The notes under the pieces: model-generated
What the model was told of the DNA's origin: nothing
The model's database searches: none
The model's input: only the letters and a program-made list of their open reading frames with translations
Translations under genes and position numbers: made by a program
Shown: positions 1 to 64,000 of the stretch, piece after piece
Numbering within the stretch: position 1 is the first letter of the stretch
How the letters are laid out: each line of letters starts with the position of its first letter
Assembly (NCBI GenBank): GCA_034414575.1
Contig: DAOULZ010000011.1
Span: 14,318-78,317, forward strand
Source of the DNA: Dehalococcoidales bacterium
GTDB taxonomy: Bacteria; Chloroflexota; Dehalococcoidia; Dehalococcoidales; UBA5760
Reading direction: 5' to 3'
Length of the DNA: 64,000 nucleotides

Positions 1-2583
1 GCCCACAATTTTAGTGGGTGCTGTTAGATAGTAAAAATGGATCCCCTCTTCCTCAGCAGCCTCGATCTCTTCGGCTATAGCGGGCATATCCTTCTTCTCA
101 CGTCTATAGAAGATACTCACTTCCTCGGCGCCCTTTCTCAGAGCCACCCTGGCGGAGTCAATCGCCGAATTGCCACCACCAATAATGGCCACCTTCCTGC
201 CAACCTCTACTTCCCCACCCAAATTGACCTCTCTTAGAAATTCGATAGCGTCATAGACTCCGCCAAGGTCCTCGCCGGGAATGCTTGCCTTTGTCCCCTT
301 GTGGGCACCGGTGGCAATGAACACTGCTTTATAGCCATCCTTCATTAGTGACTCAACATCACCAATATATGTATTTAGCTTTATCTCTACCCCAAGATCC
401 TCAACCTCTTGGATTTCCTTGTTCAGGATATCTTTAGGTAGGCGATACTCAGGGATGGCCACCGCTAGCATGCCTCCAGCTACCGGGAGCGCCTCAAATA
501 TAGTAACTTGGTATCCCTCTAAGGCCAGGTCCCAGGCGGCTGACAGTCCGGCGGGGCCAGCCCCGATGATGGCTACCTTTTCCTCTCTCCTGTTCTTTAT
601 CTTGGGAGTGTATCTAATCCCTGAATTAAAGGCGTAATCAGCAGCGAATCTCCTCAAATTCCTGATGGCTATTGGCTCATCAATCTGGGCTCGATTGCAC
701 TTGAATTCGCAGGGGTGGTTACATACCCGACCGCATATAGCCGGTAGGGGATTACGTTGTTTAATTAAACAGTAAGCCTCAGCAAACTTACCATCTTTAA
801 TCAGACTGACATAACCGGGGATATCCAGTTCTACAGGGCAGGTATGCTGACAGGGAGCCCTAAACAGGTCCTGGCAAACACTAGCCGGGCATTTTTTGTC
901 TATGATGTGAGCCTCATACTCCTCGCGGAAGTGTCGTAACGTGGTTAAGACTGGGTTGGGACTTGTTTGTCCTAGGCCACAGAGAGAAGTGGAGGCGACC
1001 ATCTCAGCCAGTTCTTCCAGCGTATCCAAGTCTTCCATTTCCGCTTCACCCCGGCTGATCTTGCTTAGAATCTGCAGCATCTCGGGAATCCCGGCCCGGC
1101 AGGGGGTGCATTTACCACAGGACTCGTCCCTGGTGAATTGGAGGAAAAACTTGGCTACATCAACCATACAGCTATCCTCATCCATGACAACGAGCCCGCC
1201 GGAGCCCATAATTGCCCCTAGAGCAGTAACAGCTTCATAATCGACGGGAGTATTGAGATGCCCTATAGGGATAACACCACCGGATGGTCCCCCTATCTGG
1301 ACTGCTTTAAATTTCTTTCCGTTGGGTATCCCTCCGCCGATATCGAATACGATCTTCCCCACCGGCGTTCCCAGGGGGATCTCAACTAGCCCGGTATTAT
1401 TCACCTTACCTACTAGGCTGAAGGTTTTTGTCCCCTTACTTTTTTCAGTGCCAACGTTAGCAAACCAGTCAGCTCCCCTCAAAATAATTTGAGAGACATC
1501 TGACCACGTTTCTACGTTGTTGATGGCAGTGGGCTTGCCAAAGAGCCCTCCGCCGACATTTGCCGGGAAGGGGGGTCTCTGCCTAGGATTCCCCCTCTTC
1601 CCCTCAATGGAGCGCAAGAGAGCAGTTTCTTCTCCGCAGACGAAGGCGCCGGCACCGGGGAATATATCAATGGAGAACTCGAAGTTTGTGCCTAGTATAT
1701 TCTTGCCTAGAAGACCATATTCATGAGCTCGAGCAATGGCATGACTTAGAGTCTCAATGGCCAGAGGATATTCGGCTCTAACATAGGCATAACCTTGACG
1801 AACATTACCTATAGCATAGGCGCCGATGGCCATCCCTTCGATTACAGAGTGGGGATTACCTTCAAGAATAGAGCGGTTCATATAGGCACCGGGGTCGCCT
1901 TCGTCACCATTGCAAACTACATATTTTTCATCGGTTTGTGCGCTACGCACAAACCCCCACTTTACCGCGGTAGGGAACCCGGCCCCTCCCCGCCCTCGTA
2001 GCCCCGCCTTCTTAATCTCGTCAATGACTTCCTCAGGCTTCATCTCATGCAAGACCTTGGCCAGGGCTTGATAACCATCTCGGGCAATGTATTCATCAAT
2101 ATTCCAGGGATCGATGAAGCCATTATTACGGAGTACCCTCCTCTCCTGTTCCAAATAGAAACTGATCTCACCATATGTTGGGATTGGTTTTCCGGTTACC
2201 GAATCATGGTAAACAAGCCTTTCCACTATTTCGCCTTTTACTAGGTGCTTCTGTATAATCTCCTCTACATCCTCCTCTTTGACCATGGTATAGAGGATAT
2301 CTCCGGGGTTGATTATAACTATAGGTCCCATCTCGCAGAGACCATGACACCCTGTTAATACGATCTTGACCCTTTTCTCCAGTCCATTTCCCTCAATAGC
2401 CTGTTCGAAGGCCTTGGTTAGCTGCCCTGACCCAGATGCCGCGCAGCCGCTCCCTCGGCAAACTCGGATGTTGATTTCAGGTACAGTTTTGATCTTGGTG
2501 AAGTCTTTATCTTCACGCACAGCAAAGCGCGGTTCTATAGTCACTTTTAACCCTTTCAGATCTTCTACAGAGGAGATTCGCAT
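1..2583 (-). CDS. NuoF-like NADH/FMN flavoprotein fused to a GltD/NfnB-like FAD-NAD(P) oxidoreductase; partial, 3' end runs off the left edge
   Basis: Absent from the ORF track because there is no stop inside the window. My translation from the ATG at 2583 (reverse complement) stays open to position 1. It reads MRISSVEDLKGL..., then GLRGRGGAGFPT, CNGDEGDPGAY and ESCGKCTPCR (NuoF FMN/NADH/4Fe-4S motifs). Cys clusters follow, then VAIIGAGPAGLSAA and VAIIGGGNSAIDSAR (GltD-type dinucleotide folds). The + strand ORFs at 37..2629 are antisense shadows of this gene. Confidence 0.85.
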   Translation of the reverse strand, partial: MRISSVEDLKGLKVTIEPRFAVREDKDFTKIKTVPEINIRVCRGSGCAASGSGQLTKAFEQAIEGNGLEKRVKIVLTGCHGLCEMGPIVIINPGDILYTMVKEEDVEEIIQKHLVKGEIVERLVYHDSVTGKPIPTYGEISFYLEQERRVLRNNGFIDPWNIDEYIARDGYQALAKVLHEMKPEEVIDEIKKAGLRGRGGAGFPTAVKWGFVRSAQTDEKYVVCNGDEGDPGAYMNRSILEGNPHSVIEGMAIGAYAIGNVRQGYAYVRAEYPLAIETLSHAIARAHEYGLLGKNILGTNFEFSIDIFPGAGAFVCGEETALLRSIEGKRGNPRQRPPFPANVGGGLFGKPTAINNVETWSDVSQIILRGADWFANVGTEKSKGTKTFSLVGKVNNTGLVEIPLGTPVGKIVFDIGGGIPNGKKFKAVQIGGPSGGVIPIGHLNTPVDYEAVTALGAIMGSGGLVVMDEDSCMVDVAKFFLQFTRDESCGKCTPCRAGIPEMLQILSKISRGEAEMEDLDTLEELAEMVASTSLCGLGQTSPNPVLTTLRHFREEYEAHIIDKKCPASVCQDLFRAPCQHTCPVELDIPGYVSLIKDGKFAEAYCLIKQRNPLPAICGRVCNHPCEFKCNRAQIDEPIAIRNLRRFAADYAFNSGIRYTPKIKNRREEKVAIIGAGPAGLSAAWDLALEGYQVTIFEALPVAGGMLAVAIPEYRLPKDILNKEIQEVEDLGVEIKLNTYIGDVESLMKDGYKAVFIATGAHKGTKASIPGEDLGGVYDAIEFLREVNLGGEVEVGRKVAIIGGGNSAIDSARVALRKGAEEVSIFYRREKKDMPAIAEEIEAAEEEGIHFYYLTAPTKIVG

Positions 2584-2599
2584 CGTCTTCTACTCCTTC

Positions 2600-3109
2600 C
2601 TAGTGATAAGAATTCAGGACATCATTTAGCTGGCTGGGTTTGACCTTTCTATGCACGTCTTTACCAATTGCTATCACTGGGGATAGACCACAGCAGCCTA
2701 GGCAGCGGACAGTTTCCAGAGAAAATCTACCATCAGGAGTAATTCCCTCGGGCTCTAGCCCCTCCTCTTTCTTCAGCGCATCCAGAATCCTCTGTCCTCC
2801 CTTAACGTAGCAGCTGGTACCCATGCATACTTGGATAATATGCTTACCCTTGGGCACTAAAGAAAAGAAGTGATAGAAACTGATAATTCCATATACCTCA
2901 CTAATAGGGACTCTTAAATCTCTGGATATGGTCTTTATTACCGGTATTGGGAGATAGCCAAATATACTTTGTGCTCGATACAGCACTGGAATAAGAGCGC
3001 CAGCTTGTCCCCTAGCCTTATCAATCACCTCTTGAATTTCTTTGAAGATGCTCCCAGCATCTCTCATCCCTGCTGACTCCTGGTACCTTTCATGCTCAGT
3101 TGCCGCCAT
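2600..3109 (-). CDS. nuoE: NuoE/HoxE-like thioredoxin-fold [2Fe-2S] subunit
   Basis: 169-aa ORF with the Cys pattern CMGTSC ... CLGCCGLSP typical of the 24-kDa/NuoE family. AGGAGG lies 6 nt upstream of the ATG. Its stop is 16 nt before the NuoF-like start on the same strand. Confidence 0.85.
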   Translation of the reverse strand: MAATEHERYQESAGMRDAGSIFKEIQEVIDKARGQAGALIPVLYRAQSIFGYLPIPVIKTISRDLRVPISEVYGIISFYHFFSLVPKGKHIIQVCMGTSCYVKGGQRILDALKKEEGLEPEGITPDGRFSLETVRCLGCCGLSPVIAIGKDVHRKVKPSQLNDVLNSYH

Positions 3110-3204
3110 CTTATACCTCCTGATAGGGTGGTGAGGAATATGTAATAATATTTACTGGCTGGCTTGGGCAGGCTGCAGTTTTGCATTGTGCCTTGACACA
3201 CAGA

Positions 3205-3239
3205 GAGGGTATATATAGCCGCTGGCTTTATATACCCTC
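3205..3239. promoter_or_regulatory. perfect 11-bp inverted repeat GAGGGTATATA-N13-TATATACCCTC
   Basis: Read directly: 3205-3215 is the exact reverse complement of 3229-3239. It lies ~60 nt past the stop at 3302 and ~95 nt upstream of the nuoE ATG on the - strand. No U-tract follows, so terminator versus operator is unresolved. Confidence 0.4.
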
Positions 3240-3301
3240 GAATAGATATCTTTACACATCCCGGCGTAACCCACGGTTGCCTAACCTTTCTGCCTTGCTT
3301 T

Positions 3302-4255
3302 TCAGGTTATCTTCTCTTCTACTCTCAGGGGATGGTTGAATCCCTTACCGCTAAGCTTTATTTCTATTGGTTCGTTGTTACCCCACCTCATATAAACTCG
3401 GCATACCCGGCAGATATCAGTGTTATCGCCTTTTTGCCCACCTTCATGAAGCTTGGTGTAGGTACCCTCAATCTGCCAGCAGGGCAGATCCTGATGTTTA
3501 AACGCGGGACACTCGTTTCTTATCGCTTCAGGGCAACGTAACGTCTCCCAGCAAGGTGTCTTACCCTCCCAAAAGCCTGGAGCTGGCTCCGCGATCACCT
3601 TCCCCTTCACCTCATTAATAGCCTTTTCTATCTCGCTCAGCTCATCAAGAGTATTAATACCCTTTAGGATCTCTTCTAACTGTTCCGCTAAATTGCTCTT
3701 TGGTATCTTCACGGCTTGAACTCTAGGCAACACTTCTACCTCGTCATAGTGGAAGCCGTAGACCTTGCCTTTACGCTCACCAGATGTTATCTTTACCCAC
3801 AGAGGATAGGTGGCATGTCTATCGAACTCCTGAATCTGCATATCGACTATCTCTGCTTCCACGCCCACCACTTCGGGTAATGAATCGCATTTCTTGATCT
3901 TAACAGTCCCACCTAATCTCATAGTCTTTAACATTTCTTCTAGTTGTTCCACTGCCTTTATCTTATCCGTTCCCTCCCCACCAGTTTCTGGTGGTACTTC
4001 TATCTCATCATAGTGGAAGCCGTAAATCTTGCCTTTGCGCTCACCAGTTATCATCTTCACCCACACCGGATAGGTGGCGTATTCGTCGAACTCCTGAATC
4101 TGCATATCGACTATCTCCGCCTGCTCACCTACCACCTCGGGTAGGTGAGGGCATCTGTTAATTTTAACCGTCGCCCCTATCCTTAATGCTCTTTCCTCTC
4201 CAGTAGTTACACCTTTTAGGACCTCCTCTAATTGCTTCTTTACTTTTATCTTCAT
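3302..4255 (-). CDS. tandem-repeat protein with a C-terminal Cys-rich module (two P-C-W motifs plus CxxC)
   Basis: The ORF track gives 3302..4306. I prefer the internal ATG at 4255 (MKIKVKK...) because GGAGGGG sits just upstream. There are two ~88-aa repeats (LPEVVG.EAEIVDMQIQEFD..ATYP.WVK..GERKGK.YGFHYDE.EV). The tail reads GFWEGKTPCWETLRCPEAIRNECPAFKHQDLPCWQIEG...DICRVCRVYMRWG. Confidence 0.7.
   Translation of the reverse strand: MKIKVKKQLEEVLKGVTTGEERALRIGATVKINRCPHLPEVVGEQAEIVDMQIQEFDEYATYPVWVKMITGERKGKIYGFHYDEIEVPPETGGEGTDKIKAVEQLEEMLKTMRLGGTVKIKKCDSLPEVVGVEAEIVDMQIQEFDRHATYPLWVKITSGERKGKVYGFHYDEVEVLPRVQAVKIPKSNLAEQLEEILKGINTLDELSEIEKAINEVKGKVIAEPAPGFWEGKTPCWETLRCPEAIRNECPAFKHQDLPCWQIEGTYTKLHEGGQKGDNTDICRVCRVYMRWGNNEPIEIKLSGKGFNHPLRVEEKIT
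3715..4250 (-). repeat. intragenic tandem duplication, period 264 nt (88 codons)
   Basis: The string catagtggaagccgta occurs at 3745 and 4009. The flanking ~180 nt align by eye at roughly 80 percent identity (e.g. gaactcctgaatctgcatatcgactatctc in both copies). Confidence 0.8.
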
Positions 4256-4831
4256 TGTCTTCCCCTCCTTTCTGGTTATTGCTTGTTCCGTTCTCCTCGT
4301 CTTCATTGTTCTCTCCCCCTTTCTCCAGCGCTACCTAGTTCGCCTCCACTCTTGCTACTACCTCCTTCTCTACTTCCATTTAATAACGTAATGAATCCAC
4401 TGCCATCCGCCTCGGTGCCTATTTTGGGTGTGCGTTGATGCATACAATTTCTCTGTTGGGTAGGTATTTTTGCCTAATCATCTCAACCTGTGTATCTTTC
4501 TGGCTTTAATAAAGAATTGCTCGGCTAGTAAGGCCTAAGCCTCAACCCCGTCCATTGCTTCACTCATCTTGACGGCATAACTCATCTTCTTTCAGCCACA
4601 GAAGAGTATTACCCCTGCGCACTGGGGAGACCACCCTAAAGATCAAAGAGCGGGGTCTCCCTGCTCTCCTACGGTGTCTCTGTTTTGAATTCGAGCGTTC
4701 TAGCCTCCTGCCGTCGTTTTGTCGATATTATCCTCTTCGTTCTGCGCCTGTGGTAGAGTGAGTCTTCAGAAGTTATCTTTTATGCGGGCTTGAGGCTGTG
4801 ATATGCTACTGGGTAGTGAATCTGTGGGGGT

Positions 4832-5266
4832 CTAGCTCTTCCCGTCCTGGCTACTGCTGACGGACAAGCTCTCAGGCTCGGCCACGCTGCCTGGCGGGAT
4901 ACCGCCCTCATCCCACCCCCGTTTTTGGTAGTACAGGGAAAGGAGCCTTTGAAAATCACTCCTATCGATTACCTTACCTGCATTGGGGCCGGTGAGTGGG
5001 GGATTTGCCCAAACCTTGTAGGGAAGGCTATCATCCTTACGGCTGATGCCCAGTCGGGTATTCATAAGACGGGTTAGGTCATAGATGTCGTTGGAAAGCT
5101 CTAGGAGTTGCTCGAGAGTTAACTCCCTACCCGTGACATAATTATAGAACTTTTCGTAGTGGAGCTCATTTAACCCCAGTTCAATCCAGGGGAGTCGGCA
5201 GACACCGAGCATATCAAATAGCAGGTATAATTTCTGATGATAGGTGACGATGCTCTGGAATAACCG
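4832..5266 (-). pseudogene. C-terminal remnant of an aldehyde:ferredoxin oxidoreductase (AOR family)
   Basis: The 126-aa ORF (4832..5212) plus the open frame up to the TAA at 5267-5269 reads ...TYHQKLYLLFDMLGVCRLPW...VTGRELTLEQLLELSNDIYDLTRLMNTRLGISRKDDSLPYKV...LLSLYYQKRGWDEGGIP. This matches the last ~140 residues of ~600-aa AOR enzymes. No N-terminal 450 aa is present upstream. Confidence 0.65.
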
Positions 5267-5317
5267 TTAGCTTCCTCGACACTTAATCCCCCCCCCAAGA
5301 CCGTTCAAAGTATTATA

Positions 5318-6214
5318 TCACGTTCCCTCTATGGTCATTTCGGCTGGTGCTGGGCTTGCCTTATCATAGATTTTCAGATAGCAGGAAAATGGTTTTCTGG
5401 AGAAATCCACCTTCCAGCCCCTCTCTTTCTTGGCTAATAATTCCCCTTTGGAAAAGTCCTTGAGAAAACTGAAGACCGCTCCGTTCATTACTGCCGGAAA
5501 ACGCCACACGAAAAGGCTGGTCATAATAACCGTGGGTAAGCTAAATAAATCATCCAACTCCACCACTTTTGGTGCCAGATGGATAGCGAGTTTGTCTAGC
5601 TGTCTGCCTTCTTCAAGCGTCAAGTGATGCCGCAGTCGAGTGTGATAAACAAGGTCAAAGGAGCCTTCGGCAAGCTCTTTTAGGTCGAAAGCATCGGCTT
5701 TCAAAAACACCAACAGTAATTTCTGAAAAGCCGCCTCGGCCTTAAGCTGGTTCAGGTCATCATTTCCCAAGTGAGAAGCGGCTTTTATCTGGACCAGCCC
5801 CCTAGCGGTGAGATTACTGAACTTCGAGGTGGTAACCTCAAGACTGGCCGGGGAGTAATCAACGCCGATAAAGATTAGCGGAAAGTCGAAGCGCTTTCTG
5901 ATAAGTTTATAGATAATCTGCCTTTCTAGTTCCATACCCCCACAGCCGATACTGGCGACTATGATAGGCTCTTTCTTAACTTTCTTCAGTCTCTCTAATT
6001 CCCGGATAATCTGTTCCCTGATGGGAACTAGAACTCGCATCCATACCTCAAACCAGGAGAGCGTTTCCAGAACCATCTTTTGCCATTTGGGAAAGGGTAG
6101 GTCTATGATCTCAACGATCTTGGTCCGGTTTCTCCTGAGTTTTGGTGCCCTGAAGATTAACCACCACAAATAACCGAAGGGAGACCGAATTGCCCTGAAG
6201 AACTCGATATTCAT
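5318..6214 (-). CDS. hypothetical protein, possible class I SAM-methyltransferase fold
   Basis: 298-aa ORF. VASIGCGGMELE and IFIGVDYS loosely resemble methyltransferase motifs I and II. I recognise no clear family. Confidence 0.45.
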   Translation of the reverse strand: MNIEFFRAIRSPFGYLWWLIFRAPKLRRNRTKIVEIIDLPFPKWQKMVLETLSWFEVWMRVLVPIREQIIRELERLKKVKKEPIIVASIGCGGMELERQIIYKLIRKRFDFPLIFIGVDYSPASLEVTTSKFSNLTARGLVQIKAASHLGNDDLNQLKAEAAFQKLLLVFLKADAFDLKELAEGSFDLVYHTRLRHHLTLEEGRQLDKLAIHLAPKVVELDDLFSLPTVIMTSLFVWRFPAVMNGAVFSFLKDFSKGELLAKKERGWKVDFSRKPFSCYLKIYDKASPAPAEMTIEGT

Positions 6215-6427
6215 TTTGGTCGCCTCACGGTAATTCGGGTGCGACTCTAGTGATTTCAGGTCGGCTAGGATTTCTTTGATTTCGGCCCGTCGCTTGTGGG
6301 TTCTCTTATAGGGAACGAGGTAGGTAAGGGCAGCTAGGGAGCCCAGTATGGCCGCTACGACAATCGCGATTACTATTTTCTTATCCCTCTCCTGTAGAAT
6401 CTCAGTCTCTGCATTTTCCTCGGCACC

Positions 6428-6658
6428 CTATTTTAACTCCTTCATGATTTTGGCAAACTCCTCTGGATTAGCTATTGAGGTCGCGGGTAGGTTCTCCCTG
6501 TTATCTAGTGCGGTGTAGAGCTCATCCATGTTTACCTCTGGCTCTAGGTACTGCTTGCCATCCATAATAATTGGACAGGGAATTACGGTAAAACCGTATT
6601 TCTCTGCTGTTTTGGGTAATACGGTTCCGCCATCACAACTAATGGCAACCCTTTTCAT
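6428..6658 (-). pseudogene. DegV-family N-terminal fragment (76 codons)
   Basis: MKRVAISCDGGTVLPKTAEKYGFTVIPCPIIMDGKQYLEPEVNMDELY...PATS aligns with the first ~75 residues of the two full DegV genes nearby, then stops at TAG. Confidence 0.5.
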
Positions 6659-6805
6659 ATTAAACCTCCTTTTATATAATTTCAGTCCTGAAGATACTCA
6701 AGCTGCTTGGAAAGCAGAAATGGTCTTTGCAGTAATGTTGGTATTGCTTAATACCCCAAATTATACACCAACCATCTATCTATGACGCTGGCTATAAAGA
6801 GTTAG

Positions 6806-7678
6806 TCACTCCTCAGCCCACCAGCAAAAATCGCGGGTTCCCAAACCAACGTGAGTCGTTACCAGTGGTCCTATATCAGTGATAAAGACTTCTTGACACT
6901 GGAAATTGGCCAAGACCTTTTCTTTCAGTTCCTCGGCTTCCGCCAGCGCATCAGCGTGATCTATCGACACGTGCAGTTTCCGGCCACCGCTTCGCTGTTT
7001 CACCTCATCAAACAGGGTCTTTAATAACTCGCCTTTGGTCCGGCACCTGGCTAGAGGCGACATTACTCCGTCAGTCCCCGCGTCCATATGCAAAAGTACC
7101 GAGTTCGTTATTTTGGAAGCTGCCCAGGGGCGAGCCCGATGTATCCGGCCTCCCTTGGCCAGATAGTAAAGGTCGTCCACAAGGGTAATGAAATTAACCT
7201 TTTTCGTCATGTTACGGGCAACCTCAACTACCTCGGGAAAACTCTTGCCGGCGGCGGCAGCCCTGGCAGTCTCCAAAGTGACCAGCATCTGGGCGCCACA
7301 GGCACTCTGAGAATCAACCACTTCTATGGCGGTTTGGGGCAGCTCGTCTTGGACCAGCGCCTTGGCTTGTGAGGCAGCGCTTACGGCCATGCCAAGCTTG
7401 GCGCTGTAGGCAATGTATACAATGCCATCAGTCTGCTGGCTCAGTTTGCGGTAAGCTCCCAGAAAGTCATCTATAGACGGGGACGAAGTCGTCGGAAGTC
7501 TGTCTGCCTCCTTCCATTTAGGCAGTTGCTCATAAAACCAGGCAAGGTCCATCTCATTCTCACGATGCGATTTACCATCTACAATAACATAGGTTGGTAT
7601 GATGGTGATATCGTTTTCCTTAGCGACCTGTTCTGGCATATAACTTACAGTATCAGTCATGACGGCCACTTTTTTCAT
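6806..7678 (-). CDS. DegV family fatty-acid-binding protein
   Basis: 290 aa. MKKVAVMTDTVSYMP..., IIPTYVIVDGKSHRE, PTTSSPS and LAKGGRI match the typical DegV layout. Confidence 0.8.
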   Translation of the reverse strand: MKKVAVMTDTVSYMPEQVAKENDITIIPTYVIVDGKSHRENEMDLAWFYEQLPKWKEADRLPTTSSPSIDDFLGAYRKLSQQTDGIVYIAYSAKLGMAVSAASQAKALVQDELPQTAIEVVDSQSACGAQMLVTLETARAAAAGKSFPEVVEVARNMTKKVNFITLVDDLYYLAKGGRIHRARPWAASKITNSVLLHMDAGTDGVMSPLARCRTKGELLKTLFDEVKQRSGGRKLHVSIDHADALAEAEELKEKVLANFQCQEVFITDIGPLVTTHVGLGTRDFCWWAEE

Positions 7679-7875
7679 CGGCTGGCTCTCCTTTTCGGTA
7701 TGTATACTGTAGATAATACCCGAAGTATACCTATCGGGTCAACACTTTGCTTTTAGCTATCATTGAGGTGCCAGAGTAGGCAATATTGACCGATTGAGCC
7801 TGTTGACAGGGGGGTGTCTACCTAGTATAGTATATCTTGTTGTATTTTTTGTAGACCCTTTCAAAGGATGGGCAA

Positions 7876-8226
7876 GTGGACGATCCGATTGTTTATAGTC
7901 TAAAGGTTAACCGAGAGCAGCTTGAGTGTGCCAAAAGATTTCTTGCCCGGCAGGGTGAGCTACTTCAGGATAGCCTGCGTGACCTTATTGAGGCTGCCGC
8001 TGATTGTGAACAGTGCCTTGAACTGCATGAGGAGGAAGCCTCCATTACCGAACTGCAGAGTGCCCTCGCTACCCTGCTTGCCAAATGTAAGGATGCTTGG
8101 CATCTGAACAGCCTTCTTCAGGAGGCCCTGATGAGGATGGCGAAGAGAAGCAGGGTGCCTCTGGAGTTTGTGGCTAATGTACTGGGGGAGGCACGGCGAA
8201 CCAGACCAGCGACGCGTCGGGTATAG
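7876..8226 (+). CDS. hypothetical protein
   Basis: 116-aa ORF (GTG start) between the two divergent DegV genes. Predicted helical, with no motif I recognise. Confidence 0.4.
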   Translation: MDDPIVYSLKVNREQLECAKRFLARQGELLQDSLRDLIEAAADCEQCLELHEEEASITELQSALATLLAKCKDAWHLNSLLQEALMRMAKRSRVPLEFVANVLGEARRTRPATRRV

Positions 8227-8242
8227 TCGCTAGGGCAACCGG

Positions 8243-9148
8243 GTGGCAACGCTGCCAGTGCCGGTGGAGGTCATATTGAATACAGTTGCTATCATGACTG
8301 ATACCGTCTCGCAGATGACCAAGGAATTGGCTGATGCTTACGATATTAAACTAGTACCGATAACTATAGTTATAGATGGGAAACCGTACCCCGAAACTGA
8401 GATAGAGCTTCAGTGGTATTACCAGCAAATACCGAAGTGGAAGGAGGCAGGCGATATGCCTACCTCTTCATCTGCCTCAATAGGTTATTTCATGCAAGCA
8501 TACAGAGATTTAAGCCAAAGGGCAGAGTCTATTCTATACATATGCTACAGCTCAAAGTTTAGTATGATGTTTAATACGGCAATGCAGGCGAAAGAGGGGG
8601 TTAAAGATGAGCTACCTCAAACTGCTATTGTTGTCATAGATACCCTCACCGTTTGCGGGGCCCAGATGCTCATTGCTATAGAAGCCGCTAGAGCCGCCGC
8701 TGCTGGTAGGAGTCTACCCGAGGTCTCTGAAATGACTAGCAATCTAGTAAATAGAGTTAACATGATTTCTTTGATTGATGACCTCTCTCTTCTGGCTAAG
8801 GGGGGTAGAATACATAAGGCTCTTCCTTGGGCAGGTTCCAAAGTTACCAACACAGCGTTGCTTGAGGTAGACGCATCCACTAAAGGAGAGATGACGCCTC
8901 TAGTTAGGTGCAAAACTCGAGAGCAAGGGCTGAAAAAATTGTTTGAAATAGTAAGTGAGAGAAGTGACGGCAGGAAGTTAAATGTAGCTATAAATCATGC
9001 TGATGCGCTGACTGAAGCCGAGGAGCTTAGGGAATTAACTTTGTCAAGGTTCCACTGCGAAAGCTGCTTTATTACTCCCACCTACCCTCTGGTAACACAC
9101 CATGATGGGCTGGGGGTTATTAAGTTTAGTTGGTGGGCAGTAGACTAA
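8243..9148 (+). CDS. DegV family protein (paralog of 6806..7678)
   Basis: Roughly half of residues are identical to the other DegV by eye (PKWKEA..PT.SS.SI, DELPQTAI.V.D, CGAQML, AARAAAAG.S.PEV, LAKGGRIH, INHADAL.EAEEL). The likely true start is TTG at 8276, which has GGAGG at 8266-8270. Confidence 0.8.
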   Translation: MATLPVPVEVILNTVAIMTDTVSQMTKELADAYDIKLVPITIVIDGKPYPETEIELQWYYQQIPKWKEAGDMPTSSSASIGYFMQAYRDLSQRAESILYICYSSKFSMMFNTAMQAKEGVKDELPQTAIVVIDTLTVCGAQMLIAIEAARAAAAGRSLPEVSEMTSNLVNRVNMISLIDDLSLLAKGGRIHKALPWAGSKVTNTALLEVDASTKGEMTPLVRCKTREQGLKKLFEIVSERSDGRKLNVAINHADALTEAEELRELTLSRFHCESCFITPTYPLVTHHDGLGVIKFSWWAVD

Positions 9149-9261
9149 GATAGATTGTTATTTCGTAAATAGCGATTTATCAGCATATACCACGGTGTTC
9201 AAGATAATGCCGTAAGGACACTTTTAATGAGTAGTCTTGTATAGAAAGGAGGGCATATTAA

Positions 9262-10443
9262 ATGATCAAGAAAGTAATTATTGTTATCATATCAGCGGTT
9301 TTAATCATTGGCGGGCTGGTGTCCTGCAAGAAGACTGAGCCGGTATCGTCTTATAGATTAGGCATCGTTGCCTCACAGACGGGCCAGTATGCCGGGCTGG
9401 GGCTTCAATCTCTGGAGGGCATACAGCTAATGGTCGATAAGCTAAATGAAGGTGGCGGTATAAACGGAGTTCCTCTTGAGCTGGTGATTTACGATGATAA
9501 GAGTCAGGCTACTGAAGCAACCCTGGCGGCTAAGAAGATGATAGATGTGGACGGAGTCCACATTCTGACTTCCGCCACCGCTACTGGTACCTCCATGAGT
9601 CTGGTGCCGATAGCTAATGAGAATAAGGTGCCGACGCTGATACTCAGCGGAACGACAATGTACGATGACCAACTCGGTGCCTGGGTTTTCCGACCCACCG
9701 GAACGGAGGCATCTTACGTTACCCTCAATTTCGAGTATTTACAGGGGCTGGGCATTTCCCGCTGTGCCACGCTGATCGAGAATTCCTCTTATGGTGAGGG
9801 GGGTAAGTTGTTTCTGCCCCAGATGAGCCCGGACTATAATCTGACTATCGTTGCGGAACAGTATTTTGACCCCACTGCCACCGACCTGACTCCCCAGCTA
9901 ACTAACATAAAGAATTCTGGGGCTGAGGCTATCTTCCTGTGGGGTGGCACTCCAGTGGCAACGCTGGCTGTCAAGCAGGCCCGGGAGATGGGTATTAGCC
10001 TGCCGATTATTGGTACGCCACCTAACGTGGCTCCCAACCTGGTGGCTGAATTTGGACAGTACTTTGAGATGGAGCCGTCTTTTGTGGCGAGCACCTCGAA
10101 GTTTGACATATGGAAGTATCTGGATGACACCGACCCTGATAAGGCGAAGTACAAAGATTTTGGGGAAGCGTTTGAGGCTAGATACGGCCACTCGGCATCC
10201 ATGTGGGGCCTTTTGGGTGGGCAGTTCGTCCTGTTTATTGAGGACGGCCTTAAGAGAGCAAATGCTGGACGGCTCGGTTTAGAAGAAGCCAGAAGCCAGA
10301 TCAGAGATGCCTTTGAGCAAGGCGACAGCCTCCAGCTGTACACTGGTATTTATACCATGTCCCCCGAAGACCATTTCGGTCAGACAGAATGGAGGATAGA
10401 GCTGGTTACCTTCAGAGACGGTGAGATGATTCCCCTGCCCTAG
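9262..10443 (+). CDS. ABC transporter substrate-binding lipoprotein, LivJ/LivK-like (branched-chain amino acid/amide family)
   Basis: 393 aa with a signal peptide and lipobox (GGLVSC). The periplasmic-binding-protein type I pattern is present. It is first in an operon with LivHMGF-like genes. Confidence 0.8.
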   Translation: MIKKVIIVIISAVLIIGGLVSCKKTEPVSSYRLGIVASQTGQYAGLGLQSLEGIQLMVDKLNEGGGINGVPLELVIYDDKSQATEATLAAKKMIDVDGVHILTSATATGTSMSLVPIANENKVPTLILSGTTMYDDQLGAWVFRPTGTEASYVTLNFEYLQGLGISRCATLIENSSYGEGGKLFLPQMSPDYNLTIVAEQYFDPTATDLTPQLTNIKNSGAEAIFLWGGTPVATLAVKQAREMGISLPIIGTPPNVAPNLVAEFGQYFEMEPSFVASTSKFDIWKYLDDTDPDKAKYKDFGEAFEARYGHSASMWGLLGGQFVLFIEDGLKRANAGRLGLEEARSQIRDAFEQGDSLQLYTGIYTMSPEDHFGQTEWRIELVTFRDGEMIPLP

Positions 10444-10478
10444 CGGGCGATGCTTACTGATGGCTAGGCGGAGGCAGC

Positions 10479-11351
10479 TTGGACTTTTCGACTGCTCTGC
10501 AGATCTTCTTTAGCGGCTTGAATCTGGGTAGCATCTATACCGCCTTGGGCTTGGGTTTTTTCGTGGTCTACAGTGTCACCCGGGTGCTTAACCTGGCTCA
10601 GGGTGAGTTTGTGATGCTCGGTGGGATGCTCACGGTTAGCTTCTACACCACGGGCATACCGCTCTTTTTCAGCGTACTACTGGCGGTGGTGATTACAGCG
10701 TCAGTCGGGGCCGGGTTCTACCGGTTCATTATCTACCCGGCGCGAAAATCCTCAGGTGCGACCAAGGTCTTTCTTAGCCTCGGTTTTGCCTTTATTATTG
10801 AGGGAGTGGCTCTACATGTCTGGGGGTGGGAATTCAGGAGCCTGCCGGCTTTTCTGAATACCCCAAGTATTCAGCTGGGGGGAGCGACTATCTTCGGCCA
10901 GACCCCTTGGGTTATCGGGGTGACCCTGGTCATGGTGATTGGCCTGTTCTTCTATTTTGGGCGCACTATCCAGGGCAAGGCCCTGCGCGCCTGTGCCAAT
11001 GAACCCCTAGGGGCAAAGCTGATGGGGATAAGCATAGAAAGAATGGCCCTATTCTCTTTCATTCTGGCATCTGGTCTGGGCGCGGTGGTTGGTGCCCTGA
11101 TAACTCCGTTAACGATGACTTCCTATAGTATGGGCTTACCATTAGCTGCCAAGGGACTCCTAGCGGCCTTTGTAGGGGGGATAACTAGAGCTGAAGGGGT
11201 TATACTGGGCGGTTTTATTTTTGGGATGATTGAGGCAATAACAGCCGGAGTAATACCGGGCGGCTACCATAATGCTATTGCCCCGATAATTCTAGTGGTA
11301 ATCTTCCTGGCTCGGCGTCGTGGATTATTGGTTACTGCAGGACAAGGATAA
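10479..11351 (+). CDS. livH: branched-chain amino acid ABC permease, LivH-like
   Basis: 290-aa polytopic membrane protein with the LivH-type N-terminus (LNLGSIYTALGLGFFVVYSV...LNLAQGEF). Confidence 0.8.
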   Translation: MDFSTALQIFFSGLNLGSIYTALGLGFFVVYSVTRVLNLAQGEFVMLGGMLTVSFYTTGIPLFFSVLLAVVITASVGAGFYRFIIYPARKSSGATKVFLSLGFAFIIEGVALHVWGWEFRSLPAFLNTPSIQLGGATIFGQTPWVIGVTLVMVIGLFFYFGRTIQGKALRACANEPLGAKLMGISIERMALFSFILASGLGAVVGALITPLTMTSYSMGLPLAAKGLLAAFVGGITRAEGVILGGFIFGMIEAITAGVIPGGYHNAIAPIILVVIFLARRRGLLVTAGQG

Positions 11352-11353
11352 GG

Positions 11354-12382
11354 ATGTTAACTCAACCCAGAGTCATTGGAGAAGTATCTAAAAAGGTGGC
11401 AGCAAAGCCGCAGAATCTGGTGATCGCCTTATTTGCCATTATATTGCTGACCATACCCTTGGGTGCCAGTCCTTACCCCATTACAGTTATGGTAGACATC
11501 GGGCTTTATTCTATGATAACCATGGGGCTCATTATGTTGATGGGTCTGGCAGGGCAGATATCTCTAGGGCACGCTGCCTTTTTTGGCTGTGGCGCCTATG
11601 TTTCCGGTATCCTTACTACCCAGTATAACTTTGCACCCTGGCCGGCCCTCTTTCTAGCCGCGGTTATCACTGGTGGTATCGCGGGCTTTATTGGCCGATT
11701 TATGTTCAAGTTACACGGGCTTATTCTGGCTGGGGTAACCCTGGCCCTGAACCTGGTATTCTATCACCTGGTTAGTAGCCTGATAGATTTGACCGGTGGT
11801 GCCATGGGTATGATGAACATCCCGCCGCTGTCACTGGGCCCATTTACCTCTCAAAATCTGTTCTTCAATTACTACCTGGTATGGATAATCGCCATGCTGC
11901 TCCTTGTCTTTTCACTGAACTTGGCCGATTCCCGGCCTGGGAGGGCCCTAAGGGCCCTAAATACTCATGCCGGCGGTAGTGAAGATGCCGCCCAGGTTTT
12001 GGGGGTAGATATAACCAAGTACAAGGTATGGGTTTTTGTCCTAAGTGCTGTCTATGCCAGCCTGGCGGGCAGCGTATATGCCCATTATACCCGCATCATA
12101 GAGCCCGGTACCTTTACAGTCCAGCTTTCGGCCATGGTAGCCTTAATGGCCATTATTGGTGGCCGGTCGAGTCCTTGGGGGGCCTTCCTGGGAGCTGGGC
12201 TCATTGTGGGTTTACGTCAGCTGTTACGGGAAGCCATCCCGGCTTTAGTTGGTGGCCTTAGTGGTTCCTATGAGCTTATAGCCTATGGTATTATTCTTGT
12301 GGTAGCCCTGCTCTTTCTGCCTCAGGGTTTGATTTCACTGATTCGCAGGGCAAAGCCCAAAAGGGAGACAGTAGTTAGATGA
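11354..12382 (+). CDS. livM: branched-chain amino acid ABC permease, LivM-like
   Basis: 342-aa polytopic protein containing GQISLGHAAFFGCGAY. Its stop overlaps the next start (ATGA at 12379-12382). Confidence 0.8.
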   Translation: MLTQPRVIGEVSKKVAAKPQNLVIALFAIILLTIPLGASPYPITVMVDIGLYSMITMGLIMLMGLAGQISLGHAAFFGCGAYVSGILTTQYNFAPWPALFLAAVITGGIAGFIGRFMFKLHGLILAGVTLALNLVFYHLVSSLIDLTGGAMGMMNIPPLSLGPFTSQNLFFNYYLVWIIAMLLLVFSLNLADSRPGRALRALNTHAGGSEDAAQVLGVDITKYKVWVFVLSAVYASLAGSVYAHYTRIIEPGTFTVQLSAMVALMAIIGGRSSPWGAFLGAGLIVGLRQLLREAIPALVGGLSGSYELIAYGIILVVALLFLPQGLISLIRRAKPKRETVVR

Positions 12383-13230
12383 AAGCAAGCCTGGCTGGCA
12401 TAAAGACGGCTCTAAGACCTGACAAGAAAGGGGAGAGGGGTATCGCAGATACGCATCTACTTGAGGTAAGTAATGTGTCAATGACTTTTGGCGTTCTTAC
12501 CGTCCTTAAAAAGGTGAGCTTTTCGGTTTCTAAGGGGAGTATTCTGGTCATGATTGGCCCCAATGGAGCCGGGAAATCTACTCTGCTTAAGCTTATCAGC
12601 GGGCTTCTGCCCCTCGCCGAAGGGGAGCTCCGGTTCAAACAGCAAAAGATAAACGGTATGGCCCCACACCAAATCGCCTCACTCGGCGTGAGCCAGCTGT
12701 TTCAGGATATACAGCTCTTCCTGAATATGTCTATCATCGAGAATGTTATGGTTGGGTGTCACCTGCAATCTAAGACTGACTTCATGAGTTCTGGATTGAG
12801 GTTGGCCCGGGCTAGAGTTGATGAGCGGAGTATTTTTGAGGCAGCCATGAAACAATTATCCCTGGTGGGCTTATCGGAGAGAGCCTTTAGCCGTCCTGGC
12901 AGTCTCTCCTGGGGTCAGCAGAAGCTTGTCGGTCTGGCTCGGGCTTTGGCTACCGGTTCTGAGCTACTGCTTCTAGACGAGCCTTACAGCGGTTTGTTAT
13001 CGGATGAAGTGGATAAGCTGAATCAGTTGATTCGCCAGCTTCAGAGTCAAGGGATAACTATCTTGATTGTGGAGCATCTAACCGATATATTAATGGGGAT
13101 TGCTAGTCAGGTAATTGTTCTAGATCACGGGGAGAAGATTGCCGAGGGTACCCCGGCTGAGATACAGAAGAATAAGCGGGTGATAGACGCTTACCTGGGC
13201 GGTGAGCAGTTGGAAAGCGAGGGGAGCTAA
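12379..13230 (+). CDS. livG: ABC ATPase, LivG-like
   Basis: Walker A GPNGAGKST, signature LSWGQQKLV, Walker B LLLLDEP, H-loop IVEH. Confidence 0.85.
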   Translation: MKASLAGIKTALRPDKKGERGIADTHLLEVSNVSMTFGVLTVLKKVSFSVSKGSILVMIGPNGAGKSTLLKLISGLLPLAEGELRFKQQKINGMAPHQIASLGVSQLFQDIQLFLNMSIIENVMVGCHLQSKTDFMSSGLRLARARVDERSIFEAAMKQLSLVGLSERAFSRPGSLSWGQQKLVGLARALATGSELLLLDEPYSGLLSDEVDKLNQLIRQLQSQGITILIVEHLTDILMGIASQVIVLDHGEKIAEGTPAEIQKNKRVIDAYLGGEQLESEGS

Positions 13231-13981
13231 TTCCGTGACTACCGGTAATCACGCAATACTAAAGCTGAATGGCGTCTATGCTAATTATGGGTCGGTGCCG
13301 GCCTTGCGTGGAGTGTCTCTTCATGTCAGGCAGGGGGAAATTGTAGTTCTCATTGGACACCATGGCTCCGGAAAGACGGCAATACTGAAAGTAATTTCTG
13401 GTCTGCTCTCTGTAGTTAGCGGTGAGGTGCTTTTCGGTGAATCCCCAATCCATAGGTTGCCTCCGGAGAAGATAGTGCCGCTGGGAATATCCTATGTAGA
13501 TGAAATGAAGTTGCTCTTTCCGGCGATGAGTGTCATTGACAACCTCATCTTGGGGGCTTATCACCGGCACGGGAAAGAGGGGCGAGACGACATCGACCAG
13601 GATATCCAGACTGTGTATCAGCTCTTCCCGGTGCTTAAGGAGCGGAGGAAGCAATATGCGGGGACTCTATCTGGGGGGGAACAGCAAATGCTGGCCATTG
13701 GCCGGGCCCTTATGTCTCATCCGAGGTTACTCTTGCTGGACTGCCCGACGTTGGGGCTGGCTCCTCAGTTAGTAAAAAAGGTAGTCAGGGCAATCGCTGA
13801 GCTAAGGGACCGAGGGGTTACCATTCTTTTGATTGACCAGAAACTTGAGCAGGTCATCAATATCGTCGACCGAGGATATGCGATAGAAGATGGCCGGGCT
13901 ATCTTTGAGAGCTCTCCCGAAGAATTGCTCTCCTTAGAGGGCAGCAAGGCCTATTTAGCCAGAGAAGTTAATCAGGAGTAA
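13202..13981 (+). CDS. livF: ABC ATPase, LivF-like, with Cys in place of the catalytic Glu after Walker B
   Basis: Walker A GHHGSGKT, signature LSGGEQQML, Walker B LLLLDC (DNA: ctg gac tgc ccg). An alternative start is GTG at 13235. Confidence 0.8.
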   Translation: MSSWKARGANSVTTGNHAILKLNGVYANYGSVPALRGVSLHVRQGEIVVLIGHHGSGKTAILKVISGLLSVVSGEVLFGESPIHRLPPEKIVPLGISYVDEMKLLFPAMSVIDNLILGAYHRHGKEGRDDIDQDIQTVYQLFPVLKERRKQYAGTLSGGEQQMLAIGRALMSHPRLLLLDCPTLGLAPQLVKKVVRAIAELRDRGVTILLIDQKLEQVINIVDRGYAIEDGRAIFESSPEELLSLEGSKAYLAREVNQE

Positions 13982-14019
13982 GGTTATAGAAGCCCTGAGT
14001 TCTAGGGGGTGTAGTTGAA

Positions 14020-14697
14020 ATGACAGAATCAAGAATTCCTCAGACAGACCTGAAAGAGAGGGAAAGGTTTTTTGCCCGGATCTATGATGATATGACATAC
14101 GGCATGTTGGATGACGGCTGGCTCAGACCCCAGTATCTCGAGCCAATTATAAGAGCCGGGATTGCCTCTGGCTTGGTTCTTGAGGTTGGTTCCGGGCCGG
14201 GATACCTCAGCTTGGAGTGGCTTAAGAGCACCGAGGGCACTACCCTCAAGTGCTTGGATATTGACGATAATATGATCGCTACTGCCAGAGAGCACGCTAA
14301 CCAGTACGGATTATCAGACAGGGTTGAGTATGTCAAGGCAGATGCCAGCCAGATGCCGTTCGAAGATGAGCATTTCGACGCTGTCTTTTCTAACTGCTCT
14401 CTACACGAATGGGCACATCCAGAACCGATCCTTAATGAAATCAACCGGGTTTTAAAGCCAAGTGGCCGGTACTGTATTGTTGACCTAAGGCGTGACATGA
14501 AACCACGGGTCAAGCAGTTTCTCTGGGCTAAGACTCAGCCGGAGGAGATGCGTCCCACCTGCCTATCGGCAATCGAGGCTGCTTACACCGCTAGCGAGAT
14601 AGAGGTCATGCTCAGCAGAACAAAACTCCGGAATTGGAATATCGAAGAGAATTTTTGGGGACTTGTTATCTCAGGCCAAAAACCGCCCCGGGGATGA
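14020..14697 (+). CDS. class I SAM-dependent methyltransferase
   Basis: Motif I VLEVGSGPG; FDAVFSNCSLHEW; LKPSGRY. Confidence 0.75.
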   Translation: MTESRIPQTDLKERERFFARIYDDMTYGMLDDGWLRPQYLEPIIRAGIASGLVLEVGSGPGYLSLEWLKSTEGTTLKCLDIDDNMIATAREHANQYGLSDRVEYVKADASQMPFEDEHFDAVFSNCSLHEWAHPEPILNEINRVLKPSGRYCIVDLRRDMKPRVKQFLWAKTQPEEMRPTCLSAIEAAYTASEIEVMLSRTKLRNWNIEENFWGLVISGQKPPRG

Positions 14698-14861
14698 GGC
14701 CTGCCTCCTCAGAGTTACCGCTTACTAGAAAGTTAGTCCCCACCCTTCTTTAAGCATTCTACCAATAAGTCCCCTAGTCTCTCCGTGATGTCAGTCTAGG
14801 GTTAGTTCCCTCTGAAAAAAGGAAAAGATCCCCCGAAGAAAGCCCTAGTGCTAACAGGTTA

Positions 14862-14890
14862 TTGACAAACGACATATAATGTGCCAATAT
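14862..14890 (+). promoter_or_regulatory. candidate sigma70-type promoter (TTGACA-17-CAATAT)
   Basis: TTGACA at 14862-14867, a 17-nt spacer, then CAATAT at 14885-14890, inside a 770-bp gene-free gap. Confidence 0.3.
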
Positions 14891-14977
14891 ATAGACAGGT
14901 GGCATTCATAACATCACCAGGGGAGAAAAGGCTAGTGTTGCTACCTTGGCATAGCCTCCAAGAGAGGCGGTATTACT

Positions 14978-15118
14978 ATGAGTGCGGCGATGGTTAATTA
15001 CATGAGGAAGGTCTGGTTCCGAATAAGGTGGCTTACCATGTCTGATAGGGAGCGGTATGCTTACCTGTGGAATCGGACCAAATGCAGCCACTGGCGCCAT
15101 GCCCATTCCTTCCGCTAG
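14978..15118 (+). CDS. candidate 46-codon small ORF (basic, Trp-rich)
   Basis: It is below the ORF-track length cutoff. ATG at 14978 is preceded by AGAGAGGCGG. Translation: MSAAMVNYMRKVWFRIRWLTMSDRERYAYLWNRTKCSHWRHAHSFR. I recognise no family. Confidence 0.2.
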   Translation: MSAAMVNYMRKVWFRIRWLTMSDRERYAYLWNRTKCSHWRHAHSFR

Positions 15119-15466
15119 GCTCAGCCATCGGGTTATTAAGCAAGCCTAGCTTTGGGTTATGACACTCTAGTTCAGTTTACCTTCCGTTAGCTTCATACCG
15201 CTGGACTCCTTTCGACCCCCCAAACTGATTTAAAAGGCTTGAGTCCCTTTTTCGCATCCCCCCGTCCCATCTTTTAGGCCGCTATTCTGGTTTAATGGTT
15301 CGCCAATACCCAAAAGTAGGAAGCAGGTTTTTTGTGGTAGTCATCCAGTCCGAGTGGCCAATTGGTTATCCTGTCGTTATCAAGCCGGTATCTGGTATAA
15401 TAATTATGGGGTAACCGACGAATACAGATTTCATCTCGGTGAGAATAAACAGACTAGGGAAAGAAG

Positions 15467-16033
15467 ATGAATCTTACTCCGGGAGAAAACCAGAGGTATC
15501 TTGATGAGTTTGCCGCCTCGATTGAACAGGGGCAGCGACTGGTACGGGGCAAGGGACAATTCATAGGCCCCATCTCGATGCGGGCCGAAGGTATCAATGC
15601 TAACCTGTTACTCTTGGAAGACAGGGTCCGCTTACAGCGGAGGGAGGAGAAGACCTTTCTCAATCAGGGGTTTAAAGGTGAAAGAGACATATTGTTTTCC
15701 CAAATCTCATCGGTGCGGATGAAAAAGGCTACTACGCTGGGTAGCGGCTATATCCATTTTTCCCTTTTCGGTAAGGATGAGACCAATGGGATTGATCCGA
15801 CTCGAAGTGAAAATACGGTGATGTTTAGGGGTGCCCGTCAGCCAGAGTTTGATAGGATCAAAGTGGCCATAGAAACGAAGATAGCTGCTTCGAAGAAAGT
15901 TGCCGCCCTCAAGCCCCAGCTGAGTACAATATCGTATATTGAAGAGCTGGAACAGCTCGCCTTGCTCAGGAACAAGGGTGTCATCACTGAAGAGGAATTC
16001 GCGGCCAAGAAGCGCCAGATACTAGGGATATAA
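15467..16033 (+). CDS. SHOCT-domain protein (bPH/DUF4429-like N-terminal region plus C-terminal SHOCT)
   Basis: The C-terminus IEELEQLALLRNKGVITEEEFAAKKRQILGI is a textbook SHOCT motif. Confidence 0.65.
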   Translation: MNLTPGENQRYLDEFAASIEQGQRLVRGKGQFIGPISMRAEGINANLLLLEDRVRLQRREEKTFLNQGFKGERDILFSQISSVRMKKATTLGSGYIHFSLFGKDETNGIDPTRSENTVMFRGARQPEFDRIKVAIETKIAASKKVAALKPQLSTISYIEELEQLALLRNKGVITEEEFAAKKRQILGI

Positions 16034-16101
16034 AATCCTGTAAACTACCGACTCCAGGCTTCTTATTGACTCTACTAAATATGCCCGTTTGTGCTTTACT
16101 C

Positions 16102-17376
16102 TCACAGTGTCCGGTAATAAAACCCCGCTTTTCCGGCTTCAGCAGCATCAAAGATGCCCCGGACATCTATTAGGACTGGGTTAGAATTCTGCATTCCCTT
16201 GAGGTCATTCAGGGTGAGACCGAGGAAGAAGGAATGAGCCACACTAACAATGACACCGTCGGCCTGGAATTGTTTTATCTCAGTCAGATCCCTCAGCAGT
16301 CTTATGCCGAACTCATTTTGAAAGCCGGCTCCGCTTAATAAAGGATCAAAGCCCGCTATTGCTACCCCGTATTCCCTAAGCTGCCTTACTACCCCCTTGA
16401 TCGGGCATTCCCGAGTGTCGGCAACATCTTTCTTATAGGTAAGCCCCATAATCAGCACCCGCGAGCCTTTAATGACCTTCCCCGCTTCGTTGAGGGCTTT
16501 TATGGTCATCTCAGCGACGTGCTTGGGCATGTGGTCATTGATGGCTCTGCCGGCCAGGATAACTTGAGGATGGTAACCAAGCTCTTTGGCCTTGTAAACT
16601 AGGTAATAAGGATCGACAGGAATACAATGCCCCCCGACCAGCCCTGGCGAGTAGCGGTGAAAGTTCCATTTAGTGGCTGCGGTATCGAGGACATCCTTGA
16701 TACTAAGACCCATCTCCGCAAATACTAGTGCTAGCTCGTTGGTGAGGGCTATATTTAGGTCGCGTTGTACATTCTCAACGACCTTAGCTGCTTCAGCCGT
16801 CTTTATATCCTTGGCCACAAAAATCTGCGCGCTTACTTTCCGGTAAAGCTCGGCAGCAAGTTTGGTAGTCTCCCGGTCCATCCCGCTAATTACCTTAGTA
16901 ATCTTATCTAAGGCGTGACGGTTGTCTCCAGGGTCTTCTCTCTCCGGGGAGTAGGCGAGCTTAAAATCTTGGCCGCACTTGAGTCCCGATTCCTGCTCCA
17001 GAATAGGCTTCACTATTTCCTCGGTGACACCGGGATAGACTGTAGACTCTAAAACGACTAAACTTCCTTTCTTCATAGTCTGGCCTACGGTTCTGGCAGC
17101 GCTTGTAACATAAGAGAGGTCAGGCTCTTTAGACCTTGTCACCGGGGTGGGAACACAGATGATAATAAAATCGGCTTTACCCATCTCCTGAGGATTATCG
17201 GTGAAATGCAAATCCTGACTATTATTATCTAGGCTCAGTTTTTTTATCTTGGCGCTGTCGGTGTCAAAACCGATGACTTCAAGGCTTTTGGCGAAGGCCC
17301 TGGCTAGAGGCAAACCGACATAGCCAAGACCGACGACGCCAATAATGGATTCATTGCGTCTCATCTTATTGTTCAT
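16102..17376 (-). CDS. nucleotide-sugar 6-dehydrogenase (WbpA/WbpO/TviB-like, UDP-N-acetylhexosamine dehydrogenase family)
   Basis: GVVGLGYVGLPLA NAD fold and catalytic GGHCIPVDP; 424 aa. It overlaps the upstream epimerase gene by 11 nt. Confidence 0.8.
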   Translation of the reverse strand: MNNKMRRNESIIGVVGLGYVGLPLARAFAKSLEVIGFDTDSAKIKKLSLDNNSQDLHFTDNPQEMGKADFIIICVPTPVTRSKEPDLSYVTSAARTVGQTMKKGSLVVLESTVYPGVTEEIVKPILEQESGLKCGQDFKLAYSPEREDPGDNRHALDKITKVISGMDRETTKLAAELYRKVSAQIFVAKDIKTAEAAKVVENVQRDLNIALTNELALVFAEMGLSIKDVLDTAATKWNFHRYSPGLVGGHCIPVDPYYLVYKAKELGYHPQVILAGRAINDHMPKHVAEMTIKALNEAGKVIKGSRVLIMGLTYKKDVADTRECPIKGVVRQLREYGVAIAGFDPLLSGAGFQNEFGIRLLRDLTEIKQFQADGVIVSVAHSFFLGLTLNDLKGMQNSNPVLIDVRGIFDAAEAGKAGFYYRTL

Positions 17377-18310
17377 TAGAAAACCAGTCTATGGTTTGTA
17401 CTAGTCCTTCTTCCAAGCTGTACCTAGGTTTATATCTAAATGCCCTAGCCTTGGAGATATCTGCCAAGCTGCGTCTGGTATCACCTGGCCGCGGCGCTTG
17501 GTAAATCGGGTCTACCGTGCTGCCCATAAGTTTAATGGTAAGGTTGGCTAGCTCGCTTATGGTGATACTCACGCTGGCTCCAACATTAAAAGCCCCGGTA
17601 GCATTGCTCTCGCAAGCCAGGATGTTGGCGGCTATGGCATCGGCGATAAAGGTAAAGTCCCTGGTTTGATGACCATCGCCGAAGATAATGGGGGGATTCC
17701 CTTCCAAGAGTCTCTTGATAAACCTGGGTATGACGGCGGCGTAATCAGAGTTGGGGTCCTGCCTCGGACCGTAGACATTGAAATATCTCAGGCGTGCCGT
17801 GGGCAGGCCGTATATCTCCTGAAACACCCGGCAATAGTGCTCTCCGGCGACCTTGGTTATGGCATAAGGAGACCTGGGTCCTAAGGGCATATCCTCCTTT
17901 CGGGGCAGAACTGGTGAGTCACGGTAAACGGACGAAGATGAGGCGTAGATAACCTTTTTGATGTTGTTATCCCTTGCCGCTAGGAGCACGTTTAGGGTTC
18001 CCGTGATGTTTACTTCGTGGGAAGCGGCCGGGTTCTTTACACTCCGGGGAATGCTGGAGAGGGCCGCTTGGTGGAATATGTAGTCGGCGTCCCGAAATAA
18101 CTTATGTAGCAGAGGAAGGTCGGTAATGCTGCCCTGAATGAACTCTACCTTAGGCTTATCAAGTAACGGCTTTAGGTTTTTTATCTTACCGGTGGAGAGG
18201 TCATCAAGAATGATGACATGGTAACCTCGCCTTACCAGCTCTTGAGCAAGATGGGAACCGATAAATCCAGCACCACCGGTGACAACTGACCGTTTCATCT
18301 GCCCTTTCAT
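17366..18310 (-). CDS. NAD-dependent sugar epimerase (WbpP/TviC-like extended SDR)
   Basis: VTGGAGFIGSH and YAITKVAGE (YxxxK); 314 aa. Pairing with the dehydrogenase mirrors the TviB/TviC and WbpO/WbpP gene pairs. Confidence 0.8.
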   Translation of the reverse strand: MKGQMKRSVVTGGAGFIGSHLAQELVRRGYHVIILDDLSTGKIKNLKPLLDKPKVEFIQGSITDLPLLHKLFRDADYIFHQAALSSIPRSVKNPAASHEVNITGTLNVLLAARDNNIKKVIYASSSSVYRDSPVLPRKEDMPLGPRSPYAITKVAGEHYCRVFQEIYGLPTARLRYFNVYGPRQDPNSDYAAVIPRFIKRLLEGNPPIIFGDGHQTRDFTFIADAIAANILACESNATGAFNVGASVSITISELANLTIKLMGSTVDPIYQAPRPGDTRRSLADISKARAFRYKPRYSLEEGLVQTIDWFSNEQ

Positions 18311-18432
18311 TTCCAGCTTTGTAAATGCGCTTTAGTTTTCTCCGCGCTAAATTCCCTCGAACTAATCTACCTTTCTCTCAGGATAGGGCATAAGTTACAT
18401 CAAGTGAAGTTTAGTTTTAGGCTGCACCTGAG

Positions 18433-18461
18433 ATTATAAACCAAAATAAGACAGATGTCAA
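18433..18461 (-). promoter_or_regulatory. consensus promoter for the epimerase/dehydrogenase operon (TTGACA-17-TATAAT on the - strand)
   Basis: The reverse complement of 18456-18461 is TTGACA and of 18433-18438 is TATAAT. The spacer is exactly 17 nt. Confidence 0.6.
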
Positions 18462-18478
18462 TATATATGGCTTTTATA

Positions 18479-18507
18479 TTGACAAAAGTCCAATTCTAGT
18501 GTATAAT
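18479..18507 (+). promoter_or_regulatory. consensus promoter (TTGACA-17-TATAAT) heading the + strand glycan genes
   Basis: TTGACA at 18479-18484, a 17-nt spacer, TATAAT at 18502-18507. It sits back-to-back with the - strand promoter. Confidence 0.6.
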
Positions 18508-18561
18508 CGCTTCAGATGCCGTGGATAACGGCACGGCATTTGAGGCAGTCTTCGAGGCAAA

Positions 18562-18759
18562 ATGGCAGGATTAAAGGAAAAGATTAGGGCGCTGCGTGAG
18601 AAGAGAGGCTGGTCGCAAGAGGATTTGGCACGGGAGATAGGGGTTAGCCTGTCAACGATTCAGCGATGGGAGACAAGAGACTATAAGCCCTCTCGCTTGG
18701 CTCACCGAGAGCTGTCAAAACTGCTCAAAAAGGCAGGGATTGAGGAGAAAGAGGGGTAG
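18562..18759 (+). CDS. XRE-family HTH transcriptional regulator (65 aa)
   Basis: LREKRGWSQEDLAREIGVSLSTIQRWE is a canonical Cro/C1-type HTH. Confidence 0.8.
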   Translation: MAGLKEKIRALREKRGWSQEDLAREIGVSLSTIQRWETRDYKPSRLAHRELSKLLKKAGIEEKEG

Positions 18760-18891
18760 CCGGAAGGCCAGGGTGCTAAATCGGGTAGTAGGTAGGCGGC
18801 GCGTCTTAAAGAAGCATTATGGGGCACAGAAATAGACTGAGGTGGTGAGAGATAACACTATCGTGCTCTCAGGCCCCTCGGGAGGCGTAAG

Positions 18892-19593
18892 GTGAAGGTC
18901 ATAGCTGGTATCCCGGCCTACAATGAGGCGGAAATCATTGGTGATATTGTTTGCCGGACCTCAAATCATGTCGATGAGGTCGTTGTCGTCGATGACGGCT
19001 CTAGTGATAATACTGCTCAAGTAGCCAGGAGTGCTGGGGCCACTGTGATCAGGAGCGAGAATAACAGAGGTGCTGGCGGGGCAACCAAGCTATGTTTTCA
19101 GCAGGCCAGAGAGAGGGATGCCGATGTCCTAGTTACCATAGACGGCGATGGGCAACACAATGCGGAAGAAATTCCAATCGTTATCGCCCCAATTCTTCAG
19201 GGACAAGCTGACCTGGTAATCGGCTCGAGATTTCTCGATACGGGGTGTCAGATTCCTCGCTACAGAAGGTTTGGTATCACTGTCATCTCAACTTTACTAA
19301 ACTTCGCCTCCAAGGTAAGTGTGTCGGATTCTCAGAGTTGCTATCGGGCCTACAGCAAAAAGGCGCTGAGGTCACTCGATATTACCGAGCCGGGGTTTGC
19401 TTTCAGTGTTGAATTGATAATAAAGGCAAGGCGCAAAGGGTTGGTTATTGACGAAGTACCGATATCTTGCATCTATCATTCCCAAAGCCACAGCCTAAAT
19501 CCGGTTGTCCATGGCGTGGGGGTAGCCCTTTCTGTAATCAGACTGCGTGCTGGCCGGCTTTTACCTAACTCAGCCGGAGTAAGTAATGGTTGA
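18892..19593 (+). CDS. GT2 glycosyltransferase, polyprenyl-phosphate sugar synthase-like (DPM1/GtrB/ArnC type)
   Basis: GIPAYNEAEII...VVVVDDGSSDNT...DGDGQH; 233 aa; GTG start with GGAGG upstream. Confidence 0.75.
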   Translation: MKVIAGIPAYNEAEIIGDIVCRTSNHVDEVVVVDDGSSDNTAQVARSAGATVIRSENNRGAGGATKLCFQQARERDADVLVTIDGDGQHNAEEIPIVIAPILQGQADLVIGSRFLDTGCQIPRYRRFGITVISTLLNFASKVSVSDSQSCYRAYSKKALRSLDITEPGFAFSVELIIKARRKGLVIDEVPISCIYHSQSHSLNPVVHGVGVALSVIRLRAGRLLPNSAGVSNG

Positions 19594-19686
19594 GATAAAA
19601 GACTAGAGCGCACGCCTATATGCAGTGCCTAGATCCGGGGCAACCTTACACCGAAGGTGGCACCGTGATTTTCAGGTGCCGACGAA

Positions 19687-20787
19687 TTGAAAAGGAGTCT
19701 CAAGCTGAAAGTAGCCGTAATTCTGGGAACTCGGCCCGAAATAATTAAAATGGCTCCGGTCATCAGGGAGCTGAAGAGCCAAAAGAAGGAGTATTTCATC
19801 CTCCATACCGGTCAGCATTATGCCTATAATTTGGACAGGCTGTTCTTCGATCAGTTAGGGCTCCCGGAGGCAAAGTACAACCTGGAAGTTGGCTCAGGTT
19901 CACATGCCGAGCAAACGGCGGGAATACTTATTGGTGTGGAGAAGGTCTTGGAGCAGGAATGTCCTGATATTGTGCTGGTTGAAGGTGATACTAATTCGGT
20001 TTTGGCCGCTGCCCTGGCCGCCACCAAGCTCCAAATGAGAGTGGGGCATGTCGAGGCCGGGTTGAGAAGCTATGACAGAAATATGCCCGAGGAAATAAAC
20101 CGTGTTCTGGCTGACCATATCTCTGACTTCCTCTTTGCCCCTACCGAGAAGTCGAGGGGGATTTTGATTGGTGAAGGTATTCCAGAAGGCAGGATATCGG
20201 TCACGGGTAACACTATCGTGGATGCCGTCTATGAAAACCTAGAAATTGCCAAAAGGAGGGCTAACGCTATCGGTACTGCTCGTGTCCTCGAGCCAGGAGA
20301 GTATTTTCTAGTCACACTTCACCGACCGGAGAATGTCGATAACCGTGCCCGCTTCGCCTCTATATTGGAGGGTCTTGATGAGGTAGCCCGCGAATTTGGG
20401 GTGCTGATGGTCTATCCTGCCCACCCCCGTTCCATAAATATGATGGGCCGCTTCGGTCTCCAGCCCAAAGAGGTCAGGCTCACTGAGCCGGTGGATTTCC
20501 TTGACTTCTTACGACTTGAGAGCGGTGCCAGGCTGGTACTGACCGACTCCGGTGGTGTTCAGGAGGAGGCCTGTATCCTCAGTGTACCCTGTGTCACCCT
20601 GAGGGATAACACCGAGCGGCCGGAAACGCTTGAGGTGGGCGCCAACATTCTGGCTGGCGTTTTACCGGAGCGGATACTTGAGTGCTCCGGGGTGATGCTC
20701 AGCCGCAGGAACGGTTGGCAGAATCCTTTCGGTGATGGCGAGGCGGGGAAGAGAATTGTCCGCGTACTGGAGGAGGCAATTCAGTGA
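19687..20787 (+). CDS. wecB: UDP-N-acetylglucosamine 2-epimerase (non-hydrolysing), WecB/WbpI-like
   Basis: GTRPEIIKMAPV, HVEAGLRS and DSGGVQEEA. The exact start is uncertain. Confidence 0.85.
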   Translation: MKRSLKLKVAVILGTRPEIIKMAPVIRELKSQKKEYFILHTGQHYAYNLDRLFFDQLGLPEAKYNLEVGSGSHAEQTAGILIGVEKVLEQECPDIVLVEGDTNSVLAAALAATKLQMRVGHVEAGLRSYDRNMPEEINRVLADHISDFLFAPTEKSRGILIGEGIPEGRISVTGNTIVDAVYENLEIAKRRANAIGTARVLEPGEYFLVTLHRPENVDNRARFASILEGLDEVAREFGVLMVYPAHPRSINMMGRFGLQPKEVRLTEPVDFLDFLRLESGARLVLTDSGGVQEEACILSVPCVTLRDNTERPETLEVGANILAGVLPERILECSGVMLSRRNGWQNPFGDGEAGKRIVRVLEEAIQ

Positions 20788-20803
20788 GCAAACGGAGGCG
20801 GAT

Positions 20804-21724
20804 ATGAAGGTACTGGTAACTGGGGGGACGGGCTTTATCGGCTCCAACCTCGTCCCCGAACTGGAAAGTCGCGGTCACGAGGTCTGGGTCTGTGACCTAG
20901 GGCAGTCAGAGGGACCGAATTACATCCGTGGTGACGTCTCCCAATACCGTCAGCTTGAGAGAATATTTCAAGAACACGGCTTTGACTATGTCTACCACCT
21001 GGCGGCGGAATACGGGCGCTGGAATGGCGAAGACTATTATGAAAACCTGTGGCTGACCAACGTGGTGGGCACCAAGAATATGCTGCGGCTTCAGGAGAAG
21101 GAGGGCTTCCGGATGGTCTTCTTTTCCAGTGCCGAGGTCTATGGCGACTATGATGGGATTATGAGTGAGGACGTCATGGATAGGGTGCCGATAAAGCAGA
21201 TGAACGATTATGCCATGACCAAGTGGGTGGGTGAGCTTGCGGTGCTGAACTCGGCAGCCATGTTTGGTACCGAGACGGTGAGGGTGAGGCCGGTTAATGC
21301 CTATGGTCCTCATGAGCACTATAGCCCCTATCGTGGCGTGGTACCGAACTTTATCTATAAGGCGCTAAAGGACGAGCCCTATACGGTTTATCTCGGGCAC
21401 AGGCGTATTTTTGATTATGTCGAAGATACCTGCCGCACCTTTGCCAATATCATCGAGAATTTCAAGGCCGGAGAGGTCTACAACGTAGGTGGCAAGGAGG
21501 AGTGGGAGCATGAGATAAAGTACGTCTCTGACCTCATTCTGGAGCACCTGTCTAAGGATGACTCCGGGGTCACCTATAAAGAGGCGGAGCCATTCACCAC
21601 CAGAGTCAAGCACATGGACTTCTCCAAGGCGAGGCAGGACTTGGGGCATGAGCCTAAGACTCCTCTGGAAGCCGGGATACCAAGAACAATTGAATGGATG
21701 AGGAGGGTCTATGGCTTTAGTTGA
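20804..21724 (+). CDS. NAD-dependent epimerase/dehydratase (extended SDR)
   Basis: The ORF track starts at 20732. I prefer ATG at 20804 (MKVLVTGGTGFIGS) with GGAGG at 20795-20799. YAMTKWVGE provides the YxxxK motif. Confidence 0.8.
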   Translation: MKVLVTGGTGFIGSNLVPELESRGHEVWVCDLGQSEGPNYIRGDVSQYRQLERIFQEHGFDYVYHLAAEYGRWNGEDYYENLWLTNVVGTKNMLRLQEKEGFRMVFFSSAEVYGDYDGIMSEDVMDRVPIKQMNDYAMTKWVGELAVLNSAAMFGTETVRVRPVNAYGPHEHYSPYRGVVPNFIYKALKDEPYTVYLGHRRIFDYVEDTCRTFANIIENFKAGEVYNVGGKEEWEHEIKYVSDLILEHLSKDDSGVTYKEAEPFTTRVKHMDFSKARQDLGHEPKTPLEAGIPRTIEWMRRVYGFS

Positions 21725-22934
21725 AGAGTTACTGGGCTGCGAAGACATTAACCAGAATAGGGTGGAAGCGATGCGTAGGTGTACTAGGTGCATATTGCCG
21801 GAGACATTCCCGGGCATAGAGTTCGATGCCGGGGGAGTTTGTAACTATTGCCATAACTACCAGCCGATAGAGGTCCTGGGGGAGGGGGAGCTGGAAAAGG
21901 TACTGGCTCAGTACAGAAACAAAGGGGAACAATATGATTGCCTCGCCCCCATAAGCGGCGGGCGGGACAGTGCCTTTGTTCTCCATCAAATGGTTAAGAA
22001 ATATGAGATGAGGACGCTGGCCCTGACGGTTGATAGCGGTTTCATTTTGCCGGAGGGCTACCGAAACATTAAAAGAATAACGGAAGCCTTAAACGTGAAG
22101 CATGTTTTCCTGCGGGATGAAAAGCAGATTGAGACGGCGCGGCGTAATACTGAGATAAAGTTTCGGGGGTGGCTCAGGAAGCCTTCGATCCATACCATTG
22201 TCCCGGTGTTAAACAGCGGCGACAAAACGATGAACCTCCGTATGGCCAGATACGCCAAACAGAACAACATCCCGCTTATCATGGGGGGGAACGTGATTGG
22301 GAACTGCACCATTGAACAGGAGCATTGGAAGACAGGATTCCTGGGGGTTTTCCCTGATGAGCACGGCGTATACAGGCTGCCCGATAGGGGCAGGTTGCTG
22401 CTCTTATTCCTGCTCGAATATCTGAAAAACACCTCCAGCTTTAAGCTGCCCATTCTTAAGGAGTATATTACCGGGACGCTGGTTTACTTCTACGAGTCGC
22501 AGCTTAGACCGAAAGGGGTGAAACTCGTTGGCTTCTGGGACTATATCTACTGGAACGAGAGTGAGATTCTAGCCACGGTATGTAACCGGTTGGGCTGGTG
22601 GGGGGCAGCCGACCACACTACCACCTGGCGTATTGATGATAGTGCCTATCCGTTGATTAACTACCTTTACTACCGGTTAGTGGGCTTTACCGAGCACGAT
22701 GAAATGTACAGCAAGATGATTCGCGAGGGCCAGATTACCAGAGACGAAGCCCTGAAAAGGGTCTCGGCCGACCACCAGTCCCAGTGGATACACGGCCCCA
22801 GGCTGCTTACCAGTCTGGAAGAGTTGGGGGTTACCAAGGAGCATTTAGATGAGGCCCTGGAGGGATATCGGGGAAAACTCTGGAGGAAGTATTTTAAGAG
22901 AACTTCGGCAGCAGTCTTAGGGGAGGCGTTTTAA
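21711..22934 (+). CDS. N-acetyl sugar amidotransferase (WbpG/PseA-like PP-loop enzyme)
   Basis: N-terminal CTRCILPETFPGIEFDAGGVCNYC zinc-ribbon-like motif and the PP-loop PISGGRDSAF; 407 aa. Confidence 0.7.
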   Translation: MALVEELLGCEDINQNRVEAMRRCTRCILPETFPGIEFDAGGVCNYCHNYQPIEVLGEGELEKVLAQYRNKGEQYDCLAPISGGRDSAFVLHQMVKKYEMRTLALTVDSGFILPEGYRNIKRITEALNVKHVFLRDEKQIETARRNTEIKFRGWLRKPSIHTIVPVLNSGDKTMNLRMARYAKQNNIPLIMGGNVIGNCTIEQEHWKTGFLGVFPDEHGVYRLPDRGRLLLLFLLEYLKNTSSFKLPILKEYITGTLVYFYESQLRPKGVKLVGFWDYIYWNESEILATVCNRLGWWGAADHTTTWRIDDSAYPLINYLYYRLVGFTEHDEMYSKMIREGQITRDEALKRVSADHQSQWIHGPRLLTSLEELGVTKEHLDEALEGYRGKLWRKYFKRTSAAVLGEAF

Positions 22935-23019
22935 AAGAACCTCGGCAGCACTTCTAGGAGAAGTCTCACAAGAGCTGTCGGAGGGAAATTATAAATGAAG
23001 TGTTTATAAGGGTTACAGG

Positions 23020-24234
23020 ATGAAAATGCTGATCGTGCAGGACACAGACTGGATCAGGCGAAACCCGATTCAGCATACCCACCTCGCTGAGAGACTGGTA
23101 CTGAGGGGGCATAAGGTCAGGGTGATCGACTATGAAATCCTGTGGCGGACGGAGGGCAAGAAGGAACTGTTTTCGTCAAGGCAGGTTTTCCATATATCCA
23201 GAATTCTCAAAGATGCCCTCGTCACCGTAATCCGCCCCGGCATACTTAAGATACCGGTGCTCGATTACATCTCCATGCTGGTTACATATCGGCGGGAAAT
23301 ACGGCGGCAGATACGAGAATTTAAGCCCGACGTGATTATCAGTAATGATATCCTCTCCACTTACCTGTCTTACCAGGCAGCCAGGAAGGAGAACATCCCT
23401 ACTGTCTACTACATCATAGACGTTGAGTACGGTTTGGTGCCCTTCCGGTTTCTGCAGCCCATAGGTAAGGTAATCGAGGGCAAAAACATTAAGAATGCCG
23501 ACCTGGTGGTCGCCATTAATGAGGGACTTAGAGAATACGCTGTGCGGATGGGAGCACGGCCGGAGCGAACCCTGGTACTTAAAGCCGGTATCGACCCTGA
23601 GCAGTATAACCCGGGGATGGATGGCGGTCAGGTGAGGGAAGAATATGGAATCGGGCGGGAGGATACGGTGCTTCTCTTTATGGGCTGGCTGTACCACTTC
23701 TCCGGGTTGAAAGAGGTGGCTACCGAGCTATCTAGGATGGAGAATGGGCATATTAAGCTCCTTATCGTCGGTGACGGTGATGCCTTTAGCAACCTGCAAA
23801 TGATGGTGACTGAACTTGGCGTGTACGACCGGGTGATACTAACCGGCCGGCAGCCCTACCCCAGAATGCCCGAGTTTATAGCCTCAGCCGACGTCTGTTT
23901 GCTTCCTTCCCATACCAATGATGTTATGAGATCTAATGTGCCCATAAAGATGTATGAATATATGGCTATGGAGAAACCGGTGATTTCTACCAGGCTTCCC
24001 GGCGTGGCGCAGGAATTCGGCAAAAATAACGGCGTGGTCTATGTGGATGACCCGGAGGGAGTGATTACCAAGGCCATGGAGCTCATTGATAAGGGAAGGT
24101 TAAAGGAGACGGGCAGAAAAGCGAGAGCATTCGTTGCCCGATATAGCTGGGATAACATTACAGATCAGTTTGAGAAAATTCTAGAGGAGGCTGTCAGGAA
24201 GAAGCAGAATGAACAAGTATCGAAACGGGTATAA
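23020..24234 (+). CDS. GT4 (GT-B) glycosyltransferase
   Basis: 404 aa with the C-terminal GT4 signature region (GRQPYPRMPEFIASADVCLLPS...PIKMYEYMAMEKPVIST). Confidence 0.75.
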   Translation: MKMLIVQDTDWIRRNPIQHTHLAERLVLRGHKVRVIDYEILWRTEGKKELFSSRQVFHISRILKDALVTVIRPGILKIPVLDYISMLVTYRREIRRQIREFKPDVIISNDILSTYLSYQAARKENIPTVYYIIDVEYGLVPFRFLQPIGKVIEGKNIKNADLVVAINEGLREYAVRMGARPERTLVLKAGIDPEQYNPGMDGGQVREEYGIGREDTVLLFMGWLYHFSGLKEVATELSRMENGHIKLLIVGDGDAFSNLQMMVTELGVYDRVILTGRQPYPRMPEFIASADVCLLPSHTNDVMRSNVPIKMYEYMAMEKPVISTRLPGVAQEFGKNNGVVYVDDPEGVITKAMELIDKGRLKETGRKARAFVARYSWDNITDQFEKILEEAVRKKQNEQVSKRV

Positions 24235-25207
24235 AGGCAAGAATATCCTGATCACTGGCGGAGCGGGGTGCATTGGCAGTAACCTCACCCAGGCTCTCGT
24301 TGAGGCGCAGGCAGCTAAGATCATCGTCCTCGACGACCTGTCGGCTGCTGAAAGGTGGAATGTACCTGAGGCACCTAGCGTGGTCTTTATCCAGGGGAGT
24401 GTCCTGGACGATGAGGTTTTGAAAAGAGCTTTCTCTCAAAATCTTGATTTCGTTTTCCACCTGGCTGCCCACTTCGCCAATCAGAATTCGGTTGATAATC
24501 CAGACACGGATATGATGGTGAATGGACTGGGCACGCTCAAGGTGCTGCAGTACTCCCACCTCACCAAGGTAAAAAGGTTCGTCTTTGCTTCCTCCGGTTG
24601 CTCGGTTTATGGTAGCCAGGCGCCGCTGCCCCTTAAAGAGGACTTCGTTTCTATACACCTTGATACTCCTTATCAGATAACAAAGCTCCTGGGAGAACTC
24701 TACTGCAACTTCTTCTATAACTATTATGGCCTCCCCATAGCTATAGCCCGATATTTCAATGTCTACGGGCCGGGAGAAATCCCCGGCACCTACCGGAACG
24801 TCATCCCCAACTTTATCTGGTGGGCGTTGCATGAGAAAGCACTCTGCATAACCGGTTCCGGTGATGAGACTCGAGACTTTACCTTCGTGGAGGATATAGT
24901 TGACGGCACATTATTGCTCGGCATAGTTCCTGAGGCTGTCGGTGACGCCTTTAATCTGGCTTCGGAAAAGGAAACCAAGGTTATTGATATAGCCACGATG
25001 ATAAACGGAGTCACCGGCAACCAGAGCGGGGTAGAGTTTGTCTCGAGGAGGGAGTGGGATCGGATTACTCGTCGTCGGGCCTCTATCGGGAAGGCAAGAA
25101 GAGTCTTGGGTTATGAACCAAAGGTCAAGATAAGTGAGGGAATAGAGAGAACCTATCACTGGGTTACGGAAAAGCGGGATAGGATTGAGGGGAGGGCAAG
25201 ATTCTAG
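24209..25207 (+). CDS. NAD-dependent epimerase/dehydratase (UDP-glucuronate decarboxylase/4-epimerase-like SDR)
   Basis: ITGGAGCIGSN and YQITKLLGE; 332 aa. Confidence 0.75.
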   Translation: MNKYRNGYKGKNILITGGAGCIGSNLTQALVEAQAAKIIVLDDLSAAERWNVPEAPSVVFIQGSVLDDEVLKRAFSQNLDFVFHLAAHFANQNSVDNPDTDMMVNGLGTLKVLQYSHLTKVKRFVFASSGCSVYGSQAPLPLKEDFVSIHLDTPYQITKLLGELYCNFFYNYYGLPIAIARYFNVYGPGEIPGTYRNVIPNFIWWALHEKALCITGSGDETRDFTFVEDIVDGTLLLGIVPEAVGDAFNLASEKETKVIDIATMINGVTGNQSGVEFVSRREWDRITRRRASIGKARRVLGYEPKVKISEGIERTYHWVTEKRDRIEGRARF

Positions 25208-25220
25208 ATACGGGTAAGCC

Positions 25221-26162
25221 ATGGTGAAGAACGAAACTAGCGACCAGGATTATATTGTTGTCGATCCGCCAGAGGACACTTTTGGAGGTAACCTCATAAA
25301 CCTGGATAACCCGCCCAAGGTTTCCTTCTGTATTCCGACTAAGAATAACGCTAAAAAGCTTAAGGACTGCCTGGAGAGCATAATGCTTCAGGCGTATCCG
25401 CGTATTGAAATCGTGGTCGTTGACAACGGTTCCGCTGATAGTTCGCCGCAGGTAGCCAGAGAGTTTACCGACCATGTCCATTCCTGTGGGGGTCTCCTGG
25501 GAGAGGTGCGTCAGGTTTCTATCGAGAAGAGTAGCGGTGATATTGTCGCCCTGATGGACGATGATATCGTCTTCCCACACCCAAACTGGCTGGCTAGCGC
25601 CGTTAAATACTTCAACTACAGTAACCGGGTGAGTACGGTCTGGCCTCTTAATGTACCCCCACCCGGGGCTCCCTTGAGTACCAGATTATACTTTAACCTC
25701 TGGAAACTCGCTATGGAGGACCAGATTAAGAGGCATCGGGGTCTGTTTGGCGGTGGCAATGCTCTTTTCAGGCGAGAGTGTCTTGAAGAAATCGGTGGGG
25801 TTAATACCGCTATCCACTGGGGGGAGGATTACGACTGGGCAAAGAAGTTGAAGAGGCGGGGGTATCAGGTAGTCTACAGCAAAGACCCCATCTACCACAA
25901 TACTATGGACTCAATGCGGCAGTTTATACGAAAGCAGTTTGTGGGGGCGAGGACATTTGCCACCACCGGATTTCAACTAATGGATCTCTCGTTGGGGGAT
26001 GTGATTTACCAGCAGGTCATATTGGGTGCGAAAGCGATGGCACACGGGCTGGTCAGGGATAAAGACCTATCCTGGTCCCTTTTCCCGGTGTTCGTTGGGG
26101 CGCGGATTCTCGCTTATGGATACACTTACCTTCGTAACGGCGTCGGTGAGGTATTTAGATAG
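25221..26162 (+). CDS. GT2 glycosyltransferase
   Basis: VSFCIPTKNNAKKLKDCLESIMLQAYPRIEIVVVDNGSADSS and MDDD. Confidence 0.75.
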   Translation: MVKNETSDQDYIVVDPPEDTFGGNLINLDNPPKVSFCIPTKNNAKKLKDCLESIMLQAYPRIEIVVVDNGSADSSPQVAREFTDHVHSCGGLLGEVRQVSIEKSSGDIVALMDDDIVFPHPNWLASAVKYFNYSNRVSTVWPLNVPPPGAPLSTRLYFNLWKLAMEDQIKRHRGLFGGGNALFRRECLEEIGGVNTAIHWGEDYDWAKKLKRRGYQVVYSKDPIYHNTMDSMRQFIRKQFVGARTFATTGFQLMDLSLGDVIYQQVILGAKAMAHGLVRDKDLSWSLFPVFVGARILAYGYTYLRNGVGEVFR

Positions 26163-26196
26163 AGGCATCTAATCCAAAGGCAGTACCAAGGGGAGA

Positions 26197-27375
26197 GTGT
26201 GTAGATTGAAGATTCTTCAGGTAATATCTTCTTTCCCCCCGGCATGGGCGTATGGCGGACCTCTTAGGGCTGCTTATGGAATTTCAAAGGAGCTGGTAAG
26301 AAGGGGGCATAAAGTAGCGGTCTACACCACGGACGTATGTGACGCTCGTTCTCGCCTTAGGTGTGCTGAGAACCCGACCTATATGGACGGTATCGAAGTA
26401 TATCATTTCAGGAACGTAAGCAATAGACTCGCTTACCAGAACCTGCCTCTGGCGCCAGCAATGCTCACGGGTCTAAAAAGAGAAATCAAGAATTTCGACG
26501 TCGTTCATATCCACGAGTACATCTCCGCTCAGGCCTTGTTGACTCGCCACTTTAGCCGAAGGTACGGCATCCCCTATGTATTGCAGCCGCGAGGCTCGCT
26601 TCCAGTAATAATTGAAAAGCAGGGACTGAAGAAGATCTATGACAGAATTTGGGGCCATAGCTTGCTGAGGGATGCCTCGAAAATAATCGCGCTGAACCAG
26701 ATGGAAGCCGAACAATTCCAGAGCCGGGGGGTAAGCGGGGCTAAAATTGAGATTGTGCCTAACGGGATTGACCCCTCTGAATTTGAGGATTTACCCCGGA
26801 GGGGGGAATTTAGGAGGAAACATAACCTCAATAACGGCCAGAAGATAATCCTGTACGTGGGTAGGCTACACAAAATCAAGGGGCTCGGCCCTCTGGTGCG
26901 GGCCTTTGCCAAGCTTCTTGGGGATTTTTACGATGTTAAGCTTGTGATTATCGGTCCCGATAATGGATACCTGCCAACACTGAAGGGGCTTCTGGAAGAA
27001 TTGAAGCTCAAGGAGAAGGTTCTTCTCATCGGAGCGCTTTACGGGAGAGATAAACTGGAAGCCTATGTTGATGCCGAGGTATATGTACTGCCCTCATTCT
27101 ATGAAACGTTTCCCAACACGGTACTTGAAGCGCTCGCCTGTAGCCTGCCCGTAATCGTGACTGACCGCTGCGGTATCGCGGACGTTGTTGCTAAAGCTGG
27201 CTTCGTAGCAGAGTGCGATGAAGATCAGTTGCGGGAAGCCCTCCTTAAGGTTCTGAGTGATGGAAGGTTAAGGAGGAGGTTGGGGGGTAAGGCAAGAAGA
27301 TTGGTGGCAGAAGAATTTAGGTGGGACGTGATTGTGGGGAAGCTGGAAAGTATCTACCAGCGCTTGTCGAGATAG
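26197..27375 (+). CDS. GT4 glycosyltransferase
   Basis: KILQVISSFPP...GGP N-terminus and the E-x7-E region (SFYETFPNTVLEALACSLPVIVTD). The likely true start is TTG at 26206. Confidence 0.8.
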   Translation: MCRLKILQVISSFPPAWAYGGPLRAAYGISKELVRRGHKVAVYTTDVCDARSRLRCAENPTYMDGIEVYHFRNVSNRLAYQNLPLAPAMLTGLKREIKNFDVVHIHEYISAQALLTRHFSRRYGIPYVLQPRGSLPVIIEKQGLKKIYDRIWGHSLLRDASKIIALNQMEAEQFQSRGVSGAKIEIVPNGIDPSEFEDLPRRGEFRRKHNLNNGQKIILYVGRLHKIKGLGPLVRAFAKLLGDFYDVKLVIIGPDNGYLPTLKGLLEELKLKEKVLLIGALYGRDKLEAYVDAEVYVLPSFYETFPNTVLEALACSLPVIVTDRCGIADVVAKAGFVAECDEDQLREALLKVLSDGRLRRRLGGKARRLVAEEFRWDVIVGKLESIYQRLSR

Positions 27376-27412
27376 GGGCTAAGGAATGCCAAGATAAGGT
27401 TAGGTAGCAAGA

Positions 27413-29293
27413 ATGTGTGGTATATGTGGCATAGGGCACAGGGGGCATGATGTTTCGCCCCAGAGTCTGGGGGCTATGGTTAAGGCTATGGGGCACCGCG
27501 GGCCGGATAAAGCTGGTACCTGGTATTCTCAGGGGGTGGGATTGGGCAATGCCCGGTTGGCGGTTATCGACCTTAGCTCGGCCGGCAACCAGCCGATGAC
27601 CAACGAAGACGGCACGGTTTGCATCACTTATAACGGTGAGATTTATAACCTGGCTGAGCTTCGAGAAAGGCTAATCCGCAAAGGACATCGCTTCAGTTCC
27701 TTAACCGATACTGAGGCTATCATCCACCTTTATGAGGAGTACGGTAAGGGTTGTCTTGGCTATCTTCGAGGAATGTTTGCTTTCGCTATCTGGGATGAAA
27801 GGCGTAAGAGCCTGCTGCTAGCGAGGGATAGAATAGGGATCAAACCTCTATACTATACTTATGACGGAAGCAGGCTCATCTTTGCCTCAGAGATTAAAGC
27901 TCTCCTTTCTAGCGGGCTTATCCCTAGAGAATTGAATAATCAGGCGATAGCGGCCTTTTTCTCCCTGGGCTCGGTGCCGCCGCCACTCACTATCTTAAAG
28001 GGGGTAAATGCCCTGCCCCCGGGGCACTGTCTGGAGGTGAAGGATGGTCGGTTGCATACCCGAAGTTACTGGGAGCTCTCCTTCCAACCGAAAGAGGAGA
28101 TTGGGGAAAACGAGGCTGCTGCTGAACTCAGGCGGCTGCTGGAGCAAGTCATGAGTTCTCACGCCGTAAGTGATGCCCCATTAGGTGCCTTTCTGAGCGG
28201 CGGGGTTGACTCCTCGGTTATAGCCGCTATGCTGAGCGGGTTGGTTAGCAGACCGCTGAAGACCTTCAATGTTAGCTTCCCCGAGGTAGCCTACAATGAG
28301 TCCTACTTCGCTGGGCTGGTGGCAGAAAGGTTCGCCACCGACCATACTGACTACAAGGTTACCTGTGGTGATCTTAAAAACCAGCTGCCGGCCATAATCC
28401 AGGCTATAGATCAGCCGACCGTAGATGGGATTAATACCTACTTTGTCTCTAAAGCTGCTAAAGAAGCCGGGCTTACGGTGGCCCTCTCCGGGAATGGGGG
28501 TGACGAGCTCTTCTGTGGTTACCCGAGCTTTCGGGGAATCCCCAGAATTCACCGGCGGTTGGCTCCGCTAGGATATATCCCGGTCGGTATAAGGAGATTA
28601 CTCGGTAGATATCTCATCAAGGGCATACCTGGGGGCCGTACTCAGAAGCTGGCCAATCTGATGCCCACTACCCTCACCATAGAAGACATCTACTTCGTGT
28701 GGAACTCTTACTTTGCTAATGGTAACTTGTCTTCCCTGATTCATCCCGATCTCTGGTACCAGCCAGACCTCTCCCTGGGATTGGAATATGTCAGAGGGGT
28801 AGGCAGCAGGTGTAGCGGTATTAACACGGTGGACAGAATATCCTTCCTGGAACTGATGATTTATCTAAGCAACCAGCTACTGCGTGATACCGATGTCATG
28901 AGTATGGCTCATTCCCTAGAGGTAAGAGTCCCTTACCTGGACCATATTCTGGTGGAGTTCGTTTCCCGATTGCCCTCTGATCTCAGAGAGGGTAACGGAC
29001 AGCCAAAGAAGTTGTTGCTTAAGGCGGTTAGCGACCTACTGCCCCAGGAAGTTATTGACAGAAAGAAAATGGGATTTGGGTTTCCCTTTCGTCCCTGGCT
29101 TAAGGGGGACTTGAGGCCTTTGGTTGCCGAGGTTCTGTCCGCAGAGAACGTGGGCCGGCTCGGCATCCTTCAACCTCAGGTAGTTGACTCCTTGTGGCAG
29201 GGTTTTCTCCAGGAGAAGAGAGGCATTAACTGGTCCATCGTTTGGCTATTATTTATCTTTCAATTCTGGTGTAAGGAGGTATTGAAGCCATGA
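27413..29293 (+). CDS. asnB: asparagine synthase (glutamine-hydrolysing) family amidotransferase, WbpS-like
   Basis: N-terminal MCGI nucleophile and the PP-loop FLSGGVDSS; 626 aa. Its stop overlaps the next start (ATGA). Confidence 0.85.
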   Translation: MCGICGIGHRGHDVSPQSLGAMVKAMGHRGPDKAGTWYSQGVGLGNARLAVIDLSSAGNQPMTNEDGTVCITYNGEIYNLAELRERLIRKGHRFSSLTDTEAIIHLYEEYGKGCLGYLRGMFAFAIWDERRKSLLLARDRIGIKPLYYTYDGSRLIFASEIKALLSSGLIPRELNNQAIAAFFSLGSVPPPLTILKGVNALPPGHCLEVKDGRLHTRSYWELSFQPKEEIGENEAAAELRRLLEQVMSSHAVSDAPLGAFLSGGVDSSVIAAMLSGLVSRPLKTFNVSFPEVAYNESYFAGLVAERFATDHTDYKVTCGDLKNQLPAIIQAIDQPTVDGINTYFVSKAAKEAGLTVALSGNGGDELFCGYPSFRGIPRIHRRLAPLGYIPVGIRRLLGRYLIKGIPGGRTQKLANLMPTTLTIEDIYFVWNSYFANGNLSSLIHPDLWYQPDLSLGLEYVRGVGSRCSGINTVDRISFLELMIYLSNQLLRDTDVMSMAHSLEVRVPYLDHILVEFVSRLPSDLREGNGQPKKLLLKAVSDLLPQEVIDRKKMGFGFPFRPWLKGDLRPLVAEVLSAENVGRLGILQPQVVDSLWQGFLQEKRGINWSIVWLLFIFQFWCKEVLKP

Positions 29294-30288
29294 CAATTAA
29301 TTGGGGTGAGAAGAAGGTACTGGTTTGCGGTGGTGCTGGGATGATAGGTTCGCACTTGGCGAGGGAGCTGGCAAAGAGGGGGGCCGAGGTGACGATAGCC
29401 GACAACCTGTCCAGTGGGTCGAAGAAGAACATCGAGGACATAGTGAACCAGGTGGAGTTCCACGCCATAGACCTGAGGGAATTCCCCACTTGTCTGGAAA
29501 TGGCAAGGGGCAAAGATTGCGTCTTCCAGCTGGCGGCCAACATGGGAGGGATAGGCTACATCACTGCGGTTGGCGCTGACATCATGAGGGACAGCGCGCT
29601 GATTAATCTCAATATGCTAGAGGCGGCGAACAGGCAACAAGTGGCCAACTATTTCTACAGTTCTTCGGCTTGCATCTATCCGGAATACCGGCAGGAGGAG
29701 ACTCGTGTCGTCCCGTTGAGAGAGGACCATGCCTACCCCGCCGACCCTGACCAATTCTACGGATGGGAGAAACTTTTCACCGAGAAGGTATGCGAGACCT
29801 ACCAGCGGGATTACCAGATGAACATCAGGATAGCTAGGTTCCACAATGTCTATGGTGCCGGCTACACCGCCTTTGATAAGAAGAAGGGTAAAGCCCCTTG
29901 CCACCTGATATTAAAGGCCATCAGGCACCCCAAGCCGCCGTTTGAGTTGTGGGGAGACGGCAAGGCAACGAGGTCGTTTCTCTATATAGACGATTGTCTT
30001 AATGGCATTTTGAAGCTGATGGAGAGCGAATATGCTGAGCCCGTGAACATTGGCTCCGACAGGCTAATCTCGGTTGATGGGTTGGCAGAGATAATCATCG
30101 GGATTTCAGGCAAGGATATTACTCCCAAGTACGATTTGAGCAAGCCGCAGGGGGTACGTGGCCGGAATGCCGACCTGACTTTGGTGAGAGAAGTGCTAAA
30201 TTGGGAACCCAGGGTGAGTCTCGAGGAGGGGTTGGCGGAGGTTTACCACTGGGCAGAGGAACACTATGCCGAACTGGAGAATATCTAA
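29290..30288 (+). CDS. GDP-mannose 3,5-epimerase-like SDR
   Basis: CGGAGMIGSH, LAANMGGIGYI, YSSSACIYPEY, YGWEKL and RFHNVYG parallel plant/bacterial GME motifs (ADMGGMGFI, SSACIYPE, YGLEKL, RFHNIYG) as I remember them. Confidence 0.6.
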   Translation: MTINWGEKKVLVCGGAGMIGSHLARELAKRGAEVTIADNLSSGSKKNIEDIVNQVEFHAIDLREFPTCLEMARGKDCVFQLAANMGGIGYITAVGADIMRDSALINLNMLEAANRQQVANYFYSSSACIYPEYRQEETRVVPLREDHAYPADPDQFYGWEKLFTEKVCETYQRDYQMNIRIARFHNVYGAGYTAFDKKKGKAPCHLILKAIRHPKPPFELWGDGKATRSFLYIDDCLNGILKLMESEYAEPVNIGSDRLISVDGLAEIIIGISGKDITPKYDLSKPQGVRGRNADLTLVREVLNWEPRVSLEEGLAEVYHWAEEHYAELENI

Positions 30289-30321
30289 AGGACTAAAAAT
30301 TTAGCCAGGAAGGGGTAGAGA

Positions 30322-31224
30322 ATGGTAAAGAGCAAAAGAAATAGCAGACCTCTGGTCTCAGTGGTGACACCATCTTACAACCAGGGGGAGTTTATAGAGG
30401 ACACCCTGCGTAGCGTTATGAAACAGGACTATCCTCACATTGAGCACCTAGTTTTGGATGGTGGCTCGACTGATAGCACCGTTAAGATTCTAAAGAAATA
30501 TGAGAATAAATATGGTTTAAGGTGGGTCTCTGAAGCTGATGAAGGGCAGTCTGATGCCATAAATAAGGGATTTAAGATGGCCAAAGGGGAAATTGTGTAT
30601 TGGCTTAATTCTGACGACGTGTGTTTTGATACCAAGATGATTTCATACGTAGTAGAGCGCTTCCGAGAGTTTAAGCACGCTGACGTGATATATGGTGACG
30701 GTGTCTTCATTGACCGGAGTGGCTCCATTCTAAAGGTAGTCAGAGTCCCCGATTGGGACTATAATCGGCTTCTCCGTAGCTGCTTTATTATTCAACCAGC
30801 CGTGTTCTTCCGGAAAAAGGTAGCTCTGGAAAATGCGCTTGATAAAAAGCTCCATTTCTCAATGGATTATGAATTCTGGCTGCGATTGGGGAGGAAATAC
30901 AACTTCGTAAAAGTAGACCGCATAATGACTGGTTTCCGCATCTATGAGCAGGCCAAGAGCTCAGCCAATATAGACAAGCTCTGGCTAGAAACCAAGGGAA
31001 TACTGACGGAGTACGGGCAGGACTTTGGCCGTGCTTACCGCATAAACAATTTTCGAGACAAATTATTGTTCGGGTATCTTAGACTCAGGGGTATCAGGGA
31101 TATATTGAGGTTAACCGATGGGCAGGACTTTGCCTTTAGGGCAAAGGTTTCAGGCAGACTTAACAGAATCAAGACGCAGGTTGCTTTGCCAGAAGTGCTG
31201 TGGCAGCTGGCACACGGACATTAG
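30322..31224 (+). CDS. GT2 glycosyltransferase
   Basis: VSVVTPSYNQGEFIEDTLRSVMKQDYPHIEHLVLDGGSTDST. Confidence 0.8.
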   Translation: MVKSKRNSRPLVSVVTPSYNQGEFIEDTLRSVMKQDYPHIEHLVLDGGSTDSTVKILKKYENKYGLRWVSEADEGQSDAINKGFKMAKGEIVYWLNSDDVCFDTKMISYVVERFREFKHADVIYGDGVFIDRSGSILKVVRVPDWDYNRLLRSCFIIQPAVFFRKKVALENALDKKLHFSMDYEFWLRLGRKYNFVKVDRIMTGFRIYEQAKSSANIDKLWLETKGILTEYGQDFGRAYRINNFRDKLLFGYLRLRGIRDILRLTDGQDFAFRAKVSGRLNRIKTQVALPEVLWQLAHGH

Positions 31225-31306
31225 GCAGTAGGCTTATCAAGGTGCAGAGGCAATCCCTTCGGAGGATAGCTGCCCTCTTGGGCTTTGTTAGGCGGGAAGG
31301 TACTGA

Positions 31307-32500
31307 ATGAGAATTTGCCATATAACCTATGTCTTTCCACCACCAGAAGGGGGAGGAGCGGAAACACATAATCTTTCGCTGGTTAATCACCTCGCCCAGA
31401 GGGGCCATAGTGTAGATGTCATCGTTGTTAGACCACCCCATTTATATAAAACAGGTGTTACCGAGGTGACAAATAGCCTTCATAAGGGGGTTAGGGTTCA
31501 TCATATCTGTTACCAGAGGTTTCCGTGGTGGGTACTTAAGGTGAGAAGAAAGATTAGGGAGATTGAAAGGGAAGGTAAAATAGATATCTTTGACATCCAC
31601 TCAGCCAGCGATGTTTTCGCCTTTCTCTTTCAGAGGAGAACGTTACTATTCTCCCTCCACTTCTTAGAACTCAACTGCCCCGGCCGGCGGCTGGATCATC
31701 GCATCTTGCCTTGCGTCGCTTCCTTTAGCAAGTGCTGGCGCTGCTCTGGGCTGGCAAATTATGCCAGGTGGAAACTAGTTAGATGGCTCGTTCTCAGAAA
31801 GGTAACAAAATTCGTGGTCAAATACGATTATATGAAGAAATTAGCCGTTGAAAGCGGAATTGGAGAAGATAAGGTTGAAGTCGTTCCGTTCTGGATAGAT
31901 ATAGAAAGGGTCGGGGAGATAGCAAATAGTCCCGGGTTTAGGATCGCCGGGGTAAGTCGGCAGGACAGGGTCTTCGTGCATGTGGGGAGGATAGTTCTGG
32001 GAAAAGGCACCTTGAGATCACTGAAGGCACTTAGCATGCTAACCGAGAGAATCAGAAAGGCCAAGCTGATTCTGGTCGGGGACGGTATCCTCAGGAAGGA
32101 TATGGAGAATTTCTGCGTCGATAACCACCTTGAGGGTAAAGTCATTTTTGCCGGAAACGTTAGTCATGAAGACGTTTTTAGATACCTGTCGCTGGCCGAT
32201 TGTGTCATCTCTGGCCAGGTCAGTGATAACTATAGCTGGACCCTGCTGGAATATATGGGTGCGGGCAAGCCGATCATTGCCACCAACGTCGGCTCAACCT
32301 CAGAAATCTTGAGACATGGGTATAACGCGTTGCTCTGTGAGCCAACCCCCGAATCGTTAAGCTCGAGGATGCAACAGCTATTAGAAAACCCTCGGTTAGC
32401 CGAAAGGCTAGCCCGAAATGCCCTAGCCACGGTGCGAATAAAGCACGGGGTCGAAAATTTAAGGAAATATGAGGAGCTTATTCATAGGCTAAAGCCATGA
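31307..32500 (+). CDS. GT4 glycosyltransferase
   Basis: MRICHITYVFPPPEGGGAETH and C-terminal EYMGAGKPIIATNVGSTSEIL. ATGA overlap with the next gene. Confidence 0.8.
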   Translation: MRICHITYVFPPPEGGGAETHNLSLVNHLAQRGHSVDVIVVRPPHLYKTGVTEVTNSLHKGVRVHHICYQRFPWWVLKVRRKIREIEREGKIDIFDIHSASDVFAFLFQRRTLLFSLHFLELNCPGRRLDHRILPCVASFSKCWRCSGLANYARWKLVRWLVLRKVTKFVVKYDYMKKLAVESGIGEDKVEVVPFWIDIERVGEIANSPGFRIAGVSRQDRVFVHVGRIVLGKGTLRSLKALSMLTERIRKAKLILVGDGILRKDMENFCVDNHLEGKVIFAGNVSHEDVFRYLSLADCVISGQVSDNYSWTLLEYMGAGKPIIATNVGSTSEILRHGYNALLCEPTPESLSSRMQQLLENPRLAERLARNALATVRIKHGVENLRKYEELIHRLKP

Positions 32501-33678
32501 ACGTTTGTATGATTGCTTCCGGATATCCATCTCAGTCCAAGCCGCTTCGCGATATATTTATCCACGAACAGGCGAAGGAGATGGTAAAACAGGGGTTGAA
32601 GGTTCATGTAATTGCTCCTGAGATTCCAGGTGATGACGTCAGCCCGAGAGAGGGAATCTTTGAGGGGGTGTGCGTTCACCGGGTGATAAATCTCAGCTTC
32701 AAACCGGCCCGGCTTTTCCCCCTTGCTTTTGCGGTGAAGGCAGCTAGGAAAGCGGTTCAGTTGAACAAAGGAGAAAAATTCGATGTTATCCATGCCCAGT
32801 TTGCTGACCACGCCGGCTTTGCCGGGGCGATAACAGCCAAGATTTTAAGGCGACCCCTCCTCATCACCGTTCATGGTTATGACATATATTACAGCAAGGA
32901 ATTAGGCTATGGTTTGGGGACAACCTGGCTACAGCGAATTTACGTATTCCTCGTACTCAAGAGTGCCAACAGGATTCTTCCGGTGAGCACTGCCGCAGAA
33001 AGGCAGTGTATCACGAGGTGGCATGTTAACCCTAGGAAATTGGAGGTAATCCACAACGGAATCAACATTCAAAAGCTGCCGTCGCCAGCTAAGCTGGACA
33101 GGTTTAAGTCAGACCTGAATATAGATGGCAAGAAGGTAATCCTCAGTATTTCATCACTGCTAAAAAGAAAGGGGCAGCAGCATATTATCAGGGCTCTGCC
33201 CGCCGTTATTAAGAGAGTCCCAGAGGCTATCTTTATCTTGGTGGGACAGGGGTCGTATCTGCCGGAGTTAGAGCGGCTGATACAGGAATTAGGGTTAGAG
33301 GATCATGTAAGAATGACCAGGAGCTTTGTCGCTAGCAGTGAAATACAGATGTTCCTCAATATCTGCCATGTTTTCGTATTAGTGAGTGTGCTGGAGAGCT
33401 TTGGCATAGTGTATCTCGAGGCTCTATCCCAGGGTAGACCGGTAATAGGTACTCGTGGGGAAGGAGATGGGGACTTTATTGTCGATGGTGAAAATGGTTT
33501 CTTGGTCGACCCGGACAATACAGAGGAGTTGGCCCAGAGAATAGTCGCTGTCCTAGAGAATTACAGCTTGAGGGAGAGCATGGGGCGGCAGGGTAAAAAA
33601 ATGGTGGTGGAAGAGTATCTTTGGAAACACAATGTGGGAAAGGTCGTCGGAGCCTATAGAGAGCTTATCAGGCGGTAA
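32497..33678 (+). CDS. GT4 glycosyltransferase
   Basis: ESFGIVYLEALSQGRPVIGTRGEGDGDFIVDGENGFLV. Confidence 0.8.
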   Translation: MNVCMIASGYPSQSKPLRDIFIHEQAKEMVKQGLKVHVIAPEIPGDDVSPREGIFEGVCVHRVINLSFKPARLFPLAFAVKAARKAVQLNKGEKFDVIHAQFADHAGFAGAITAKILRRPLLITVHGYDIYYSKELGYGLGTTWLQRIYVFLVLKSANRILPVSTAAERQCITRWHVNPRKLEVIHNGINIQKLPSPAKLDRFKSDLNIDGKKVILSISSLLKRKGQQHIIRALPAVIKRVPEAIFILVGQGSYLPELERLIQELGLEDHVRMTRSFVASSEIQMFLNICHVFVLVSVLESFGIVYLEALSQGRPVIGTRGEGDGDFIVDGENGFLVDPDNTEELAQRIVAVLENYSLRESMGRQGKKMVVEEYLWKHNVGKVVGAYRELIRR

Positions 33679-33721
33679 ATAGAGTGAGTTAGCTTGGATT
33701 ATAAGATGAGAGGCGGCATAA

Positions 33722-34225
33722 ATGCTTAGTAATCTTTCGATACAGACCCTAACCAAGCAGGTAGCAACCGCGAATATTGATGATTTAGTCAGGATTGTGA
33801 AACAGCATCCACTTCAATATTGGGAACAACCGCATTTTCTAGTGGATCTGCCGGAGAAGTGGTTCTTTAGCCAGGTCGCCTTTGTTGATGACGAAGTCGT
33901 TGGCTATATAATCGCATCTCAAAAAACAGCCGATAGTGTTCACATCCATAAATATATGGTAGATGAGAAGTATACCGGTCACAGAATCGGAAAGTACATG
34001 TTATCGGGGTTAAACGCAAAGTGCTATCAGAGGGATATCGAAACCGTAACCTTGAGGATTTACGAAGACAATGTTAGGGGGATAAGATTTCATTCTCGAA
34101 ACGGTTTTCAGGTAGTCTCCCAGAGGGATACCGCCTCGGGGGTCAATATTATGATGGCGGCTACAACTGAAACCATTGAAAAATGCCTGTCATCATCTCT
34201 AGCAGGATGCGCTCAAAGAAAATGA
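33722..34225 (+). CDS. GNAT family N-acetyltransferase
   Basis: 167 aa. VVGYIIAS...IHKYMVDEKYTGHRIGKYML...NVRGIRFHSRNGFQVV covers GNAT motifs A and B. Confidence 0.7.
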   Translation: MLSNLSIQTLTKQVATANIDDLVRIVKQHPLQYWEQPHFLVDLPEKWFFSQVAFVDDEVVGYIIASQKTADSVHIHKYMVDEKYTGHRIGKYMLSGLNAKCYQRDIETVTLRIYEDNVRGIRFHSRNGFQVVSQRDTASGVNIMMAATTETIEKCLSSSLAGCAQRK

Positions 34226-35286
34226 GTGAAAAGATAAATCTCTTATTAACCGCGGTGGGGTGCCCGGGGGGGCGCTCCATAATCAATAGCCTAGGAGAGG
34301 ATAACAACCTCCGCATCGTGGGCACTGATATGAGGGGGGAGGTGGCGGCAAGGTATCTGGTGGATAGGTTTTATCAGGTTCCGCCGGGGGAAAGCGAGCA
34401 CTATATTGATAAGATGCTCAGGATTGTGGCCAAGGAGGGTATTGATGTCATGCTACCCCTGGCGACCTTTGAACTCGGGCCTATTTCTAAAAACAAGGGC
34501 CTATTTCTACAGGAAGGCTGTAGAATCTGCATTTCTGACCATGAGGCAATAACAATCGCCAATGACCGTTCAAAGCTGTATGCCACCTTTGCCAGCGAGG
34601 ATTTTATCCCCAGCTTCAGGATACCAGCTGATTGGGACGACCTGGAGACTAAAATGAAAGAGCTCGGCTTCCCGCAGAAGAGGGTGGTCATAAAACCCTT
34701 TGTCAGTCACGGTAGTATTGGTCTCAGGGTGATCGGTGGTGATCTAAATCTGTTTGAGCTGTACAGAAACACCAAGCCCAATTCGGTATTTACTAACCAG
34801 AACATTTTGAAGGAGACCCTCCGGGATAGAAAGATAGATAGCCTGGTGCTTACGGAATACCTGCCCGGGAAGGAGTATGGAGTTGACCTGCTTTTGAACC
34901 CTGGAACACACCGGGTAATCGCCGGTATCGTCCGGGATAATGGTGAGGTTGAGCTAAGCGGCGTGAGCAGAGGGGAATTGGTTGAGGATGACAGGCTATT
35001 TGCCATTGCCAAATATGTGGCTGAGACACTGAAGCTAAGTTACGCGGTGAACATAGATTTTAAGCTGGATGGGAACCAAGCTCCCAAAATAATCGAAGTG
35101 AATCCGAGGTTACCAGCTACTCTCTACCTGGCCACTGCTGCCGGCTTAAATCTTCCCTTGTTGTCAGTATATCTAGCCCTGGGCAGGGAAATCAGAGTTC
35201 CCCGGGTGGCCACGGGGTTAAGAATATATTCGTACCGTGGTTTTATCGTGGTCGGGGCTAACAACGAGGTGCTCGGTAATGTTTAG
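34222..35286 (+). CDS. ATP-grasp ligase (CarB-like fold)
   Basis: The ORF track starts at 34183. I prefer ATG at 34222, which forms an ATGA overlap with the GNAT stop. VIKPFVSHGSIGLRVI, LTEYLPGKEYGVDLL and IIEVNPRLP are ATP-grasp hallmarks. Confidence 0.75.
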   Translation: MSEKINLLLTAVGCPGGRSIINSLGEDNNLRIVGTDMRGEVAARYLVDRFYQVPPGESEHYIDKMLRIVAKEGIDVMLPLATFELGPISKNKGLFLQEGCRICISDHEAITIANDRSKLYATFASEDFIPSFRIPADWDDLETKMKELGFPQKRVVIKPFVSHGSIGLRVIGGDLNLFELYRNTKPNSVFTNQNILKETLRDRKIDSLVLTEYLPGKEYGVDLLLNPGTHRVIAGIVRDNGEVELSGVSRGELVEDDRLFAIAKYVAETLKLSYAVNIDFKLDGNQAPKIIEVNPRLPATLYLATAAGLNLPLLSVYLALGREIRVPRVATGLRIYSYRGFIVVGANNEVLGNV

Positions 35287-35363
35287 CTTCCGGTATGCTA
35301 CCGATCGCCTGTTTATCTCAGGGGTAACCAAATTACAGGAGTAAAGGAAATAGCCGAGGAGAT

Positions 35364-36368
35364 ATGACTAAGAATATTGCTGTTATCGGCGGTGGCTACT
35401 GGGGGAAAAACTTGGTGCGTAATTTTGCCACCCTCGGTGCCCTCTGTACTATCTGCGATGCGGATGCCGGAGTCTTGGAGTCGCTTATCTCTCAATACCC
35501 TGGGGTAAATAGCAGCCCCGATTATCATGAGGTGCTGGCTGATGAAGATGTACGGGGGATTGTAATCGCGACTCCAGCGGCGTGCCACTACTCTATGGCC
35601 AAAGAAGCACTGCTGGCTGGTAAAGATGTCTTCGTGGAAAAGCCGCTTGCCGAGAGCAGTAAGGATGCCCAAGAGTTGACCGAGCTGGCTACGGGACGGG
35701 GAAGGTTCCTAATGGTTGGGCACCTGCTTGTTTATCACCCGGCGGTTCAATTACTGAAACAGTATATTAAGTCCGGTGAGCTGGGTGAAATCTACTACCT
35801 CTATTCCACCAGGGTCAATCTGGGCCAGATACGACGGGACGAAAGTGCCTTATGGCGGCTGTTGCCTCACGATATTGCATTGTTTATTTATCTGCTCGAT
35901 CAGGTTCCAAGCGTTATTTCAGCTCAGGGTTCTTCTTATGTCCAGGATGGTTTAGTGGATGTAGTCTTTATCGCCCTGAGATTTGGAACCGTATTAGCTC
36001 ACGTTCATGCCAGTTGGCTTGATCCGCACAAAATACGGCAGCTCACCGTAGTTGGCAGCAAGAAGATGGCCATCTTTGATGATATGGAGGTAAGCACTAA
36101 ATTAAGAATACATGATAAGTATGTCGTGGCCAATCGTAAAGCTGCTTCTCCAGCAGGAGCCTTGACTTTCAGGTCGGGAGAAGTAACACTCCCTCAAATA
36201 GACCTTACCGAGCCGCTACACCTAGAGTGCCAGCATTTCATCCACTGCCTTGAGCGCAGATGCCAGCCGTTGTCTGATGGCAAGCAGGGTTTAGAAGTGG
36301 TGCGAATTCTGGAGGCAATTCAGAAGGCAATGGAGAAAAAGAAGGAATTTGAGATTGGGGTTCTGTGA
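35364..36368 (+). CDS. Gfo/Idh/MocA-family sugar oxidoreductase (WbpB-like)
   Basis: IAVIGGGYWGKN Rossmann fold and EKPLA motif; 334 aa. Confidence 0.75.
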   Translation: MTKNIAVIGGGYWGKNLVRNFATLGALCTICDADAGVLESLISQYPGVNSSPDYHEVLADEDVRGIVIATPAACHYSMAKEALLAGKDVFVEKPLAESSKDAQELTELATGRGRFLMVGHLLVYHPAVQLLKQYIKSGELGEIYYLYSTRVNLGQIRRDESALWRLLPHDIALFIYLLDQVPSVISAQGSSYVQDGLVDVVFIALRFGTVLAHVHASWLDPHKIRQLTVVGSKKMAIFDDMEVSTKLRIHDKYVVANRKAASPAGALTFRSGEVTLPQIDLTEPLHLECQHFIHCLERRCQPLSDGKQGLEVVRILEAIQKAMEKKKEFEIGVL

Positions 36369-36724
36369 AGGCAAGGGATTTTCTTAAGATTGTTATCGAT
36401 TTGGACGGGACGATTCTTGAAGAGAAACCAATAAAAGAGAAGGCCAGGGCAGTCCCGCTTCCAGAGGCGGTAGAGGCAGTTAATCGGCTGTATGAGATGG
36501 GTCATGTGATCATAATCTACAGCGCTAGAGGAGACCATGATTTAGAACTTACCTTGGGGCAACTCAGCAGGTTTGGGGTTAAGTACCACCATTTAGTACT
36601 GGGTAAGCCCAGGGGTGACATTTTTATTGATGATCGGGCTTTAACCTTTACAGGTTGGGATAAGGATTGGCGTAAACTGCTCAGCTTAATAGACCAAAAG
36701 ATGAAGCAACCTTTCGGGGTGTGA
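36365..36724 (+). CDS. small capless HAD-superfamily phosphatase
   Basis: GTGA overlap with the upstream gene. Motif I is VIDLDGTI, motif II YSAR, and motifs III/IV are GKPRGDIFIDD; 119 aa. Confidence 0.65.
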   Translation: MKARDFLKIVIDLDGTILEEKPIKEKARAVPLPEAVEAVNRLYEMGHVIIIYSARGDHDLELTLGQLSRFGVKYHHLVLGKPRGDIFIDDRALTFTGWDKDWRKLLSLIDQKMKQPFGV

Positions 36725-36728
36725 ATCG

Positions 36729-37673
36729 GTGAAAGAAGTAACGGTTCTAGTATCGGCGGCAGGTTCTACTAACGGCGTAAATGTTATCCAGGGTCTGCGA
36801 GCCCAGAATGATTATGACGTGGGGATTGTCGCTATTGATTCCGACAGCAACGCCGCTGGCTTGTACCTCGCTGACAGGTACGAAATAGCACCCCCAGTTT
36901 CAGCGCCAGCCTTTAAGGATTTTGTTTTGACTGTCTGCAAGGCTTGCGGTGTTGATATGATAATCCCCACCCATTCGGTTGAGCTACCCTTTTTCAGCTC
37001 TAACCAGAAGTTATTTAGCGATTGGGGAGTAAGAACCGTCATATCTCCGCTGGAGAAGATTAAGATATGCGATGACAAGCTGCAAATAGCGGAATTCATT
37101 CGTAGGCTCGGGGTGAGGCATCCTAAGATCTATGAGTTGAACAATATCCCTGATAATGAATTCCCTCTGTTCGTTAAGTCGCGCTTTGGGTCAGGATCGG
37201 CATACGCCCGCAGGGTGGAAACTGGCGAGGAGCTAGGTTTTTACATCGGTAGAACCCCCAACCCGATTGTCCAGGAATATATCAGCGGAACCGAGTACAC
37301 AGTTAATGTTATCTCAGATTATAACGGCAGGGTGGTTGGTCTAGTACCTTTGCGGCGAGTAAAAGTGAGGGGTGGTCTGGCGGTAGTGGCTCAGGTAGAA
37401 GTAAATCCAACGATAGCTGGAGAGACCAGGAGAATAGTAGAGGCCCTGGGACTGGTTGGTCCGTCCAACGTGCAGGTAATAAAAGATGGTGAGGAGTTGG
37501 TATACCTGGAGGTAAACCCGAGGTTTGCCTCCGGGGGGATGCCACTAGCAGCCGGGGCTGGCTTTAATATTCCGCTACTGCTGATGAAGCTGGGGCTGGG
37601 TGAGCCGATCGGTGAACTGGATATTGAGGATGGAAAGAAGATGATCAGGTTTTGGGATGCCATCGTAGTCTAA
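36729..37673 (+). CDS. ATP-grasp ligase (second copy, divergent)
   Basis: FVKSRFGSGSAYARRV, VQEYISGTEYTVNVI and YLEVNPRFASGG. Confidence 0.75.
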   Translation: MKEVTVLVSAAGSTNGVNVIQGLRAQNDYDVGIVAIDSDSNAAGLYLADRYEIAPPVSAPAFKDFVLTVCKACGVDMIIPTHSVELPFFSSNQKLFSDWGVRTVISPLEKIKICDDKLQIAEFIRRLGVRHPKIYELNNIPDNEFPLFVKSRFGSGSAYARRVETGEELGFYIGRTPNPIVQEYISGTEYTVNVISDYNGRVVGLVPLRRVKVRGGLAVVAQVEVNPTIAGETRRIVEALGLVGPSNVQVIKDGEELVYLEVNPRFASGGMPLAAGAGFNIPLLLMKLGLGEPIGELDIEDGKKMIRFWDAIVV

Positions 37674-37730
37674 ATAGTCCCCAATACTAAGCAGAGCTTC
37701 TGAAGGGAAGCCGGGGAAGCACGACAGGAG

Positions 37731-38870
37731 ATGAGAGTGATGAGGACTGTCTTGGTTGACCTCAAGGCTCAATACAGGTCAATAAAAGAAGAAGTTGACG
37801 CTGCTATCCGCCGGGTGCTGCAGCGGGGAGAATTTATCCTCGGTCCCGAGGTTAAGACTCTTGAATCGGAGATAGCTGCTTACTGCGACACGAAGTACGC
37901 CGTCGGGGTTGCCTCGGGTACTGATGCCCTGCAGTTAGCGCTCCTTGCCTGCGGTATCAAGCCTGGTGACGAGGTTGTCACTACCCCCTTTACCTTCATC
38001 GCTACTGCTGAGGCCATAGCTAAGTGTGGTGCTGTCCCGGTATTCGTTGACATAGACCCCAGAACATATAATCTCGATCCAATAAAGGTTAGGTCTGGGA
38101 TGACTGGAAGGACAAAGGCCATCCTTCCGGTTCATCTCTATGGTCAGCCGGCAGAAATGTCATCGATTCTGGCGCTGGCTAAAGAGCATGGACTAAAGGT
38201 CATTGAAGACTGTGCGCAAGCTTTGGGAGCGGGGTATAAAGGAAAGAAGATCGGTTCTTTAGGGGAGGCTGGCTGTCTCAGCTTTTTCCCCAGCAAGGTG
38301 CTCGGGGCTTATGGGGATGGGGGGATGGTAGTCACCAGTAGCCCGGAAATTGCGGAAAAGGTAGCGATACTTCGAAATCATGGCAGCCGGGAAAAATATC
38401 ATCACCTCACCCCCGGATTTAACAGCCGTCTTGATTCTCTTCAGGCGGCTATCCTCAGGGTCAAGCTAAGATATCTTGAGCGATGGAACTCCGAGCGGCG
38501 ACGAAAGGCGGAGCTTTATTCACAGCTTCTCGGGGGGGTAAACGGTGTTGAACCACCCTATGTGGCACCTTACAGTTACCACATCTTCAATTACTACACT
38601 ATCCGCATCATGAGTTCTCGGGGAGAACGGGATAAGCTCCGAGAACATCTTGGTGCTGAGGGTATTGCCAGCGCCATTTACTATCCGCGCTCTCTTCATC
38701 TACAAAAAGTCTATAAATTCTTGAGCTACCAACCAGGGGACTTGCCGGAGAGCGAACGGGCTCAGGAACAGGTTCTCTCCCTACCTATATATCCAGAAAT
38801 GAGTCAGGAGCAGGTAGCAGGAATAGCAGATGCCATCAAGTCGATAACCTCTAATTTGTTTACTCTTTAG
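37731..38870 (+). CDS. DegT/DnrJ/EryC1/StrS-family PLP sugar aminotransferase (WbpE-like)
   Basis: [16 protein letters not shown] and [15 protein letters not shown] (PLP lysine region); 379 aa. Confidence 0.85.
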
Positions 38871-38885
38871 TGAGGAGGAAACTGA

Positions 38886-39644
38886 ATGACAGAAAACGGA
38901 AGGGACCTTTTCACTCTTGGCTATTATGAGGAATTTGTGCGCCGGCTATGTGAAGGGTATCACTTTTCCTCTTTCCATGAGGCTAAGAAAGTCATCGGGC
39001 AGGTAGATGAACCCCTGGTGGTTATGAGACACGACATTGATTCGGATTTGGGGGCGGCTCAGAGAATGTCTTCGCTTGAAAAAGAGCTCGGAATTCAGGC
39101 TACCTATTTCTTCATGGTTCGCTGCCCTTTATATAATCTCTTTAGCGGTGATGGTTCGGAAAAAACGAGGCGGATATTGGCAGACGGACATCACTTTGGA
39201 CTTCACTTCGATTGTGCCCTTTATCCAGATATCGGCACCAATAATCTTAGCGATTACATTTCAAGGGAGTGCGCCCTGTTAGAGGGATTCTTTGGGCAGC
39301 CGGTTGAGTCCGTTAGCTTCCACAGACCGGGGGATCTGGAGCTGGGGGGCGTGGAGTTAGAGAGATGGCCCAATACTTATGAAAGGGTGTTCCTGGAGAG
39401 GTTCGAGTATTTCTCTGATTCGCGAGGCAACTGGGTTAGGGGTAACCCCCTGGAATCTGAGGCATTCGCGGAGAGGAAGAATCTGCATATACTAGTGCAC
39501 CCTTTGTGGTGGACTGAGTCGCCGATGACTCCCTATGAGCATCTTGTTAGCCTCGTTCAGTCTATTAAAGGTCAGTCTGAACAATATATATCTGCAAACT
39601 GTCAGGTATGGAATGAGGCTAGAGAAGGAAGGAAATCTGGTTGA
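38886..39644 (+). CDS. polysaccharide deacetylase-like protein (NodB-fold, WbmS-like?)
   Basis: VVMRHDIDSDLGAAQRMSSLEKELGIQATYFFMV and HFGLHFD resemble divergent deacetylase-like proteins of O-antigen loci. This is a weak call. Confidence 0.4.
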   Translation: MTENGRDLFTLGYYEEFVRRLCEGYHFSSFHEAKKVIGQVDEPLVVMRHDIDSDLGAAQRMSSLEKELGIQATYFFMVRCPLYNLFSGDGSEKTRRILADGHHFGLHFDCALYPDIGTNNLSDYISRECALLEGFFGQPVESVSFHRPGDLELGGVELERWPNTYERVFLERFEYFSDSRGNWVRGNPLESEAFAERKNLHILVHPLWWTESPMTPYEHLVSLVQSIKGQSEQYISANCQVWNEAREGRKSG

Positions 39645-39691
39645 ATAAAGGGAGAAAAAGCAGGTAGGGGAATGGCACCAAAATTAAGCCG

Positions 39692-40855
39692 ATGATTTCC
39701 CGGGTGAAGTTAGTGAAGAAGGTTAAGATTTTTGCTCTAGTCGAGGGGAAGGTCGTTGATAGGCTCAGCGATAGGGTTAGCGGAACCTGGATACGTATTC
39801 ACTACATCCTGAAATACCTGAAGCAGAGAAGGGATATCAAGTTGATCTATATCCCCTACCAGTATAAGCAGCGATATTCAGAGGGCTATTCCAGAATCAA
39901 TTGGTGTATTGATACTTTCTATCATTTTACTATTCCCCTCATATCGTGTTTGATGATACTTTTGCGGCGTCCAGATTTCGTTTATTTTTCATACCCAAAT
40001 GTCATTTATAATGATACCTTTAATATCTCAGTGTTAAGATTTGCCAGGAAGATCGGGGTAAAGCTTCTGATGTACTCTCACGACTGGGTGGAGCAGAAAA
40101 AGATATTAGGAAAAAGCGAAGTTGAAATCCTGCCTCTGGAGAAATTGGAGAAGGAACTGGTCAAGACATCTGATATTCTGGTGGTGGTAGGTAGTAAGTA
40201 TCCCGAATATGAGGCCGCGGTGCTTCCCGGAGGATTTGAGGAGGAGGAATTTGCTAACCTGAGCTATAAAACCCATGAGGATAGGTTCAATATTGGCTAT
40301 GCTGGCGCGATCAAGCCGGATTATGGAGTCGGGCCGCTGGTTGATGCGGCCATTATGCTTCACGAAAAGTATCCGTACATCAAGTTGCTCCTCTTTGGGA
40401 AGATAGCCTTATTGGATGAAGAGACGACGAAAAAGATTATGGAATCAGATTTTATCATCCACCAGACTATCCCCAGAACAAAGCTGATTTCTCATTTTTC
40501 ACAGGTGGATGTATTTGCCTACCCCTTTAATCCCGACATACCCTACTTTTACAACACTAGGTCAACAAAGTTCTTTGAATATCTCGGCTCGGAGATCCCC
40601 TTTATCGCTACCAAATGCGAGGGGCTGAAACTTGTCAGTGACGGCAGGGGGTTCTTGTGGGTTGATTATTCTGCCCGGGATTTCTATAAGAAGCTGGAAT
40701 ACCTGTTAAAGAACCCTGAGGAAAGAATGAGACTGAGCCGAGAACTGCACGGGCTAAAGAAGGATAACACCTGGGAGAAAAGGGCAGATACGTTACACGA
40801 CATAATAGTTGAGCAAATGGACAAACAAAGGGGGGCTAAAGAAGTTAAGCGTTGA
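39692..40855 (+). CDS. divergent GT-B-like glycosyltransferase (AT-rich gene)
   Basis: The C-terminal half has a GT4-like pattern (GYAGAIKPDYG...VDVFAYPFNP...STKFFEYLGSEIPFIATKCEG). One 60-nt line (39901-39960) counts 19 G+C. Confidence 0.5.
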   Translation: MISRVKLVKKVKIFALVEGKVVDRLSDRVSGTWIRIHYILKYLKQRRDIKLIYIPYQYKQRYSEGYSRINWCIDTFYHFTIPLISCLMILLRRPDFVYFSYPNVIYNDTFNISVLRFARKIGVKLLMYSHDWVEQKKILGKSEVEILPLEKLEKELVKTSDILVVVGSKYPEYEAAVLPGGFEEEEFANLSYKTHEDRFNIGYAGAIKPDYGVGPLVDAAIMLHEKYPYIKLLLFGKIALLDEETTKKIMESDFIIHQTIPRTKLISHFSQVDVFAYPFNPDIPYFYNTRSTKFFEYLGSEIPFIATKCEGLKLVSDGRGFLWVDYSARDFYKKLEYLLKNPEERMRLSRELHGLKKDNTWEKRADTLHDIIVEQMDKQRGAKEVKR

Positions 40856-40938
40856 CTTGGTGTGCCCCAACTTTCGGGCATTCGGGAACTGGGCGGCTGA
40901 TATTTTGATAGTCGCCGGAAAATATAGAGCGACCTAAG

Positions 40939-42099
40939 ATGATGAAGATATGTTATGTGGGCAATCCGCAATCTGTCCATCTACGGAGATGGATGAATTA
41001 CTTCATAGAGCAGGGGCACGAAGTTCATGTCATCACTCCGCAGCCCGCTGAAGTTCGGGGCGCTTATGTTCATGAGACTCCAATTTCAGCCTTCTATGAT
41101 ATCCCCACCTGTTTTCTGTATAAAATCAGGGGCATCGGCTGGGTTCTCAACCGGCTCCGTCAGAGGCTCCTCGTGAACCGGATGAAGAGGCTGATTCAGA
41201 AGATTGGTCCGGATATACTGGAGGCGCACTATCTCACATTTTACGGATGTTATGCGTCACGGCTGGGATTCTATCCCTTCGTAATAACAATCTGGGGAAG
41301 CGATATCTTAATTGACCTGGAGAAGTATGGAGAAAAACGAGCTGGTTTGATGAGAAAGGCCCTGATAAAAGCCGATTTAATCCTTTGCTTTGGTGAGAAG
41401 CCGAGACAAAAACTGATGGAACTGGGTATAGAGCCTGAGAAGGTGAAGGCAGCTCCTTTGGGTGTGGATGCACAAAAATTCCATCCCCAACAAAGGGATG
41501 AAGAGCTTATCGTGAAGTTGGGGCTAACCGGCTCACTAACTGTGTTCAGCATGCGGAATTTCGAGCCGGTATATAACGTGGAAACGCTTATCAGGGCTAT
41601 CCCCTCGGTTTTATCCCAGGTTCCTGACACAAGGTTTGTAATCGCCGGGGATGGGTCGCAGCGAAAATACCTTGAGGATCTGGCAGAATCGCTTGGCATA
41701 TGGGAGAAGGTAAGCTTTGTCGGGCGGGTACCTCATGCCAAACTCCCTAAATATCTGGCATCGGCGGATATTTATGTTTCTACGTCTCTCTCCGATGGTG
41801 CCTCGGTCGGTTTGATAGAAGCCATGGCTTGTGGACTTGCCGTTGTTACCACCGATGCCGGTGATGCAGGAAAATGGATAAGAGATGGTGTGAATGGTTT
41901 CGTAGTTCCGGTGAAAAATCCTCGGCTGCTGGCGGAAAGGACGATCCACCTTTTGAAAAGCGAAAGTCTAAGGAAGAAGGCTGGGAAAATTAACAGAAGA
42001 TCAGTCGAAGAAAAGGCAGTTTATCAGAGGGAGATGGAGAGGGTGGGGAGACTTTACCAGGAGCTTAGGAGGGGGATTGATTGTGGCCAATACAAATAG
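40939..42099 (+). CDS. GT4 glycosyltransferase
   Basis: DGASVGLIEAMACGLAVVTTDAGDAGKWIRDGVNGFVV. Confidence 0.8.
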   Translation: MMKICYVGNPQSVHLRRWMNYFIEQGHEVHVITPQPAEVRGAYVHETPISAFYDIPTCFLYKIRGIGWVLNRLRQRLLVNRMKRLIQKIGPDILEAHYLTFYGCYASRLGFYPFVITIWGSDILIDLEKYGEKRAGLMRKALIKADLILCFGEKPRQKLMELGIEPEKVKAAPLGVDAQKFHPQQRDEELIVKLGLTGSLTVFSMRNFEPVYNVETLIRAIPSVLSQVPDTRFVIAGDGSQRKYLEDLAESLGIWEKVSFVGRVPHAKLPKYLASADIYVSTSLSDGASVGLIEAMACGLAVVTTDAGDAGKWIRDGVNGFVVPVKNPRLLAERTIHLLKSESLRKKAGKINRRSVEEKAVYQREMERVGRLYQELRRGIDCGQYK

Positions 42100-42775
42100 G
42101 CTTGCCAAGGAATTTTACAACGCATTCTGGAGAGAAGAGTTAAGTAAGGGGCTAGAGATAGAGGCCCGCTGTCGTCATAATACGGTAGTTGCGGCCATTC
42201 CCCCAAAAGTAAGACTCAGAGAGAGAGCCAGGATTTTAGATCTTGGGTGTGGTAAAGGCGACCTAGCGGTTCGCTTGGCAGAGTATGGTGAAGTAACCGC
42301 AATAGATTTTTCCACCGAAGCTATCGCCATAGCTCAAAAGAGGTATCCACACATTAATTTTGTCTGTGCCCACTTTTTTGACATCTCCATAGAAGAGGCT
42401 TGCTATGATCTAATCGTTTCGTCCGAAGTAATAGAGCATCTTAGTAAGGAGGAACAGGGTAGCTACCTAGAATTAATATATCGGTCCTTAGCTGAGGGTG
42501 GCTACCTGATACTGACTACTCCAAATAAGAGAGTTGCCAGAGCATTGGGTAGAAGGGGTAATCAACCAATCGAGAACTGGCTAGCAATTGACGAACTAAA
42601 GAGTCTCCTCGCCGAGCATTTCAAAATCCTGAGGGTTTATACCACCTATTTCGAACCAATAAGATATCGGATTCGTAACAATTACCGACTGTATTTCCAG
42701 CTTGTTGAGCCAGTTTTTAGAAGGACTAAATCAGGCTTGTACACTGTGATCCTTGCCCAAGGACACGGAATCTAA
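42077..42775 (+). CDS. class I SAM-dependent methyltransferase
   Basis: Motif I ILDLGCGKGD; DLIVSSEVIEHL; GGYLILTTPN. Confidence 0.75.
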   Translation: MIVANTNRLAKEFYNAFWREELSKGLEIEARCRHNTVVAAIPPKVRLRERARILDLGCGKGDLAVRLAEYGEVTAIDFSTEAIAIAQKRYPHINFVCAHFFDISIEEACYDLIVSSEVIEHLSKEEQGSYLELIYRSLAEGGYLILTTPNKRVARALGRRGNQPIENWLAIDELKSLLAEHFKILRVYTTYFEPIRYRIRNNYRLYFQLVEPVFRRTKSGLYTVILAQGHGI

Positions 42776-42778
42776 CTG

Positions 42779-44110
42779 CTATAGCTTGCTAAACTTAGCT
42801 TGAAATGAACCCCACAGATTTCTAGCCGTCCTTGGGTAAAACCTTATGTCTTCAGGCTTGACTAACAGGACGTCTTTTGGCTTGAGTCCTGATAACCTCG
42901 AGAAAAAGAAAAACACGATGAAAAAGCTCAATGAGTATGATATGGTGGTAGCTAGCGCTGCTCCGGCGGTTCCCCATTTGGGAATCAATATCAGATTCAG
43001 CCCGATGTTTACCCCCAGGGATGCCAGTGAGGCATACATAGCAAATGCGGGCTTACCGATACCGGCTAGGTAGGCTGCGCTAACTGAGGTGAGACTAACT
43101 GCGATAACGCCGGGCAGAAGAATCAGTAGTGGCGTGAAGCTGGGGAGGAAAGCCGGGCCGTATAAAATTCCAATTGCCCACCTGCCAATAACCGCTAATC
43201 CGAGACAGGCTAAGAGAGTGACCAGCAAGGTATGCCTGAGCAGTGTTCCCGTCATTTCCCTAGATTCATCTGGATCAGAAGAGGCGACTGCAGGGAATAG
43301 GATTGTTTTTACCGGCCCCGAAAGCATCCAGACCATTTCGGCTATTCCTACGGCGATGGAGTAGAATCCGACCTGGGTGGCGCCCATGAAATAGTTTACT
43401 AAGAACATATCTGACCGGTAGTGTAGGAAGGTAAAAATATTAGCCATGTGTATTTTAATCCCATAATGTAGCGACTCTTTTAGTAGGCCTCTTTTCAAGC
43501 GAAACCTGACCTCGGTCAGCCTATTTACTAAGCAGAAGGAAGAAGCAAACATGGCTATCGAGATGAAGATAGAGACTAGAATAAGCGAGGATAGTCCTTT
43601 GTTCAGGATAAGTAGGACCAGTGCCGAACCGCCCAGCAGCAGCGCGGGTTGGAGGATGTTAAGGAAATTAAATTGCTTTACTTTAAATTTCACCAGCAGG
43701 ATATGTCGGAAGTAGACGGGGGTGATAGAAAAGGGTATGGCCAGAAGAACCAGGTGAATCAATGAAGGATCCACATCTTGAAAAACCGGGGCAAGGAAAG
43801 ACTTATAGGCGAGCAAAAATAGGATGGCGAGAGAAGCCCCGGCGGTAAATCCAAATGCGAGCGAGTTAGAGGCGATATCGGTAAGACTAAACCTCTTGCC
43901 CCCAATAAAGTAGGTATTGGCCCCAGCAAGTCCCAGGTTTCCCAATTGAAATAATAAGCCGGGCACTAGCAGCACCAGGGCATATACACCTTTATCATGC
44001 GGCCCCAGCGCTCTGGCGACGATAATGGAGGTGGGTATGCCTAAAGCAGCAATGAGGATGTTGGAAAAGAATACTGTAGAAATGTCTTTCGTTAGATGAA
44101 ACCTATTCAC
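42779..44110 (-). CDS. wzx: Wzx-like polysaccharide/oligosaccharide flippase (MOP superfamily)
   Basis: 443-aa polytopic protein with a typical polysaccharide-biosynthesis-protein profile. It overlaps the upstream gene by 8 nt. Confidence 0.7.
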   Translation of the reverse strand: MNRFHLTKDISTVFFSNILIAALGIPTSIIVARALGPHDKGVYALVLLVPGLLFQLGNLGLAGANTYFIGGKRFSLTDIASNSLAFGFTAGASLAILFLLAYKSFLAPVFQDVDPSLIHLVLLAIPFSITPVYFRHILLVKFKVKQFNFLNILQPALLLGGSALVLLILNKGLSSLILVSIFISIAMFASSFCLVNRLTEVRFRLKRGLLKESLHYGIKIHMANIFTFLHYRSDMFLVNYFMGATQVGFYSIAVGIAEMVWMLSGPVKTILFPAVASSDPDESREMTGTLLRHTLLVTLLACLGLAVIGRWAIGILYGPAFLPSFTPLLILLPGVIAVSLTSVSAAYLAGIGKPAFAMYASLASLGVNIGLNLILIPKWGTAGAALATTISYSLSFFIVFFFFSRLSGLKPKDVLLVKPEDIRFYPRTARNLWGSFQAKFSKL

Positions 44111-46034
44111 CGCTATTCATTACCTGAGGAAGGTAAGTAGTTACTTCGCCGTTACTATATATCTTGTTATACCCTGTTTCTTCTTCTAAGCTCCTTATCT
44201 TATACTTTTGGATTTCGTCGAGCTTAGTGCCATAGGTTGAATACCCCATTTTCCCTTTGGGGGATTGAACCCTGAATGGATAATTGAGAATATTCTCTCT
44301 TATGACGAGGGCGTTTTCGACCTCTAGTCCGGCATCGATAAATGGATATATATCTTCGGCATTCCTATTAAGGGCCAGCTCAATATAGCTACCGTAGGAT
44401 GAGTCAGAGACTATTTCTCCATCGTAGAATTCAGTAATTCTACCTGCGGCCGCAATCTCAGATTCGAACCAGTAACCTCTATATGATGCCTCTTTGTTAA
44501 TGATGGGGTTGCTATGCCCAGTTAGGGAGGTAGATATCATAGTGAAGGCAAGAACCAGAGCGATTACGGTGACGCCGAATAGCTGTGCCGGTTTGCCCTT
44601 AGCAACACTATGGATCAGAAAGATTCCCTGGGCAGCCGAAATGGCCATGATTACATAAATGGATGCTGACCATCTGCCAGGGAGTAGGATATCAGGGTTA
44701 CCCAATAGACCGCTGGCAAACAAAACTAGATTCAATCCAATAAAAGCACCGACTAGTGAGAGAGCATATCGGTAGTTCTTCCGGTGTTCCCAGAAATATA
44801 AAGCGGCCAGAACCGATAGGCTTAAGAGACAGGTAAAGCCTACGTTTTCAAGCAAAACCGAGGTAACATCGCTTGACAGCGCCGTGATTTCAAAGGCGGG
44901 AATATTAAAAGCGTTGGCAATTATTTTCCCCAATTCCGAAAACCAGTACCGCGATATGTATACCCAATAGCCCAGTAGAATGAAGATGAACCAAAGGGGG
45001 GTCGAGAATGATATATTGCCTGTTAGACTTCTTTTAGACCGGGAGAGGAATTGGTTTACAAAGTAGATTGACAAAATTACGACTAGGAATATAGTGGCGG
45101 AGATAGTATGCGTATACACCATGAGCAGTGACAAACATAGCCACAGCAGTACGAAGGTGATGTTGGCACTGGAGGTGCGCGATTTTATTAGCACGAGGAG
45201 TAGAACGAGGAGGAGACCGATACCAAGCGTCATGGGTATGATGTAATACCCCCAGAAAAGGAAGGGAGCACTGAACCCGGCAAACAAGGCTCCGAGTAAG
45301 GCTACTTTATTACCACCCAGGACAATCCTTCCGATGCAGAATAGGCTTAACAGGCTTGTGACTTGATATACCCCTATCAGCATCATTGAGGTATTGATAT
45401 TGAGGTTGGTTGTTGATTTCACGGCGGCCACGACAAAGTGCATGGCCAGGAAATCTCGATAGTAATCATAGCTGGTTGAGGGGATGTGGGATTCAGCTAG
45501 CATATCGCTCACCAAGCGTGAATGTTCAAAAAAGTCCTGTCCGATATTGGGGAAGAAATAGTGTGGAATCGCTATCAAAAGTAAAGAGGTGATTATTATC
45601 TTGGCTAAGGTAAGGTAGGGATACTGGCCCCTTCCCTCTGGCATCAGGAATATCTCTATTACCAGGATGAGACACATGGCAGTAGCGCAGTAAAAATAGC
45701 TTACCGGGATAGTATAGGCATCCGCGTTAACGGCGGTGAACAGGATATAGGAGAATAGTGAGAAGAAAAGCACGTTTAAAGCCACGGTGGGCTTGGGGAT
45801 ACTCGATAGTGGTTTGGCGGTAAGCACGGCGTTCGGGTTGGGTGAGATACGCTTACGCAGCAGCAAATAGGCAGCACTGCCCGCAATCAGGGCGATACTT
45901 TTGGGTGTCGGCCGGCCCCCGCTAACAAAAACGTCGAAGGCGAGGAAGACAAGACCGGCACCTAGAATAAGCATAGGAACGATCCGGGGACAGGAGTCTG
46001 CTTTGGCAGAAGGGCTTACAATGTTATCTTGCAT
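44103..46034 (-). CDS. large polytopic membrane protein with a C-terminal soluble domain (polymerase / GT-C-like; resembles archaeal DUF2206-type proteins)
   Basis: 643 aa. About 450 aa of TM helices precede a ~130-aa soluble tail. No WWDYG oligosaccharyltransferase motif is seen. Confidence 0.5.
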   Translation of the reverse strand: MQDNIVSPSAKADSCPRIVPMLILGAGLVFLAFDVFVSGGRPTPKSIALIAGSAAYLLLRKRISPNPNAVLTAKPLSSIPKPTVALNVLFFSLFSYILFTAVNADAYTIPVSYFYCATAMCLILVIEIFLMPEGRGQYPYLTLAKIIITSLLLIAIPHYFFPNIGQDFFEHSRLVSDMLAESHIPSTSYDYYRDFLAMHFVVAAVKSTTNLNINTSMMLIGVYQVTSLLSLFCIGRIVLGGNKVALLGALFAGFSAPFLFWGYYIIPMTLGIGLLLVLLLVLIKSRTSSANITFVLLWLCLSLLMVYTHTISATIFLVVILSIYFVNQFLSRSKRSLTGNISFSTPLWFIFILLGYWVYISRYWFSELGKIIANAFNIPAFEITALSSDVTSVLLENVGFTCLLSLSVLAALYFWEHRKNYRYALSLVGAFIGLNLVLFASGLLGNPDILLPGRWSASIYVIMAISAAQGIFLIHSVAKGKPAQLFGVTVIALVLAFTMISTSLTGHSNPIINKEASYRGYWFESEIAAAGRITEFYDGEIVSDSSYGSYIELALNRNAEDIYPFIDAGLEVENALVIRENILNYPFRVQSPKGKMGYSTYGTKLDEIQKYKIRSLEEETGYNKIYSNGEVTTYLPQVMNSGE

Positions 46035-46195
46035 TTTCTAATCGCTATCGCTGGTATACTCCTGAGCGAAAGGCTCGTAGTGTCAATTGTGCCCTGTCAA
46101 CTTTTCGGGTACGGCATCCTTATCTCTTCTTGAGCTGGTTCCCTCATCAGGCAAAAGCTGTGTTGAATGAGGCTTCACCTTACCCAGCATTTAAG

Positions 46196-46240
46196 ATTAT
46201 AAACCAATATAGTGACAAAAGTCAATATTAGTGGTATAAT
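46196..46240. promoter_or_regulatory. compact bidirectional promoter with overlapping -35 boxes in the palindrome TGACAAAAGTCA
   Basis: On the + strand: GTGACA (46212-46217), 17-nt spacer, TATAAT (46235-46240), preceded by an extended -10 TG. On the - strand: TTGACT (reverse complement of 46220-46225), 18-nt spacer, TATAAT (reverse complement of 46196-46201). Confidence 0.55.
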
Positions 46241-46375
46241 AGTGCCAGTAGGCATATCAGGATATCGGGGATGTTCTAACTTTAGACCGGGTGCTTAATT
46301 CTAGTAGGTGAAGCGAGATAGAATATGTTGCTGAGGTTATTGCGCAAATTACTTTAACGAATCGGTCCCAAGTCG

Positions 46376-46648
46376 ATGGAGGAGGTAGGGGACAGCGCCG
46401 TGGACCTGGTTTCGGTACTTTCGGATTTGGGCTATAAGTTCTATTGGTATTCCCCTTCGACAAGGAAAATCAAAGTGTATCCCAGTACAGAGATCTTGAT
46501 AAACTCAATAGCCGATGGAGAAGATGCTAACTACGTTCTGAGTGTAGGGGATTTAAGGTCGGTGTCATCGCCGGCCTCATCGGCTTGGCAGAGTATGCCA
46601 GCCCAGAAGAAACGAACCAAAACTGATAAGGAGATGGCCCTGCTATGA
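46376..46648 (+). CDS. hypothetical 90-aa protein (possibly a methyltransferase C-terminal remnant)
   Basis: VDLVSVLSDLGYKFYWY recalls FkbM-type C-termini, which is a weak resemblance. ATGA overlap with the next gene. Confidence 0.35.
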   Translation: MEEVGDSAVDLVSVLSDLGYKFYWYSPSTRKIKVYPSTEILINSIADGEDANYVLSVGDLRSVSSPASSAWQSMPAQKKRTKTDKEMALL

Positions 46649-47469
46649 GGATAACGCTTCAAAAGAGACTTGTAATTGTAAATGTCCTAGCAGCTACGCT
46701 CATTGTTATCATAACCTTCGTGCCCCATGATCTTCCGCGAATAATCCTGGGGTTGCCTTTTGTAATGTTCTTTCCCGGCTATACATTGATGGCGGCGCTC
46801 TTTCCCAAGAGAGATAGCGTGGATAGCGTTGAAAGAGTGGCCTTAAGCTTTGGGATCTCGGTGGCGGTGGTGGCATTTGACTTACTCATACTTAACTACA
46901 CTATTTGGGGCATTAAGTTATATCCTATTCTTATTTCTATTATAGTTTTCATTTGGGTCACCTCACTGGTTGCTTGGCAACGGCAGAGAAGATTATCGGC
47001 GGAGGATAGACCTACCGTCTCTCTCAGTTTCGGTTTCACTCTTCAAAGAGGAAGACCTTTCTTGGTCTTTATTATAGTGGCCATAGTCGGTGCGGTGGGC
47101 ATTCTGGGCTATCTTATGGCTAACCCTAAGATGGGGGATAGGTTTACCGAGTTTTACGTGGTGGGACCAGGGGGCAAGGCTGAAGGCTATCCCCGGGAGT
47201 TGGTGATGGGAGAGGAGAGCAGGGTGACGGTGGGCATTGTCAATCGTGAGTACCAGCCGGTGACCTACAGTTTGGCGGTAGCAATAAACGGCACCGGAGA
47301 TGGTGAGATGGAACCTATAACCCTGGAACACGAGGGTCAGTGGGAGGGGGTGGTTAATTTCACTCCTAGTATAGCGGGTGATGACCAGAAGGTGGAGTTC
47401 TTGCTCTACCGGGCTGACCAGAGTGAGGTTTATCGGCAGCTACACATCTGGATTGACGTAGGGGAATAA
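46645..47469 (+). CDS. DUF1616-like membrane protein (archaeal-type)
   Basis: ILGLPFVMFFPGYTLMAALFP...ERVALSFGISVAVV...LNYTIWGIKLYPILISI, then FTEFYVVGPGGKAEGYPRELVMGEESRVTVGIVNREYQPVTYSLAV. This matches the DUF1616 pattern as I remember it. Confidence 0.6.
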   Translation: MRITLQKRLVIVNVLAATLIVIITFVPHDLPRIILGLPFVMFFPGYTLMAALFPKRDSVDSVERVALSFGISVAVVAFDLLILNYTIWGIKLYPILISIIVFIWVTSLVAWQRQRRLSAEDRPTVSLSFGFTLQRGRPFLVFIIVAIVGAVGILGYLMANPKMGDRFTEFYVVGPGGKAEGYPRELVMGEESRVTVGIVNREYQPVTYSLAVAINGTGDGEMEPITLEHEGQWEGVVNFTPSIAGDDQKVEFLLYRADQSEVYRQLHIWIDVGE

Positions 47470-47829
47470 ATCAGCATCTATAATAGAATTGCCCAAGGCC
47501 TCTGTCATCGGCAGGTTTAAAAAGTGCCGTTTCCTATAACGACGTACACCCTGATTGGGCACTACACCTGATCCAACAGCTCTTCTATGTAGGAAACCCA
47601 CCCTTCTACCGCATTATAACTGTGGTAGTCTGCTTAAGAAGGTTACGGGTCGTGCCCAGCAAGATAGGTCAATAGGGATTACCAAAAGTTTTTACAGTAA
47701 TCGTGGGTGAGGGGTTTGACCATAGCCTTTAGTAAATGTATTCTGTTAGGTGTACCCTTTGCATTTAGGGTATTGACCTAGTTATCAAACATGATTAAAC
47801 TTAAACTCCCAAAATGACGGGATAAACAT

Positions 47830-48387
47830 ATGGGTTTCTTTGATAAAGCAAAGGATACATTTCGAGAAAAGACAAGAGATAAGGTATGCGCCACTCTAAA
47901 AAGCATAGGAGTGGATGCTAAACTGGCTGAAAATGGACGCCCTGAGGAAAATATAAAATGTGGTTTTGGTATTCACTCGCTTGGAATCATTGACATAGCT
48001 GAAGGTCCCATACGTTGGGTCAACATACGTATTGACGTCAATGGAACTAATTGGATTGACTTTGGAGTCCCAGACCCAAGGCTGGGCCAAAGTGAACACA
48101 AAGTTCTAATTCAAGCACACTTTCAAAAGACTTTGTTTGGTCTCGGCAGGCTCGTCGATTTGATATGGCGGGGTGAAGACTCAAGTTTGGGTATTATCCA
48201 GCGTCTTAATGATGATATACCACTAAAGAATACATTAATGAGGGCGAATGCATATGATTTTACAGTCAGTGCTTATAATAGTCCCAGCTGTTGGATAATA
48301 TCAGTAGCTTATCTGATTCCTCCTACTGAAGAGTTGTGGGATTGCTACCAATCGATAGCTAAGCACCTGCTTGCTGATTGGGCGTAG
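47830..48387 (+). CDS. hypothetical protein in an AT-rich patch
   Basis: 185-aa ORF with no recognisable motif. Two 60-nt lines (47941-48000 and 48241-48300) count 22 and 23 G+C, versus 33 in a control line at 52201-52260. Confidence 0.45.
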   Translation: MGFFDKAKDTFREKTRDKVCATLKSIGVDAKLAENGRPEENIKCGFGIHSLGIIDIAEGPIRWVNIRIDVNGTNWIDFGVPDPRLGQSEHKVLIQAHFQKTLFGLGRLVDLIWRGEDSSLGIIQRLNDDIPLKNTLMRANAYDFTVSAYNSPSCWIISVAYLIPPTEELWDCYQSIAKHLLADWA

Positions 48388-48686
48388 CTACTAAATATTT
48401 GAAAATATTGGTTTGCAGGCTGCAGGGATGACTGACCATCACTGGAACTGTGTTCTAGAATAAGATACCTTCTCACACGGGACAATTCGTGCGATGCTAT
48501 TGAGGGTAGCCGTCTTTGCTTTTGATTACTGTCGGCGGCTAGTAATATGCTTAATCGAGCTCTGCGGCAGCAGTGTATACCGGCGGTTTTGGTACAGGTG
48601 AGATTTAGGATAGTTCGGCTCGTTAGCAAAGACTTTATACAGTATTAATGTTATAACCGGTGTAACAGACGGGACAAGCTATAGCT

Positions 48687-50159
48687 ATGTTTAGAATACG
48701 GGAGTTCATTGCAACGATGCTGGTTTTGGCAGTCGTCCTGACGCTGAACACGGTAGTATTCATGGCGCAACCAGCATCAGCCGCCGTTGGTGTTTTGTTT
48801 GATACCGGACATCAAATGGATGCGTCCGATATTTCTGGGTACAGTAACATGATTACCGACCTCACTTCACGAGGCTTCCAATTCACTGAGGATAGCGACG
48901 GTGATATTACAGAAGCGGATTTAAGTGGCAATCATATTCTGGTAATAGTGGAGCCAGACAATGCGCTATCTACTTCGGAGATAAACATTATTCAGAGTTT
49001 TATCGCCACTGGACACAGCTTATTACTTATGTCGGATGAACTGGACGAAAGTGGCAGAGTAGCGGTTAATACTCTCCTCAGTCCTTATAGTATCCAGCAA
49101 TCAACTAGACTGGAAGGAAAGGGCGTCTATACAGACATCTCCAGCCATACTGTCACCAATGGGGTGTCACAATATAACCATGAGTCAGAGGGCGTCAAAT
49201 TTGATATAGTAGATTCTCCAGCATTGTCTTTAATAAGGAATGGGGATGGGGATACGTTAGTTGCCGCGTGGCATGCAGGCGCTCGAGTTGTAGTTGTATC
49301 TGACGAGAACTCTTTTCGACGGAACCGGTACCACAATCCTGATAACAACATACTTATTCGGAACGTTTTCGATTGGTTAGCCGGTGTTGAACCTCCGGTA
49401 GCTGATTTCTCTGCTCAGCCAAGAACCGGGCAAGATTTGTTAAATGTCTACTTTGTCGATAAGTCTATAGGTGACATTACTGACTGGCGTTGGGACTTTG
49501 GTGATGGTACCAGTAGTAGTGAACAGAACCCTACCCATGAATATGATAATACTGGAAAATATACGGTCAGGCTTTCTGTTACTGGTGCCGGGGGCTCGGA
49601 CATTAAAATAAAACAGGGCTATATCAATGTGGTTGACGCGTCAGGAATGGTAGCTGAAGCTGAAGTGGCTGAGTTTGTGACATCTAACATTGACATAGAA
49701 CCCTCCCAAGTTCTGCCCGACCAGGTGGTAAGTATCTCCGTAAATGTGGCTAATAGTGGAGGTGCCGGGGAAAATTATCAGGTGGTTCTTAATATAGATG
49801 GGAACCTAGAGGATAGCCAGTTAATAAGCTTATCTTCAGGGTCTTCTCGCAGAGTTGTATTTAACGTAACCAGGACAATTCCAGGTGCATATGAGGTATC
49901 GATTGAGGGACATAAAGGTCAGTTTATTGTAATCGGGAATGCACCTAATGCATCGGCTACAAATGCAGCGAGTAACCCACCAGCCAGCAGTGGCCTGGGG
50001 ACCCCAGTGATTGTTGGCATTGTTCTTGGTAGTGTGGGCGCAGCCATAGCTGTGATTATGGTCACTAGACGTCGGCGTCGCCCGGATTATCTACAGGACC
50101 TGGAAGAAAAGTATCAAAAGGTTTTAGATGACTTGGATAAGATAAAGAAATCATTATAA
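48687..50159 (+). CDS. secreted surface protein: N-terminal domain + PKD domain + CARDB-like domain + C-terminal TM anchor
   Basis: Signal peptide ...AQPASAAVG. PKD motif WRWDFGDGTSSSEQNPTHEYDNTGKYTVRLSV. C-terminal PVIVGIVLGSVGAAIAVIMVTRRRRR. Confidence 0.75.
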   Translation: MFRIREFIATMLVLAVVLTLNTVVFMAQPASAAVGVLFDTGHQMDASDISGYSNMITDLTSRGFQFTEDSDGDITEADLSGNHILVIVEPDNALSTSEINIIQSFIATGHSLLLMSDELDESGRVAVNTLLSPYSIQQSTRLEGKGVYTDISSHTVTNGVSQYNHESEGVKFDIVDSPALSLIRNGDGDTLVAAWHAGARVVVVSDENSFRRNRYHNPDNNILIRNVFDWLAGVEPPVADFSAQPRTGQDLLNVYFVDKSIGDITDWRWDFGDGTSSSEQNPTHEYDNTGKYTVRLSVTGAGGSDIKIKQGYINVVDASGMVAEAEVAEFVTSNIDIEPSQVLPDQVVSISVNVANSGGAGENYQVVLNIDGNLEDSQLISLSSGSSRRVVFNVTRTIPGAYEVSIEGHKGQFIVIGNAPNASATNAASNPPASSGLGTPVIVGIVLGSVGAAIAVIMVTRRRRRPDYLQDLEEKYQKVLDDLDKIKKSL

Positions 50160-50410
50160 GATAAGCGATAGATTTACTTATCTGAGAGGGTAACTACAGT
50201 CCCCCGTATTGTACACGATGGTGGGCCTTTCGGGACAGTTCCCGAACTCCTGTTTGGGAAGAAACAGCTTATCCCAGCATTGCAGCAGTTCTTGATATCA
50301 TATCACACTTAAAGATGATTTGTTAGGGGGTAGAACGTACAATATTACAAGCGTCTGAATAGTTTACTACTCTGGCGTAAATTCAGAGAAGCCAGCCATG
50401 ATTGAATAGC

Positions 50411-51322
50411 CTACGCTACGATCGGGGCCCGGCAAATCAGCACCGAGTACTCGGCATGCCTGGCCACTGTCTCCGCCACATTCCCTAACAGGAATGACTC
50501 GATGCCGGTTAGTCCCCTGGCTCCGAGCGTAATCAGGTCAGGTTGGTATTCTTTAGCAACCGCCAGGACAGACTCGGCGGCTCCTCCCCGCATGACTAAA
50601 GATAACGTTTTGTACCGTACCCTGGAAAACTGCCGTTCGCTTTCGGTCAATATTTTTCGAGCCTCTTCTTCTTCGGCTGCCTGAAGTTGGGCAACCAGCT
50701 CTTGATTAGCTTTAAGGTCAAGCGTCGGCGTTCTGATCACCGCTTCAATATGCGATTGAACCGCCGTCATCAGGATAACCTGACTGCGCGGTAGGGGAAG
50801 ACTCAGCAAAAACTGGGTTGCTATCTCTGAATAGCTGGAGCCGTCGGTAGCAAGCAGGACACGGCTGACGGAAGAAGTCTCCTTCTTAACCAGTAGAACA
50901 CTGGCATCGGTATGTCTCATAACCTTCTGGGCGACACCGCCGAGAAAGAACTGCGGAGAGTCGGTCAGCCCCTTGGCCCCCATCAAGATGAGGGAAGCAT
51001 CGTTTTCTTTAGCCGCCCTCAGAATTGATTCAGCCGGATTCCCCCAACGCACCAGGCTTTCCAGTCTCAGCCTGGTGGTACCAAGTTCCTGAATTGCCAT
51101 TTCCACCAAATTGGCAGCCTGTTCTCGCTGTCTTTCCTGCCTAGCGCTCCTTGCTGAAGCCTTACCTCTAAACAGGTCAAGACTCAACCCACCCAGGAAG
51201 CTGTGGTCAGGCACGACCGTCATAACCGTAGCCTGAGTCCCGCGAGGCAATTTGAGTGCCTTAAGCATACTTATAGCCATCTGAGAATATGGTGAACCGT
51301 CAATTACCATAAGAACCTTCAT
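50411..51322 (-). CDS. tandem universal stress protein (two USP domains)
   Basis: 303 aa. Two copies of the MKVLMVIDGS.../...LILMGAKGLT...GGVAQKV pattern are present. Confidence 0.8.
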   Translation of the reverse strand: MKVLMVIDGSPYSQMAISMLKALKLPRGTQATVMTVVPDHSFLGGLSLDLFRGKASARSARQERQREQAANLVEMAIQELGTTRLRLESLVRWGNPAESILRAAKENDASLILMGAKGLTDSPQFFLGGVAQKVMRHTDASVLLVKKETSSVSRVLLATDGSSYSEIATQFLLSLPLPRSQVILMTAVQSHIEAVIRTPTLDLKANQELVAQLQAAEEEEARKILTESERQFSRVRYKTLSLVMRGGAAESVLAVAKEYQPDLITLGARGLTGIESFLLGNVAETVARHAEYSVLICRAPIVA

Positions 51323-51394
51323 CGCTAACTCCTTTCCCCCTTAATAGTTTAAAACTAGGAGAAGAACAATCCTCCAGCCCTACCCAACGTTATC

Positions 51395-53437
51395 TCACCT
51401 CTCTAACTCTAAGGATGGTATAGCCTCCTTTACTGTGGCAACTGCCTCCGAACTAATTGCCTCCGCCGCCTTTAAGATACCCTCAGCCGCTTCAGCCGCT
51501 GCTGATTCCTCCGATACCCCGGTCTGTTCGGCTATTTCTTTAGCCGTCTCTATTGTCTTGGCGGTGGCGGCCGCCAGGTCGCCATGCGCCTCGGCAGTCC
51601 CCTGAATGATACCCTGGCTTGCCCCCAGTATGGCATCATACGGGTCCGCCCCCGCCCGGGTGGAGGCTTGCACCACACCTGTCACCACGGCAGAGGCCAC
51701 CTGCCCAACATCTACGGGTTTATCATCGGCAACATGGACAGCACCGCGCGCCATCTGCCGTGAAATTTCTGCTCCGTGCACCCTTACCTCTGCTTCCTTA
51801 CCCTTCCATATACCGTTCAGACCATTCTCCAAGGACTTGGCGATTCTCTTAGTTACCCGACGACCACGCATGGCGGCCATGGTAGCCACCCGGCCAATCT
51901 CCGCAATCTGGTAGGCGGTAACACCCAGGGCAGCATCCAGTCCTACTGGCACTTTCCTTAAATTGCCGAAGGGGAAATTGGCAGCCAGGTTAAAAGCCGG
52001 TACTGAGCTCATAGGTCGAGAGAGCTCCCGCGTCGGAAACATTAGTGATTCTAGCATTACTTCGCGACTTACTTCGCCTTCCTCACGCAGTCTCGCCAGC
52101 ATTGTCAGGGTAATAAGCCCGATAACAAAGGCAATGCCAAACAAAAAATCAAAACCAATCATACTGACGACTGGCAGCTGAGTAGAACCGGACGGAGCAA
52201 GCCAAGTGAGGGTCAGGTCAAATTGACGCGTGCTGAAGAAGGTGGCTAGTAAGCCCCCTACCAAAGGCCCCAAACCAGCTCCCAGGTTGGTGGCTAGGGA
52301 TGAAGTTGCTAGATAAGAGGTTGCCTCTCCTTTAGGGGCCATCTTCAAACCGATAGTGCCGATGGTGAGGGTTACCCCGGCGTTGGCAATACCGGCGAAT
52401 ATATGCAATATAAATAATAGGGGCATGGTAAGGAAGTATCTTTCCGGCATGGTGGTAAATATCCAGCCCATAATGACGAGCAGATAGAGCGAGGCGCATA
52501 TGGAGAGGACTACCTTATTGCCAAAACGGTCGACAAAATTGCCCCACACCCGCAGAAACAGTATGTTGAAGGCTTGCCCGATGATGCTGAGGACGATGAC
52601 CCAGGTTAGGGATAGCCCAAGCCGCTGGAGCATGTAGACAGCAAAGAATGGCACCGCCAGATTCAGGGCAAAGTTCCAAGAGAACAGAAACTGTATCAGC
52701 TGCCTGAAGTTTACGTCTTTAAGGGGTGCCGTAACTTTCTGCCAGAGGGAAGGTTGAGATCCGGTTACCGGCTGCATTAACGGCTCGGGCATACGCGACA
52801 TGAAGATGGGACTTAAAAGCCCGAGGCTCAAAGCGCCGAAGAGAAGCACGTAGGTATAGCCGAAGATAGCACTTCCTGCGGCGGCATGATTAAGCCAGTA
52901 ATCCACAAACAGGGCGGCTGATAGGCTGAAGGCGACACCGGTAGCCGTGGCAAAGGCCAGTCGTCTTGAAAAAAACCTGCCCAGTATTGCCTGTGGGACC
53001 AGGTCGCGAATCCAGCCATTCCAGGCAGCGTTGGTAGAGGCGTGAAAAAGGCCGCGGATGGCCATCAGTGCCAGCAGCAGTGATATCGCTCTCGCTCCAG
53101 GAATGGCCATAAATGTCGGGATGAGGGCGATTGGTACCCAGAACGACTGGGCGATAAACCAGCTAATTACCGCCATCGCCTTACGCTGCCGGAATTTTTC
53201 CACTAGGGAGATAGCGGGTAGCTGCAGGATTTGCATCAGAAATGGGAGCGCTGCCAGAACACCGATGTGCAGACTATCGGCGCCCAGCGCTAGGGCATAG
53301 GCTGCTAGGAAGCCGCTGGTGGTAATACTGTTAAAACCCAGGGACGCAGTCCCCTCAAGGGTTAACCAGCGCAGGCCGGAGGTTAACTCCGGCTCGGAGA
53401 TAGTGGGTTTAGGCTTAAAAATCTGGAGCAACTTCAC
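51395..53437 (-). CDS. MFS transporter with a ~200-aa C-terminal soluble Ala-rich extension
   Basis: About 12 TM helices span the first ~470 aa. A non-membrane tail follows, ending ...AAATAKTIETAKEIAEQTGVSEESAAAEAAEGILKAAEAISSEAVATVKEAIPSLELER. Confidence 0.7.
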   Translation of the reverse strand: MKLLQIFKPKPTISEPELTSGLRWLTLEGTASLGFNSITTSGFLAAYALALGADSLHIGVLAALPFLMQILQLPAISLVEKFRQRKAMAVISWFIAQSFWVPIALIPTFMAIPGARAISLLLALMAIRGLFHASTNAAWNGWIRDLVPQAILGRFFSRRLAFATATGVAFSLSAALFVDYWLNHAAAGSAIFGYTYVLLFGALSLGLLSPIFMSRMPEPLMQPVTGSQPSLWQKVTAPLKDVNFRQLIQFLFSWNFALNLAVPFFAVYMLQRLGLSLTWVIVLSIIGQAFNILFLRVWGNFVDRFGNKVVLSICASLYLLVIMGWIFTTMPERYFLTMPLLFILHIFAGIANAGVTLTIGTIGLKMAPKGEATSYLATSSLATNLGAGLGPLVGGLLATFFSTRQFDLTLTWLAPSGSTQLPVVSMIGFDFLFGIAFVIGLITLTMLARLREEGEVSREVMLESLMFPTRELSRPMSSVPAFNLAANFPFGNLRKVPVGLDAALGVTAYQIAEIGRVATMAAMRGRRVTKRIAKSLENGLNGIWKGKEAEVRVHGAEISRQMARGAVHVADDKPVDVGQVASAVVTGVVQASTRAGADPYDAILGASQGIIQGTAEAHGDLAAATAKTIETAKEIAEQTGVSEESAAAEAAEGILKAAEAISSEAVATVKEAIPSLELER

Positions 53438-53507
53438 GAAGACCAGACCTCAGGTTTAAATTACGGCCCTCTCTGCCTCGTCGAAATAGCTATGATAGCT
53501 AACGGCG

Positions 53508-53813
53508 CTACGGCTTTTCAGTTTTTGGCTGTTGCTTTCTACGCTTCCAACCCAGCATCACTAGCAGCTCGCCTACTTCAGCATCACTTATTTCGTCCTT
53601 AAGGGGCATATCGGGGTGAATCTTATACTTATTCTGCCGACCGACTTTCGTTTTTGATATATACCCCGCTTCCTCAAGGTCCATAATTATGCGGTGGGCC
53701 GTCCTCTCTGTTACCCCAATAGTGTCCCCAATCTCCCGGGCGGTAAGATTCGTGTGTTTAGCAATAGTCGCTAAAACCAGTCCATGATTCGTAATGAAAG
53801 CCCACTCACTCAT
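53508..53813 (-). CDS. small winged-HTH transcriptional regulator, copy A
   Basis: The ORF track starts at 53858. I prefer ATG at 53813 (MSEWAFITNHG...), which has AGGAGG 5 nt upstream and matches the start of copy B. HTH region: LTAREIGDTIGVTERTAHRIIMDLEEAGYISK. Confidence 0.8.
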   Translation of the reverse strand: MSEWAFITNHGLVLATIAKHTNLTAREIGDTIGVTERTAHRIIMDLEEAGYISKTKVGRQNKYKIHPDMPLKDEISDAEVGELLVMLGWKRRKQQPKTEKP

Positions 53814-53960
53814 GCTAACCTCCTTCAAAAAATAGTTATAAAAAGCCCTAAAAACCACTTGACAAATTGCGGAATTTAGTTATAATAATATTCTAGAAAT
53901 GTATTTCTAGTAATAGTTATGTTGTTATATGATACCAGACATTTAACGAAAAATCAAGCC
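53536..53960. repeat. direct repeat copy A (regulator gene + promoter/operator block)
   Basis: Aligns by eye with 61096-61510. 85 of 100 positions match in the hand-aligned stretch 53541-53640 versus 61101-61200. There is one ~11-nt indel just upstream of the start codon. Confidence 0.85.
53859..53957. promoter_or_regulatory. face-to-face promoter pair flanking the palindromic operator CTAGAAAT-GT-ATTTCTAG
   Basis: P(+): TTGACA at 53859-53864, 16-nt spacer, TATAAT at 53881-53886. Palindrome at 53893-53910 (8+2+8, perfect). P(-): TTGATT (reverse complement of 53952-53957), 17-nt spacer, TATCAT (reverse complement of 53929-53934). Confidence 0.6.
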
Positions 53961-54161
53961 CCATAACAGTAGTTTGCGACAGGAAGTGAAACAAGAAATA
54001 ACATGAAAAGACCTGACCAGAGTAAGGCTAAAACAAAGAAAATCGAGGTTAAAGCTAAAAAGAAGGTAAGCTAACTATCGGGCATAGGATCCCTGCTTTC
54101 CCAGCCTCCCAGACAAGAAAACCGACATAAAGGGCTTCAGTCAGAAAAGAGAAATGTAAAA

Positions 54162-54626
54162 ATGGCTAAGACTTACAAGAAAATACTGGTACCATTGGAT
54201 GGTTCACAATTAGCCGAATGGGCACTTGAAGATGCTAAGGCAGTAATATCAGGCAAGAAAGACTGCTTGATGACGCTGCTCAGAGTAGTTGAGCCGCTAT
54301 TAGTAGCTCATCTGGTCGATTATGTAAACGTTGAAGAGTATCGAACTGCCGAGGAGAGGAACGAGGCTGAGGCGAAAGACTACCTCCTCAGCATTGCGAA
54401 GGAGCTAACCAGGGCTGGTCTGAGGGTTAAGATTGAACTAGTGGTTGGTGGTGCGGCAGATAGTGCGATACTGAACTATGCCAAGGAAAATAAAATAGAT
54501 CTCATCGTCATGAGCACACATGGAAGGTCAGCGGTCCATCGCTGGATCTTTGGTAGTGTCGCACAGAGAGTACTACGTCATTCTCCCATACCTGTATTAA
54601 TAGTGCCGCTCTCTGGCTTTCGATAA
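54162..54626 (+). CDS. uspA: universal stress protein (single domain)
   Basis: KILVPLDGSQLAE...DLIVMSTHGRSAVHRWIFGSVAQRVLRHSPIPVLIV. Confidence 0.85.
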   Translation: MAKTYKKILVPLDGSQLAEWALEDAKAVISGKKDCLMTLLRVVEPLLVAHLVDYVNVEEYRTAEERNEAEAKDYLLSIAKELTRAGLRVKIELVVGGAADSAILNYAKENKIDLIVMSTHGRSAVHRWIFGSVAQRVLRHSPIPVLIVPLSGFR

Positions 54627-54763
54627 ACTAAATGATTTCTTGTCTAGAAGGCTCCTCGCCACTGCCATTTAAAAATACTATACATCGAATCAAGGATTAC
54701 AGCATAAACTCGAAAATAAACATAAAGATGACTTAATAACAAAATAACTAGAGGAGGATGACA

Positions 54764-56745
54764 ATGAATAAAAGAAAATTTATTTCTACGGCGCTATTAC
54801 TAACTTCGCTCTCACTTGCTTTTATCTTCATGACCGCCAAGCCAGTTTTTGCCGCTTCGGTAACCTTATCGCCGGACCAGGGCAAAACAGGGACAACAAC
54901 ACATGTCAGCGGAGCCGTTTTACAGCCTCTGCCTCCTACACAATCTATTTCGCCTATAATACTTCCCATGAATCGAGGACGAGCGCTACGGTTGCCAGCG
55001 ATGGCAGTATATCTCGCTCTATTACCGTTCCGGAAGTACCAGCCGGCTCATATACCGTTAGAGTAGCCACTTCTTCCGAATCTGCCAGCGATACTTTCAC
55101 GGTAACACCACAGCTCGATCTCAGTAAAACTTCGGTCGTTGTAGGCGAACAGGTTACGATTAATGGCACCGGCTTTAGAGCCAGCCGTAGTGTTACCATC
55201 AGGTTTGATAATCGAACCGCCGTGACCACGTCTACCAATTCTAAGGGTAGCTTTAGCGTAAAGTTCAGCATACCGGAGAGTAGTTACGGCAGTCACGAGA
55301 TTACCGCTGATGACGGTACTAATCGGCTATCGATCAGCGTATCTGTTAAGCAGTCGGTTACCATTTCCCCTAAGTCCAGGTCGGTCGATACTAAGCTGAC
55401 CGTTACGGGAACAGGGTTCAGGGATGAGCGGCCAATAACCATTACCTTTGACGGTGACGAAGTTGATACCAGTCCTGCCTCGGTCGACACCGATGAGGAT
55501 GGAAGCTTCACCGCTTCATTCCAGGTACCCACCTGCGTTAATGGCACGGTAGAAATAGTGGCTGGTGATGGCAAATACACCGCCACCGCTGAATTTACCA
55601 TTCGTGCCAGCATTACTCTTGACCCGGGCTCGGCCAATGTTGGGGATACGGTTAGTATTATCGGGAATGGGTTTCGCGCTAACCGGCTGATAATACTAAC
55701 CTTTGACGATGAGGAGGTCGACAGTATACCAGCAACCATTCGCTCAGACAGTAAGGGCTGCTTTGAAGTCGACTTTACCGTTCCCCCCAGCACCGATGGT
55801 ACTCACGAAATAAGGGCGGATGATGATGCTGAGGTTGCTAAGGTTAACTTCACTACTTTGTCGGCGATCAGTCTCAGTCCGACCGGCGGACCAATCAATG
55901 CCGAGGTCACGATAGAAGGTACCGGATTCGGTAGCGGCAGGATCGTGACCATCGAATTTGATGATGACCACGTTAGGACCAGCGCCACTGATGCCGAAGG
56001 GAGTTTCGTGACTGAATTTGTGGTTCCACAGACCAATAGCGGTAAATATAACGTCGTTGCCAGCGACGGCGTAACTACTGCCGGTGCCGTTTTTACCGTT
56101 ACTACCAGCATCGAGGTTACACCGGTAACCGGTCATGTCGGCACCGCCATCACGGTAACTGGGACCGGTTTTACTGGTGCCGTAACTGTTAGGTACGATG
56201 GCTCAGTCGTTGCCACTACTACCGCCGATGCTAACGGAGCCTTTTCTATATCTTTTAGTGCTCCCCAGAGCATCCACGGTCATCACACGATCACCGTAAG
56301 TGGCGTGATTAACACTATTGAAGCTACCTTTACCATGGAATCAGACGCTCCTTCGACACCGACACTCCTGTTGCCGGAAAGCGGTGTCAGACAGAATTCA
56401 CGACCGTCGTTTAGCTGGGGAGTAGTAAACGATCCCAGTGGTATCACCTATACACTGCAGATAGCTATCGATGACAGTTTCAATACTTTGCTGCTGGAAA
56501 AACCAGGGCTAACCCAGTCTCCATACAGGCTTGCCCGCGAAGAAGGACTCAGCTCAACCGATAGCGATGCCCCGTATTACTGGCGGGTTAAGGCGGTTGA
56601 CGGCGCCTCAAACGAAAGTGCCTGGTCAACGCCACGTTCCTTCTATGTCAGATTTCTTCCGCAGTGGGCAATATACGTCATTATAGCGGGAGTTGCAGTT
56701 GCAATAAGTGTAGCCGCTACCCGAAGAGTTTACCGACGCAGGTAA
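54764..56745 (+). pseudogene. cell-surface protein with six IPT/TIG-like Ig domains + FN3-like domain + C-terminal TM anchor, interrupted by a 1-nt frameshift near 54917
   Basis: ORFs 54758..55066 and 55222..56745 are one gene. The downstream frame is already open from ~54775. Inserting one G at ggagccG^gtttt gives ...HVSGAGFTASASYTIYF, matching the G.GF motif of the other five repeats (INGTGFRAS, VTGTGFRDE, IGNGFRAN, EGTGFGSG, VTGTGFTGA). Signal peptide ...AKPVFAAS. C-terminal IYVIIAGVAVAISVAATRRVYRRR. Confidence 0.75.
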
Positions 56746-56820
56746 GAGAGATGGTAAGTAACCATAAGGACCGGGAAGCGGGACCTTAGGTTGAGATAGT
56801 TTACACAGGAGGTATTTACA

Positions 56821-57312
56821 ATGGCAATGGAGAGACGGAGAAGAGATAGAAGCTTGGTTCCCTGGAGACCATTCCAGGACTTACAAGAGATGGAACGGCG
56901 CTTTGACGACATCTTCGGCCGGCCGTTCTGGCCCATGATGTGGAGGCGTATCCCTACAATTGAACCAGGCTGGCTGCCGGCTATAGAGGTGTTTGAGAAG
57001 GAGGACAGGTTTGTGGTGAAGGCTGACCTCCCTGGTATGAAACAAGAGGATATAAGCGTCTCAGTTGTAGGTGATACACTGACTATCAAGGGGGAGAGAA
57101 AGTCTGAGACTGAGGTCAAGGAAGAAGACTATCATTGCTGTGAGCGTTCGTATGGTAGCTTCTCCCGTTTGATATCTCTTCCCTCCAACGTGGATGCGAA
57201 AAAGATCGAGGCTAGTTATGCGGAGGGAGTGCTAGAGATTATTATTCCCAAAACCCCAGAGATTAAACCGAAGAAGGTCACAATAACAACCAAGAAGAAA
57301 GAAGCAAAGTAA
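56821..57312 (+). CDS. hsp20: Hsp20/alpha-crystallin small heat-shock protein
   Basis: PAIEVFEKEDRFVVKADLPGMKQEDISVSVVGDTLTIKGERK...GVLEIIIPK. AGGAGG upstream. Confidence 0.9.
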   Translation: MAMERRRRDRSLVPWRPFQDLQEMERRFDDIFGRPFWPMMWRRIPTIEPGWLPAIEVFEKEDRFVVKADLPGMKQEDISVSVVGDTLTIKGERKSETEVKEEDYHCCERSYGSFSRLISLPSNVDAKKIEASYAEGVLEIIIPKTPEIKPKKVTITTKKKEAK

Positions 57313-57533
57313 ATTGGATGGAGACTATTGTCCCGCTTCCCATGTCCCCTTCTGAAACTAGTCATGGATGTGGAAGATATGTGTGGTGAGACAGCGATGG
57401 ACGGATAGTATTTACGGAACCAACATTGTATGAAATCATCGAACGAGATCTCGACCTATGATTCATGAATATGATAGATACGCTACGATTTCTTCAACAA
57501 CAAGTAATTTGCCGCGTTTAGAAAGGTAGTGAA

Positions 57534-58007
57534 ATGGATAAAGATAGAGTCAGTGAACCTGGTGCGGCTGAGGCTAAAAAGAACGACAGAATACACATGA
57601 AACCCCTTCCGGATATTCTGGATGAGATGGATGCTAATATTCGAGCCGCAGCTGAGGCGGCCAGAAGGGCAGAGGAGGCAGCCAAGGTCGCGAAAGGGGC
57701 TGCTGCTGCCGCCACTGCGGCTTCGAAGGAGGCGCAAGGTGCTGCGGAGAAAGCAGCGGAGGAGGCTACCAGACAGGCTCGTGAAGCCTTGGGGGAAGCA
57801 GCGAAAAAAGCTAGCGAGGCAGCCGAGGATGCAAAGAGCGCAGCCAATGAAGCTGCCAGGGAAGCAACCAAGAAGGCAAGAGAGATAGCCGAAGAGGTGA
57901 AGGATCTGGCTCTAGAGCTGGCCTTGGTGATCAGAAACGCTAACATACATAGCTCTGAAGCCTTTGTAAAAGAGATTGATGCTTTTAGGAACAAATGGTC
58001 AAAGTAA
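57534..58007 (+). CDS. Ala/Glu/Lys/Arg-rich helical protein, short paralog (157 aa)
   Basis: It shares the N-terminal block RIH.KPLPDILDEMDANIRAAAEAARRAEEAAK with the 59175 gene (1 difference in 33 aa). No TM segment. The - strand ORF 57518..58159 is its compositional shadow. Confidence 0.65.
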   Translation: MDKDRVSEPGAAEAKKNDRIHMKPLPDILDEMDANIRAAAEAARRAEEAAKVAKGAAAAATAASKEAQGAAEKAAEEATRQAREALGEAAKKASEAAEDAKSAANEAAREATKKAREIAEEVKDLALELALVIRNANIHSSEAFVKEIDAFRNKWSK

Positions 58008-58199
58008 ACTGTAGATTCTTTTTGTTCTGGAAATACGGTATCGAAAATGTATATATGTTTCACGGCACGACTAGAGGTAATCCCGCAGGCTAATTTGTGT
58101 CTAGATTGCAAGGCTAGTCGAGCAAAGAATGACCTGCCCTCGATATTTGAAACAGGCAATCTTAGGTCAAACGCTTAAAAGAAAGGAGTCGATATTGAG

Positions 58200-58667
58200 A
58201 TGAAACTTCGATTAGGGTTGGCACTATTACTGATATCCGTACTGGTATTGAGTGTCGTAGGATGTAATAGTGGGGCGTCTGGCGTAAATCTGGTTGCTAC
58301 CATGCATGGCTGCGGTGGTAGCGGCAGTGGTGCCGGTGAGATCCCCACGCATTACGAGTTAAGTTGTGAAACCACTATCTGTAACCAGGGGAGTGGGACA
58401 GCTAAGGATGTAAGGGTATTCGTTGAACCATCATCGACCAATCAGGTCTTACAGACGATGGAAGTGGAGCCGAGCCAAAAGCAAAAGCCCGTCACCCTGG
58501 AAGCAGGTGAATGTGAAACCTTCGTGGTTAATTGGGAATACGATTACACTGGTACTTCCAGCGAGGAAGTTTACCAATTAATCAATCAATATGTACTTCA
58601 TGCCACCTGGACAGACAAAAACGGTAAACAAGTCACAAAGGTTCTCGGTGAAGGAGGTTCTCATTGA
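58200..58667 (+). CDS. lipoprotein, beta-sandwich-like
   Basis: Signal peptide plus lipobox LSVVGC; 155 aa. AAAGGAG upstream. Confidence 0.65.
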   Translation: MKLRLGLALLLISVLVLSVVGCNSGASGVNLVATMHGCGGSGSGAGEIPTHYELSCETTICNQGSGTAKDVRVFVEPSSTNQVLQTMEVEPSQKQKPVTLEAGECETFVVNWEYDYTGTSSEEVYQLINQYVLHATWTDKNGKQVTKVLGEGGSH

Positions 58668-58680
58668 AAGGAGGTAAAAC

Positions 58681-58923
58681 ATGACTAAATCAACACCCTA
58701 CGAAATTATTGAAACAAGGAATAGGCCGAAAGCGCAGAAAAGGAGACTAGGGTTCTCAGGGACATTTGAAGAAGCAAAAATTAGGGCTCAGGAAGAGGCG
58801 AAGAAAAACATAGGTGTTCGATATTCCGTATTCCGTGAGGGTTCTTCTGTAGCCGAATTTCAAGCTTACTATAGAAAAACCGTGAAATGTCCCAAGTGTG
58901 GCGAAATAATCCCCATAGAGTGA
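58681..58923 (+). CDS. small basic protein with a C-terminal CxxC knuckle
   Basis: 80 aa. AAGGAGG lies 6 nt upstream. Ends KCPKCGEIIPIE. Confidence 0.5.
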   Translation: MTKSTPYEIIETRNRPKAQKRRLGFSGTFEEAKIRAQEEAKKNIGVRYSVFREGSSVAEFQAYYRKTVKCPKCGEIIPIE

Positions 58924-58975
58924 GCGGTCAGCTCGTTTTCTTATACCACGGACACAAAAAACGTAAACCAGACTA

Positions 58976-59004
58976 TTGACAATCTGCAAATTGTCTATTA
59001 AAAT
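58976..59004 (+). promoter_or_regulatory. promoter TTGACA-17-TAAAAT containing the inverted repeat GACAAT-N6-ATTGTC
   Basis: TTGACA at 58976-58981, a 17-nt spacer, TAAAAT at 58999-59004. The inverted repeat spans the -35 box and the spacer. It lies ~170 nt upstream of the long Ala-rich gene. Confidence 0.5.
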
Positions 59005-59174
59005 CAACTCCTCCAAGTCGGAGCTTGTAGTAATCAATAGCTCAGCCGACCCTTCTAGTAAATGGGTGCAAAGGAGGGTGTGCCTATTGAAGCATTCGCA
59101 AGTTACAAAGGCTGCAACTTTTCTATTTGATACTCTCTCTACTTCCTCTACTATCTCTTGTAAGGAGGGCTGAA

Positions 59175-60989
59175 GTGGCTAAGAACACAGGCGAAACGCC
59201 CGGTGAAAAGGGGCCAGGATATGTTGATAGAATACATGCCAAACCCCTTCCAGACATCCTCGATGAGATGGACGCCAACATCAGAGCCGCCGCTGAGGCA
59301 GCTAGAAGGGCTGAGGAAGCAGCTAAGGCAGCCAAAGGGGCCGCTGGCGCTGCCACCAAGGCGTCTGATGAAGCTGCCAAACGGGCTGAAGAGGCGCGCT
59401 TAGCTGGAGAGAAGGCGGCAGCAGATGCTACCAAAGCCGCCAGCGAAGCAGCTGCCAGAGCTGAGGAGACAGCGCGGGCAGCCAGGGAAGCAGCCGAGGA
59501 AGCTGCTAGGAAAGCCGATGAGGCAGACAAGGGCACTAGAGAAGCGGCTGAGGCATTCAGGCGTGCGGCGGAGGAGGCTGCCACTAGAGCCGATGAGGCA
59601 AGCAAAGCGGCCGTAGCGGCAGCCAAAGCAGCCGTAAAGCAGGCTGAAGAGGCAGCCGCTGAGGCAGCCAGAAGGGCTGAAGAAGCCGCCACTAGAGCCG
59701 ATGAGGCAGCTGAGGCAGCCACCCGAGCTTTAGAGGAGGCGGCCAGAAGAGCCGAAGAAGCCGCTGCTAAAGCTAGTGGCAGAGCTGACGAGGCAATCAT
59801 AGCTGCTGAAGCAGCCACCAAGGCATCGGAGGCAGCTAGCCAGGCTGCCGCGGCGGCAACCAGAGAGGCACAAGAATCTGCCAGAAGAGCCGAAGAAGCT
59901 AGCTTAGCAGCACAACAGGCTGCTGAAGGTGCTAGTGAAGCCGCTGAAGGAGCCGCCCAACGGGCTGAAGAGGCTGCCTTGAAAGCTGAGGAAACAGCTA
60001 GTGCCGCGAAGTATGCTGCCGAAGAGGCTACCAAAAAGGCGGAGGATGCAGACCTAGCAGCTAGAGAATCGGCACTGGCGGCAACTAAACTTGCTGAAGA
60101 GGCCGCTAGGAGAGCTGAGGAGGCAGCTTTGTCGGCAAAAGCAGCGGTTGAAGCAGCTATCGAAGCTGCTAATGCTGCCATTAAGATGGCTGAGGAGAGC
60201 ACTAAAGCCGCCAAGGATGCTACCGAAGAGGTCGCACTTAACCTTACCCCGGAAACCGCTCGACGGGCTGACGAGGCTGGTAGAAAAGCCAAAAGAGCAG
60301 CGGCATCCGCCTTCAGGGCCGCGGAGAAAACTACCAGGGAAGCTGAGCTTGCTGACACAGCCGGGGACATCGCTATCGCCGCTGCCGAAAAGGTATCAGG
60401 GCCGCTCGCTGAGCGAGTTGATGAGGCGGGTAGAGATGCCAAAGCGGCCGCTGAAGCTGGATTTGAGGTAGCTGACAAGACTATTGGAGCAGCCGAGCAG
60501 GCAGATATCGCCGGGGACGATGCCGTTGGCGCTGCGGTTAGGGGTATCGAGCAACTGATAGGTAAGGCAGAGAGTGCCGCCAGACAGGCTAGCGAAGCAG
60601 GCGTAATTGCCGTTGGTGAAGCCACCAGAAGGGCCGATGAAGCAACCAAAGCGGCACTGGCAGCAACAAAGGCATCGGAGGCTGCTGAAGCCGGTGTTAG
60701 AGCAGTTCGAGAGGAAGCCACCGCAGCTCAGAAAACCGGCCTGAGGGCTGAGGAAGCAGCCGCTAAAGCAGCTAAAGCAGCCGAGAGTGCCGTAAAGGCA
60801 TCTGAAGAGTTAGCGGCTGAAGCTGCCGAGAAGGCTGAAGAAGCAGCCGCAAAGTTTGACCTCGTGCCGAAACTGGTGAAGGAAGTACTTGGTTCCCGAC
60901 AGTTCCTGCTCATTATCATACTAGCTGTCGTCGGGGCAATCTTTGCTGCCGTGGCCATTAGCGTGGGCATAAGCTCTCTCGGCCCGTAA
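59175..60989 (+). CDS. Ala/Glu/Arg/Lys-rich helical protein, long paralog, C-terminal tail anchor (~604 aa)
   Basis: The ORF track starts at 59127. I prefer the in-frame GTG at 59175 with AAGGAGGG 5 nt upstream, which gives an N-terminus parallel to the short paralog. There is no signal peptide. The C-terminus QFLLIIILAVVGAIFAAVAISVGISSLGP is a single TM helix. Confidence 0.7.
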   Translation: MAKNTGETPGEKGPGYVDRIHAKPLPDILDEMDANIRAAAEAARRAEEAAKAAKGAAGAATKASDEAAKRAEEARLAGEKAAADATKAASEAAARAEETARAAREAAEEAARKADEADKGTREAAEAFRRAAEEAATRADEASKAAVAAAKAAVKQAEEAAAEAARRAEEAATRADEAAEAATRALEEAARRAEEAAAKASGRADEAIIAAEAATKASEAASQAAAAATREAQESARRAEEASLAAQQAAEGASEAAEGAAQRAEEAALKAEETASAAKYAAEEATKKAEDADLAARESALAATKLAEEAARRAEEAALSAKAAVEAAIEAANAAIKMAEESTKAAKDATEEVALNLTPETARRADEAGRKAKRAAASAFRAAEKTTREAELADTAGDIAIAAAEKVSGPLAERVDEAGRDAKAAAEAGFEVADKTIGAAEQADIAGDDAVGAAVRGIEQLIGKAESAARQASEAGVIAVGEATRRADEATKAALAATKASEAAEAGVRAVREEATAAQKTGLRAEEAAAKAAKAAESAVKASEELAAEAAEKAEEAAAKFDLVPKLVKEVLGSRQFLLIIILAVVGAIFAAVAISVGISSLGP

Positions 60990-61058
60990 TATAGTAGCGG
61001 CCCATACGCGGGATGTTCAAAGGAGGAGGGGAAAGAGCCAACGTAACCCTGGAGCAGG

Positions 61059-61373
61059 TTAAATCACACTACTGCTTCTCGGTTTTAGGTGTCTTTTTCT
61101 GCGCTTCCAGCCTAGCATCACCAGCAGCTCACCTACTTCGGCGTCGCTTATTTCGTCCTTGAGCGGCATGCCGGGGTGGATTTTATACTTATTCTGCCGG
61201 CCGATTTTAGTTTTTGATATATACCCCGCTTCCTCGAGGTCTATTATTATACGATGGGCCGTCCTCTCGGTTACCCCAATATTGTCTCCAATTTCCCTGG
61301 CGGTAAGGTTCGGGTGTTTAGCAATAGTTGCTAAGACCAGTCCATGGTTCGTAATGAACGTCCACTCACTCAT
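61059..61373 (-). CDS. small winged-HTH transcriptional regulator, copy B
   Basis: ATG at 61373 (MSEWTFITNHG...) with GGAGGA upstream. There are 6 differences from copy A in the first 93 aa, and the C-terminal tails diverge. Confidence 0.8.
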   Translation of the reverse strand: MSEWTFITNHGLVLATIAKHPNLTAREIGDNIGVTERTAHRIIIDLEEAGYISKTKIGRQNKYKIHPGMPLKDEISDAEVGELLVMLGWKRRKRHLKPRSSSVI

Positions 61374-61510
61374 TTTGATCCTCCGGCGAAACATTTTCCA
61401 AAAACCACTTGACAAACTCTGAAATTTATTTATAATAATTTTCTAGACATATATTTCTAGTAACATATTTGTTGTAATATGATACCAGAAACTTATTAAA
61501 AAATCAAGCC
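61096..61510. repeat. direct repeat copy B
   Basis: See copy A. The offset is 7560 nt in the CDS part and 7550 nt in the promoter part. Confidence 0.85.
61409..61507. promoter_or_regulatory. second face-to-face promoter/operator block
   Basis: P(+): TTGACA at 61409-61414, 16-nt spacer, TATAAT at 61431-61436. Imperfect palindrome CTAGACATATATTTCTAG at 61443-61460 (2 mismatched positions). P(-): TTGATT (reverse complement of 61502-61507), 17-nt spacer, TATCAT (reverse complement of 61479-61484). Confidence 0.6.
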
Positions 61511-61611
61511 TCGGCAAATGGTTCTAATTGGTAGGCAAACGTGATGGAGGGAAGGTAGCCTGGGCAGTAAGGCCTGGATTATACAGCTCTCAAAATGGAA
61601 GAGGTGATGAA

Positions 61612-61920
61612 ATGATTAGAGTGACGAGTTCGTTAGCGGAGAAAATGCTGGGTAATGTCCCTGAGGATAAGCGCTTTTGGTGCTGCGACGGGAAGGTAAT
61701 CAAAAACCTGAGGGAATTAGTGACGTTCCTCCACAGTATGAGTGAAGAGACCTTTCGCTACCATTCGACCGAGACCGGCAGTGACTTTGTTAATTGGATC
61801 AGAGACGTAATTGGTGATGAAAAGCTCGCCAGGGATATACAAAGTAGCCATAACCGGTTTCAGGCAGCGAAGAGGCTGACTGACAGGATCGCCTGGCTGG
61901 AGAGTAAGATCGTAGCTTAA
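61612..61920 (+). CDS. hypothetical 102-aa protein
   Basis: The ORF track starts at 61528. ATG at 61612 has GGAAGAGGTGA upstream. Sequence: MIRVTSSLAEKMLGNVPEDKRFWCCDGKVIKNLRELVTFLHSMSEETFRYH...DFVNWIRDVIGDEKLA. It is the first gene downstream of the copy-B P(+). Confidence 0.5.
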   Translation: MIRVTSSLAEKMLGNVPEDKRFWCCDGKVIKNLRELVTFLHSMSEETFRYHSTETGSDFVNWIRDVIGDEKLARDIQSSHNRFQAAKRLTDRIAWLESKIVA

Positions 61921-62034
61921 GCAGGCCAGCCGGCTCCGGCAGTGACTGATAGGCCCGGGCCACACTGAAGGTAAACTAAACGATGACAGAGGTTTCACAT
62001 ATCAGCAGCAACTGAATCATAGAGGGAGGAACAT

Positions 62035-62364
62035 GTGATAAACCTGTGCTTAAGGAAAAAGAGTGAAGCCAAGAGACTATCTGAGTCGGTGCAGAATTAT
62101 CTGAGGCGACAGTTTATGCTTCAGCGAGAATACATCGAAAAGCTCAGGTGTTTTGAAATAGATGGCCTCTTCCGTGAACAGCCAGTAAGACGAATTCGCA
62201 TCTTCAATCCGGATCTAGCGAAAAAGGATAGCCTGGCTATTCGTACTAATTCGGACCTGGAGCTCCACCCGGAGATACTGGTCTTCGAGGGGCATATTGA
62301 CGCCGAGGGTAAAATCTACTTTGCTGACCGGAGGTCAACGTCAGGAAAGGCAGGCTGTAAATAG
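62035..62364 (+). CDS. hypothetical protein
   Basis: 109-aa ORF with a GTG start and no recognisable motif. Confidence 0.35.
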   Translation: MINLCLRKKSEAKRLSESVQNYLRRQFMLQREYIEKLRCFEIDGLFREQPVRRIRIFNPDLAKKDSLAIRTNSDLELHPEILVFEGHIDAEGKIYFADRRSTSGKAGCK

Positions 62365-62442
62365 CTTGGGAGCCGGAGGGTTACCGGGATCAGGCGTAAT
62401 CCATCGTGACAACACAGAGAGAAAAGGAGAAACGAAAATAAA

Positions 62443-63789
62443 GTGAACACATCACCGAGGGCCACAAAAAGCCGGTCAGCATATGGTAGTCAAGCAAAAA
62501 CAGCCAGTGAAACACACGGCGAGGGTGTCGCCGAAGAGGAACCTCCTGGCAAAACTGACACCTTCAGTAGTTTTGACGAAGAACCCCCGGGTAGAAGCGC
62601 CGCCAAACGATATAGGCTTTTCGGTCACGTACCGGATAACGCCTGGAACGATTGGAGGTGGCATTTTCGTAACCGCATCACCACGATTGATGAACTGGCA
62701 AACTTTATCCCGCTATCAAGCGAAGAGCGGGCGCAGCTCAAGCTGGTAACCGTGAAGTATCCCCTTTCCATTACTCCCTATTACCTTTCGCTGATAGACC
62801 TGAACGACCCCGACGACCCGATTAGAAAACAGGCGATTCCCTCCATCCTGGAGATAACGATGGGTATGATGGGCCGGGAAGACCCCCTCGATGAAAAGGG
62901 AGACACGGTCGTTCCCGGACTGGTTCACCGCTATCCTGACCGGGTCTTAATGGTACTTACCGATATCTGCCCCATGTTCTGTCGTCACTGCACTCGCAAG
63001 CGGGAATGGCAAAGTGGCGGTTGGGTGCGGACTCCAGCCGAGATTAGAGCCATGCTTGATTATATTCGGCAGCACAAAGCCATCAGGGATGTCATCATCT
63101 CCGGCGGCGACCCGCTGACGCTCTCTACGCCCCGGCTGGAGGGGGTCATCTCCCGAATTAGGGCTATAAAGCATGTTGAAATCATCCGTATCGGTACCAG
63201 GTTTCCGGTGGTATTGCCACAGCGTATTGACCACGAACTGTGCCGCATGCTGTCGCGATACAGCCCGATATGGCTTAACACGCACTTTAACCACCACCAC
63301 GAGATTACCCCGGAAACCGCCGCCGCCTGCGACCGTTTGCTCCGCAGCGGGGTTCCGGTTAACAACCAGTCGGTGCTCCTGCGTGGGGTGAACGACAGCG
63401 TTACCGAGCAGATGAGGTTGTGCCATGGGCTGCTCAGGATTAAGGTGCGCCCCTACTACCTGTTCCAGTGTGATGAGGTACAGGGCACCGAGCACCTGCG
63501 TACTACGGTGGAGGTTGGGCTCAACATCATCGAGGGGATGCGCGGACACACCTCGGGGCTGGCGGTGCCCACCTTCGTTGTTGACCTGCCTCAAGGGGGC
63601 GGTAAGGTGTCCCTGCAACCGGACTACGTTGTCGCCAAGAAGAGGGGAGAACTTATGCTCCGGAACTACGAGGGCCGACTCTTTCGCTGTCGGAATCCGA
63701 AGGTGTCGGCAGACCTAGAGCCGATACCGGAACCACTGAGGAACCTGGATAATTCCGACGCCGGGTTACTGGTAGAAACAGGAGTCTAA
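62443..63789 (+). CDS. kamA: lysine 2,3-aminomutase family radical SAM enzyme (KamA/AblA-like) with a ~60-aa low-complexity N-terminal extension
   Basis: Radical SAM CPMFCRHCTRK, WNDWRWHFRNRI, ISGGDPL and HFNHHHEIT; 448 aa; GTG start. Confidence 0.85.
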   Translation: MNTSPRATKSRSAYGSQAKTASETHGEGVAEEEPPGKTDTFSSFDEEPPGRSAAKRYRLFGHVPDNAWNDWRWHFRNRITTIDELANFIPLSSEERAQLKLVTVKYPLSITPYYLSLIDLNDPDDPIRKQAIPSILEITMGMMGREDPLDEKGDTVVPGLVHRYPDRVLMVLTDICPMFCRHCTRKREWQSGGWVRTPAEIRAMLDYIRQHKAIRDVIISGGDPLTLSTPRLEGVISRIRAIKHVEIIRIGTRFPVVLPQRIDHELCRMLSRYSPIWLNTHFNHHHEITPETAAACDRLLRSGVPVNNQSVLLRGVNDSVTEQMRLCHGLLRIKVRPYYLFQCDEVQGTEHLRTTVEVGLNIIEGMRGHTSGLAVPTFVVDLPQGGGKVSLQPDYVVAKKRGELMLRNYEGRLFRCRNPKVSADLEPIPEPLRNLDNSDAGLLVETGV

Positions 63790-63804
63790 TATAAGGAGTA
63801 AGCG

Positions 63805-64000
63805 ATGCACATCGGTCTAACCTATGACCTTAAAGAGGCGATTAGTCCGGAAATAAACAGCCCTGAGGATGCCCTGGAAGAGTACGACTCCAGCGAAACA
63901 GTCGAGCTTATTGCTACAGCGCTTGAGTCGGCCGGGCATTCGGTGGTCAGGCTGGGTGGGGGAGCAGAGTTTCTGGTTAACATCCTGCGGGAAAGGGTTG
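63805..64000 (+). CDS. D-alanine--D-alanine ligase-like ATP-grasp protein; partial, runs off the right edge
   Basis: AAGGAG lies 8 nt upstream of ATG at 63805. MHIGLTYDLKEAI...EEYDSSETVELIATALESAGHSVVRLGG resembles the N-terminal domain of Ddl-family ATP-grasp enzymes. Confidence 0.55.
   Translation, partial: MHIGLTYDLKEAISPEINSPEDALEEYDSSETVELIATALESAGHSVVRLGGGAEFLVNILRERV

Follow-up and report, generated by a model that had tools for sequence, protein, structure and literature searches.

Two divergent intergenic regions of a Dehalococcoidales glycan gene region share a putative promoter-operator module

Gene content and the two divergent intergenic regions

The 64-kb stretch of Dehalococcoidales DNA analysed here, referred to below as the window, contains a glycan region of approximately 30-34 kb with two divergent intergenic regions, or nodes, one at 18.4 kb and the other at 46.2 kb. 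Leftward from the 18.4-kb node run a NAD-epimerase gene (17366-18310, minus strand) and then a UDP-glucose dehydrogenase gene (16102-17376, minus strand). Rightward, the gene for a 65-aa XRE-type helix-turn-helix protein (18562-18759, plus strand; PF01381 HTH_3 at 1.8e-13) heads an operon that continues as approximately 24 kb of plus-strand glycan genes to 42775, with genes of the GT2, UDP-GlcNAc 2-epimerase, GT4, asparagine-synthase-like, ATP-grasp, DegT and methyltransferase types. At the 46.2-kb node, the minus strand carries a gene for a polytopic membrane protein of 643 aa (44103-46034) and after it a Wzx/MurJ-like flippase gene (42779-44110), and the plus strand carries a 90-aa ORF (46376-46648) followed by a DUF1616 gene (46645-47469). 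Gene order in the annotated window agrees with the original prediction of four transcription units, two facing outward and two inward. That prediction also held that the two intergenic regions mark the ends of a glycan island. They do bracket most of the glycan genes, but because non-glycan genes take over beyond 16.1 kb on the left side (DegV, branched-chain amino-acid ABC transporter) and beyond approximately 50 kb on the right side (Usp, MFS, MarR), both nodes lie 2-4 kb inside the edges of the region, and glycan genes are found beyond both (16102-18310 and 46376-50159). Searches of the window detected no tRNA, Rfam family or GC step marking the glycan region.

Promoters were called as matches to consensus (-35 TTGACA, -10 TATAAT, 16-18 bp between), and the scan recovers all four near-consensus sigma-70 promoters at the positions predicted for them. 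At the 18.4-kb node two perfect 12/12 promoters, both TTGACA-17-TATAAT, sit back-to-back on opposite strands as had been described: P18L on the minus strand (18433-18461; -35 at 18456-18461, -10 at 18433-18438) and P18R on the plus strand (18479-18507; -10 at 18502-18507). The window contains four perfect promoters against a chance expectation of approximately 0.02. At the 46.2-kb node both promoters match at 11/12, P46L as TTGACT-18-TATAAT on the minus strand (46196-46225; -10 at 46196-46201) and P46R as GTGACA-17-TATAAT on the plus strand (46212-46240; -10 at 46235-46240), the latter with a TG before the -10. Here the two -35 boxes overlap within the palindrome TGACAAAAGTCA (46213-46224), confirming a 45-bp two-way segment in which the -10 boxes are 33 bp apart (46202-46234). 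By position and orientation, predicted P18L would transcribe the epimerase and UDP-glucose dehydrogenase genes, P18R the XRE gene and the ~24-kb glycan operon, P46L the 643-aa membrane protein and flippase genes, and P46R the 90-aa ORF and DUF1616.

Similarity between the nodes had been proposed from two shared words, and both are indeed confined to them in the 64-kb window: with up to one mismatch, the 14-mer AGATTATAAACCAA has no occurrence other than those at 18431-18444 and 46194-46207 (expected 0.02), and the 10-mer GACAAAAGTC only at 18481-18490 and 46214-46223 (expected 0.08). A third shared element, TAGTG.TATAAT, is present as described at 46.2 kb; at 18.4 kb TAGTG directly precedes TATAAT, a difference of a 1-nt indel. 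Local alignment of the two intergenic regions, the check suggested with the prediction, scores 30.5 compared to 10.9 +/- 1.6 (maximum 20) for 1000 dinucleotide shuffles, approximately 12 standard deviations above them, and across the whole window neither region has a better non-self match than the other (99th percentile 15-16). Furthermore, the 18.4-kb module forms an imperfect palindrome of approximately 79 bp (self reverse-complement score 38.5), and therefore P18L and P18R are homologous to each other.

Two modules that share an orientation, are separated by 27.7 kb and bracket most glycan genes could conceivably be att-like direct repeats that end a mobile or recombining island. However, no integrase, tRNA or GC step is found at the modules, the glycan genes that lie beyond both would be left outside such an island, and other genomes carry the module singly at operon heads. 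Among the fetched loci, no strain lacks exactly 18.4-46.2 kb while retaining a single hybrid module. We regard this explanation as extremely unlikely.

Each node also contains a pair of palindromes. At 18.4 kb, palindrome A (AGACAGATGTCA, 18449-18460), a 7/8 match to TGNCA-NN-TGNCA, overlaps the P18L -35 and occupies the distal position for P18R, 18 nt upstream, and the operator-like palindrome B (TGACAAAAGTCC, 18480-18491), centred 31 bp from A, overlaps the P18R -35 and forms the distal site for P18L. At 46.2 kb, the palindrome that carries both -35 boxes is accompanied by TGCCAGTAGGCA (46243-46254), likewise a 7/8 match, which is located 17 nt upstream of the P46L -35 with its centre 30 bp from that of TGACAAAAGTCA, at approximately +3 to +14 of the predicted P46R transcript. 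Both regions therefore share one skeleton of two palindromes 30-31 bp apart. This layout replaces the tandem duplication that had been suggested at 18.4 kb: what is seen there is the pair of distal and proximal palindromes usual in the wider family described below. Aligned to TGNCA-NN-TGNCA, the upstream sites are TGCCTACTGGCA at 17 nt for P46L, palindrome A for P18R, and the weaker GGACTTTTGTCA (6/8) at 18 nt for P18L; P46R has no second palindrome upstream of its -35 at the distances tested (16-18 and 5-7 nt). Downstream of the -35, positions +8 to +12 from its start read TGTCT in P18L, TGTCA in P46L, AGTCC in P18R and AGTCA in P46R, so that all four retain G9, T10 and C11. A point against an operator reading is that TGMCANNTGKCA is generally over-represented in the window, with 16 sites compared to 5.6 expected, mostly within genes.

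The module in related genomes

Species-representative genomes were scanned with the pattern TTGAC-N4-GTC-N4-7-TGGTTTATAAT, which gave 51 matches, none of them the window itself. Many of these are promoters in unrelated Firmicutes, and short words alone are therefore not diagnostic. Matches in metagenome-assembled genomes (MAGs) of Dehalococcoidales, Dehalococcoidia and Chloroflexota immediately precede orthologues of the 65-aa XRE gene, with sugar genes next. Metagenome contigs, searched with an XRE alignment, yielded at least 255 relatives, from which 80 loci were kept. The family set consists of 66 non-redundant loci whose XRE ATG is preceded, at a distance of 45-70 nt, by the end of a promoter matching at 10/12 or better; across these loci the XRE proteins are only 57-74% identical. 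The shared module is approximately 130 bp and is composed of a distal palindrome TG(C/A)CA-NN-TG(G/T)CA, a 16-18 nt spacer, TTGACA-NN-TGTC(C), TATAAT and a leader of approximately 50 nt.

Several of these features lie outside the promoter hexamers. Promoter selection took no account of positions +8 to +12 (counted from the start of the -35), where the bases T-G-T-C-C carry 1.2, 1.6, 1.3, 1.8 and 1.1 bits, respectively, over the 66 loci, and the TA immediately upstream of the -35 and the TT immediately upstream of the -10 are constrained as well. Together with the -35, TGTCC forms the near-palindrome TTGACA-NN-TGTCCA. Since half of this proximal palindrome is the -35 hexamer, only TGTC(C) counts as independent evidence. 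In only 4 of 66 loci does the proximal palindrome also belong to a reverse promoter matching at 10/12 or better, and so few usable reverse promoters indicate that the TGTCC constraint is not a hidden reverse -35. At a threshold of 7/8, the distal palindrome is found in 50 of 66 loci compared to 2.6% of shuffles, and perfect 8/8 matches are found in 23 of 66 loci compared to none of 1320 shuffles. Its distance from the -35 is 16-18 nt in 29 loci, 5-7 nt in 13 and 39 nt in four, in steps of approximately 11 and 22 nt. These steps correspond to about one and two helical turns, and the centre-to-centre distance is most often 30 bp. Where the original prediction offered a shared regulator site, the extra conserved bases are thus found to be helically phased palindromes, as would be expected of a putative operator.

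The genes that follow are also alike in function. In 40 of 56 loci, the gene after XRE is of a sugar-activation or glycosyltransferase type (GT2, NTP transferase, GHMP kinase, PGM/PMM, epimerase, UDP-glucose dehydrogenase, DegT, UDP-GlcNAc 2-epimerase or RfaE-like), and in one Dehalococcoidales MAG (L142) the XRE operon is divergent from a gene for an STT3/AglB oligosaccharyltransferase. The module therefore heads surface-glycan units in Dehalococcoidia-like Chloroflexota, with nucleotide-sugar enzymes, GT2/GT4, a flippase and, once, STT3/AglB. Some genomes have several modules or XRE paralogues: locus L124 has two convergent XRE units, and L026 and L030 come from a single MAG. Among the window promoters only P18R has XRE as its first downstream gene; P18L, P46L and P46R, like the modules of L030 and L134-L136, head other glycan genes. 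A search downstream of P18L, P46L and the L030 module for remnants of an XRE gene gave scores equal to those of shuffles.

Strong sigma-70 promoters embedded in AT-rich sequence might converge on similar words with no shared regulator. All four window promoters match consensus at 11-12/12, the window has other perfect promoters, and the pattern recurs in unrelated genomes, all of which would be anticipated if the resemblance were generic. The window was scored with a matrix built from only the non-hexamer positions of other organisms' loci, and its 97 promoter-like sites were ranked. P46L ranks first (24.4 bits) and P18L second (20.1 bits), compared to a window median of -22.6 and a training median of 20.7, and P18R and P46R rank fourth (5.9 bits) and fifth (4.1 bits); with the family 14-mer TTGACAAnTGTCCA as query, the top-scoring site of the window is P18R, at 18.6 bits. 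The remaining 11-12/12 promoters of the window score below 0, and five other strong promoters lack GTC at +9 to +11. In addition, the alignment of the intergenic regions is far outside the range of shuffles, and TGTCC, the distal palindrome and the leader are kept across 66 loci despite the divergence of their XRE proteins. The generic explanation is largely refuted and we consider it very unlikely; as had been claimed, the similarity extends past the hexamers and exceeds promoter consensus. The best-conserved members in the window are P18L and P46L with their leaders of approximately 50 nt, and P18R and P46R are weak outside the hexamers.

Ancestry and leaders of the window promoters

P18L and P46L are homologous to the family over a stretch that starts at the distal palindrome and takes in approximately 50 nt of leader. 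P18L is nearest to the XRE promoters of other genomes, for example that of L063 at 74%, and P46L is nearest to its orthologue in L134 at 80%. Compared with each other the two are 68% identical, and rank only 7 and 14 of 72. As each is closer to modules of other genomes, P18L and P46L are old paralogues and not a recent local copy. A common origin, the other option raised in the original prediction, therefore holds in the sense that both regions belong to one multi-genome family, but not in the sense of a private duplication within this genome.

Conservation differs between the nodes. In front of genes orthologous to that for the 643-aa protein (58-72% identity), the two-way module persists together with its distal palindrome and leader. 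P46L is conserved upstream of these orthologues in L134, L135 and L136, and a reverse promoter of 11/12 is kept in L134 and L136. The equivalents of TGACAAAAGTCA are TTGACATTTGTCAC in L134 and TTGACATTTGTCTA in L135 and L136, and L136 also has a site, gtgccttactggcg, that resembles the distal palindrome of the 46.2-kb node. In the closest relative, L139, whose XRE protein is 88% identical, the promoter orthologous to P18R is 12/12; the leftward -10 has decayed to CAGAAT and there is no epimerase on that side, but the distal palindrome GACAGATGTC, which corresponds to palindrome A, is retained. Retention of the distal palindrome thus does not depend on a working leftward promoter. From these comparisons, two-way firing appears to be conserved at the 46.2-kb node only (L134 and L136), and not at the 18.4-kb node.

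Reuse of a promoter could by itself account for part of this picture. A cassette might have been copied in front of glycan genes, or might serve as an anchor for cassette-swap recombination, with conservation reflecting promoter strength and leader function and the palindromes having no dedicated regulator. The same module does precede non-homologous genes (XRE, the epimerase, the 643-aa protein and a GT2 gene in L030), its homology reaches well into the leader, and reuse of this kind is documented in prokaryotes (PMC3575422). Like the putative mobile promoters of that report, the module is a homologous promoter before non-homologous genes; unlike them, its copies are diverged (65-80%), serve one functional gene class and contain operator-like palindromes, and no transposable vehicle was seen. 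Promoter strength alone does not account for the 1.1-1.8 bits at TGTCC or for the phasing of the distal palindrome in steps of approximately 11 nt, nor does it fit the palindrome that L139 retains beside a decayed leftward promoter, and P18L and P46L are not close copies. An anchor for RecA recombination is unlikely because 68% identity is too low. Reuse alone therefore strikes us as unlikely, though it deserves to be taken seriously.

The conserved leaders raise the possibility that the element acts at the level of RNA, with a leader hairpin serving processive antitermination, as in ops/RfaH or LoaP, or translational control of long glycan operons, and the DNA palindromes being secondary. A consensus of approximately 50 nt, AAGTGCTAyg.AAGgTGAAAC.TTgCTTAAyAyAGCTT.TGaGG, is common to three of the leaders. 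The XRE leader (18508-18561, plus strand) aligns with it and contains the inverted repeat ATGCCGTG (18516-18523) and CACGGCAT (18532-18539). The conserved part of the P18L leader (18372-18432, minus strand), which runs from CTCAGGTGCAGCC to AACTTCACTTGATGTAAC, is homologous to the XRE leaders of L045, L054, L059 and L063, and that of the P46L leader (46135-46195, minus strand; CTTAAATGCTGGGTAAGGTGAAGCCTCATTCAACACAGCTTTTG) also aligns with the family consensus. The P46R leader shows no alignment with it, and the 60-nt flanks of the two window modules, when compared alone, are not significantly similar outside the family context. The proposed stem pairs in 62-65% of cells compared to 25-48% when slid, and the P18R operon is approximately 24 kb long. 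Nevertheless, RNAalifold returned no consensus structure for the leader, two hand-drawn stems show covariation no higher than that of shuffles (199/500), and the mean folding z-score is -0.44. A search of Rfam 15 gave nothing at gathering score in the window and matches at chance level only in four related loci (E about 0.8-0.9). The ops core GGCGGTAG has five matches in the window, none of them in the four leaders, and the annotated island showed no NusG-like gene. An RNA-level element would also leave the upstream palindromes unexplained. Taken together, we find it rather unlikely as the basis of the conservation.

A candidate switch for glycan operons

Given that the module precedes glycan genes in dozens of related uncultured Dehalococcoidia-like bacteria, the similarity between the two nodes most likely reflects a shared switch and not chance. 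Our main reading, to which we give a probability of roughly 60%, is that both intergenic regions are one promoter-operator(-leader) module that coordinates the four glycan units, probably via XRE. The homology of the regions, their family membership, the constraint outside the hexamers, the helical phasing and the linkage to XRE and glycan genes are the observations from which we infer that a protein binds. In outline, a dimeric helix-turn-helix protein would bind both palindromes, and the best candidate for it would be the 65-aa XRE, whose gene is the first behind most modules and would be co-transcribed; TTGACAACTGTCCA and TGCCATCTGGCA are candidate targets for an XRE dimer. Occupancy of the proximal site could compete with sigma at the -35 and thereby bring about negative autoregulation, which is the presumed sign, and the distal site could add cooperativity or activation. 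At the 18.4-kb node each palindrome would act both as the -35 of one promoter and as the distal site of the opposite promoter, and at the 46.2-kb node a single palindrome would carry both -35 boxes. With this two-node layout in common, one regulator could set all four glycan units together.

Features of the XRE protein are in keeping with such a role. Its helix-turn-helix, GW.QEDlAREIgVSLSTVQRWE, is at least 90% conserved among 70 distinct orthologues, consistent with a DNA target that does not vary. The names of 160 homologues are generic only, and NCBIfam has no specific family at cut-off for the protein. Searched against PDB sequences, XRE gives a weak match to the P22 C2 repressor (E 1e-3), and no C protein is present among 40 matches with E up to 1. 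It is important to point out that the half-site centres of the palindromes differ (TGCCA compared to TGACA), and one protein may not read both. Also against the model, P18R, which is XRE's own promoter here, and P46R resemble the family only weakly once the hexamers are set aside.

Conserved elements at the heads of polysaccharide loci include JUMPStart/ops with RfaH in enterobacteria and the UpxY/UpxZ genes at each Bacteroides capsule locus. Similar to these, long polysaccharide operons repeatedly begin with conserved non-coding sequence and/or a small regulator gene that can act on several loci in concert; unlike them, the candidate regulator is of the XRE type, the conserved element includes the promoter, and the ops core is absent from the leaders. 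The temperate phages lambda (OR), P22 and 434 have Cro/CI-type divergent promoter-operator regions, and the module resembles these in its XRE-family gene, back-to-back divergent promoters and several palindromic operators over promoter elements. It differs from them in that no second regulator lies opposite, there are no phage genes, the partners are sugar enzymes and membrane proteins, and it is repeated at several chromosomal glycan units.

A further parallel is with the C proteins. In the C.PvuII system the distal operator activates and the proximal operator represses, and C-boxes are pairs of GACT-N3-AGTC with a conserved 4-nt spacer between (PMC2175313). As in C-protein switches, a tiny XRE-type gene is first in the operon, with presumed autoregulation, and there are two upstream palindromes, putative operators with GAC/GTC-like half-sites, the proximal one overlapping the -35. 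In contrast to C-boxes, sites of the window and family follow TGNCA-N2-TGNCA and are separated by 16-18 nt (or 5-7 nt); the genes served belong to glycan synthesis, with no restriction-modification neighbours; and the module promoters are consensus, whereas C-activated promoters are weak without C. Membership of the C-box family was rejected, since half-site spacing, inter-operator spacing, cargo and protein similarity all fail. By analogy, it might still be that XRE and the two phased palindromes form a controller-protein-like activation/repression switch that is repeated at several alternative surface-glycan loci per genome. Shared operators would then allow cross-regulation by paralogous XRE proteins and might result in switch-like or mutually exclusive S-layer/N-glycan variants without DNA inversion, a functional analogue of the Bacteroides UpxY/UpxZ hierarchy in a lineage for which no genetics exists. 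We consider this extension distinctly improbable.

Dehalococcoidia are abundant in sediments, largely uncultured and without peptidoglycan, and surface glycans and S-layers therefore define their envelope. To our knowledge, almost nothing is known about the control of their surface-glycan genes. A literature search combining Dehalococcoidia, glycosyltransferase, helix-turn-helix and promoter found no report, which is weak evidence of novelty given its incomplete coverage. The module appears to be an autoregulator-type promoter-operator, here placed before glycan operons and built into two divergent nodes. A clear cis consensus, a 65-aa candidate trans-factor and at least 255 natural variants make for a directly testable regulon. 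Should the palindromes prove to be unbound, the module would still amount to a well-documented example of one promoter and leader being reused across glycan operons.

The geometry of the nodes can also be considered apart from any regulator. Warman et al. reportedly found that bidirectional promoters in E. coli share overlapping -10 elements on opposite strands. The module differs from this shared -10 type, as its -35 elements overlap (46.2 kb) or abut (18.4 kb) and the -10 boxes are apart. More generally, the key elements of symmetry-based bidirectional promoters coincide on opposite strands (bioRxiv 10.1101/2020.01.31.928960; PMC12825309). Similar to these, a short pseudo-symmetric segment, of 45 bp at 46.2 kb, could engage RNA polymerase either way, and the 46.2-kb node represents a compact natural two-way promoter on overlapping -35 boxes.

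Further promoter-like elements in the window

A gap of 770 nt without a convincing ORF (14698-15466) contains TTGACAAACGACATATAATGTGCCAATATATAGACAGGTGGCA, and the reverse complement of this sequence is similar to the palindrome plus spacer of the glycan module copy at 18.4 kb. With the family non-hexamer matrix, which is built from the non-hexamer positions of the module in other organisms, the motif (14862-14904) scores 6.1 bits and ranks third in the window; possible readings are a third, degenerate copy of the module and the promoter of a small RNA.

The window also carries a second pair of homologous promoter regions of ~125 nt each (53849-53975 and 61399-61525), that is unrelated to the glycan-module pair. 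Each contains a perfect TTGACA-16-TATAAT promoter (53859-53886 and 61409-61436, respectively), followed in both copies by the inverted repeat TTCTAGAAAT.TATTTCTAGTAA. Upstream of each copy lies a small divergent gene on the minus strand, the first (53508-53858) encoding a MarR-type protein according to Pfam and the second (61059-61415) lacking annotation, and the two genes have their first codons in common. A Usp gene is located downstream of the 53849-53975 copy. The pair looks like a duplicated regulator-plus-operator/promoter cassette.

Across the whole window, TGMCANNTGKCA occurs 16 times with up to one mismatch (5.6 expected) and GGCGGTAG occurs five times (1.7 expected), with most of these sites located in coding sequence.

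Naming and copies of the XRE gene in relatives

Some orthologues of the 65-aa XRE protein (18562-18759) are labelled "ribosome-binding protein aMBF1" by JGI. The TIGR00270 aMBF1 model gives a score of 40 bits, far under its cut-off of 110, and the name is therefore an over-annotation of a bare helix-turn-helix.

Among the related metagenome loci, L124 (3900-5540) contains two XRE paralogues that face each other no more than 1.5 kb apart, each preceded by its own family promoter. A putative GT2-like ORF follows one of them, and the genes between the two have a fragmented look, such as an epimerase-like piece of 82 aa. At L045 (6920-7390), the XRE gene behind an intact family promoter is truncated (MEGLKEKVKALREKRGWSQEDLAREIES...stop); ~470 bp away lies another family-type promoter, which faces the truncated gene.

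Type of glycan

In a Dehalococcoidales MAG (GCA_030690265.1; L142:7479-10192), a 772-aa STT3/AglB-type oligosaccharyltransferase is divergent from an XRE-headed glycan operon, a neighbor that suggests that the products of the XRE-headed loci are protein-linked (S-layer) glycans. The 643-aa membrane protein of the window (44103-46034, minus strand) has no Pfam match and may have a role related to that of the STT3/AglB-type enzyme.

Follow-up and report, generated by a model that had tools for sequence, protein, structure and literature searches.

What do two ATP-grasp ligases and a small HAD phosphatase do in a bacterial nucleotide-sugar gene cluster? This question is raised by seven genes in the window (the whole 64,000-nucleotide stretch of Dehalococcoidales DNA that we analysed), which lie in ~30 kb encoding glycosyltransferases, nucleotide-sugar enzymes and a flippase. 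An earlier note had described them as tightly coupled, and its ORFs, domain calls, overlaps and short gaps are all borne out. All seven ORFs are present on the plus strand, in the order GNAT-AG1-oxidoreductase-HAD-AG2-DegT-deacetylase:

33722..34225, + strand, GNAT N-acetyltransferase, 167 aa (PF00583, 4.6e-13), module 1
34222..35286, + strand, ATP-grasp ligase AG1, 354 aa from the ATG at 34222 (PF15632, 8e-23; NF009402, 1.9e-32), module 1
35364..36368, + strand, Gfo/Idh/MocA oxidoreductase, predicted UDP-GlcNAc(A) 3-dehydrogenase, 334 aa (PF01408, 7e-22), module 2
36365..36724, + strand, capless mini-HAD phosphatase, 119 aa (HAD motifs), partner of AG2, module 2
36729..37673, + strand, ATP-grasp ligase AG2, 314 aa (PF15632, 1e-19; NF009405, 1.7e-56), module 2
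37731..38870, + strand, DegT-family sugar aminotransferase, C-3 type by best matches, 379 aa (PF01041, 1.4e-127), module 2
38886..39644, + strand, gene 7, CE4/NodB-fold deacetylase-like protein, 252 aa (AlphaFold model, without a Pfam family)

As read from the sequence, GNAT and AG1 overlap by ATGA (34222-34225) and the oxidoreductase and mini-HAD by GTGA (36365-36368), while gaps of 4 nt (ATCG, 36725-36728) and 15 nt (38871-38885, with GAGGAGG inside) separate the mini-HAD from AG2 and DegT from gene 7, respectively. The gaps between AG1 and the oxidoreductase (77 nt) and between AG2 and DegT (57 nt) are longer. The two ATP-grasps had been called divergent, correctly so since they are only 26% identical (E 4e-20), and they do flank the mini-HAD, although AG1 is separated from the HAD by the oxidoreductase. 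The cassette looks like a composite of two modules, each widely and independently conserved elsewhere: GNAT and AG1 look like module 1, and the oxidoreductase, mini-HAD, AG2 and DegT like module 2.

Gene fusion and conserved adjacency show that the ligase–phosphatase coupling in module 2, which had been postulated from the window alone, is real. The four HAD motifs (DLDGT, SAR, GKP and IDD) are conserved in an alignment of the mini-HAD. In six relatives of AG2 (P0002, P0004, P0005, P0019, P0025 and P0026, 50-72% identity), a HAD is fused in frame at the N terminus of the AG2 orthologue, giving proteins of 422-439 aa. The N-terminal region of these proteins aligns with the window mini-HAD (6e-42) and keeps the catalytic motifs. 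We then counted neighbours in 74 loci with AG2-like genes, scoring HAD and hexapeptide acetyltransferase genes within 7 kb. A HAD gene was found in 57 loci, adjacent or fused in 51, and these HADs are of three different types; it was present in all 25 loci with a phosphoglycosyltransferase and in 15 of the 17 with an oxidoreductase. Elsewhere, the HADs paired with AG2-like genes belong to PF13419 and look like phosphoglycolate phosphatase, PpaX or CTE7, as would suit a phospho-acid substrate of small size. The window mini-HAD is of a different, capless type that resembles BT0820 and capsule phosphatases, a point against the pathway proposed below.

These counts bear on whether the mini-HAD might instead be a sugar-phosphate phosphatase of the EcbF/BcbF, BT0820 or GmhB kind acting in another step, with the ATP-grasps adding unphosphorylated amino acids, which we regard as quite improbable. 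Such a role has some support from weak matches: the BT0820 family at 2.8e-7, the TIGR01689 capsule biosynthesis phosphatase at 3.7e-4, and 9iqw, a "capsule biosynthesis protein" that is the best PDB match, at 1.2e-9 (1xpj also matches, at 9e-5). However, every match to a curated model is far under its cut-off, and the GmhB-type heptose phosphatase that the earlier note had kept in view scores 15.5 bits (E 0.009) against a cut-off of 178, with no phosphoribosyl- or heptose-pathway genes among the annotated genes of the window. The six in-frame fusions, and the way unrelated HAD types fill the same spot by AG2-family ATP-grasps in most loci, also argue for a phosphatase that works with AG2.

The other two members of module 2 point to a 3-amino sugar. 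The oxidoreductase had been likened to WbpB; the predicted role stands, but the best-scoring NCBIfam model is the archaeal UDP-GlcNAc 3-dehydrogenase (NF040723, 2e-46, below its cut-off). Its top matches among solved structures are 3c1a and 7bvj (the latter GnnA), where the naming goes no further than the Gfo/Idh/MocA family. Among characterised proteins, DegT is closest to QdtB (2e-101) and WbpE (1e-94), two sugar aminotransferases of the C-3 kind, and it also matches 2oga (4e-104) in the PDB. Orthologues of the oxidoreductase adjoin AG2-like genes in 17 loci, and the ten best genome matches of AG2 are mostly oxidoreductase-linked. The oxidoreductase/HAD-AG2/DegT unit recurs in locus L001, in L091 the oxidoreductase abuts a HAD-AG2 fusion with DegT ~3 kb upstream, and DegT is kept beside the unit in L001 and many genome loci. 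DegT is the conserved partner of the oxidoreductase, and the earlier suggestion that a PLP enzyme here supplies an amine phosphate is not supported.

AG2 itself, which matches 2pn1 in the PDB (5e-28), has an ExNxR motif within the invariant and nearly invariant columns of its alignment. Could the ATP-grasps serve a pathway other than glycan synthesis, one that makes a peptide, a cofactor or a Ter-type nucleoside-like metabolite? The best Pfam family, PF15632, is described as "ATP-grasp in the biosynthetic pathway with Ter operon", and models for PylC, MfnD and archaeal Ddl-like proteins are matched weakly. Nevertheless, this is very improbable: the genes sit inside the ~30-kb glycan region, the AG2 family has DegT, oxidoreductase, phosphoglycosyltransferases and NeuB as neighbours, and the genes annotated in the window include no phosphoribosyltransferase, TerD or TelA. 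A peptide or cofactor pathway, which the earlier note had also considered, thus gives way to a context of glycan synthesis.

Within that context, the AG2 family also occurs fused to phosphoglycosyltransferases (P0055, P0105-P0113 and P0207). AG2 aligns with the P0055 fusion at 32% identity (E 2.5e-38) and has the same best NCBIfam model as phosphoglycosyltransferase–ATP-grasp fusions. This is the architecture of Neisseria PglB2, in which the acetyltransferase domain known from PglB gives way to an ATP-grasp domain, and which genetically determines an N-linked glyceramido group, yielding 4-glyceramido-2-acetamido-trideoxyhexose (PMC11130364, PMC6959607). The link between AG2 and PglB2 rests on common domain architecture and family, not on direct alignment. 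In locus L092, the gene order is 4,6-dehydratase, DegT, transferase–ATP-grasp fusion and HAD_2; the target sugar there is 6-deoxy and has no C6 carboxylate, so the ligase cannot amidate one. Of the 74 AG2-like loci, only 3 have a hexapeptide acetyltransferase gene within 7 kb, and none of these 3 is of the oxidoreductase type. Elsewhere, homologous oxidoreductases are fused to such an acetyltransferase (L086 and L089; the oxidoreductase domain of the L089 fusion matches the window protein at about 1e-52), and L001 has a 64-aa hexapeptide-repeat remnant between the oxidoreductase and the HAD-AG2 fusion.

Because of the HAD fusions and adjacency, the prevalence of DegT (43/74 loci) over UDP-sugar 6-dehydrogenase (8/74), the PglB2 architecture and the 6-deoxy sugar of L092, we propose that AG2 N-acylates a 3-amino group. 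By homology, UDP-GlcNAc or its uronic acid would be oxidised at C3 by the oxidoreductase and then transaminated by DegT to the 3-amino sugar. The hexapeptide acetyltransferase that normally follows (WbpD or MMP0350 type) is absent, and AG2 would stand in for it: it would turn a small phosphorylated acid into an acyl phosphate at its carboxylate and transfer the acyl to the 3-amino group. The donor is probably 3-phosphoglycerate, with 1,3-bisphosphoglycerate as the acyl phosphate, and the mini-HAD would then hydrolyse the phosphate ester to leave an N-glyceroyl (or similar hydroxyacyl) group.

The same N-acylation followed by dephosphorylation could start from another donor, such as O-phosphoserine or O-phosphothreonine (giving a seryl or threonyl product), 2-phospholactate, phosphoglycolate or 2-phosphoglycerate, which seems rather unlikely. 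The HAD partners look like phosphoglycolate phosphatases and further HAD-IA enzymes, not like a glycerate-specific one, and methanogens make 2-phospho-L-lactate for F420. On the other hand, 3-phosphoglycerate is plentiful, with an acyl phosphate that occurs in normal metabolism, glyceramido is the only genetically assigned product of the PglB2-type ATP-grasp architecture, and a diaminoglucuronic acid acylated with glycerate is documented in a methanogen. N-glycolyl and N-aminoacyl sugars, which would suit other donors, are known (PMC5378307). For the glycerate donor, two sources list 1,3-bisphosphoglycerate among the acylators of amino groups (PMC10915168, PMC8795555).

The earlier note had instead drawn on the Campylobacter jejuni HS:2 capsule. 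In this scheme, each ATP-grasp activates a uronic acid at its C6 carboxylate and couples it with a phosphorylated amine (ethanolamine-P, serinol-P, phosphoserine or phosphothreonine), and a HAD dephosphorylates the product, as do Cj1438C and Cj1435, whose ligase/phosphatase biochemistry is established (PMC11800379, PMC12409886). The amidation genes that it had placed upstream, of AsnB and WbpG type, are both found, together with a 6-dehydrogenase that makes the uronic acid and a 2-epimerase:

16102..17376, - strand, UDP-N-acetylhexosamine 6-dehydrogenase, TviB/WbpA-like, uronic acid maker (TIGR03026, 1.8e-114; TviB model, 1.4e-106)
19687..20787, + strand, UDP-GlcNAc-type 2-epimerase (PF02350, 1.9e-107)
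21711..22934, + strand, WbuX/WbpG-type N-acetyl sugar amidotransferase, acetamidino formation (TIGR03573, 1.7e-44)
27413..29293, + strand, AsnB-type glutamine amidotransferase, candidate for C6 uronamide formation (PF00733, 1.4e-82; GATase_7, 1.7e-47)

The 6-dehydrogenase, AsnB-type and WbuX-type enzymes would account for uronic acid, uronamide and acetamidino features, respectively. Since UDP-sugar 6-dehydrogenases are encoded in the window, L001 and L091, a uronate carboxylate could serve as the acceptor instead; the ligase–phosphatase coupling also speaks for this scheme, and the amide-linked threonine on mannuronic acid in Methanococcus N-glycans shows that amino-acid uronamides do exist in methanogens (PMC11407970). 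We nonetheless judge this scheme unlikely. The kinship to the Campylobacter enzymes is not seen: Cj1438C belongs to PF14305 (TupA-like), and neither blastp (E>1) nor hhalign (probability 0.2%) relates it to AG1 or AG2, while Cj1435 (PF12710) and the window mini-HAD are of unrelated families with nothing detectable between them. Nor does the uronate carboxylate fare well as the acylation site, given the DegT and 6-dehydrogenase counts, the occurrence of PglB2-like fusions in 4-amino-4,6-dideoxy-sugar pathways without a C6 carboxylate, as in L092, and the N-linked glyceramido group specified by PglB2. DegT, too, is like WbpE and QdtB and unlike an amine-phosphate-forming enzyme.

The suggestion that this logic operates twice is not supported either: AG1 has no HAD partner, and is grouped with GNAT and elsewhere always with PIG-L. 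A 354-aa protein (P0224) is identical to AG1 over its whole length, and homologues at 45-68% identity adjoin a PIG-L deacetylase in L084, L085, L086, L087/L088, L089 and L090, i.e., in 6/6 distinct arrangements examined, including that of the 68%-identical homologue. A capping gene is also found beside them, GNAT in 4/6 arrangements and formyltransferase in 1/6, and the window GNAT is homologous to the AG1-neighbour GNATs in L087 (1e-31) and L090 (1e-13). These neighbourhoods suggest a sequence of deacetylation, re-acylation and capping, which follows the deacetylase–ligase–GNAT logic of mycothiol synthesis. A deacetylase would free the sugar amine, AG1 would ligate to it a carboxylic acid, probably an amino acid, and GNAT would cap the new amino group on the acyl that AG1 installed. 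The GNAT could also simply be the 3-N-acetyltransferase of a classical pathway.

There is no PIG-L deacetylase in the window, and the candidate for this step is gene 7. It has no Pfam or NCBIfam match, yet its alignment-based AlphaFold model (pLDDT 95.6) has a CE4/NodB deacetylase fold, and the top 13 Foldseek matches are all CE4 deacetylases (TM 0.36-0.45). Gene 7 has 3314 representative relatives, and its residues R48, H49, D50, D52, H107, S144, H146, D178, H205 and W208 are invariant. Some relatives are fused to UDP-GlcNAc 2-epimerase or DegT, but not to ATP-grasps, and the family was not found in any of 92 related loci, which makes its assignment to module 1 weak. Going by the model, gene 7 is a possible, if weak, stand-in for PIG-L.

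Taken together, these findings make two N-acyl remodelling modules more likely than two Campylobacter-style amidations of a uronate carboxylate. Since we found no assayed enzyme of either ATP-grasp subfamily in the accessible literature, the acyl donors and acceptors, and the acyl groups and their positions on the sugar, are all what we infer. With moderate confidence, we propose that AG2 with the mini-HAD, and gene 7 with AG1 and GNAT, would remodel the N-acyl substituents on a UDP-2,3-diamino-2,3-dideoxy sugar, a precursor for a surface glycan.

Seven open reading frames on the forward strand lie at 33722-39644, exactly where the earlier note had placed them, and their junctions are as it described: ATGA at 34222-34225, GTGA at 36365-36368, and gaps of 4 nt ahead of the GTG at 36729 and of 15 nt, the latter with GAGGAGG, ahead of the ATG at 38886. 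Profile searches bore out six of its seven domain calls, and its "deacetylase-like" label for the last gene (gene 7) is correct because the predicted model has a CE4/NodB fold, despite the lack of a match in Pfam and NCBIfam. We thus confirmed the observation, and we found partial support for its interpretation, which was that two ATP-grasp ligases, AG1 and AG2, could amidate uronate carboxylates before a HAD phosphatase acts, much as in the Campylobacter HS:2 capsule locus. Our best model combines in this cassette two modules, each of which would remodel the N-acyl groups of a 2,3-diamino sugar.

Genes of the cassette in order, all on the forward strand
GNAT, module 1
34222-35286, AG1, ATP-grasp ligase, module 1
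Oxidoreductase, module 2
Mini-HAD phosphatase, 119 aa, all four catalytic motifs present, module 2
36729-37673, AG2, ATP-grasp ligase, module 2
DegT aminotransferase, 57 nt downstream of AG2, module 2
Gene 7, deacetylase-like, possibly module 1

AG1 and AG2 share 26% identity and are both of the PF15632/PRK12767 kind, with Pfam matches to PF15632, PF02655 and PF21360. They display the three-domain layout of the ATP-grasp superfamily, in which a PylC-like N-terminal domain is combined with ATP-grasp_3. Within the AG2 family, N263, R265, K117, Q182 and E189 are invariant and E261 nearly so (ExNxR), and AG1 carries IIEVNPR. The mini-HAD motifs DLDGT, SAR, GKP and IDD align with those of 1xpj, 9iqw and fused homologues, and correspond to the HAD signature (DxDxT, S/T, K, DD). 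The oxidoreductase belongs to the Gfo/Idh/MocA family, its best curated model being the archaeal UDP-GlcNAc 3-dehydrogenase NF040723, at a score of 158.8 bits that lies below the cut-off of 450. For DegT, the best characterised matches in the PDB are the C3 enzymes QdtB (2e-101) and WbpE (1e-94), and C3 is its predicted regiochemistry.

For a comparison of the cassette with the Campylobacter proteins, the sequences of Cj1438C and Cj1435 were taken from the PMC12409886 supplement. In HS:2 capsule synthesis, an ATP-dependent amide bond is made with a phosphorylated partner, which is then dephosphorylated by a HAD enzyme (PMC12409886). No kinship was seen at the sequence level. Cj1438C is a TupA-like ATP-grasp (PF14305, 1.3e-36), a family that neither AG1 nor AG2 matches in a Pfam search, and comparison with Cj1438C gave blastp E values above 1, phmmer E values of 0.079 (AG1) and 1.4 (AG2) and, for the AG2 family profile, an hhalign probability of 0.2%. 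Similarly, the mini-HAD shows no significant similarity to Cj1435 (phmmer E 0.57, blastp 5.5), a PF12710 HAD (4.9e-19), and with its 119 aa it has no room for a cap. The Cj1438 C-terminal amidoligase, Cj1435 and Cj1436-Cj1437 therefore have chemical logic alone in common with the window, since both the ATP-grasp families (PF14305 versus PF15632) and the HADs (PF12710 versus capless) differ. Moreover, while the sugar contributes the carboxylate in the Cj1438 system, the evidence points to a sugar that contributes the amine here.

The coupling of a ligase to a phosphatase is supported, once rather than twice: it is present for AG2, through fusion and adjacency. In six AG2 relatives of 422-439 aa (50-72% identity), the N-terminal 120 residues correspond to the mini-HAD. 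In L001, a related locus, the gene order is 6-dehydrogenase, oxidoreductase, HAD-AG2 fusion and DegT, and in L091 such a fusion directly adjoins the oxidoreductase. We scanned one genome per species, which returned 500 AG2 relatives; the neighbourhoods of 80 were kept and, together with L001 and the window, gave 74 loci. Of these 74 loci, 57 have a HAD gene within 7 kb, and in 51 it adjoins the AG2-like gene or is fused to it. A HAD gene accompanies all 25 of the loci with a small phosphoglycosyltransferase and 15 of the 17 with the oxidoreductase. In the related loci the HAD partners are of the usual capped HAD_2 kind, similar to phosphoglycolate phosphatase, PpaX or CTE7. Three different HAD types have thus been recruited to one ligase family, which argues strongly that ligase and phosphatase work as a couple; to that extent the logic of the earlier note stands.

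Other roles were considered for these proteins. The mini-HAD scored too low for a GmhB-type heptose bisphosphate phosphatase (NF006506, E 0.009, 15.5 bits; cut-off 178) and for a capsule ribose-phosphate phosphatase of the EcbF/BcbF type (TIGR01689, 20 bits; cut-off 162), and both roles were rejected; the HAD-ligase fusion also argues against the second. The Ter-operon metabolite pathway, suggested for the ATP-grasps by the Pfam family name, was rejected on gene context. The oxidoreductase and DegT are unlikely to supply serinol-phosphate, since DegT resembles WbpE and QdtB and the two enzymes form the standard 3-amination unit.

Several loci offer a glimpse of how AG2-like genes vary. In L001, a second, AG2-like ATP-grasp (1e-31) adjoins a HAD_2 and a radical SAM enzyme at 12722-15388 on the reverse strand, a further ligase-phosphatase couple with an extra tailoring enzyme. 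In L005, from a Methanolobus MAG, the DegT gene that lies beside an AG2-like gene is split into two ORFs (11002-12736) and the gap of ~770 bp holds no HAD ORF, so that this copy of the module may be in decay. In 13 loci (e.g., L007 2436-3572), genes for NeuB-type nonulosonic acid synthases occur near AG2-like/HAD pairs, and the AG2/HAD module may also decorate pseudaminic- or legionaminic-type sugars.

Which bond does AG2 form? We predict from sequence and gene context that N-acylation of a sugar amine is most likely, rather than amidation of a uronate, because the AG2 family tracks aminotransferases and not uronic acid formation: DegT is found in 43 of the 74 loci and a UDP-sugar 6-dehydrogenase in only 8. 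The family also holds many phosphoglycosyltransferase-ATP-grasp fusions (P0055, P0105-P0113 and P0207). P0055 matches AG2 over 100% of its length (E 2.5e-38, 32% identity), and NF009405 is the best NCBIfam model common to AG2, P0055 and P0207. In L092, a PglF-type 4,6-dehydratase and DegT are followed by a transferase-ATP-grasp fusion, a HAD_2 and then glycosyltransferases, Wzy and a flippase; the sugar of that pathway is 6-deoxy and bears no carboxylate.

The distribution of acetyltransferases is consistent with this prediction. L086 and L089 encode fusions of a hexapeptide acetyltransferase with an oxidoreductase homologous to that of the window, the L089 oxidoreductase domain matching at ~1e-52. 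A homologue of this acetyltransferase is found near an AG2-type gene in only 3 of the 74 loci, and in none of the oxidoreductase-type loci. Three hexapeptide-acetyltransferase queries found no homologue at ~29.7-44.7 kb of the window, and the ORFs at 14.6-19 kb were also checked by eye. AG2 is therefore encoded beside DegT without an acetyltransferase for that amine, the window GNAT being a possible exception. As for the acyl group, 1,3-bisphosphoglycerate is the acyl phosphate that an ATP-grasp would make from 3-phosphoglycerate, and two papers name it among the agents that acylate amino groups (PMC10915168, PMC8795555).

These fusions in L086 (1-754) and L089 (1-1150) are WbpB-WbpD-like and lie a few genes from PIG-L and AG1-like genes. 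In L001 (4417-4611; also L002 1001-1195), a 64-aa ORF with a hexapeptide-repeat match (1.2e-8) separates the oxidoreductase gene from the HAD-AG2 fusion and may be the remnant of an acetyltransferase displaced by the ligase module.

The closest parallel for AG2 is PglB2 of Neisseria, in which an ATP-grasp takes the place of the PglB acetyltransferase domain, so that the sugar carries a 4-glyceramido instead of a 4-acetamido group (PMC11130364, PMC6959607). An uncharacterised "conserved hypothetical" gene always follows pglB2 (PMC3338715, PMC11130364), and PglB2 and this gene, ORF8, are the Neisseria determinants of glyceramido-acetamido-trideoxyhexose on pilin. In both PglB2 and AG2, an ATP-grasp replaces the N-acetyltransferase after a DegT aminotransferase and would install a non-acetyl N-acyl group, which for AG2 is a prediction. 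The PglB2 architecture is frequent among AG2-family fusions, and the L092 fusion lies directly 5' of a HAD gene, which parallels the gene after pglB2; we predict that ORF8 encodes a HAD phosphatase. There are differences as well. AG2 is free-standing or HAD-fused, whereas PglB2 is transferase-fused, and AG2 pairs with a C3 dehydrogenase and aminotransferase, whereas PglB2 pairs with a 4,6-dehydratase and a C4 aminotransferase. Kinship between the two was judged from shared family and from the published domain architecture of PglB2. Among the 120 matches listed of the 4221 relatives in a P0055 search, there was no Neisseria protein.

The rest of module 2 resembles the UDP-GlcNAc3NAc(A) pathways, which are encoded by WbpA/B/E/D/I in Pseudomonas and MMP0350-0357 in Methanococcus. 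The window has the same predicted pair of 3-dehydrogenase and DegT C3 aminotransferase and, in the same island, a 6-dehydrogenase, a 2-epimerase and a WbuX/WbpG-type amidotransferase. It differs in that AG2 and the HAD sit where the hexapeptide 3-N-acetyltransferase would, and in that the oxidoreductase scores below the archaeal equivalog cut-off. The cassette is best modelled as a WbpB/WbpE-type pathway to which an ATP-grasp N-acylation of the PglB2 type has been added. FkbH-type glyceryl-ACP synthases, which load an acyl carrier protein thioester without an ATP-grasp, offer a chemical parallel: like the proposed AG2/HAD pair, they derive a glyceroyl group from a phosphorylated glycolytic intermediate and use a HAD-fold phosphatase step, but they are unrelated to sugar N-acylation.

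For module 1, seven loci with AG1 homologues, representing six distinct gene arrangements, were examined (45-53% identity for L084, L085, L086, L087/L088 and L089, 68% for L090). The AG1 homologue abuts a PIG-L deacetylase in all six arrangements, with a GNAT in four and a formyltransferase in one. The window GNAT, which shares the ATGA overlap with AG1, matches those of L087 (1e-31) and L090 (1e-13). The swap between acetyl- and formyltransferases suggests that the ligated acid has a free amine, i.e., that it is an amino acid. Deacetylation followed by reacylation is known from mycothiol synthesis (MshB/MshC/MshD) and teicoplanin-type steps. The logic of module 1 would be like that of mycothiol, where the amine of GlcNAc, once freed by a PIG-L-type deacetylase, receives an acid from an ATP-dependent ligase and the product is capped by a GNAT, and the recurring triad of PIG-L, GNAT and AG1-like genes parallels the mycothiol set. 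However, AG1 is an ATP-grasp while the mycothiol ligase is a Cys-tRNA-synthetase homologue, and the window, unlike the mycothiol set, has no PIG-L (PF02585) homologue in its 64 kb (best E 0.96), a CE4-fold protein with a putative role, gene 7, being there instead. In L087 and L088 (both 1930-4060), the triad has no glycan genes around it, its neighbours being genes for a Fic protein, an M1 peptidase and a TonB-dependent receptor, and it resembles a small-molecule pathway that follows the logic of mycothiol or bacillithiol synthesis.

Gene 7 is a candidate substitute for PIG-L, and the link is weak. Its family was not found in any of the 92 related loci. It comprises 3314 representative clusters without a Pfam model, and gene 7 itself has no Pfam match and hence none to PF01522. 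The alignment-based AlphaFold model (pLDDT 95.6) identified CE4 deacetylases as all of the top 13 Foldseek matches in the PDB, with a probability of 1.0 for the first 12 and TM scores of 0.36-0.45; the family profile reached CE4 enzymes in the PDB at a weak E of 0.04-0.15. The family pattern RHDxD...H...SxH...D...H...W is invariant, and the invariant RHDxD, H102/H107, SxHRP and H205 resemble CE4 motifs 1, 2, 3 and 5, as judged by eye. Relatives (P0300-P0449) often carry the domain at the C-terminus of a UDP-GlcNAc 2-epimerase (P0304, P0314, P0327) or, in P0310, of DegT, rather than on ATP-grasps, which places the family on UDP-sugar substrates.

The cassette is embedded in a glycan island of ~30 kb with GT2 and GT4 glycosyltransferases, SDR epimerases, an AsnB-type amidotransferase that could make a uronamide, a flippase and a methyltransferase. 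Genes upstream of the cassette encode a TviB/WbpA-like 6-dehydrogenase, the 2-epimerase and the WbuX/WbpG-type amidotransferase. Base composition across the window shows no sharp island edge, and the window has no tRNA genes; it has a DUF1616 gene. The best genome matches of AG2 are in Methanomethylovorans and Methanolobus (38-40% identity). Elsewhere, 62443-63789 encodes an AblA-like lysine 2,3-aminomutase (5.5e-140), typical of N-epsilon-acetyl-beta-lysine osmolyte synthesis in methanogens. The DUF1616 gene, the AG2 matches and this aminomutase, taken alone, would suggest a methanogen-like archaeal host. Divergent DegV/FakB-like paralogues at 6806-7678 (reverse strand) and 8243-9148 (forward strand) adjoin an ABC transporter operon of the branched-chain amino acid or urea type (9262-13981). 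The reverse-strand ORF at 44103-46034 (643 aa), adjoining the flippase gene, has no match in Pfam or NCBIfam and may be a polymerase or an oligosaccharyltransferase-like membrane protein that these models do not recognise; that at 51395-53437 (reverse strand, 680 aa) has no match in NCBIfam, the only library searched.

The fusions, adjacencies, family memberships and folds described here are direct observations. From them, we infer that AG2 uses 3-phosphoglycerate as its acyl donor and AG1 an amino acid, and we infer likewise which positions are acylated and what gene 7 does. The ligase would convert 3-phosphoglycerate to enzyme-bound 1,3-bisphosphoglycerate and acylate the amine of a nucleotide sugar, and the dedicated HAD would then remove the 3-phosphate from the acylated sugar. 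The second module, of deacetylase, ATP-grasp and GNAT, would add an N-(N-acetylaminoacyl) group, the other amine being N-glyceroyl. We offer only tentatively the full proposal that ATP-grasp plus HAD is a general, undescribed N-glyceroyl route, which here, together with module 1, replaces both N-acetyls of a diamino uronic acid. In the literature searched, we found no ATP-grasp adding amide-linked amino acids to O-antigens or capsules, nothing linking ATP-grasp, glyceroyl sugar and HAD, and no description of the proposed HAD role. If true, the proposal would account for Neisseria GATDH and for the diaminoglucuronic acid that bears glycerate in the N-glycans of methanogens; it might also account for Pse5Am7Gra.

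The surface sugars of bacteria and archaea can carry N-acyl groups other than acetyl (glyceroyl, glycolyl and aminoacyl), and these groups influence antigenicity and immune evasion, as in the switch between diacetamido and glyceramido sugars on meningococcal pili. The basis of N-glyceroyl substitution has been called "a major challenge" (PMC5378307); a phospho-acid ligase paired with a phosphatase is a concrete, testable mechanism. The AG2-type ATP-grasp family has thousands of members, and the deacetylase, ATP-grasp and capping enzyme form a second recurring triad. If confirmed, these modules would make N-acyl decorations predictable from genomes and would provide enzymes for modified nucleotide sugars.

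Follow-up and report, generated by a model that had tools for sequence, protein, structure and literature searches.

Two direct repeats in the 64,000-nt stretch of DNA analysed here (the window), which comes from an uncultured Dehalococcoidales bacterium, most probably represent two tandem repressor-operator modules, each for a neighbouring stress or osmoprotection operon and brought together by a lineage-specific rearrangement, a reading to which we assign a probability of roughly 0.7. The observations behind it are the repeat itself, purifying selection on its two regulator genes, the promoter and operator anatomy with its family-wide conservation, and synteny.

Two regulator copies of a large unnamed family

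The repeat copies (53508-53970 and 61069-61520) share orientation and 82-87% identity at a spacing of 7.55-7.56 kb, which bears out the direct repeats about 7.55 kb apart that the original prediction had noticed by eye. A repeat search of the window resolved them into blocks of 291 nt (53523-53813 versus 61083-61373, 87% identity, spacing 7560 nt) and 111 nt (53850-53960 versus 61400-61510, 84% identity, spacing 7550 nt), the difference in spacing pointing to a 10-nt indel between both blocks. BLASTN of 53401-54200 against the whole window returned a single second copy (53508-53960 versus 61069-61510, 82.2% over 454 columns, E = 5e-128), and in a MAFFT alignment the likeness fades past ~53970 and ~61520. 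Each copy comprises a minus-strand winged-helix gene (101 or 104 aa) and a ~150-bp control region, which in both cases holds an outward sigma70 promoter, a palindrome at its predicted +1 and an opposing regulator promoter; the repeat is two paralogous modules, each consisting of a regulator gene and its control region. The genes are:

53508-53813, minus strand: regA, winged-helix regulator copy A, 101 aa (ORF and translation, Pfam, homologs, dN/dS)
61059-61373, minus strand: regB, winged-helix regulator copy B, 104 aa, convergent with AlaL (ORF, Pfam, dN/dS)

RegA and RegB differ at 6 of their first 93 residues, exactly as predicted. By the Nei-Gojobori method dS is 0.71 and dN 0.043, so that the protein is far more conserved than its DNA, and the resulting dN/dS of ~0.06 together with the high dS marks the two genes as old paralogs under selection, in agreement with the earlier view that both are functional.

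RegA matches the Pfam models MarR_2, HTH_24 and MarR over the HTH core only (E ~1e-6); Pfam, NCBIfam and PDB, which the original prediction had proposed in part as a check, yielded generic wHTH matches and no specific family, as did Foldseek, and the ~100-aa protein has no ligand-binding domain. Homologs of RegA in Dehalococcoidia MAGs number 718 (identity 70-94%) and the family comprises 1727 cluster representatives (E<=1e-10), whose names in the source databases are inconsistent. The regulator family, large, highly conserved and mainly from Dehalococcoidia, has neither a name nor a characterised member. Some members adjoin housekeeping genes (the arg operon, ribF/tyrS), and the family is therefore not uniformly stress-linked.

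Promoters and predicted operators

The control regions of both copies contain the following elements:

53859-53886, plus strand: P_div-A, sigma70 promoter TTGACA-16-TATAAT (12/12), pointing away from regA towards usp (promoter scan)
53929-53957, minus strand: P_reg-A, TTGATT-17-TGgTATCAT (extended -10), towards regA, face to face with P_div-A (promoter scan)
53891-53913, no strand: predicted operator A, TTCTAGAAAT-GT-ATTTCTAGTAA, a perfect 10-2-10 palindrome with core CTAGAAATGTATTTCTAG at 53893-53910
61409-61436, plus strand: P_div-B, TTGACA-16-TATAAT (12/12), towards orfB1-orfB2-KamA (promoter scan)
61479-61507, minus strand: P_reg-B, TTGATT-17-TGgTATCAT, towards regB (promoter scan)
61441-61463, no strand: predicted operator B, TTCTAGACAT-AT-ATTTCTAGTAA, core 61443-61460, with one core mismatch to the palindrome

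The four promoters, two 12/12 on the plus strand and two TG-extended on the minus strand, occupy equal relative positions in both copies. The common palindrome (18-22 bp, CTAGAAAT-N2-ATTTCTAG) starts at the predicted +1 of the outward promoter, and operator A lies at ~+12 to +30 of P_reg-A, the transcription start sites of both promoters being predicted from consensus hexamers only. As RNA, the palindrome forms weak hairpins (-6.4 and -3.3 kcal/mol) that are disrupted in copy B.

Conservation is concentrated on these elements: over 14 related sequences it reaches 1.00 and 0.99 at the -35 and -10 of P_div, 0.90 in the operator core, and 0.95 and 0.94 at the -35 and TG-extended -10 of P_reg, as against 0.47-0.74 outside them. 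An equivalent of P_reg, TTGACT-17-TATAAT, is present in more distant loci. The 64-kb window has only two palindrome sites, with none expected by chance; for operator A, which has 0 mismatches, 0.15 hits are expected per shuffled window. Across the family 56 of 73 distinct upstream regions carry GAA-N6-TTC, where shuffling leads to an expectation of 4.8 and a maximum of 12; most of these sites lie at -92 to -96, ~-82 or ~-31. In 725 kb of related loci CTAGAA-N6-TTCTAG with at most one mismatch almost exclusively adjoins the regulator, the sites elsewhere being one orphan copy in L013/L014 and one 1-mismatch site in L068. Residue 38 of the regulator helix (T or A) covaries with the bases 5' of GAA (CTA/CCT versus CAT/GAT), in a comparison that ignores kinship. 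The switch region that had been proposed, with its palindromes, thus has a conserved promoter and operator block behind it.

Some small wHTH proteins are transcription activators, and the site between two promoters could favour either of them if the palindrome served an activator or dual regulator that recruits or stabilises RNA polymerase; a half-site-like ATTTCTGGTA also overlaps the -10 of P_reg. We consider this very unlikely, as the outward promoter is already at 12/12 consensus, so that an activator should be unneeded, and the palindrome extends from the predicted +1, where steric repressors classically bind, its position relative to the -10 being kept across regulator subfamilies.

Gene content and synteny

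The genes around the two modules, with one further promoter, are:

51322 to 50411, minus strand: tandem-Usp gene, after the MFS gene on the same strand
53437 to 51395, minus strand: MFS transporter gene, after regA on the same strand
54162-54626, plus strand: usp, universal stress protein, first gene after P_div-A (Pfam Usp, E 6e-32)
54758-56745, plus strand: surface protein of Ig/TIG repeats, with a signal peptide and a TM segment at the C-terminus (Pfam TIG, Big_6, Ig_Rha78A_N)
56821-57312, plus strand: hsp20, small heat-shock protein (Pfam HSP20, E 5e-27)
57534-58007, plus strand: AlaS, 157-aa Ala/Glu-rich protein (repeat match to AlaL, no Pfam match)
58200-58667, plus strand: predicted lipoprotein, lipobox VVGC (translation)
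58681-58923, plus strand: 80-aa protein with C-terminal CPKC motif (translation)
58976-59004, plus strand: internal sigma70-like promoter ahead of AlaL, TTGACA-17-TAAAAT, 11/12 (promoter scan)
59175-60989, plus strand: AlaL, ~604-aa Ala-rich repetitive protein with C-terminal TM anchor (repeats, translation, ortholog)
61612-61920, plus strand: orfB1, 102 aa, weak likeness to the DUF5752 C-terminus (Pfam E 2.7e-4, below cut-off)
62035-62364, plus strand: orfB2, 109 aa, conserved, in first or second position of the KamA operon (13 related loci)
62443-63789, plus strand: KamA-family radical-SAM 2,3-aminomutase (Pfam Radical_SAM and LAM_C)
from ~63805, plus strand, running off the window: first Ddl-like ATP-grasp gene

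The predicted content between the copies held, with Usp, the Ig protein and HSP20 recognised by Pfam and the Ala-rich pair, lipoprotein and CxxC protein in place, except that a frameshift in the Ig/TIG gene had been missed: alignment to the intact ortholog in L014 places a 1-nt deletion near 54917, leaving ORFs at 54758-55066 and 55222-56745, and the independently assembled contig L091 has it too. The lipoprotein has no Pfam or NCBIfam match and no homolog in related loci; the 80-aa protein, with no Pfam match, has a homolog (71% identity, interrupted) that adjoins the orphan operator in L013/L014. AlaS and AlaL, which fall in no recognised family, have in common the N-terminal motif RIHxKPLPDILDEMDANIR of AlaS, and AlaS has a relative in the 111-aa gene that opens the operon in L093 and L017. 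AlaL likely starts at GTG 59175, after AAGGAGG, and an ortholog of full length, with 55% identity and the same ends, occupies second position in the KamA operon of L093 and L095-97.

The leader of usp from P_div-A is ~270 nt. The usp-to-CxxC operon structure is deduced from the finding of no strong promoters or terminators between the genes; gaps of 130-220 nt between several of them could hide promoters, and hsp20 may therefore lie outside operator control. The internal promoter ahead of AlaL has no full operator. Beyond copy B the predicted lysine 2,3-aminomutase/ATP-grasp pair stands as a KamA-family enzyme and the start of a Ddl-like gene. The enzyme exceeds the NCBIfam KamA subfamily cut-off, scores 466.8 bits with AblA, below the 525.4 cut-off, and has the glutamate and arginine aminomutase models close behind, so that the link to osmolytes is indirect. 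orfB2 has no Pfam or NCBIfam match; homologs of orfB1 lie in TreT/GT4/GH57 clusters adjoining other regulator family members, with a remnant at the same place in L021.

The hsp20 gene in the block behind promoter A invites comparison with RheA, whose operator also covers the -10 and transcription start and which is autoregulated and divergent from hsp18 (PMC11754652), a placement that resembles this module. A regulator of the present kind, with no ligand domain, could likewise be a direct physical sensor, an intrinsic thermosensor mainly for hsp20 with the other genes as passengers. We regard this as unlikely, given that hsp20 is the third gene, ~2.9 kb from P_div-A, that none of the 96 other regulator-family loci has it, solute-synthesis, transporter, Usp and Asp23 genes recurring there instead, and that searches of Pfam, NCBIfam and PDB did not connect the protein by sequence to any family of heat-shock regulators. 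The parallel with RheA-hsp18, named originally as the closest analogue, is therefore limited to architecture.

A second regulator copy is absent from every one of 98 related loci (31 of them >=10 kb). Single regulators are found in L013-15, L019, L021, L093 and L095-97, the first five providing the predicted relatives with no intervening 7.5 kb, and in related loci the interval from regulator to KamA operon is empty or holds Ala-rich genes only. In L093 and L095-97 the regulator is followed by Ala111-AlaL-orfB2-KamA-Ddl-Ddl-GNAT, one operon under one regulator, with AlaL directly upstream of orfB2-KamA; this AlaL-orfB2-KamA order is probably ancestral. The conserved partners are the KamA-family aminomutase/Ddl-like ligase/GNAT operon, in which an HDAC gene is also recorded, the MFS transporter with tandem Usp, and Ala-rich tail-anchored proteins (KamA 20, MFS 16 and orfB2 13 among regulator loci); trehalose synthase and Asp23 are less frequent partners, present in subsets of paralogous loci, with TreT, GT4 and GH57 as further neighbours. 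As every relative examined has one regulator, we propose that the window's two tandem modules arose when a single conserved locus for osmotic or general stress was rearranged in this lineage; the ancestor that received the insertion may have been of either the L093 or the L021 type.

The original prediction saw instead a cassette that homologous recombination between the repeats could excise or amplify. On this reading the repeats would be substrates for RecA-dependent recombination by which the 7.5-kb block loops out or multiplies as a unit, and single-regulator relatives would represent the excised state. Recombination between A and B would yield exactly MFS<-reg|orfB1-orfB2-KamA, and this or a near variant exists in L021 and L013-15; the regulator gene tree, with no internal resolution in the closest clade, groups paralogs by lineage rather than locus type, a pattern that would agree with gene conversion between copies; and L013/L014 retain an orphan promoter/operator together with a remnant of the regulator 5'UTR, evidence that such modules undergo duplication and loss. 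Yet divergence between the copies amounts to 13-18%, their longest identical run is 26 bp and dS is as given above; Pfam and NCBIfam found no integrase, transposase or recombinase in 53.5-62.4 kb, and the relatives with a single copy, at 82-87% identity, are separate lineages at species level rather than alleles of one population. AlaL, moreover, stays inside the operon in relatives with no second regulator, so that the locus differences are not one clean deletion, and the non-coding likeness of the copies, concentrated on promoter and operator elements, stems from selection on these and not from recency. Recombinational excision is thus quite unlikely. Nor is the block a cassette complete in itself: each copy would serve its own operon, and in relatives the two operons are one.

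Run SRR14802572 contributes two Logan contigs that match the window at 100% identity, over 53366-55350 (L091, with an exact regA copy and the regA-usp junction) and 61175-62990 (L092, confirming the 5' two-thirds of regB), while 60990-61175, from the AlaL 3' end to the regB 3' third, is supported by the window alone. This interval, the end of L092 inside regB and the occurrence of two copies in no other locus would fit a chimeric assembly that joined two loci or strains inside the regulator gene, a conserved sequence. Such an artefact is highly improbable: the contigs reproduce the MFS-regA-usp and regB-orfB1-orfB2-KamA junctions, identical A/B runs of at most 26 bp are too short to mislead k-mer assemblers, and AlaL stands upstream of orfB2-KamA in its probable ancestral place.

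A putative switch for stress operons

For the preferred reading of two repressor modules, we infer binding, repression, autoregulation, transcriptional interference and a stress role as follows. A regulator dimer most likely binds the palindrome (core GAA-N6-TTC), which sits within the ~30-nt overlap of two face-to-face promoters; because it begins at the +1 of the consensus outward promoter, binding would occlude RNA polymerase there, and its place at ~+12 to +30 of the weaker regulator promoter would permit negative autoregulation. In copy A the regulator promoter may also drive the downstream MFS transporter and tandem Usp. On departure of the repressor the strong outward promoter would fire, and firing towards the weak regulator promoter could lower regulator synthesis further, sharpening the switch. 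Copy A would control the operon to its right, with the accessory stress genes (usp, Ig protein, hsp20, AlaS, lipoprotein and CxxC protein) behind its promoter, and copy B, a second module placed with orfB1 between AlaL and orfB2-KamA, would control the next (orfB1-orfB2-KamA and onwards). As their recognition helices are identical and operators A and B nearly so, RegA and RegB probably cross-regulate both operons.

The predicted targets (KamA, two Ddl-like ligases and GNAT, MFS, Usp and Ala-rich proteins, with trehalose synthase and Asp23 in paralogous loci) point to an osmotic, desiccation or general-stress regulon, with candidate compatible-solute synthesis genes among the recurrent partners. 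ablA/ablB are salt-induced in methanogens (PMC1224877), and the MarR-type osmolyte repressors EctR1 and CosR, of which EctR1 is divergent and autoregulated (10.1101/845297), fit the regulator's recurrent partners better than RheA. Rather than a mobile cassette, the repeat resembles an ordinary type of switch that employs a new family of regulators, with what may be a familiar mechanism.

Sequence, selection and fold of the repeated regulator

The direct repeat that the original prediction had seen on either side of a 7.5-kb stress cassette is present where it had been placed, as judged by repeat search, BLASTN and MAFFT. Its two copies, A and B, resolve into two aligned pairs and carry one regulator gene each:

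53523-53813 versus 61083-61373: direct repeat pair 1, 291 nt, 87%, offset 7560 nt (repeat search)
53850-53960 versus 61400-61510: direct repeat pair 2, 111 nt, 84%, offset 7550 nt (repeat search)
53813 to 53508, minus strand: regA, 101 aa
61373 to 61059, minus strand: regB, 104 aa

A BLASTN comparison of 53401-54200 with the whole window, as had been recommended, returned a single partner, with 53508-53960 aligning to 61069-61510 (82.2% over 454 columns, E 5e-128), and in the MAFFT alignment the similarity dwindles past ~53970 / 61520. The predicted count of six differences in the first 93 residues of the two regulators was reproduced. Nei-Gojobori estimates of dS 0.71 and dN 0.043 (omega ~0.06) show strong purifying selection on both regA and regB and a duplication that did not happen recently. 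Excision or amplification of the block by homologous recombination between the repeats, also raised in the original prediction, is a weak proposition: instead of long near-identical repeats we found copies that are 82-87% identical (13-18% diverged), with a longest common exact run of 26 bp; neither an integrase nor a transposase domain turned up there with Pfam or NCBIfam; and the single-copy loci found all belong to other lineages, whose DNA is 13-18% diverged.

Window positions 53366-55350 and 61175-62990 are each matched at 100% identity by a Logan contig of run SRR14802572, and thus the MFS-regA-usp and regB-orfB1-orfB2-KamA junctions are reproduced by another assembly. These independent contigs, together with the ancestral AlaL-orfB2 order, make it unlikely that the tandem arrangement is an assembly chimera; the stretch where one is conceivable is 60990-61175, on the AlaL-regB junction side, which lies outside both contigs. 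Exact-sequence look-ups for regB, the CxxC protein and AlaL returned none on record. The GC content across the block is heterogeneous (0.43-0.59) and that of the flanks equally so, and hence there is no clear sign of a foreign origin.

The first search with regA recovered 718 homologs, nearly all of ~100 aa, with generic names and with 70-94% identity among the matches listed; the few that carry source names are from Dehalococcoidales or Dehalococcoidia MAGs. A profile search extended the family to 1727 representatives of 50%-identity clusters (E<=1e-10), whose source names are contradictory (Lrp, ArsR, BirA, PaaX, IclR, DeoR). In the Pfam/NCBIfam HMM search that the original prediction had called for, only the HTH core was recognized, near threshold, and no specific family emerged: regA scored 29.0 bits against MarR_2 (cut-off 27) and 25.9 against MarR (cut-off 24.6), and regB 27.8 and 28.0 bits, respectively. 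These matches cover only residues ~10-57, so that the winged helix-turn-helix core of the MarR family is present, and the 101- and 104-aa regulators fall short of its typical size (~140-170 aa) and lack the N- and C-terminal helices that build its dimer interface and ligand pocket. In a PDB profile search the top matches were to MarR proteins and to archaeal riboflavin kinase/RbkR, in its wHTH (E 1.7e-5). An AF2 model of moderate confidence (pLDDT 74) predicts helices at 3-19, 25-32 and 36-48, a wing at 52-65 and a short helix at 77-86, and its best Foldseek matches are AspA of pNOB8, MarR and ArsR/SmtB (TM ~0.5-0.6). With its three helices, beta-wing and single C-terminal helix, the modeled plan is thus like that of these and PadR-like minimal winged-helix proteins; unlike them (identity <=26%), the family has an invariant C-terminal ELLxxLGWK motif with a basic, R/K-rich tail without counterpart. 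Based on these generic matches and the invariant C-terminal motif, we assign the regulator to an uncharacterized minimal wHTH family. PADLOC gave only generic wHTH-level matches for the regulator and none for the cassette proteins, so the locus is not a known defense system, and the regulator is not mentioned in the literature searched on compatible solutes, acetyl-beta-lysine and Hsp20/Usp regulators in Dehalococcoidia.

Opposed promoters and a conserved palindrome

Each copy has, upstream of its regulator gene, two predicted promoters, P_div directed away from the regulator and P_reg towards it, with a predicted palindromic operator between them:

53859-53886, plus strand: P_div-A, TTGACA-16-TATAAT, perfect sigma70 match
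61409-61436, plus strand: P_div-B, TTGACA-16-TATAAT, perfect sigma70 match
53893-53910 (extended 53891-53913): predicted operator A, palindrome, CTAGAAATGTATTTCTAG
61443-61460: predicted operator B, palindrome, CTAGACATATATTTCTAG, one core base different from operator A
53957-53929, minus strand: P_reg-A, TTGATT-17-TGgTATCAT, towards regA
61507-61479, minus strand: P_reg-B, TTGATT-17-TGgTATCAT, towards regB

P_div-A and P_div-B are the only 12/12 promoter matches in the 9.2 kb scanned, and the palindrome, which begins six bases past their -10 elements, has just these two sites in the whole window, with none expected by chance. P_div and P_reg face each other with predicted starts ~30 nt apart, in copy A near 53893 (plus) and 53922 (minus), and the palindrome occupies their overlap, lying at +1 of P_div and at +12 to +30 of P_reg as reckoned from the consensus hexamers. 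Across related control regions, conservation peaks on the promoter and operator elements, from which we conclude that the non-coding similarity of A and B reflects functional constraint at these predicted sites; in the adjacent gene, 46% of synonymous sites differ.

Conservation measured against copy A (14 aligned related control regions)
P_div -35: 1.00
P_div -10: 0.99
Operator core: 0.90
P_reg -35: 0.95
P_reg -10 with TG: 0.94
Rest of control region: 0.47-0.74

A reading of the palindrome as an RNA hairpin was rejected: its folds are weak, at -6.4 and -3.3 kcal/mol, and that of copy B is broken. Rfam yielded no RNA family in 53300-62500 at E<=1, nor in the whole window at gathering threshold, so the leaders are not known riboswitches; a tRNA search found zero tRNAs. 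The P_reg -10 region (ATTTCTGGTA; 53929-53937 / 61479-61487) resembles an operator half-site (ATTTCTAGTA), and in the related loci L013/L014 a second small palindrome, AAATTTC-GAAATTT, lies within the P_div spacer; both are possible auxiliary sites. Elsewhere in the window, the region 18480-18760 has a consensus-like promoter (TTGACA...TATAAT), then a hairpin rich in GC (GCCGTG...CACGGC), and after it a small ORF that by eye resembles an Xre-type HTH protein, with cell-envelope polysaccharide biosynthesis genes on either side.

We then compared operators, neighbors and synteny across 98 related loci. Of 73 distinct 200-nt upstream regions, 56 have an exact GAA-N6-TTC box, against 4.8 (maximum 12) in dinucleotide shuffles. 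Its positions are mostly fixed: -92 to -96 (main group), ~-82 (second group) and ~-31 (an arginine-linked subgroup). For the main groups, most loci have the box 3-6 nt past a near-consensus outward promoter. Perfect 20-bp palindromes of the operator type number 12 in 725 kb, 11 of them adjoining a regulator, and CTAGAA-N6-TTCTAG with <=1 mismatch is nearly confined to regulator neighborhoods in these loci, the exceptions being an orphan copy in L013/L014 and one site in L068 far from its regulator. Where the recognition helix reads TERT, CTA or CCT stands 5' of GAA in 42 of 70 half-sites and CAT in none, and where it reads TERA, CAT or GAT does so in 19 of 44; this covariation of helix residue 38 with the operator, counted ignoring phylogeny, is suggestive of direct readout.

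In the arginine-linked subgroup (L001, L002, L023, L024, L027, L030, L031, L042, L044, L049, L052 and L059) the control region is of a different form, TTGACACAGCC...TTGTGCAAAACTA, in which the ~-31 box is embedded in a larger palindrome. Two loci of this subgroup have gene calls, L001 and L002; in both, the regulator is co-directional with and just upstream of argJ-argB-argD-argG-argH, which hints at a possible role in arginine biosynthesis.

Single-copy relatives and the origin of the tandem arrangement

Relatives with a single regulator, which the original prediction had proposed to look for, exist in three arrangements at 82-87% DNA identity:

Arrangement i: tandemUsp<-MFS<-reg / KamA... 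(L015); the same with orfB2 in L013/L014, L019 and L021, the last also with an orfB1 remnant
Arrangement ii: tandemUsp<-MFS<-reg / Ala111-AlaL(596 aa)-orfB2-KamA-Ddl-Ddl-GNAT (L093); the same without MFS in L095-97
Arrangement iii: reg / Ala-rich genes (short contigs L011, L012 and L017), with a leader matching window 53985-54039

The 596-aa protein of L093 is orthologous to the window's AlaL over the full length, sharing 55% identity, the N-terminal motif and the C-terminal anchor. Relative to these loci, the outer flanks and the AlaL...orfB2-KamA order are unchanged in the window, which differs at two places, by the presence of usp, the Ig gene, hsp20, AlaS, the lipoprotein and the CxxC gene between the leader and AlaL, and regB with its control region and orfB1 between AlaL and orfB2. 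A second regulator is absent from all 98 loci, 31 of which span at least 10 kb.

In L013/L014 an intact Ig gene (88% aa identity) sits elsewhere, behind an orphan promoter/operator (L014 1669-1802; L013 1292-1425) that retains a relic of the regulator 5'UTR and RBS and has no regulator gene. An interrupted CxxC gene precedes this block and the intact Ig gene follows directly; the 5'UTR/RBS relic points to an earlier duplication and decay of regulator-promoter modules in the clade. In the regulator gene tree, the two window genes, L011, L012 and L015 form one clade with 100% bootstrap that is internally unresolved, so the tree is not decisive for A and B as sister copies; it does not split by locus type, a pattern compatible with gene conversion or repeated duplication.

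The window's own Ig/TIG-repeat surface-protein gene (54758-56745) has a 1-nt deletion near 54917 relative to the intact L014 ortholog, leaving ORFs at 54758-55066 and 55222-56745. The frameshift recurs in the independent Logan contig L091 and is therefore present in the reads, as a pseudogene or a shared error.

A candidate stress regulon and its proposed control

The genes around the regulator in related loci recur to very different degrees.

Neighbors of the regulator among related loci
KamA-family aminomutase: 20 loci
Two Ddl-like ATP-grasp ligases, GNAT and GNAT-deacetylase fusion: 3' of KamA, an operon in relatives
680-aa MFS transporter: 16 loci; directly downstream of the regulator on the same strand, tandem Usp often next
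orfB2: 13 loci
~140-aa membrane-like protein, no Pfam match: 25 loci
Clusters of TreT trehalose synthase, GT4, GH57, an orfB1-like protein and tandem Usp: present in paralog loci
Asp23: present among related loci
Ala-rich proteins: present among related loci
hsp20 and lipoprotein: 0 of 96 other loci

The ~140-aa protein, with several hydrophobic segments, is the commonest first gene after the outward promoter across the family (e.g. L035, L028, L053, L068) and is missing from the window. The last ~170 aa of the MFS transporter (51395-53437) form an Ala-rich cytoplasmic tail akin to the AlaL repeats, with ~30% identity to the L093 AlaL ortholog over 182 aa. AlaL itself is preceded by a near-consensus (11/12) promoter at 58976-59004 without a full operator, and its start is most likely GTG 59175 behind AAGGAGG, not TTG 59127. 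A homolog search with AlaS gave 20 weak, unnamed or misnamed and uninformative matches; in the AlaS-lipoprotein gap, a 43-aa ORF (58047-58178) containing ...ARLEVIPQANLCLDCKA... recalls by eye the second half of a TraR/DksA-type zinc finger.

AblA and AblB make the salt-induced osmolyte N-epsilon-acetyl-beta-lysine in methanogens, where the abl operon is required at high salinity (PMC1224877). The locus is like abl in joining a KamA-family aminomutase and a GNAT acetyltransferase in one operon. The window aminomutase (62443-63789) scores 466.8 bits against the AblA model TIGR03820, under its 525.4 cut-off, and the Glu- and Arg-2,3-aminomutase models score almost as well (432.9 and 411.8 bits); it exceeds the cut-off of the KamA subfamily TIGR00238 (331.9 versus 199.2 bits). 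The 159-aa GNAT, three genes 3' of the aminomutase in relatives and outside the window, has generic GNAT matches only. As two Ddl-like ligases and a GNAT-deacetylase fusion are interposed, the predicted product is probably not simply acetyl-beta-lysine, and may instead be an acetylated beta-amino-acid peptide. Given that trehalose, Usp and Asp23 have classical roles in stress, and in light of the AblA/AblB precedent, we infer that the predicted regulon serves osmotic, desiccation or general stress rather than heat shock, and that the KamA/Ddl/GNAT, MFS and TreT clusters would make or move a compatible solute.

EctR1 of Methylomicrobium alcaliphilum and CosR of Vibrio are MarR-type repressors of compatible-solute genes which bind a pseudo-palindrome in the intergenic region, have adjacent, often divergent osmolyte genes and no obvious ligand pocket; EctR1 is autoregulated (10.1101/845297). 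Comparably, the small wHTH gene described here is divergent from the KamA/Ddl/GNAT operon and precedes the MFS gene, and its paralogs adjoin trehalose synthase. It differs in the length of regA, in the lack of the MarR N- and C-terminal dimerization helices, in showing no detected specific homology, with only its HTH core matching MarR profiles at threshold, in its solute pathway and in its face-to-face promoters with one common operator, its function being a predicted one.

The original prediction had named RheA-hsp18 as the closest analog. In Streptomyces albus, RheA is an autoregulated repressor that senses a physical cue without a ligand, with an operator over the -10 and start shared with a divergent stress gene (PMC11754652). 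The predicted operator placement here is compatible with such a design. A RheA-like heat switch is nevertheless contradicted by the position of hsp20, which is the third gene downstream of P_div-A rather than divergently adjacent to the regulator, and by its lack of homologs in every other family locus. Pfam, NCBIfam and PDB searches gave no sequence relationship to heat-shock regulator families, and the RheA operator sequence is not known to be related to that of the window. We therefore propose, by analogy, that the module may work like EctR1/CosR with an architecture also resembling RheA-hsp18, and that it is not a demonstrable member of either group, given that the MarR match is limited to the HTH core and the MarR dimerization helices are lacking.

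From position and conservation, we posit that a regulator dimer on the palindrome would block the consensus outward promoter at +1 and, at +12 to +30, hinder the regulator's own promoter, resulting in autoregulation; in copy A, P_reg would also serve the MFS and tandem-Usp genes. An activating role is unlikely, as the outward promoter is already a 12/12 match and the site lies at +1. Under stress, the repressor would lose binding and release both promoters, whereupon the weak inward promoter may suffer interference from the strong outward one. Since A and B have the same recognition helix and their operators are set apart by a single core base, cross-regulation between the two would be expected.

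Furthermore, these elements could be combined into a more far-reaching scenario, which we regard as improbable when taken as a whole. Here the regulator would be a ligand-independent physical sensor, its DNA binding through the invariant basic C-terminal tail being lost, for example, as cytoplasmic ionic strength rises; set between the face-to-face promoters, it would make up a compact osmostress switch, perhaps a bistable one, and would govern osmoadaptation as master regulator throughout subsurface Dehalococcoidia. Under its control, the KamA/Ddl/Ddl/GNAT operon would make a so far undescribed acetylated beta-amino-acid peptide solute, and duplication of the regulator-promoter module would be how new genes (for the Ig protein, hsp20 and Ala-rich proteins) enter the regulon in these genomes.

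No concept is overturned, and the pairing of a divergent operon with an autoregulated winged-helix repressor is standard logic. To our knowledge, almost nothing is known of transcriptional control in uncultured sediment Dehalococcoidia. The minimal wHTH family described here is, by its predicted features, a new and phylum-restricted one with most of its members in Dehalococcoidia, a defined operator, an unusual face-to-face promoter geometry and partly novel stress genes. The locus offers a concrete candidate regulator-operator pair, in which a family of over 1,700 cluster representatives goes with a defined GAA-N6-TTC box and a promoter geometry that is fixed. It also offers a candidate stress regulon, among whose members are a family of Ala-rich tail-anchored proteins and a probable new solute pathway. 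The operator is directly usable for predicting regulon members in MAGs, and the compact module of consensus promoter and operator could be employed as a genetic part. The locus would be of use in annotating and engineering Dehalococcoidia and in finding a possible new solute pathway.
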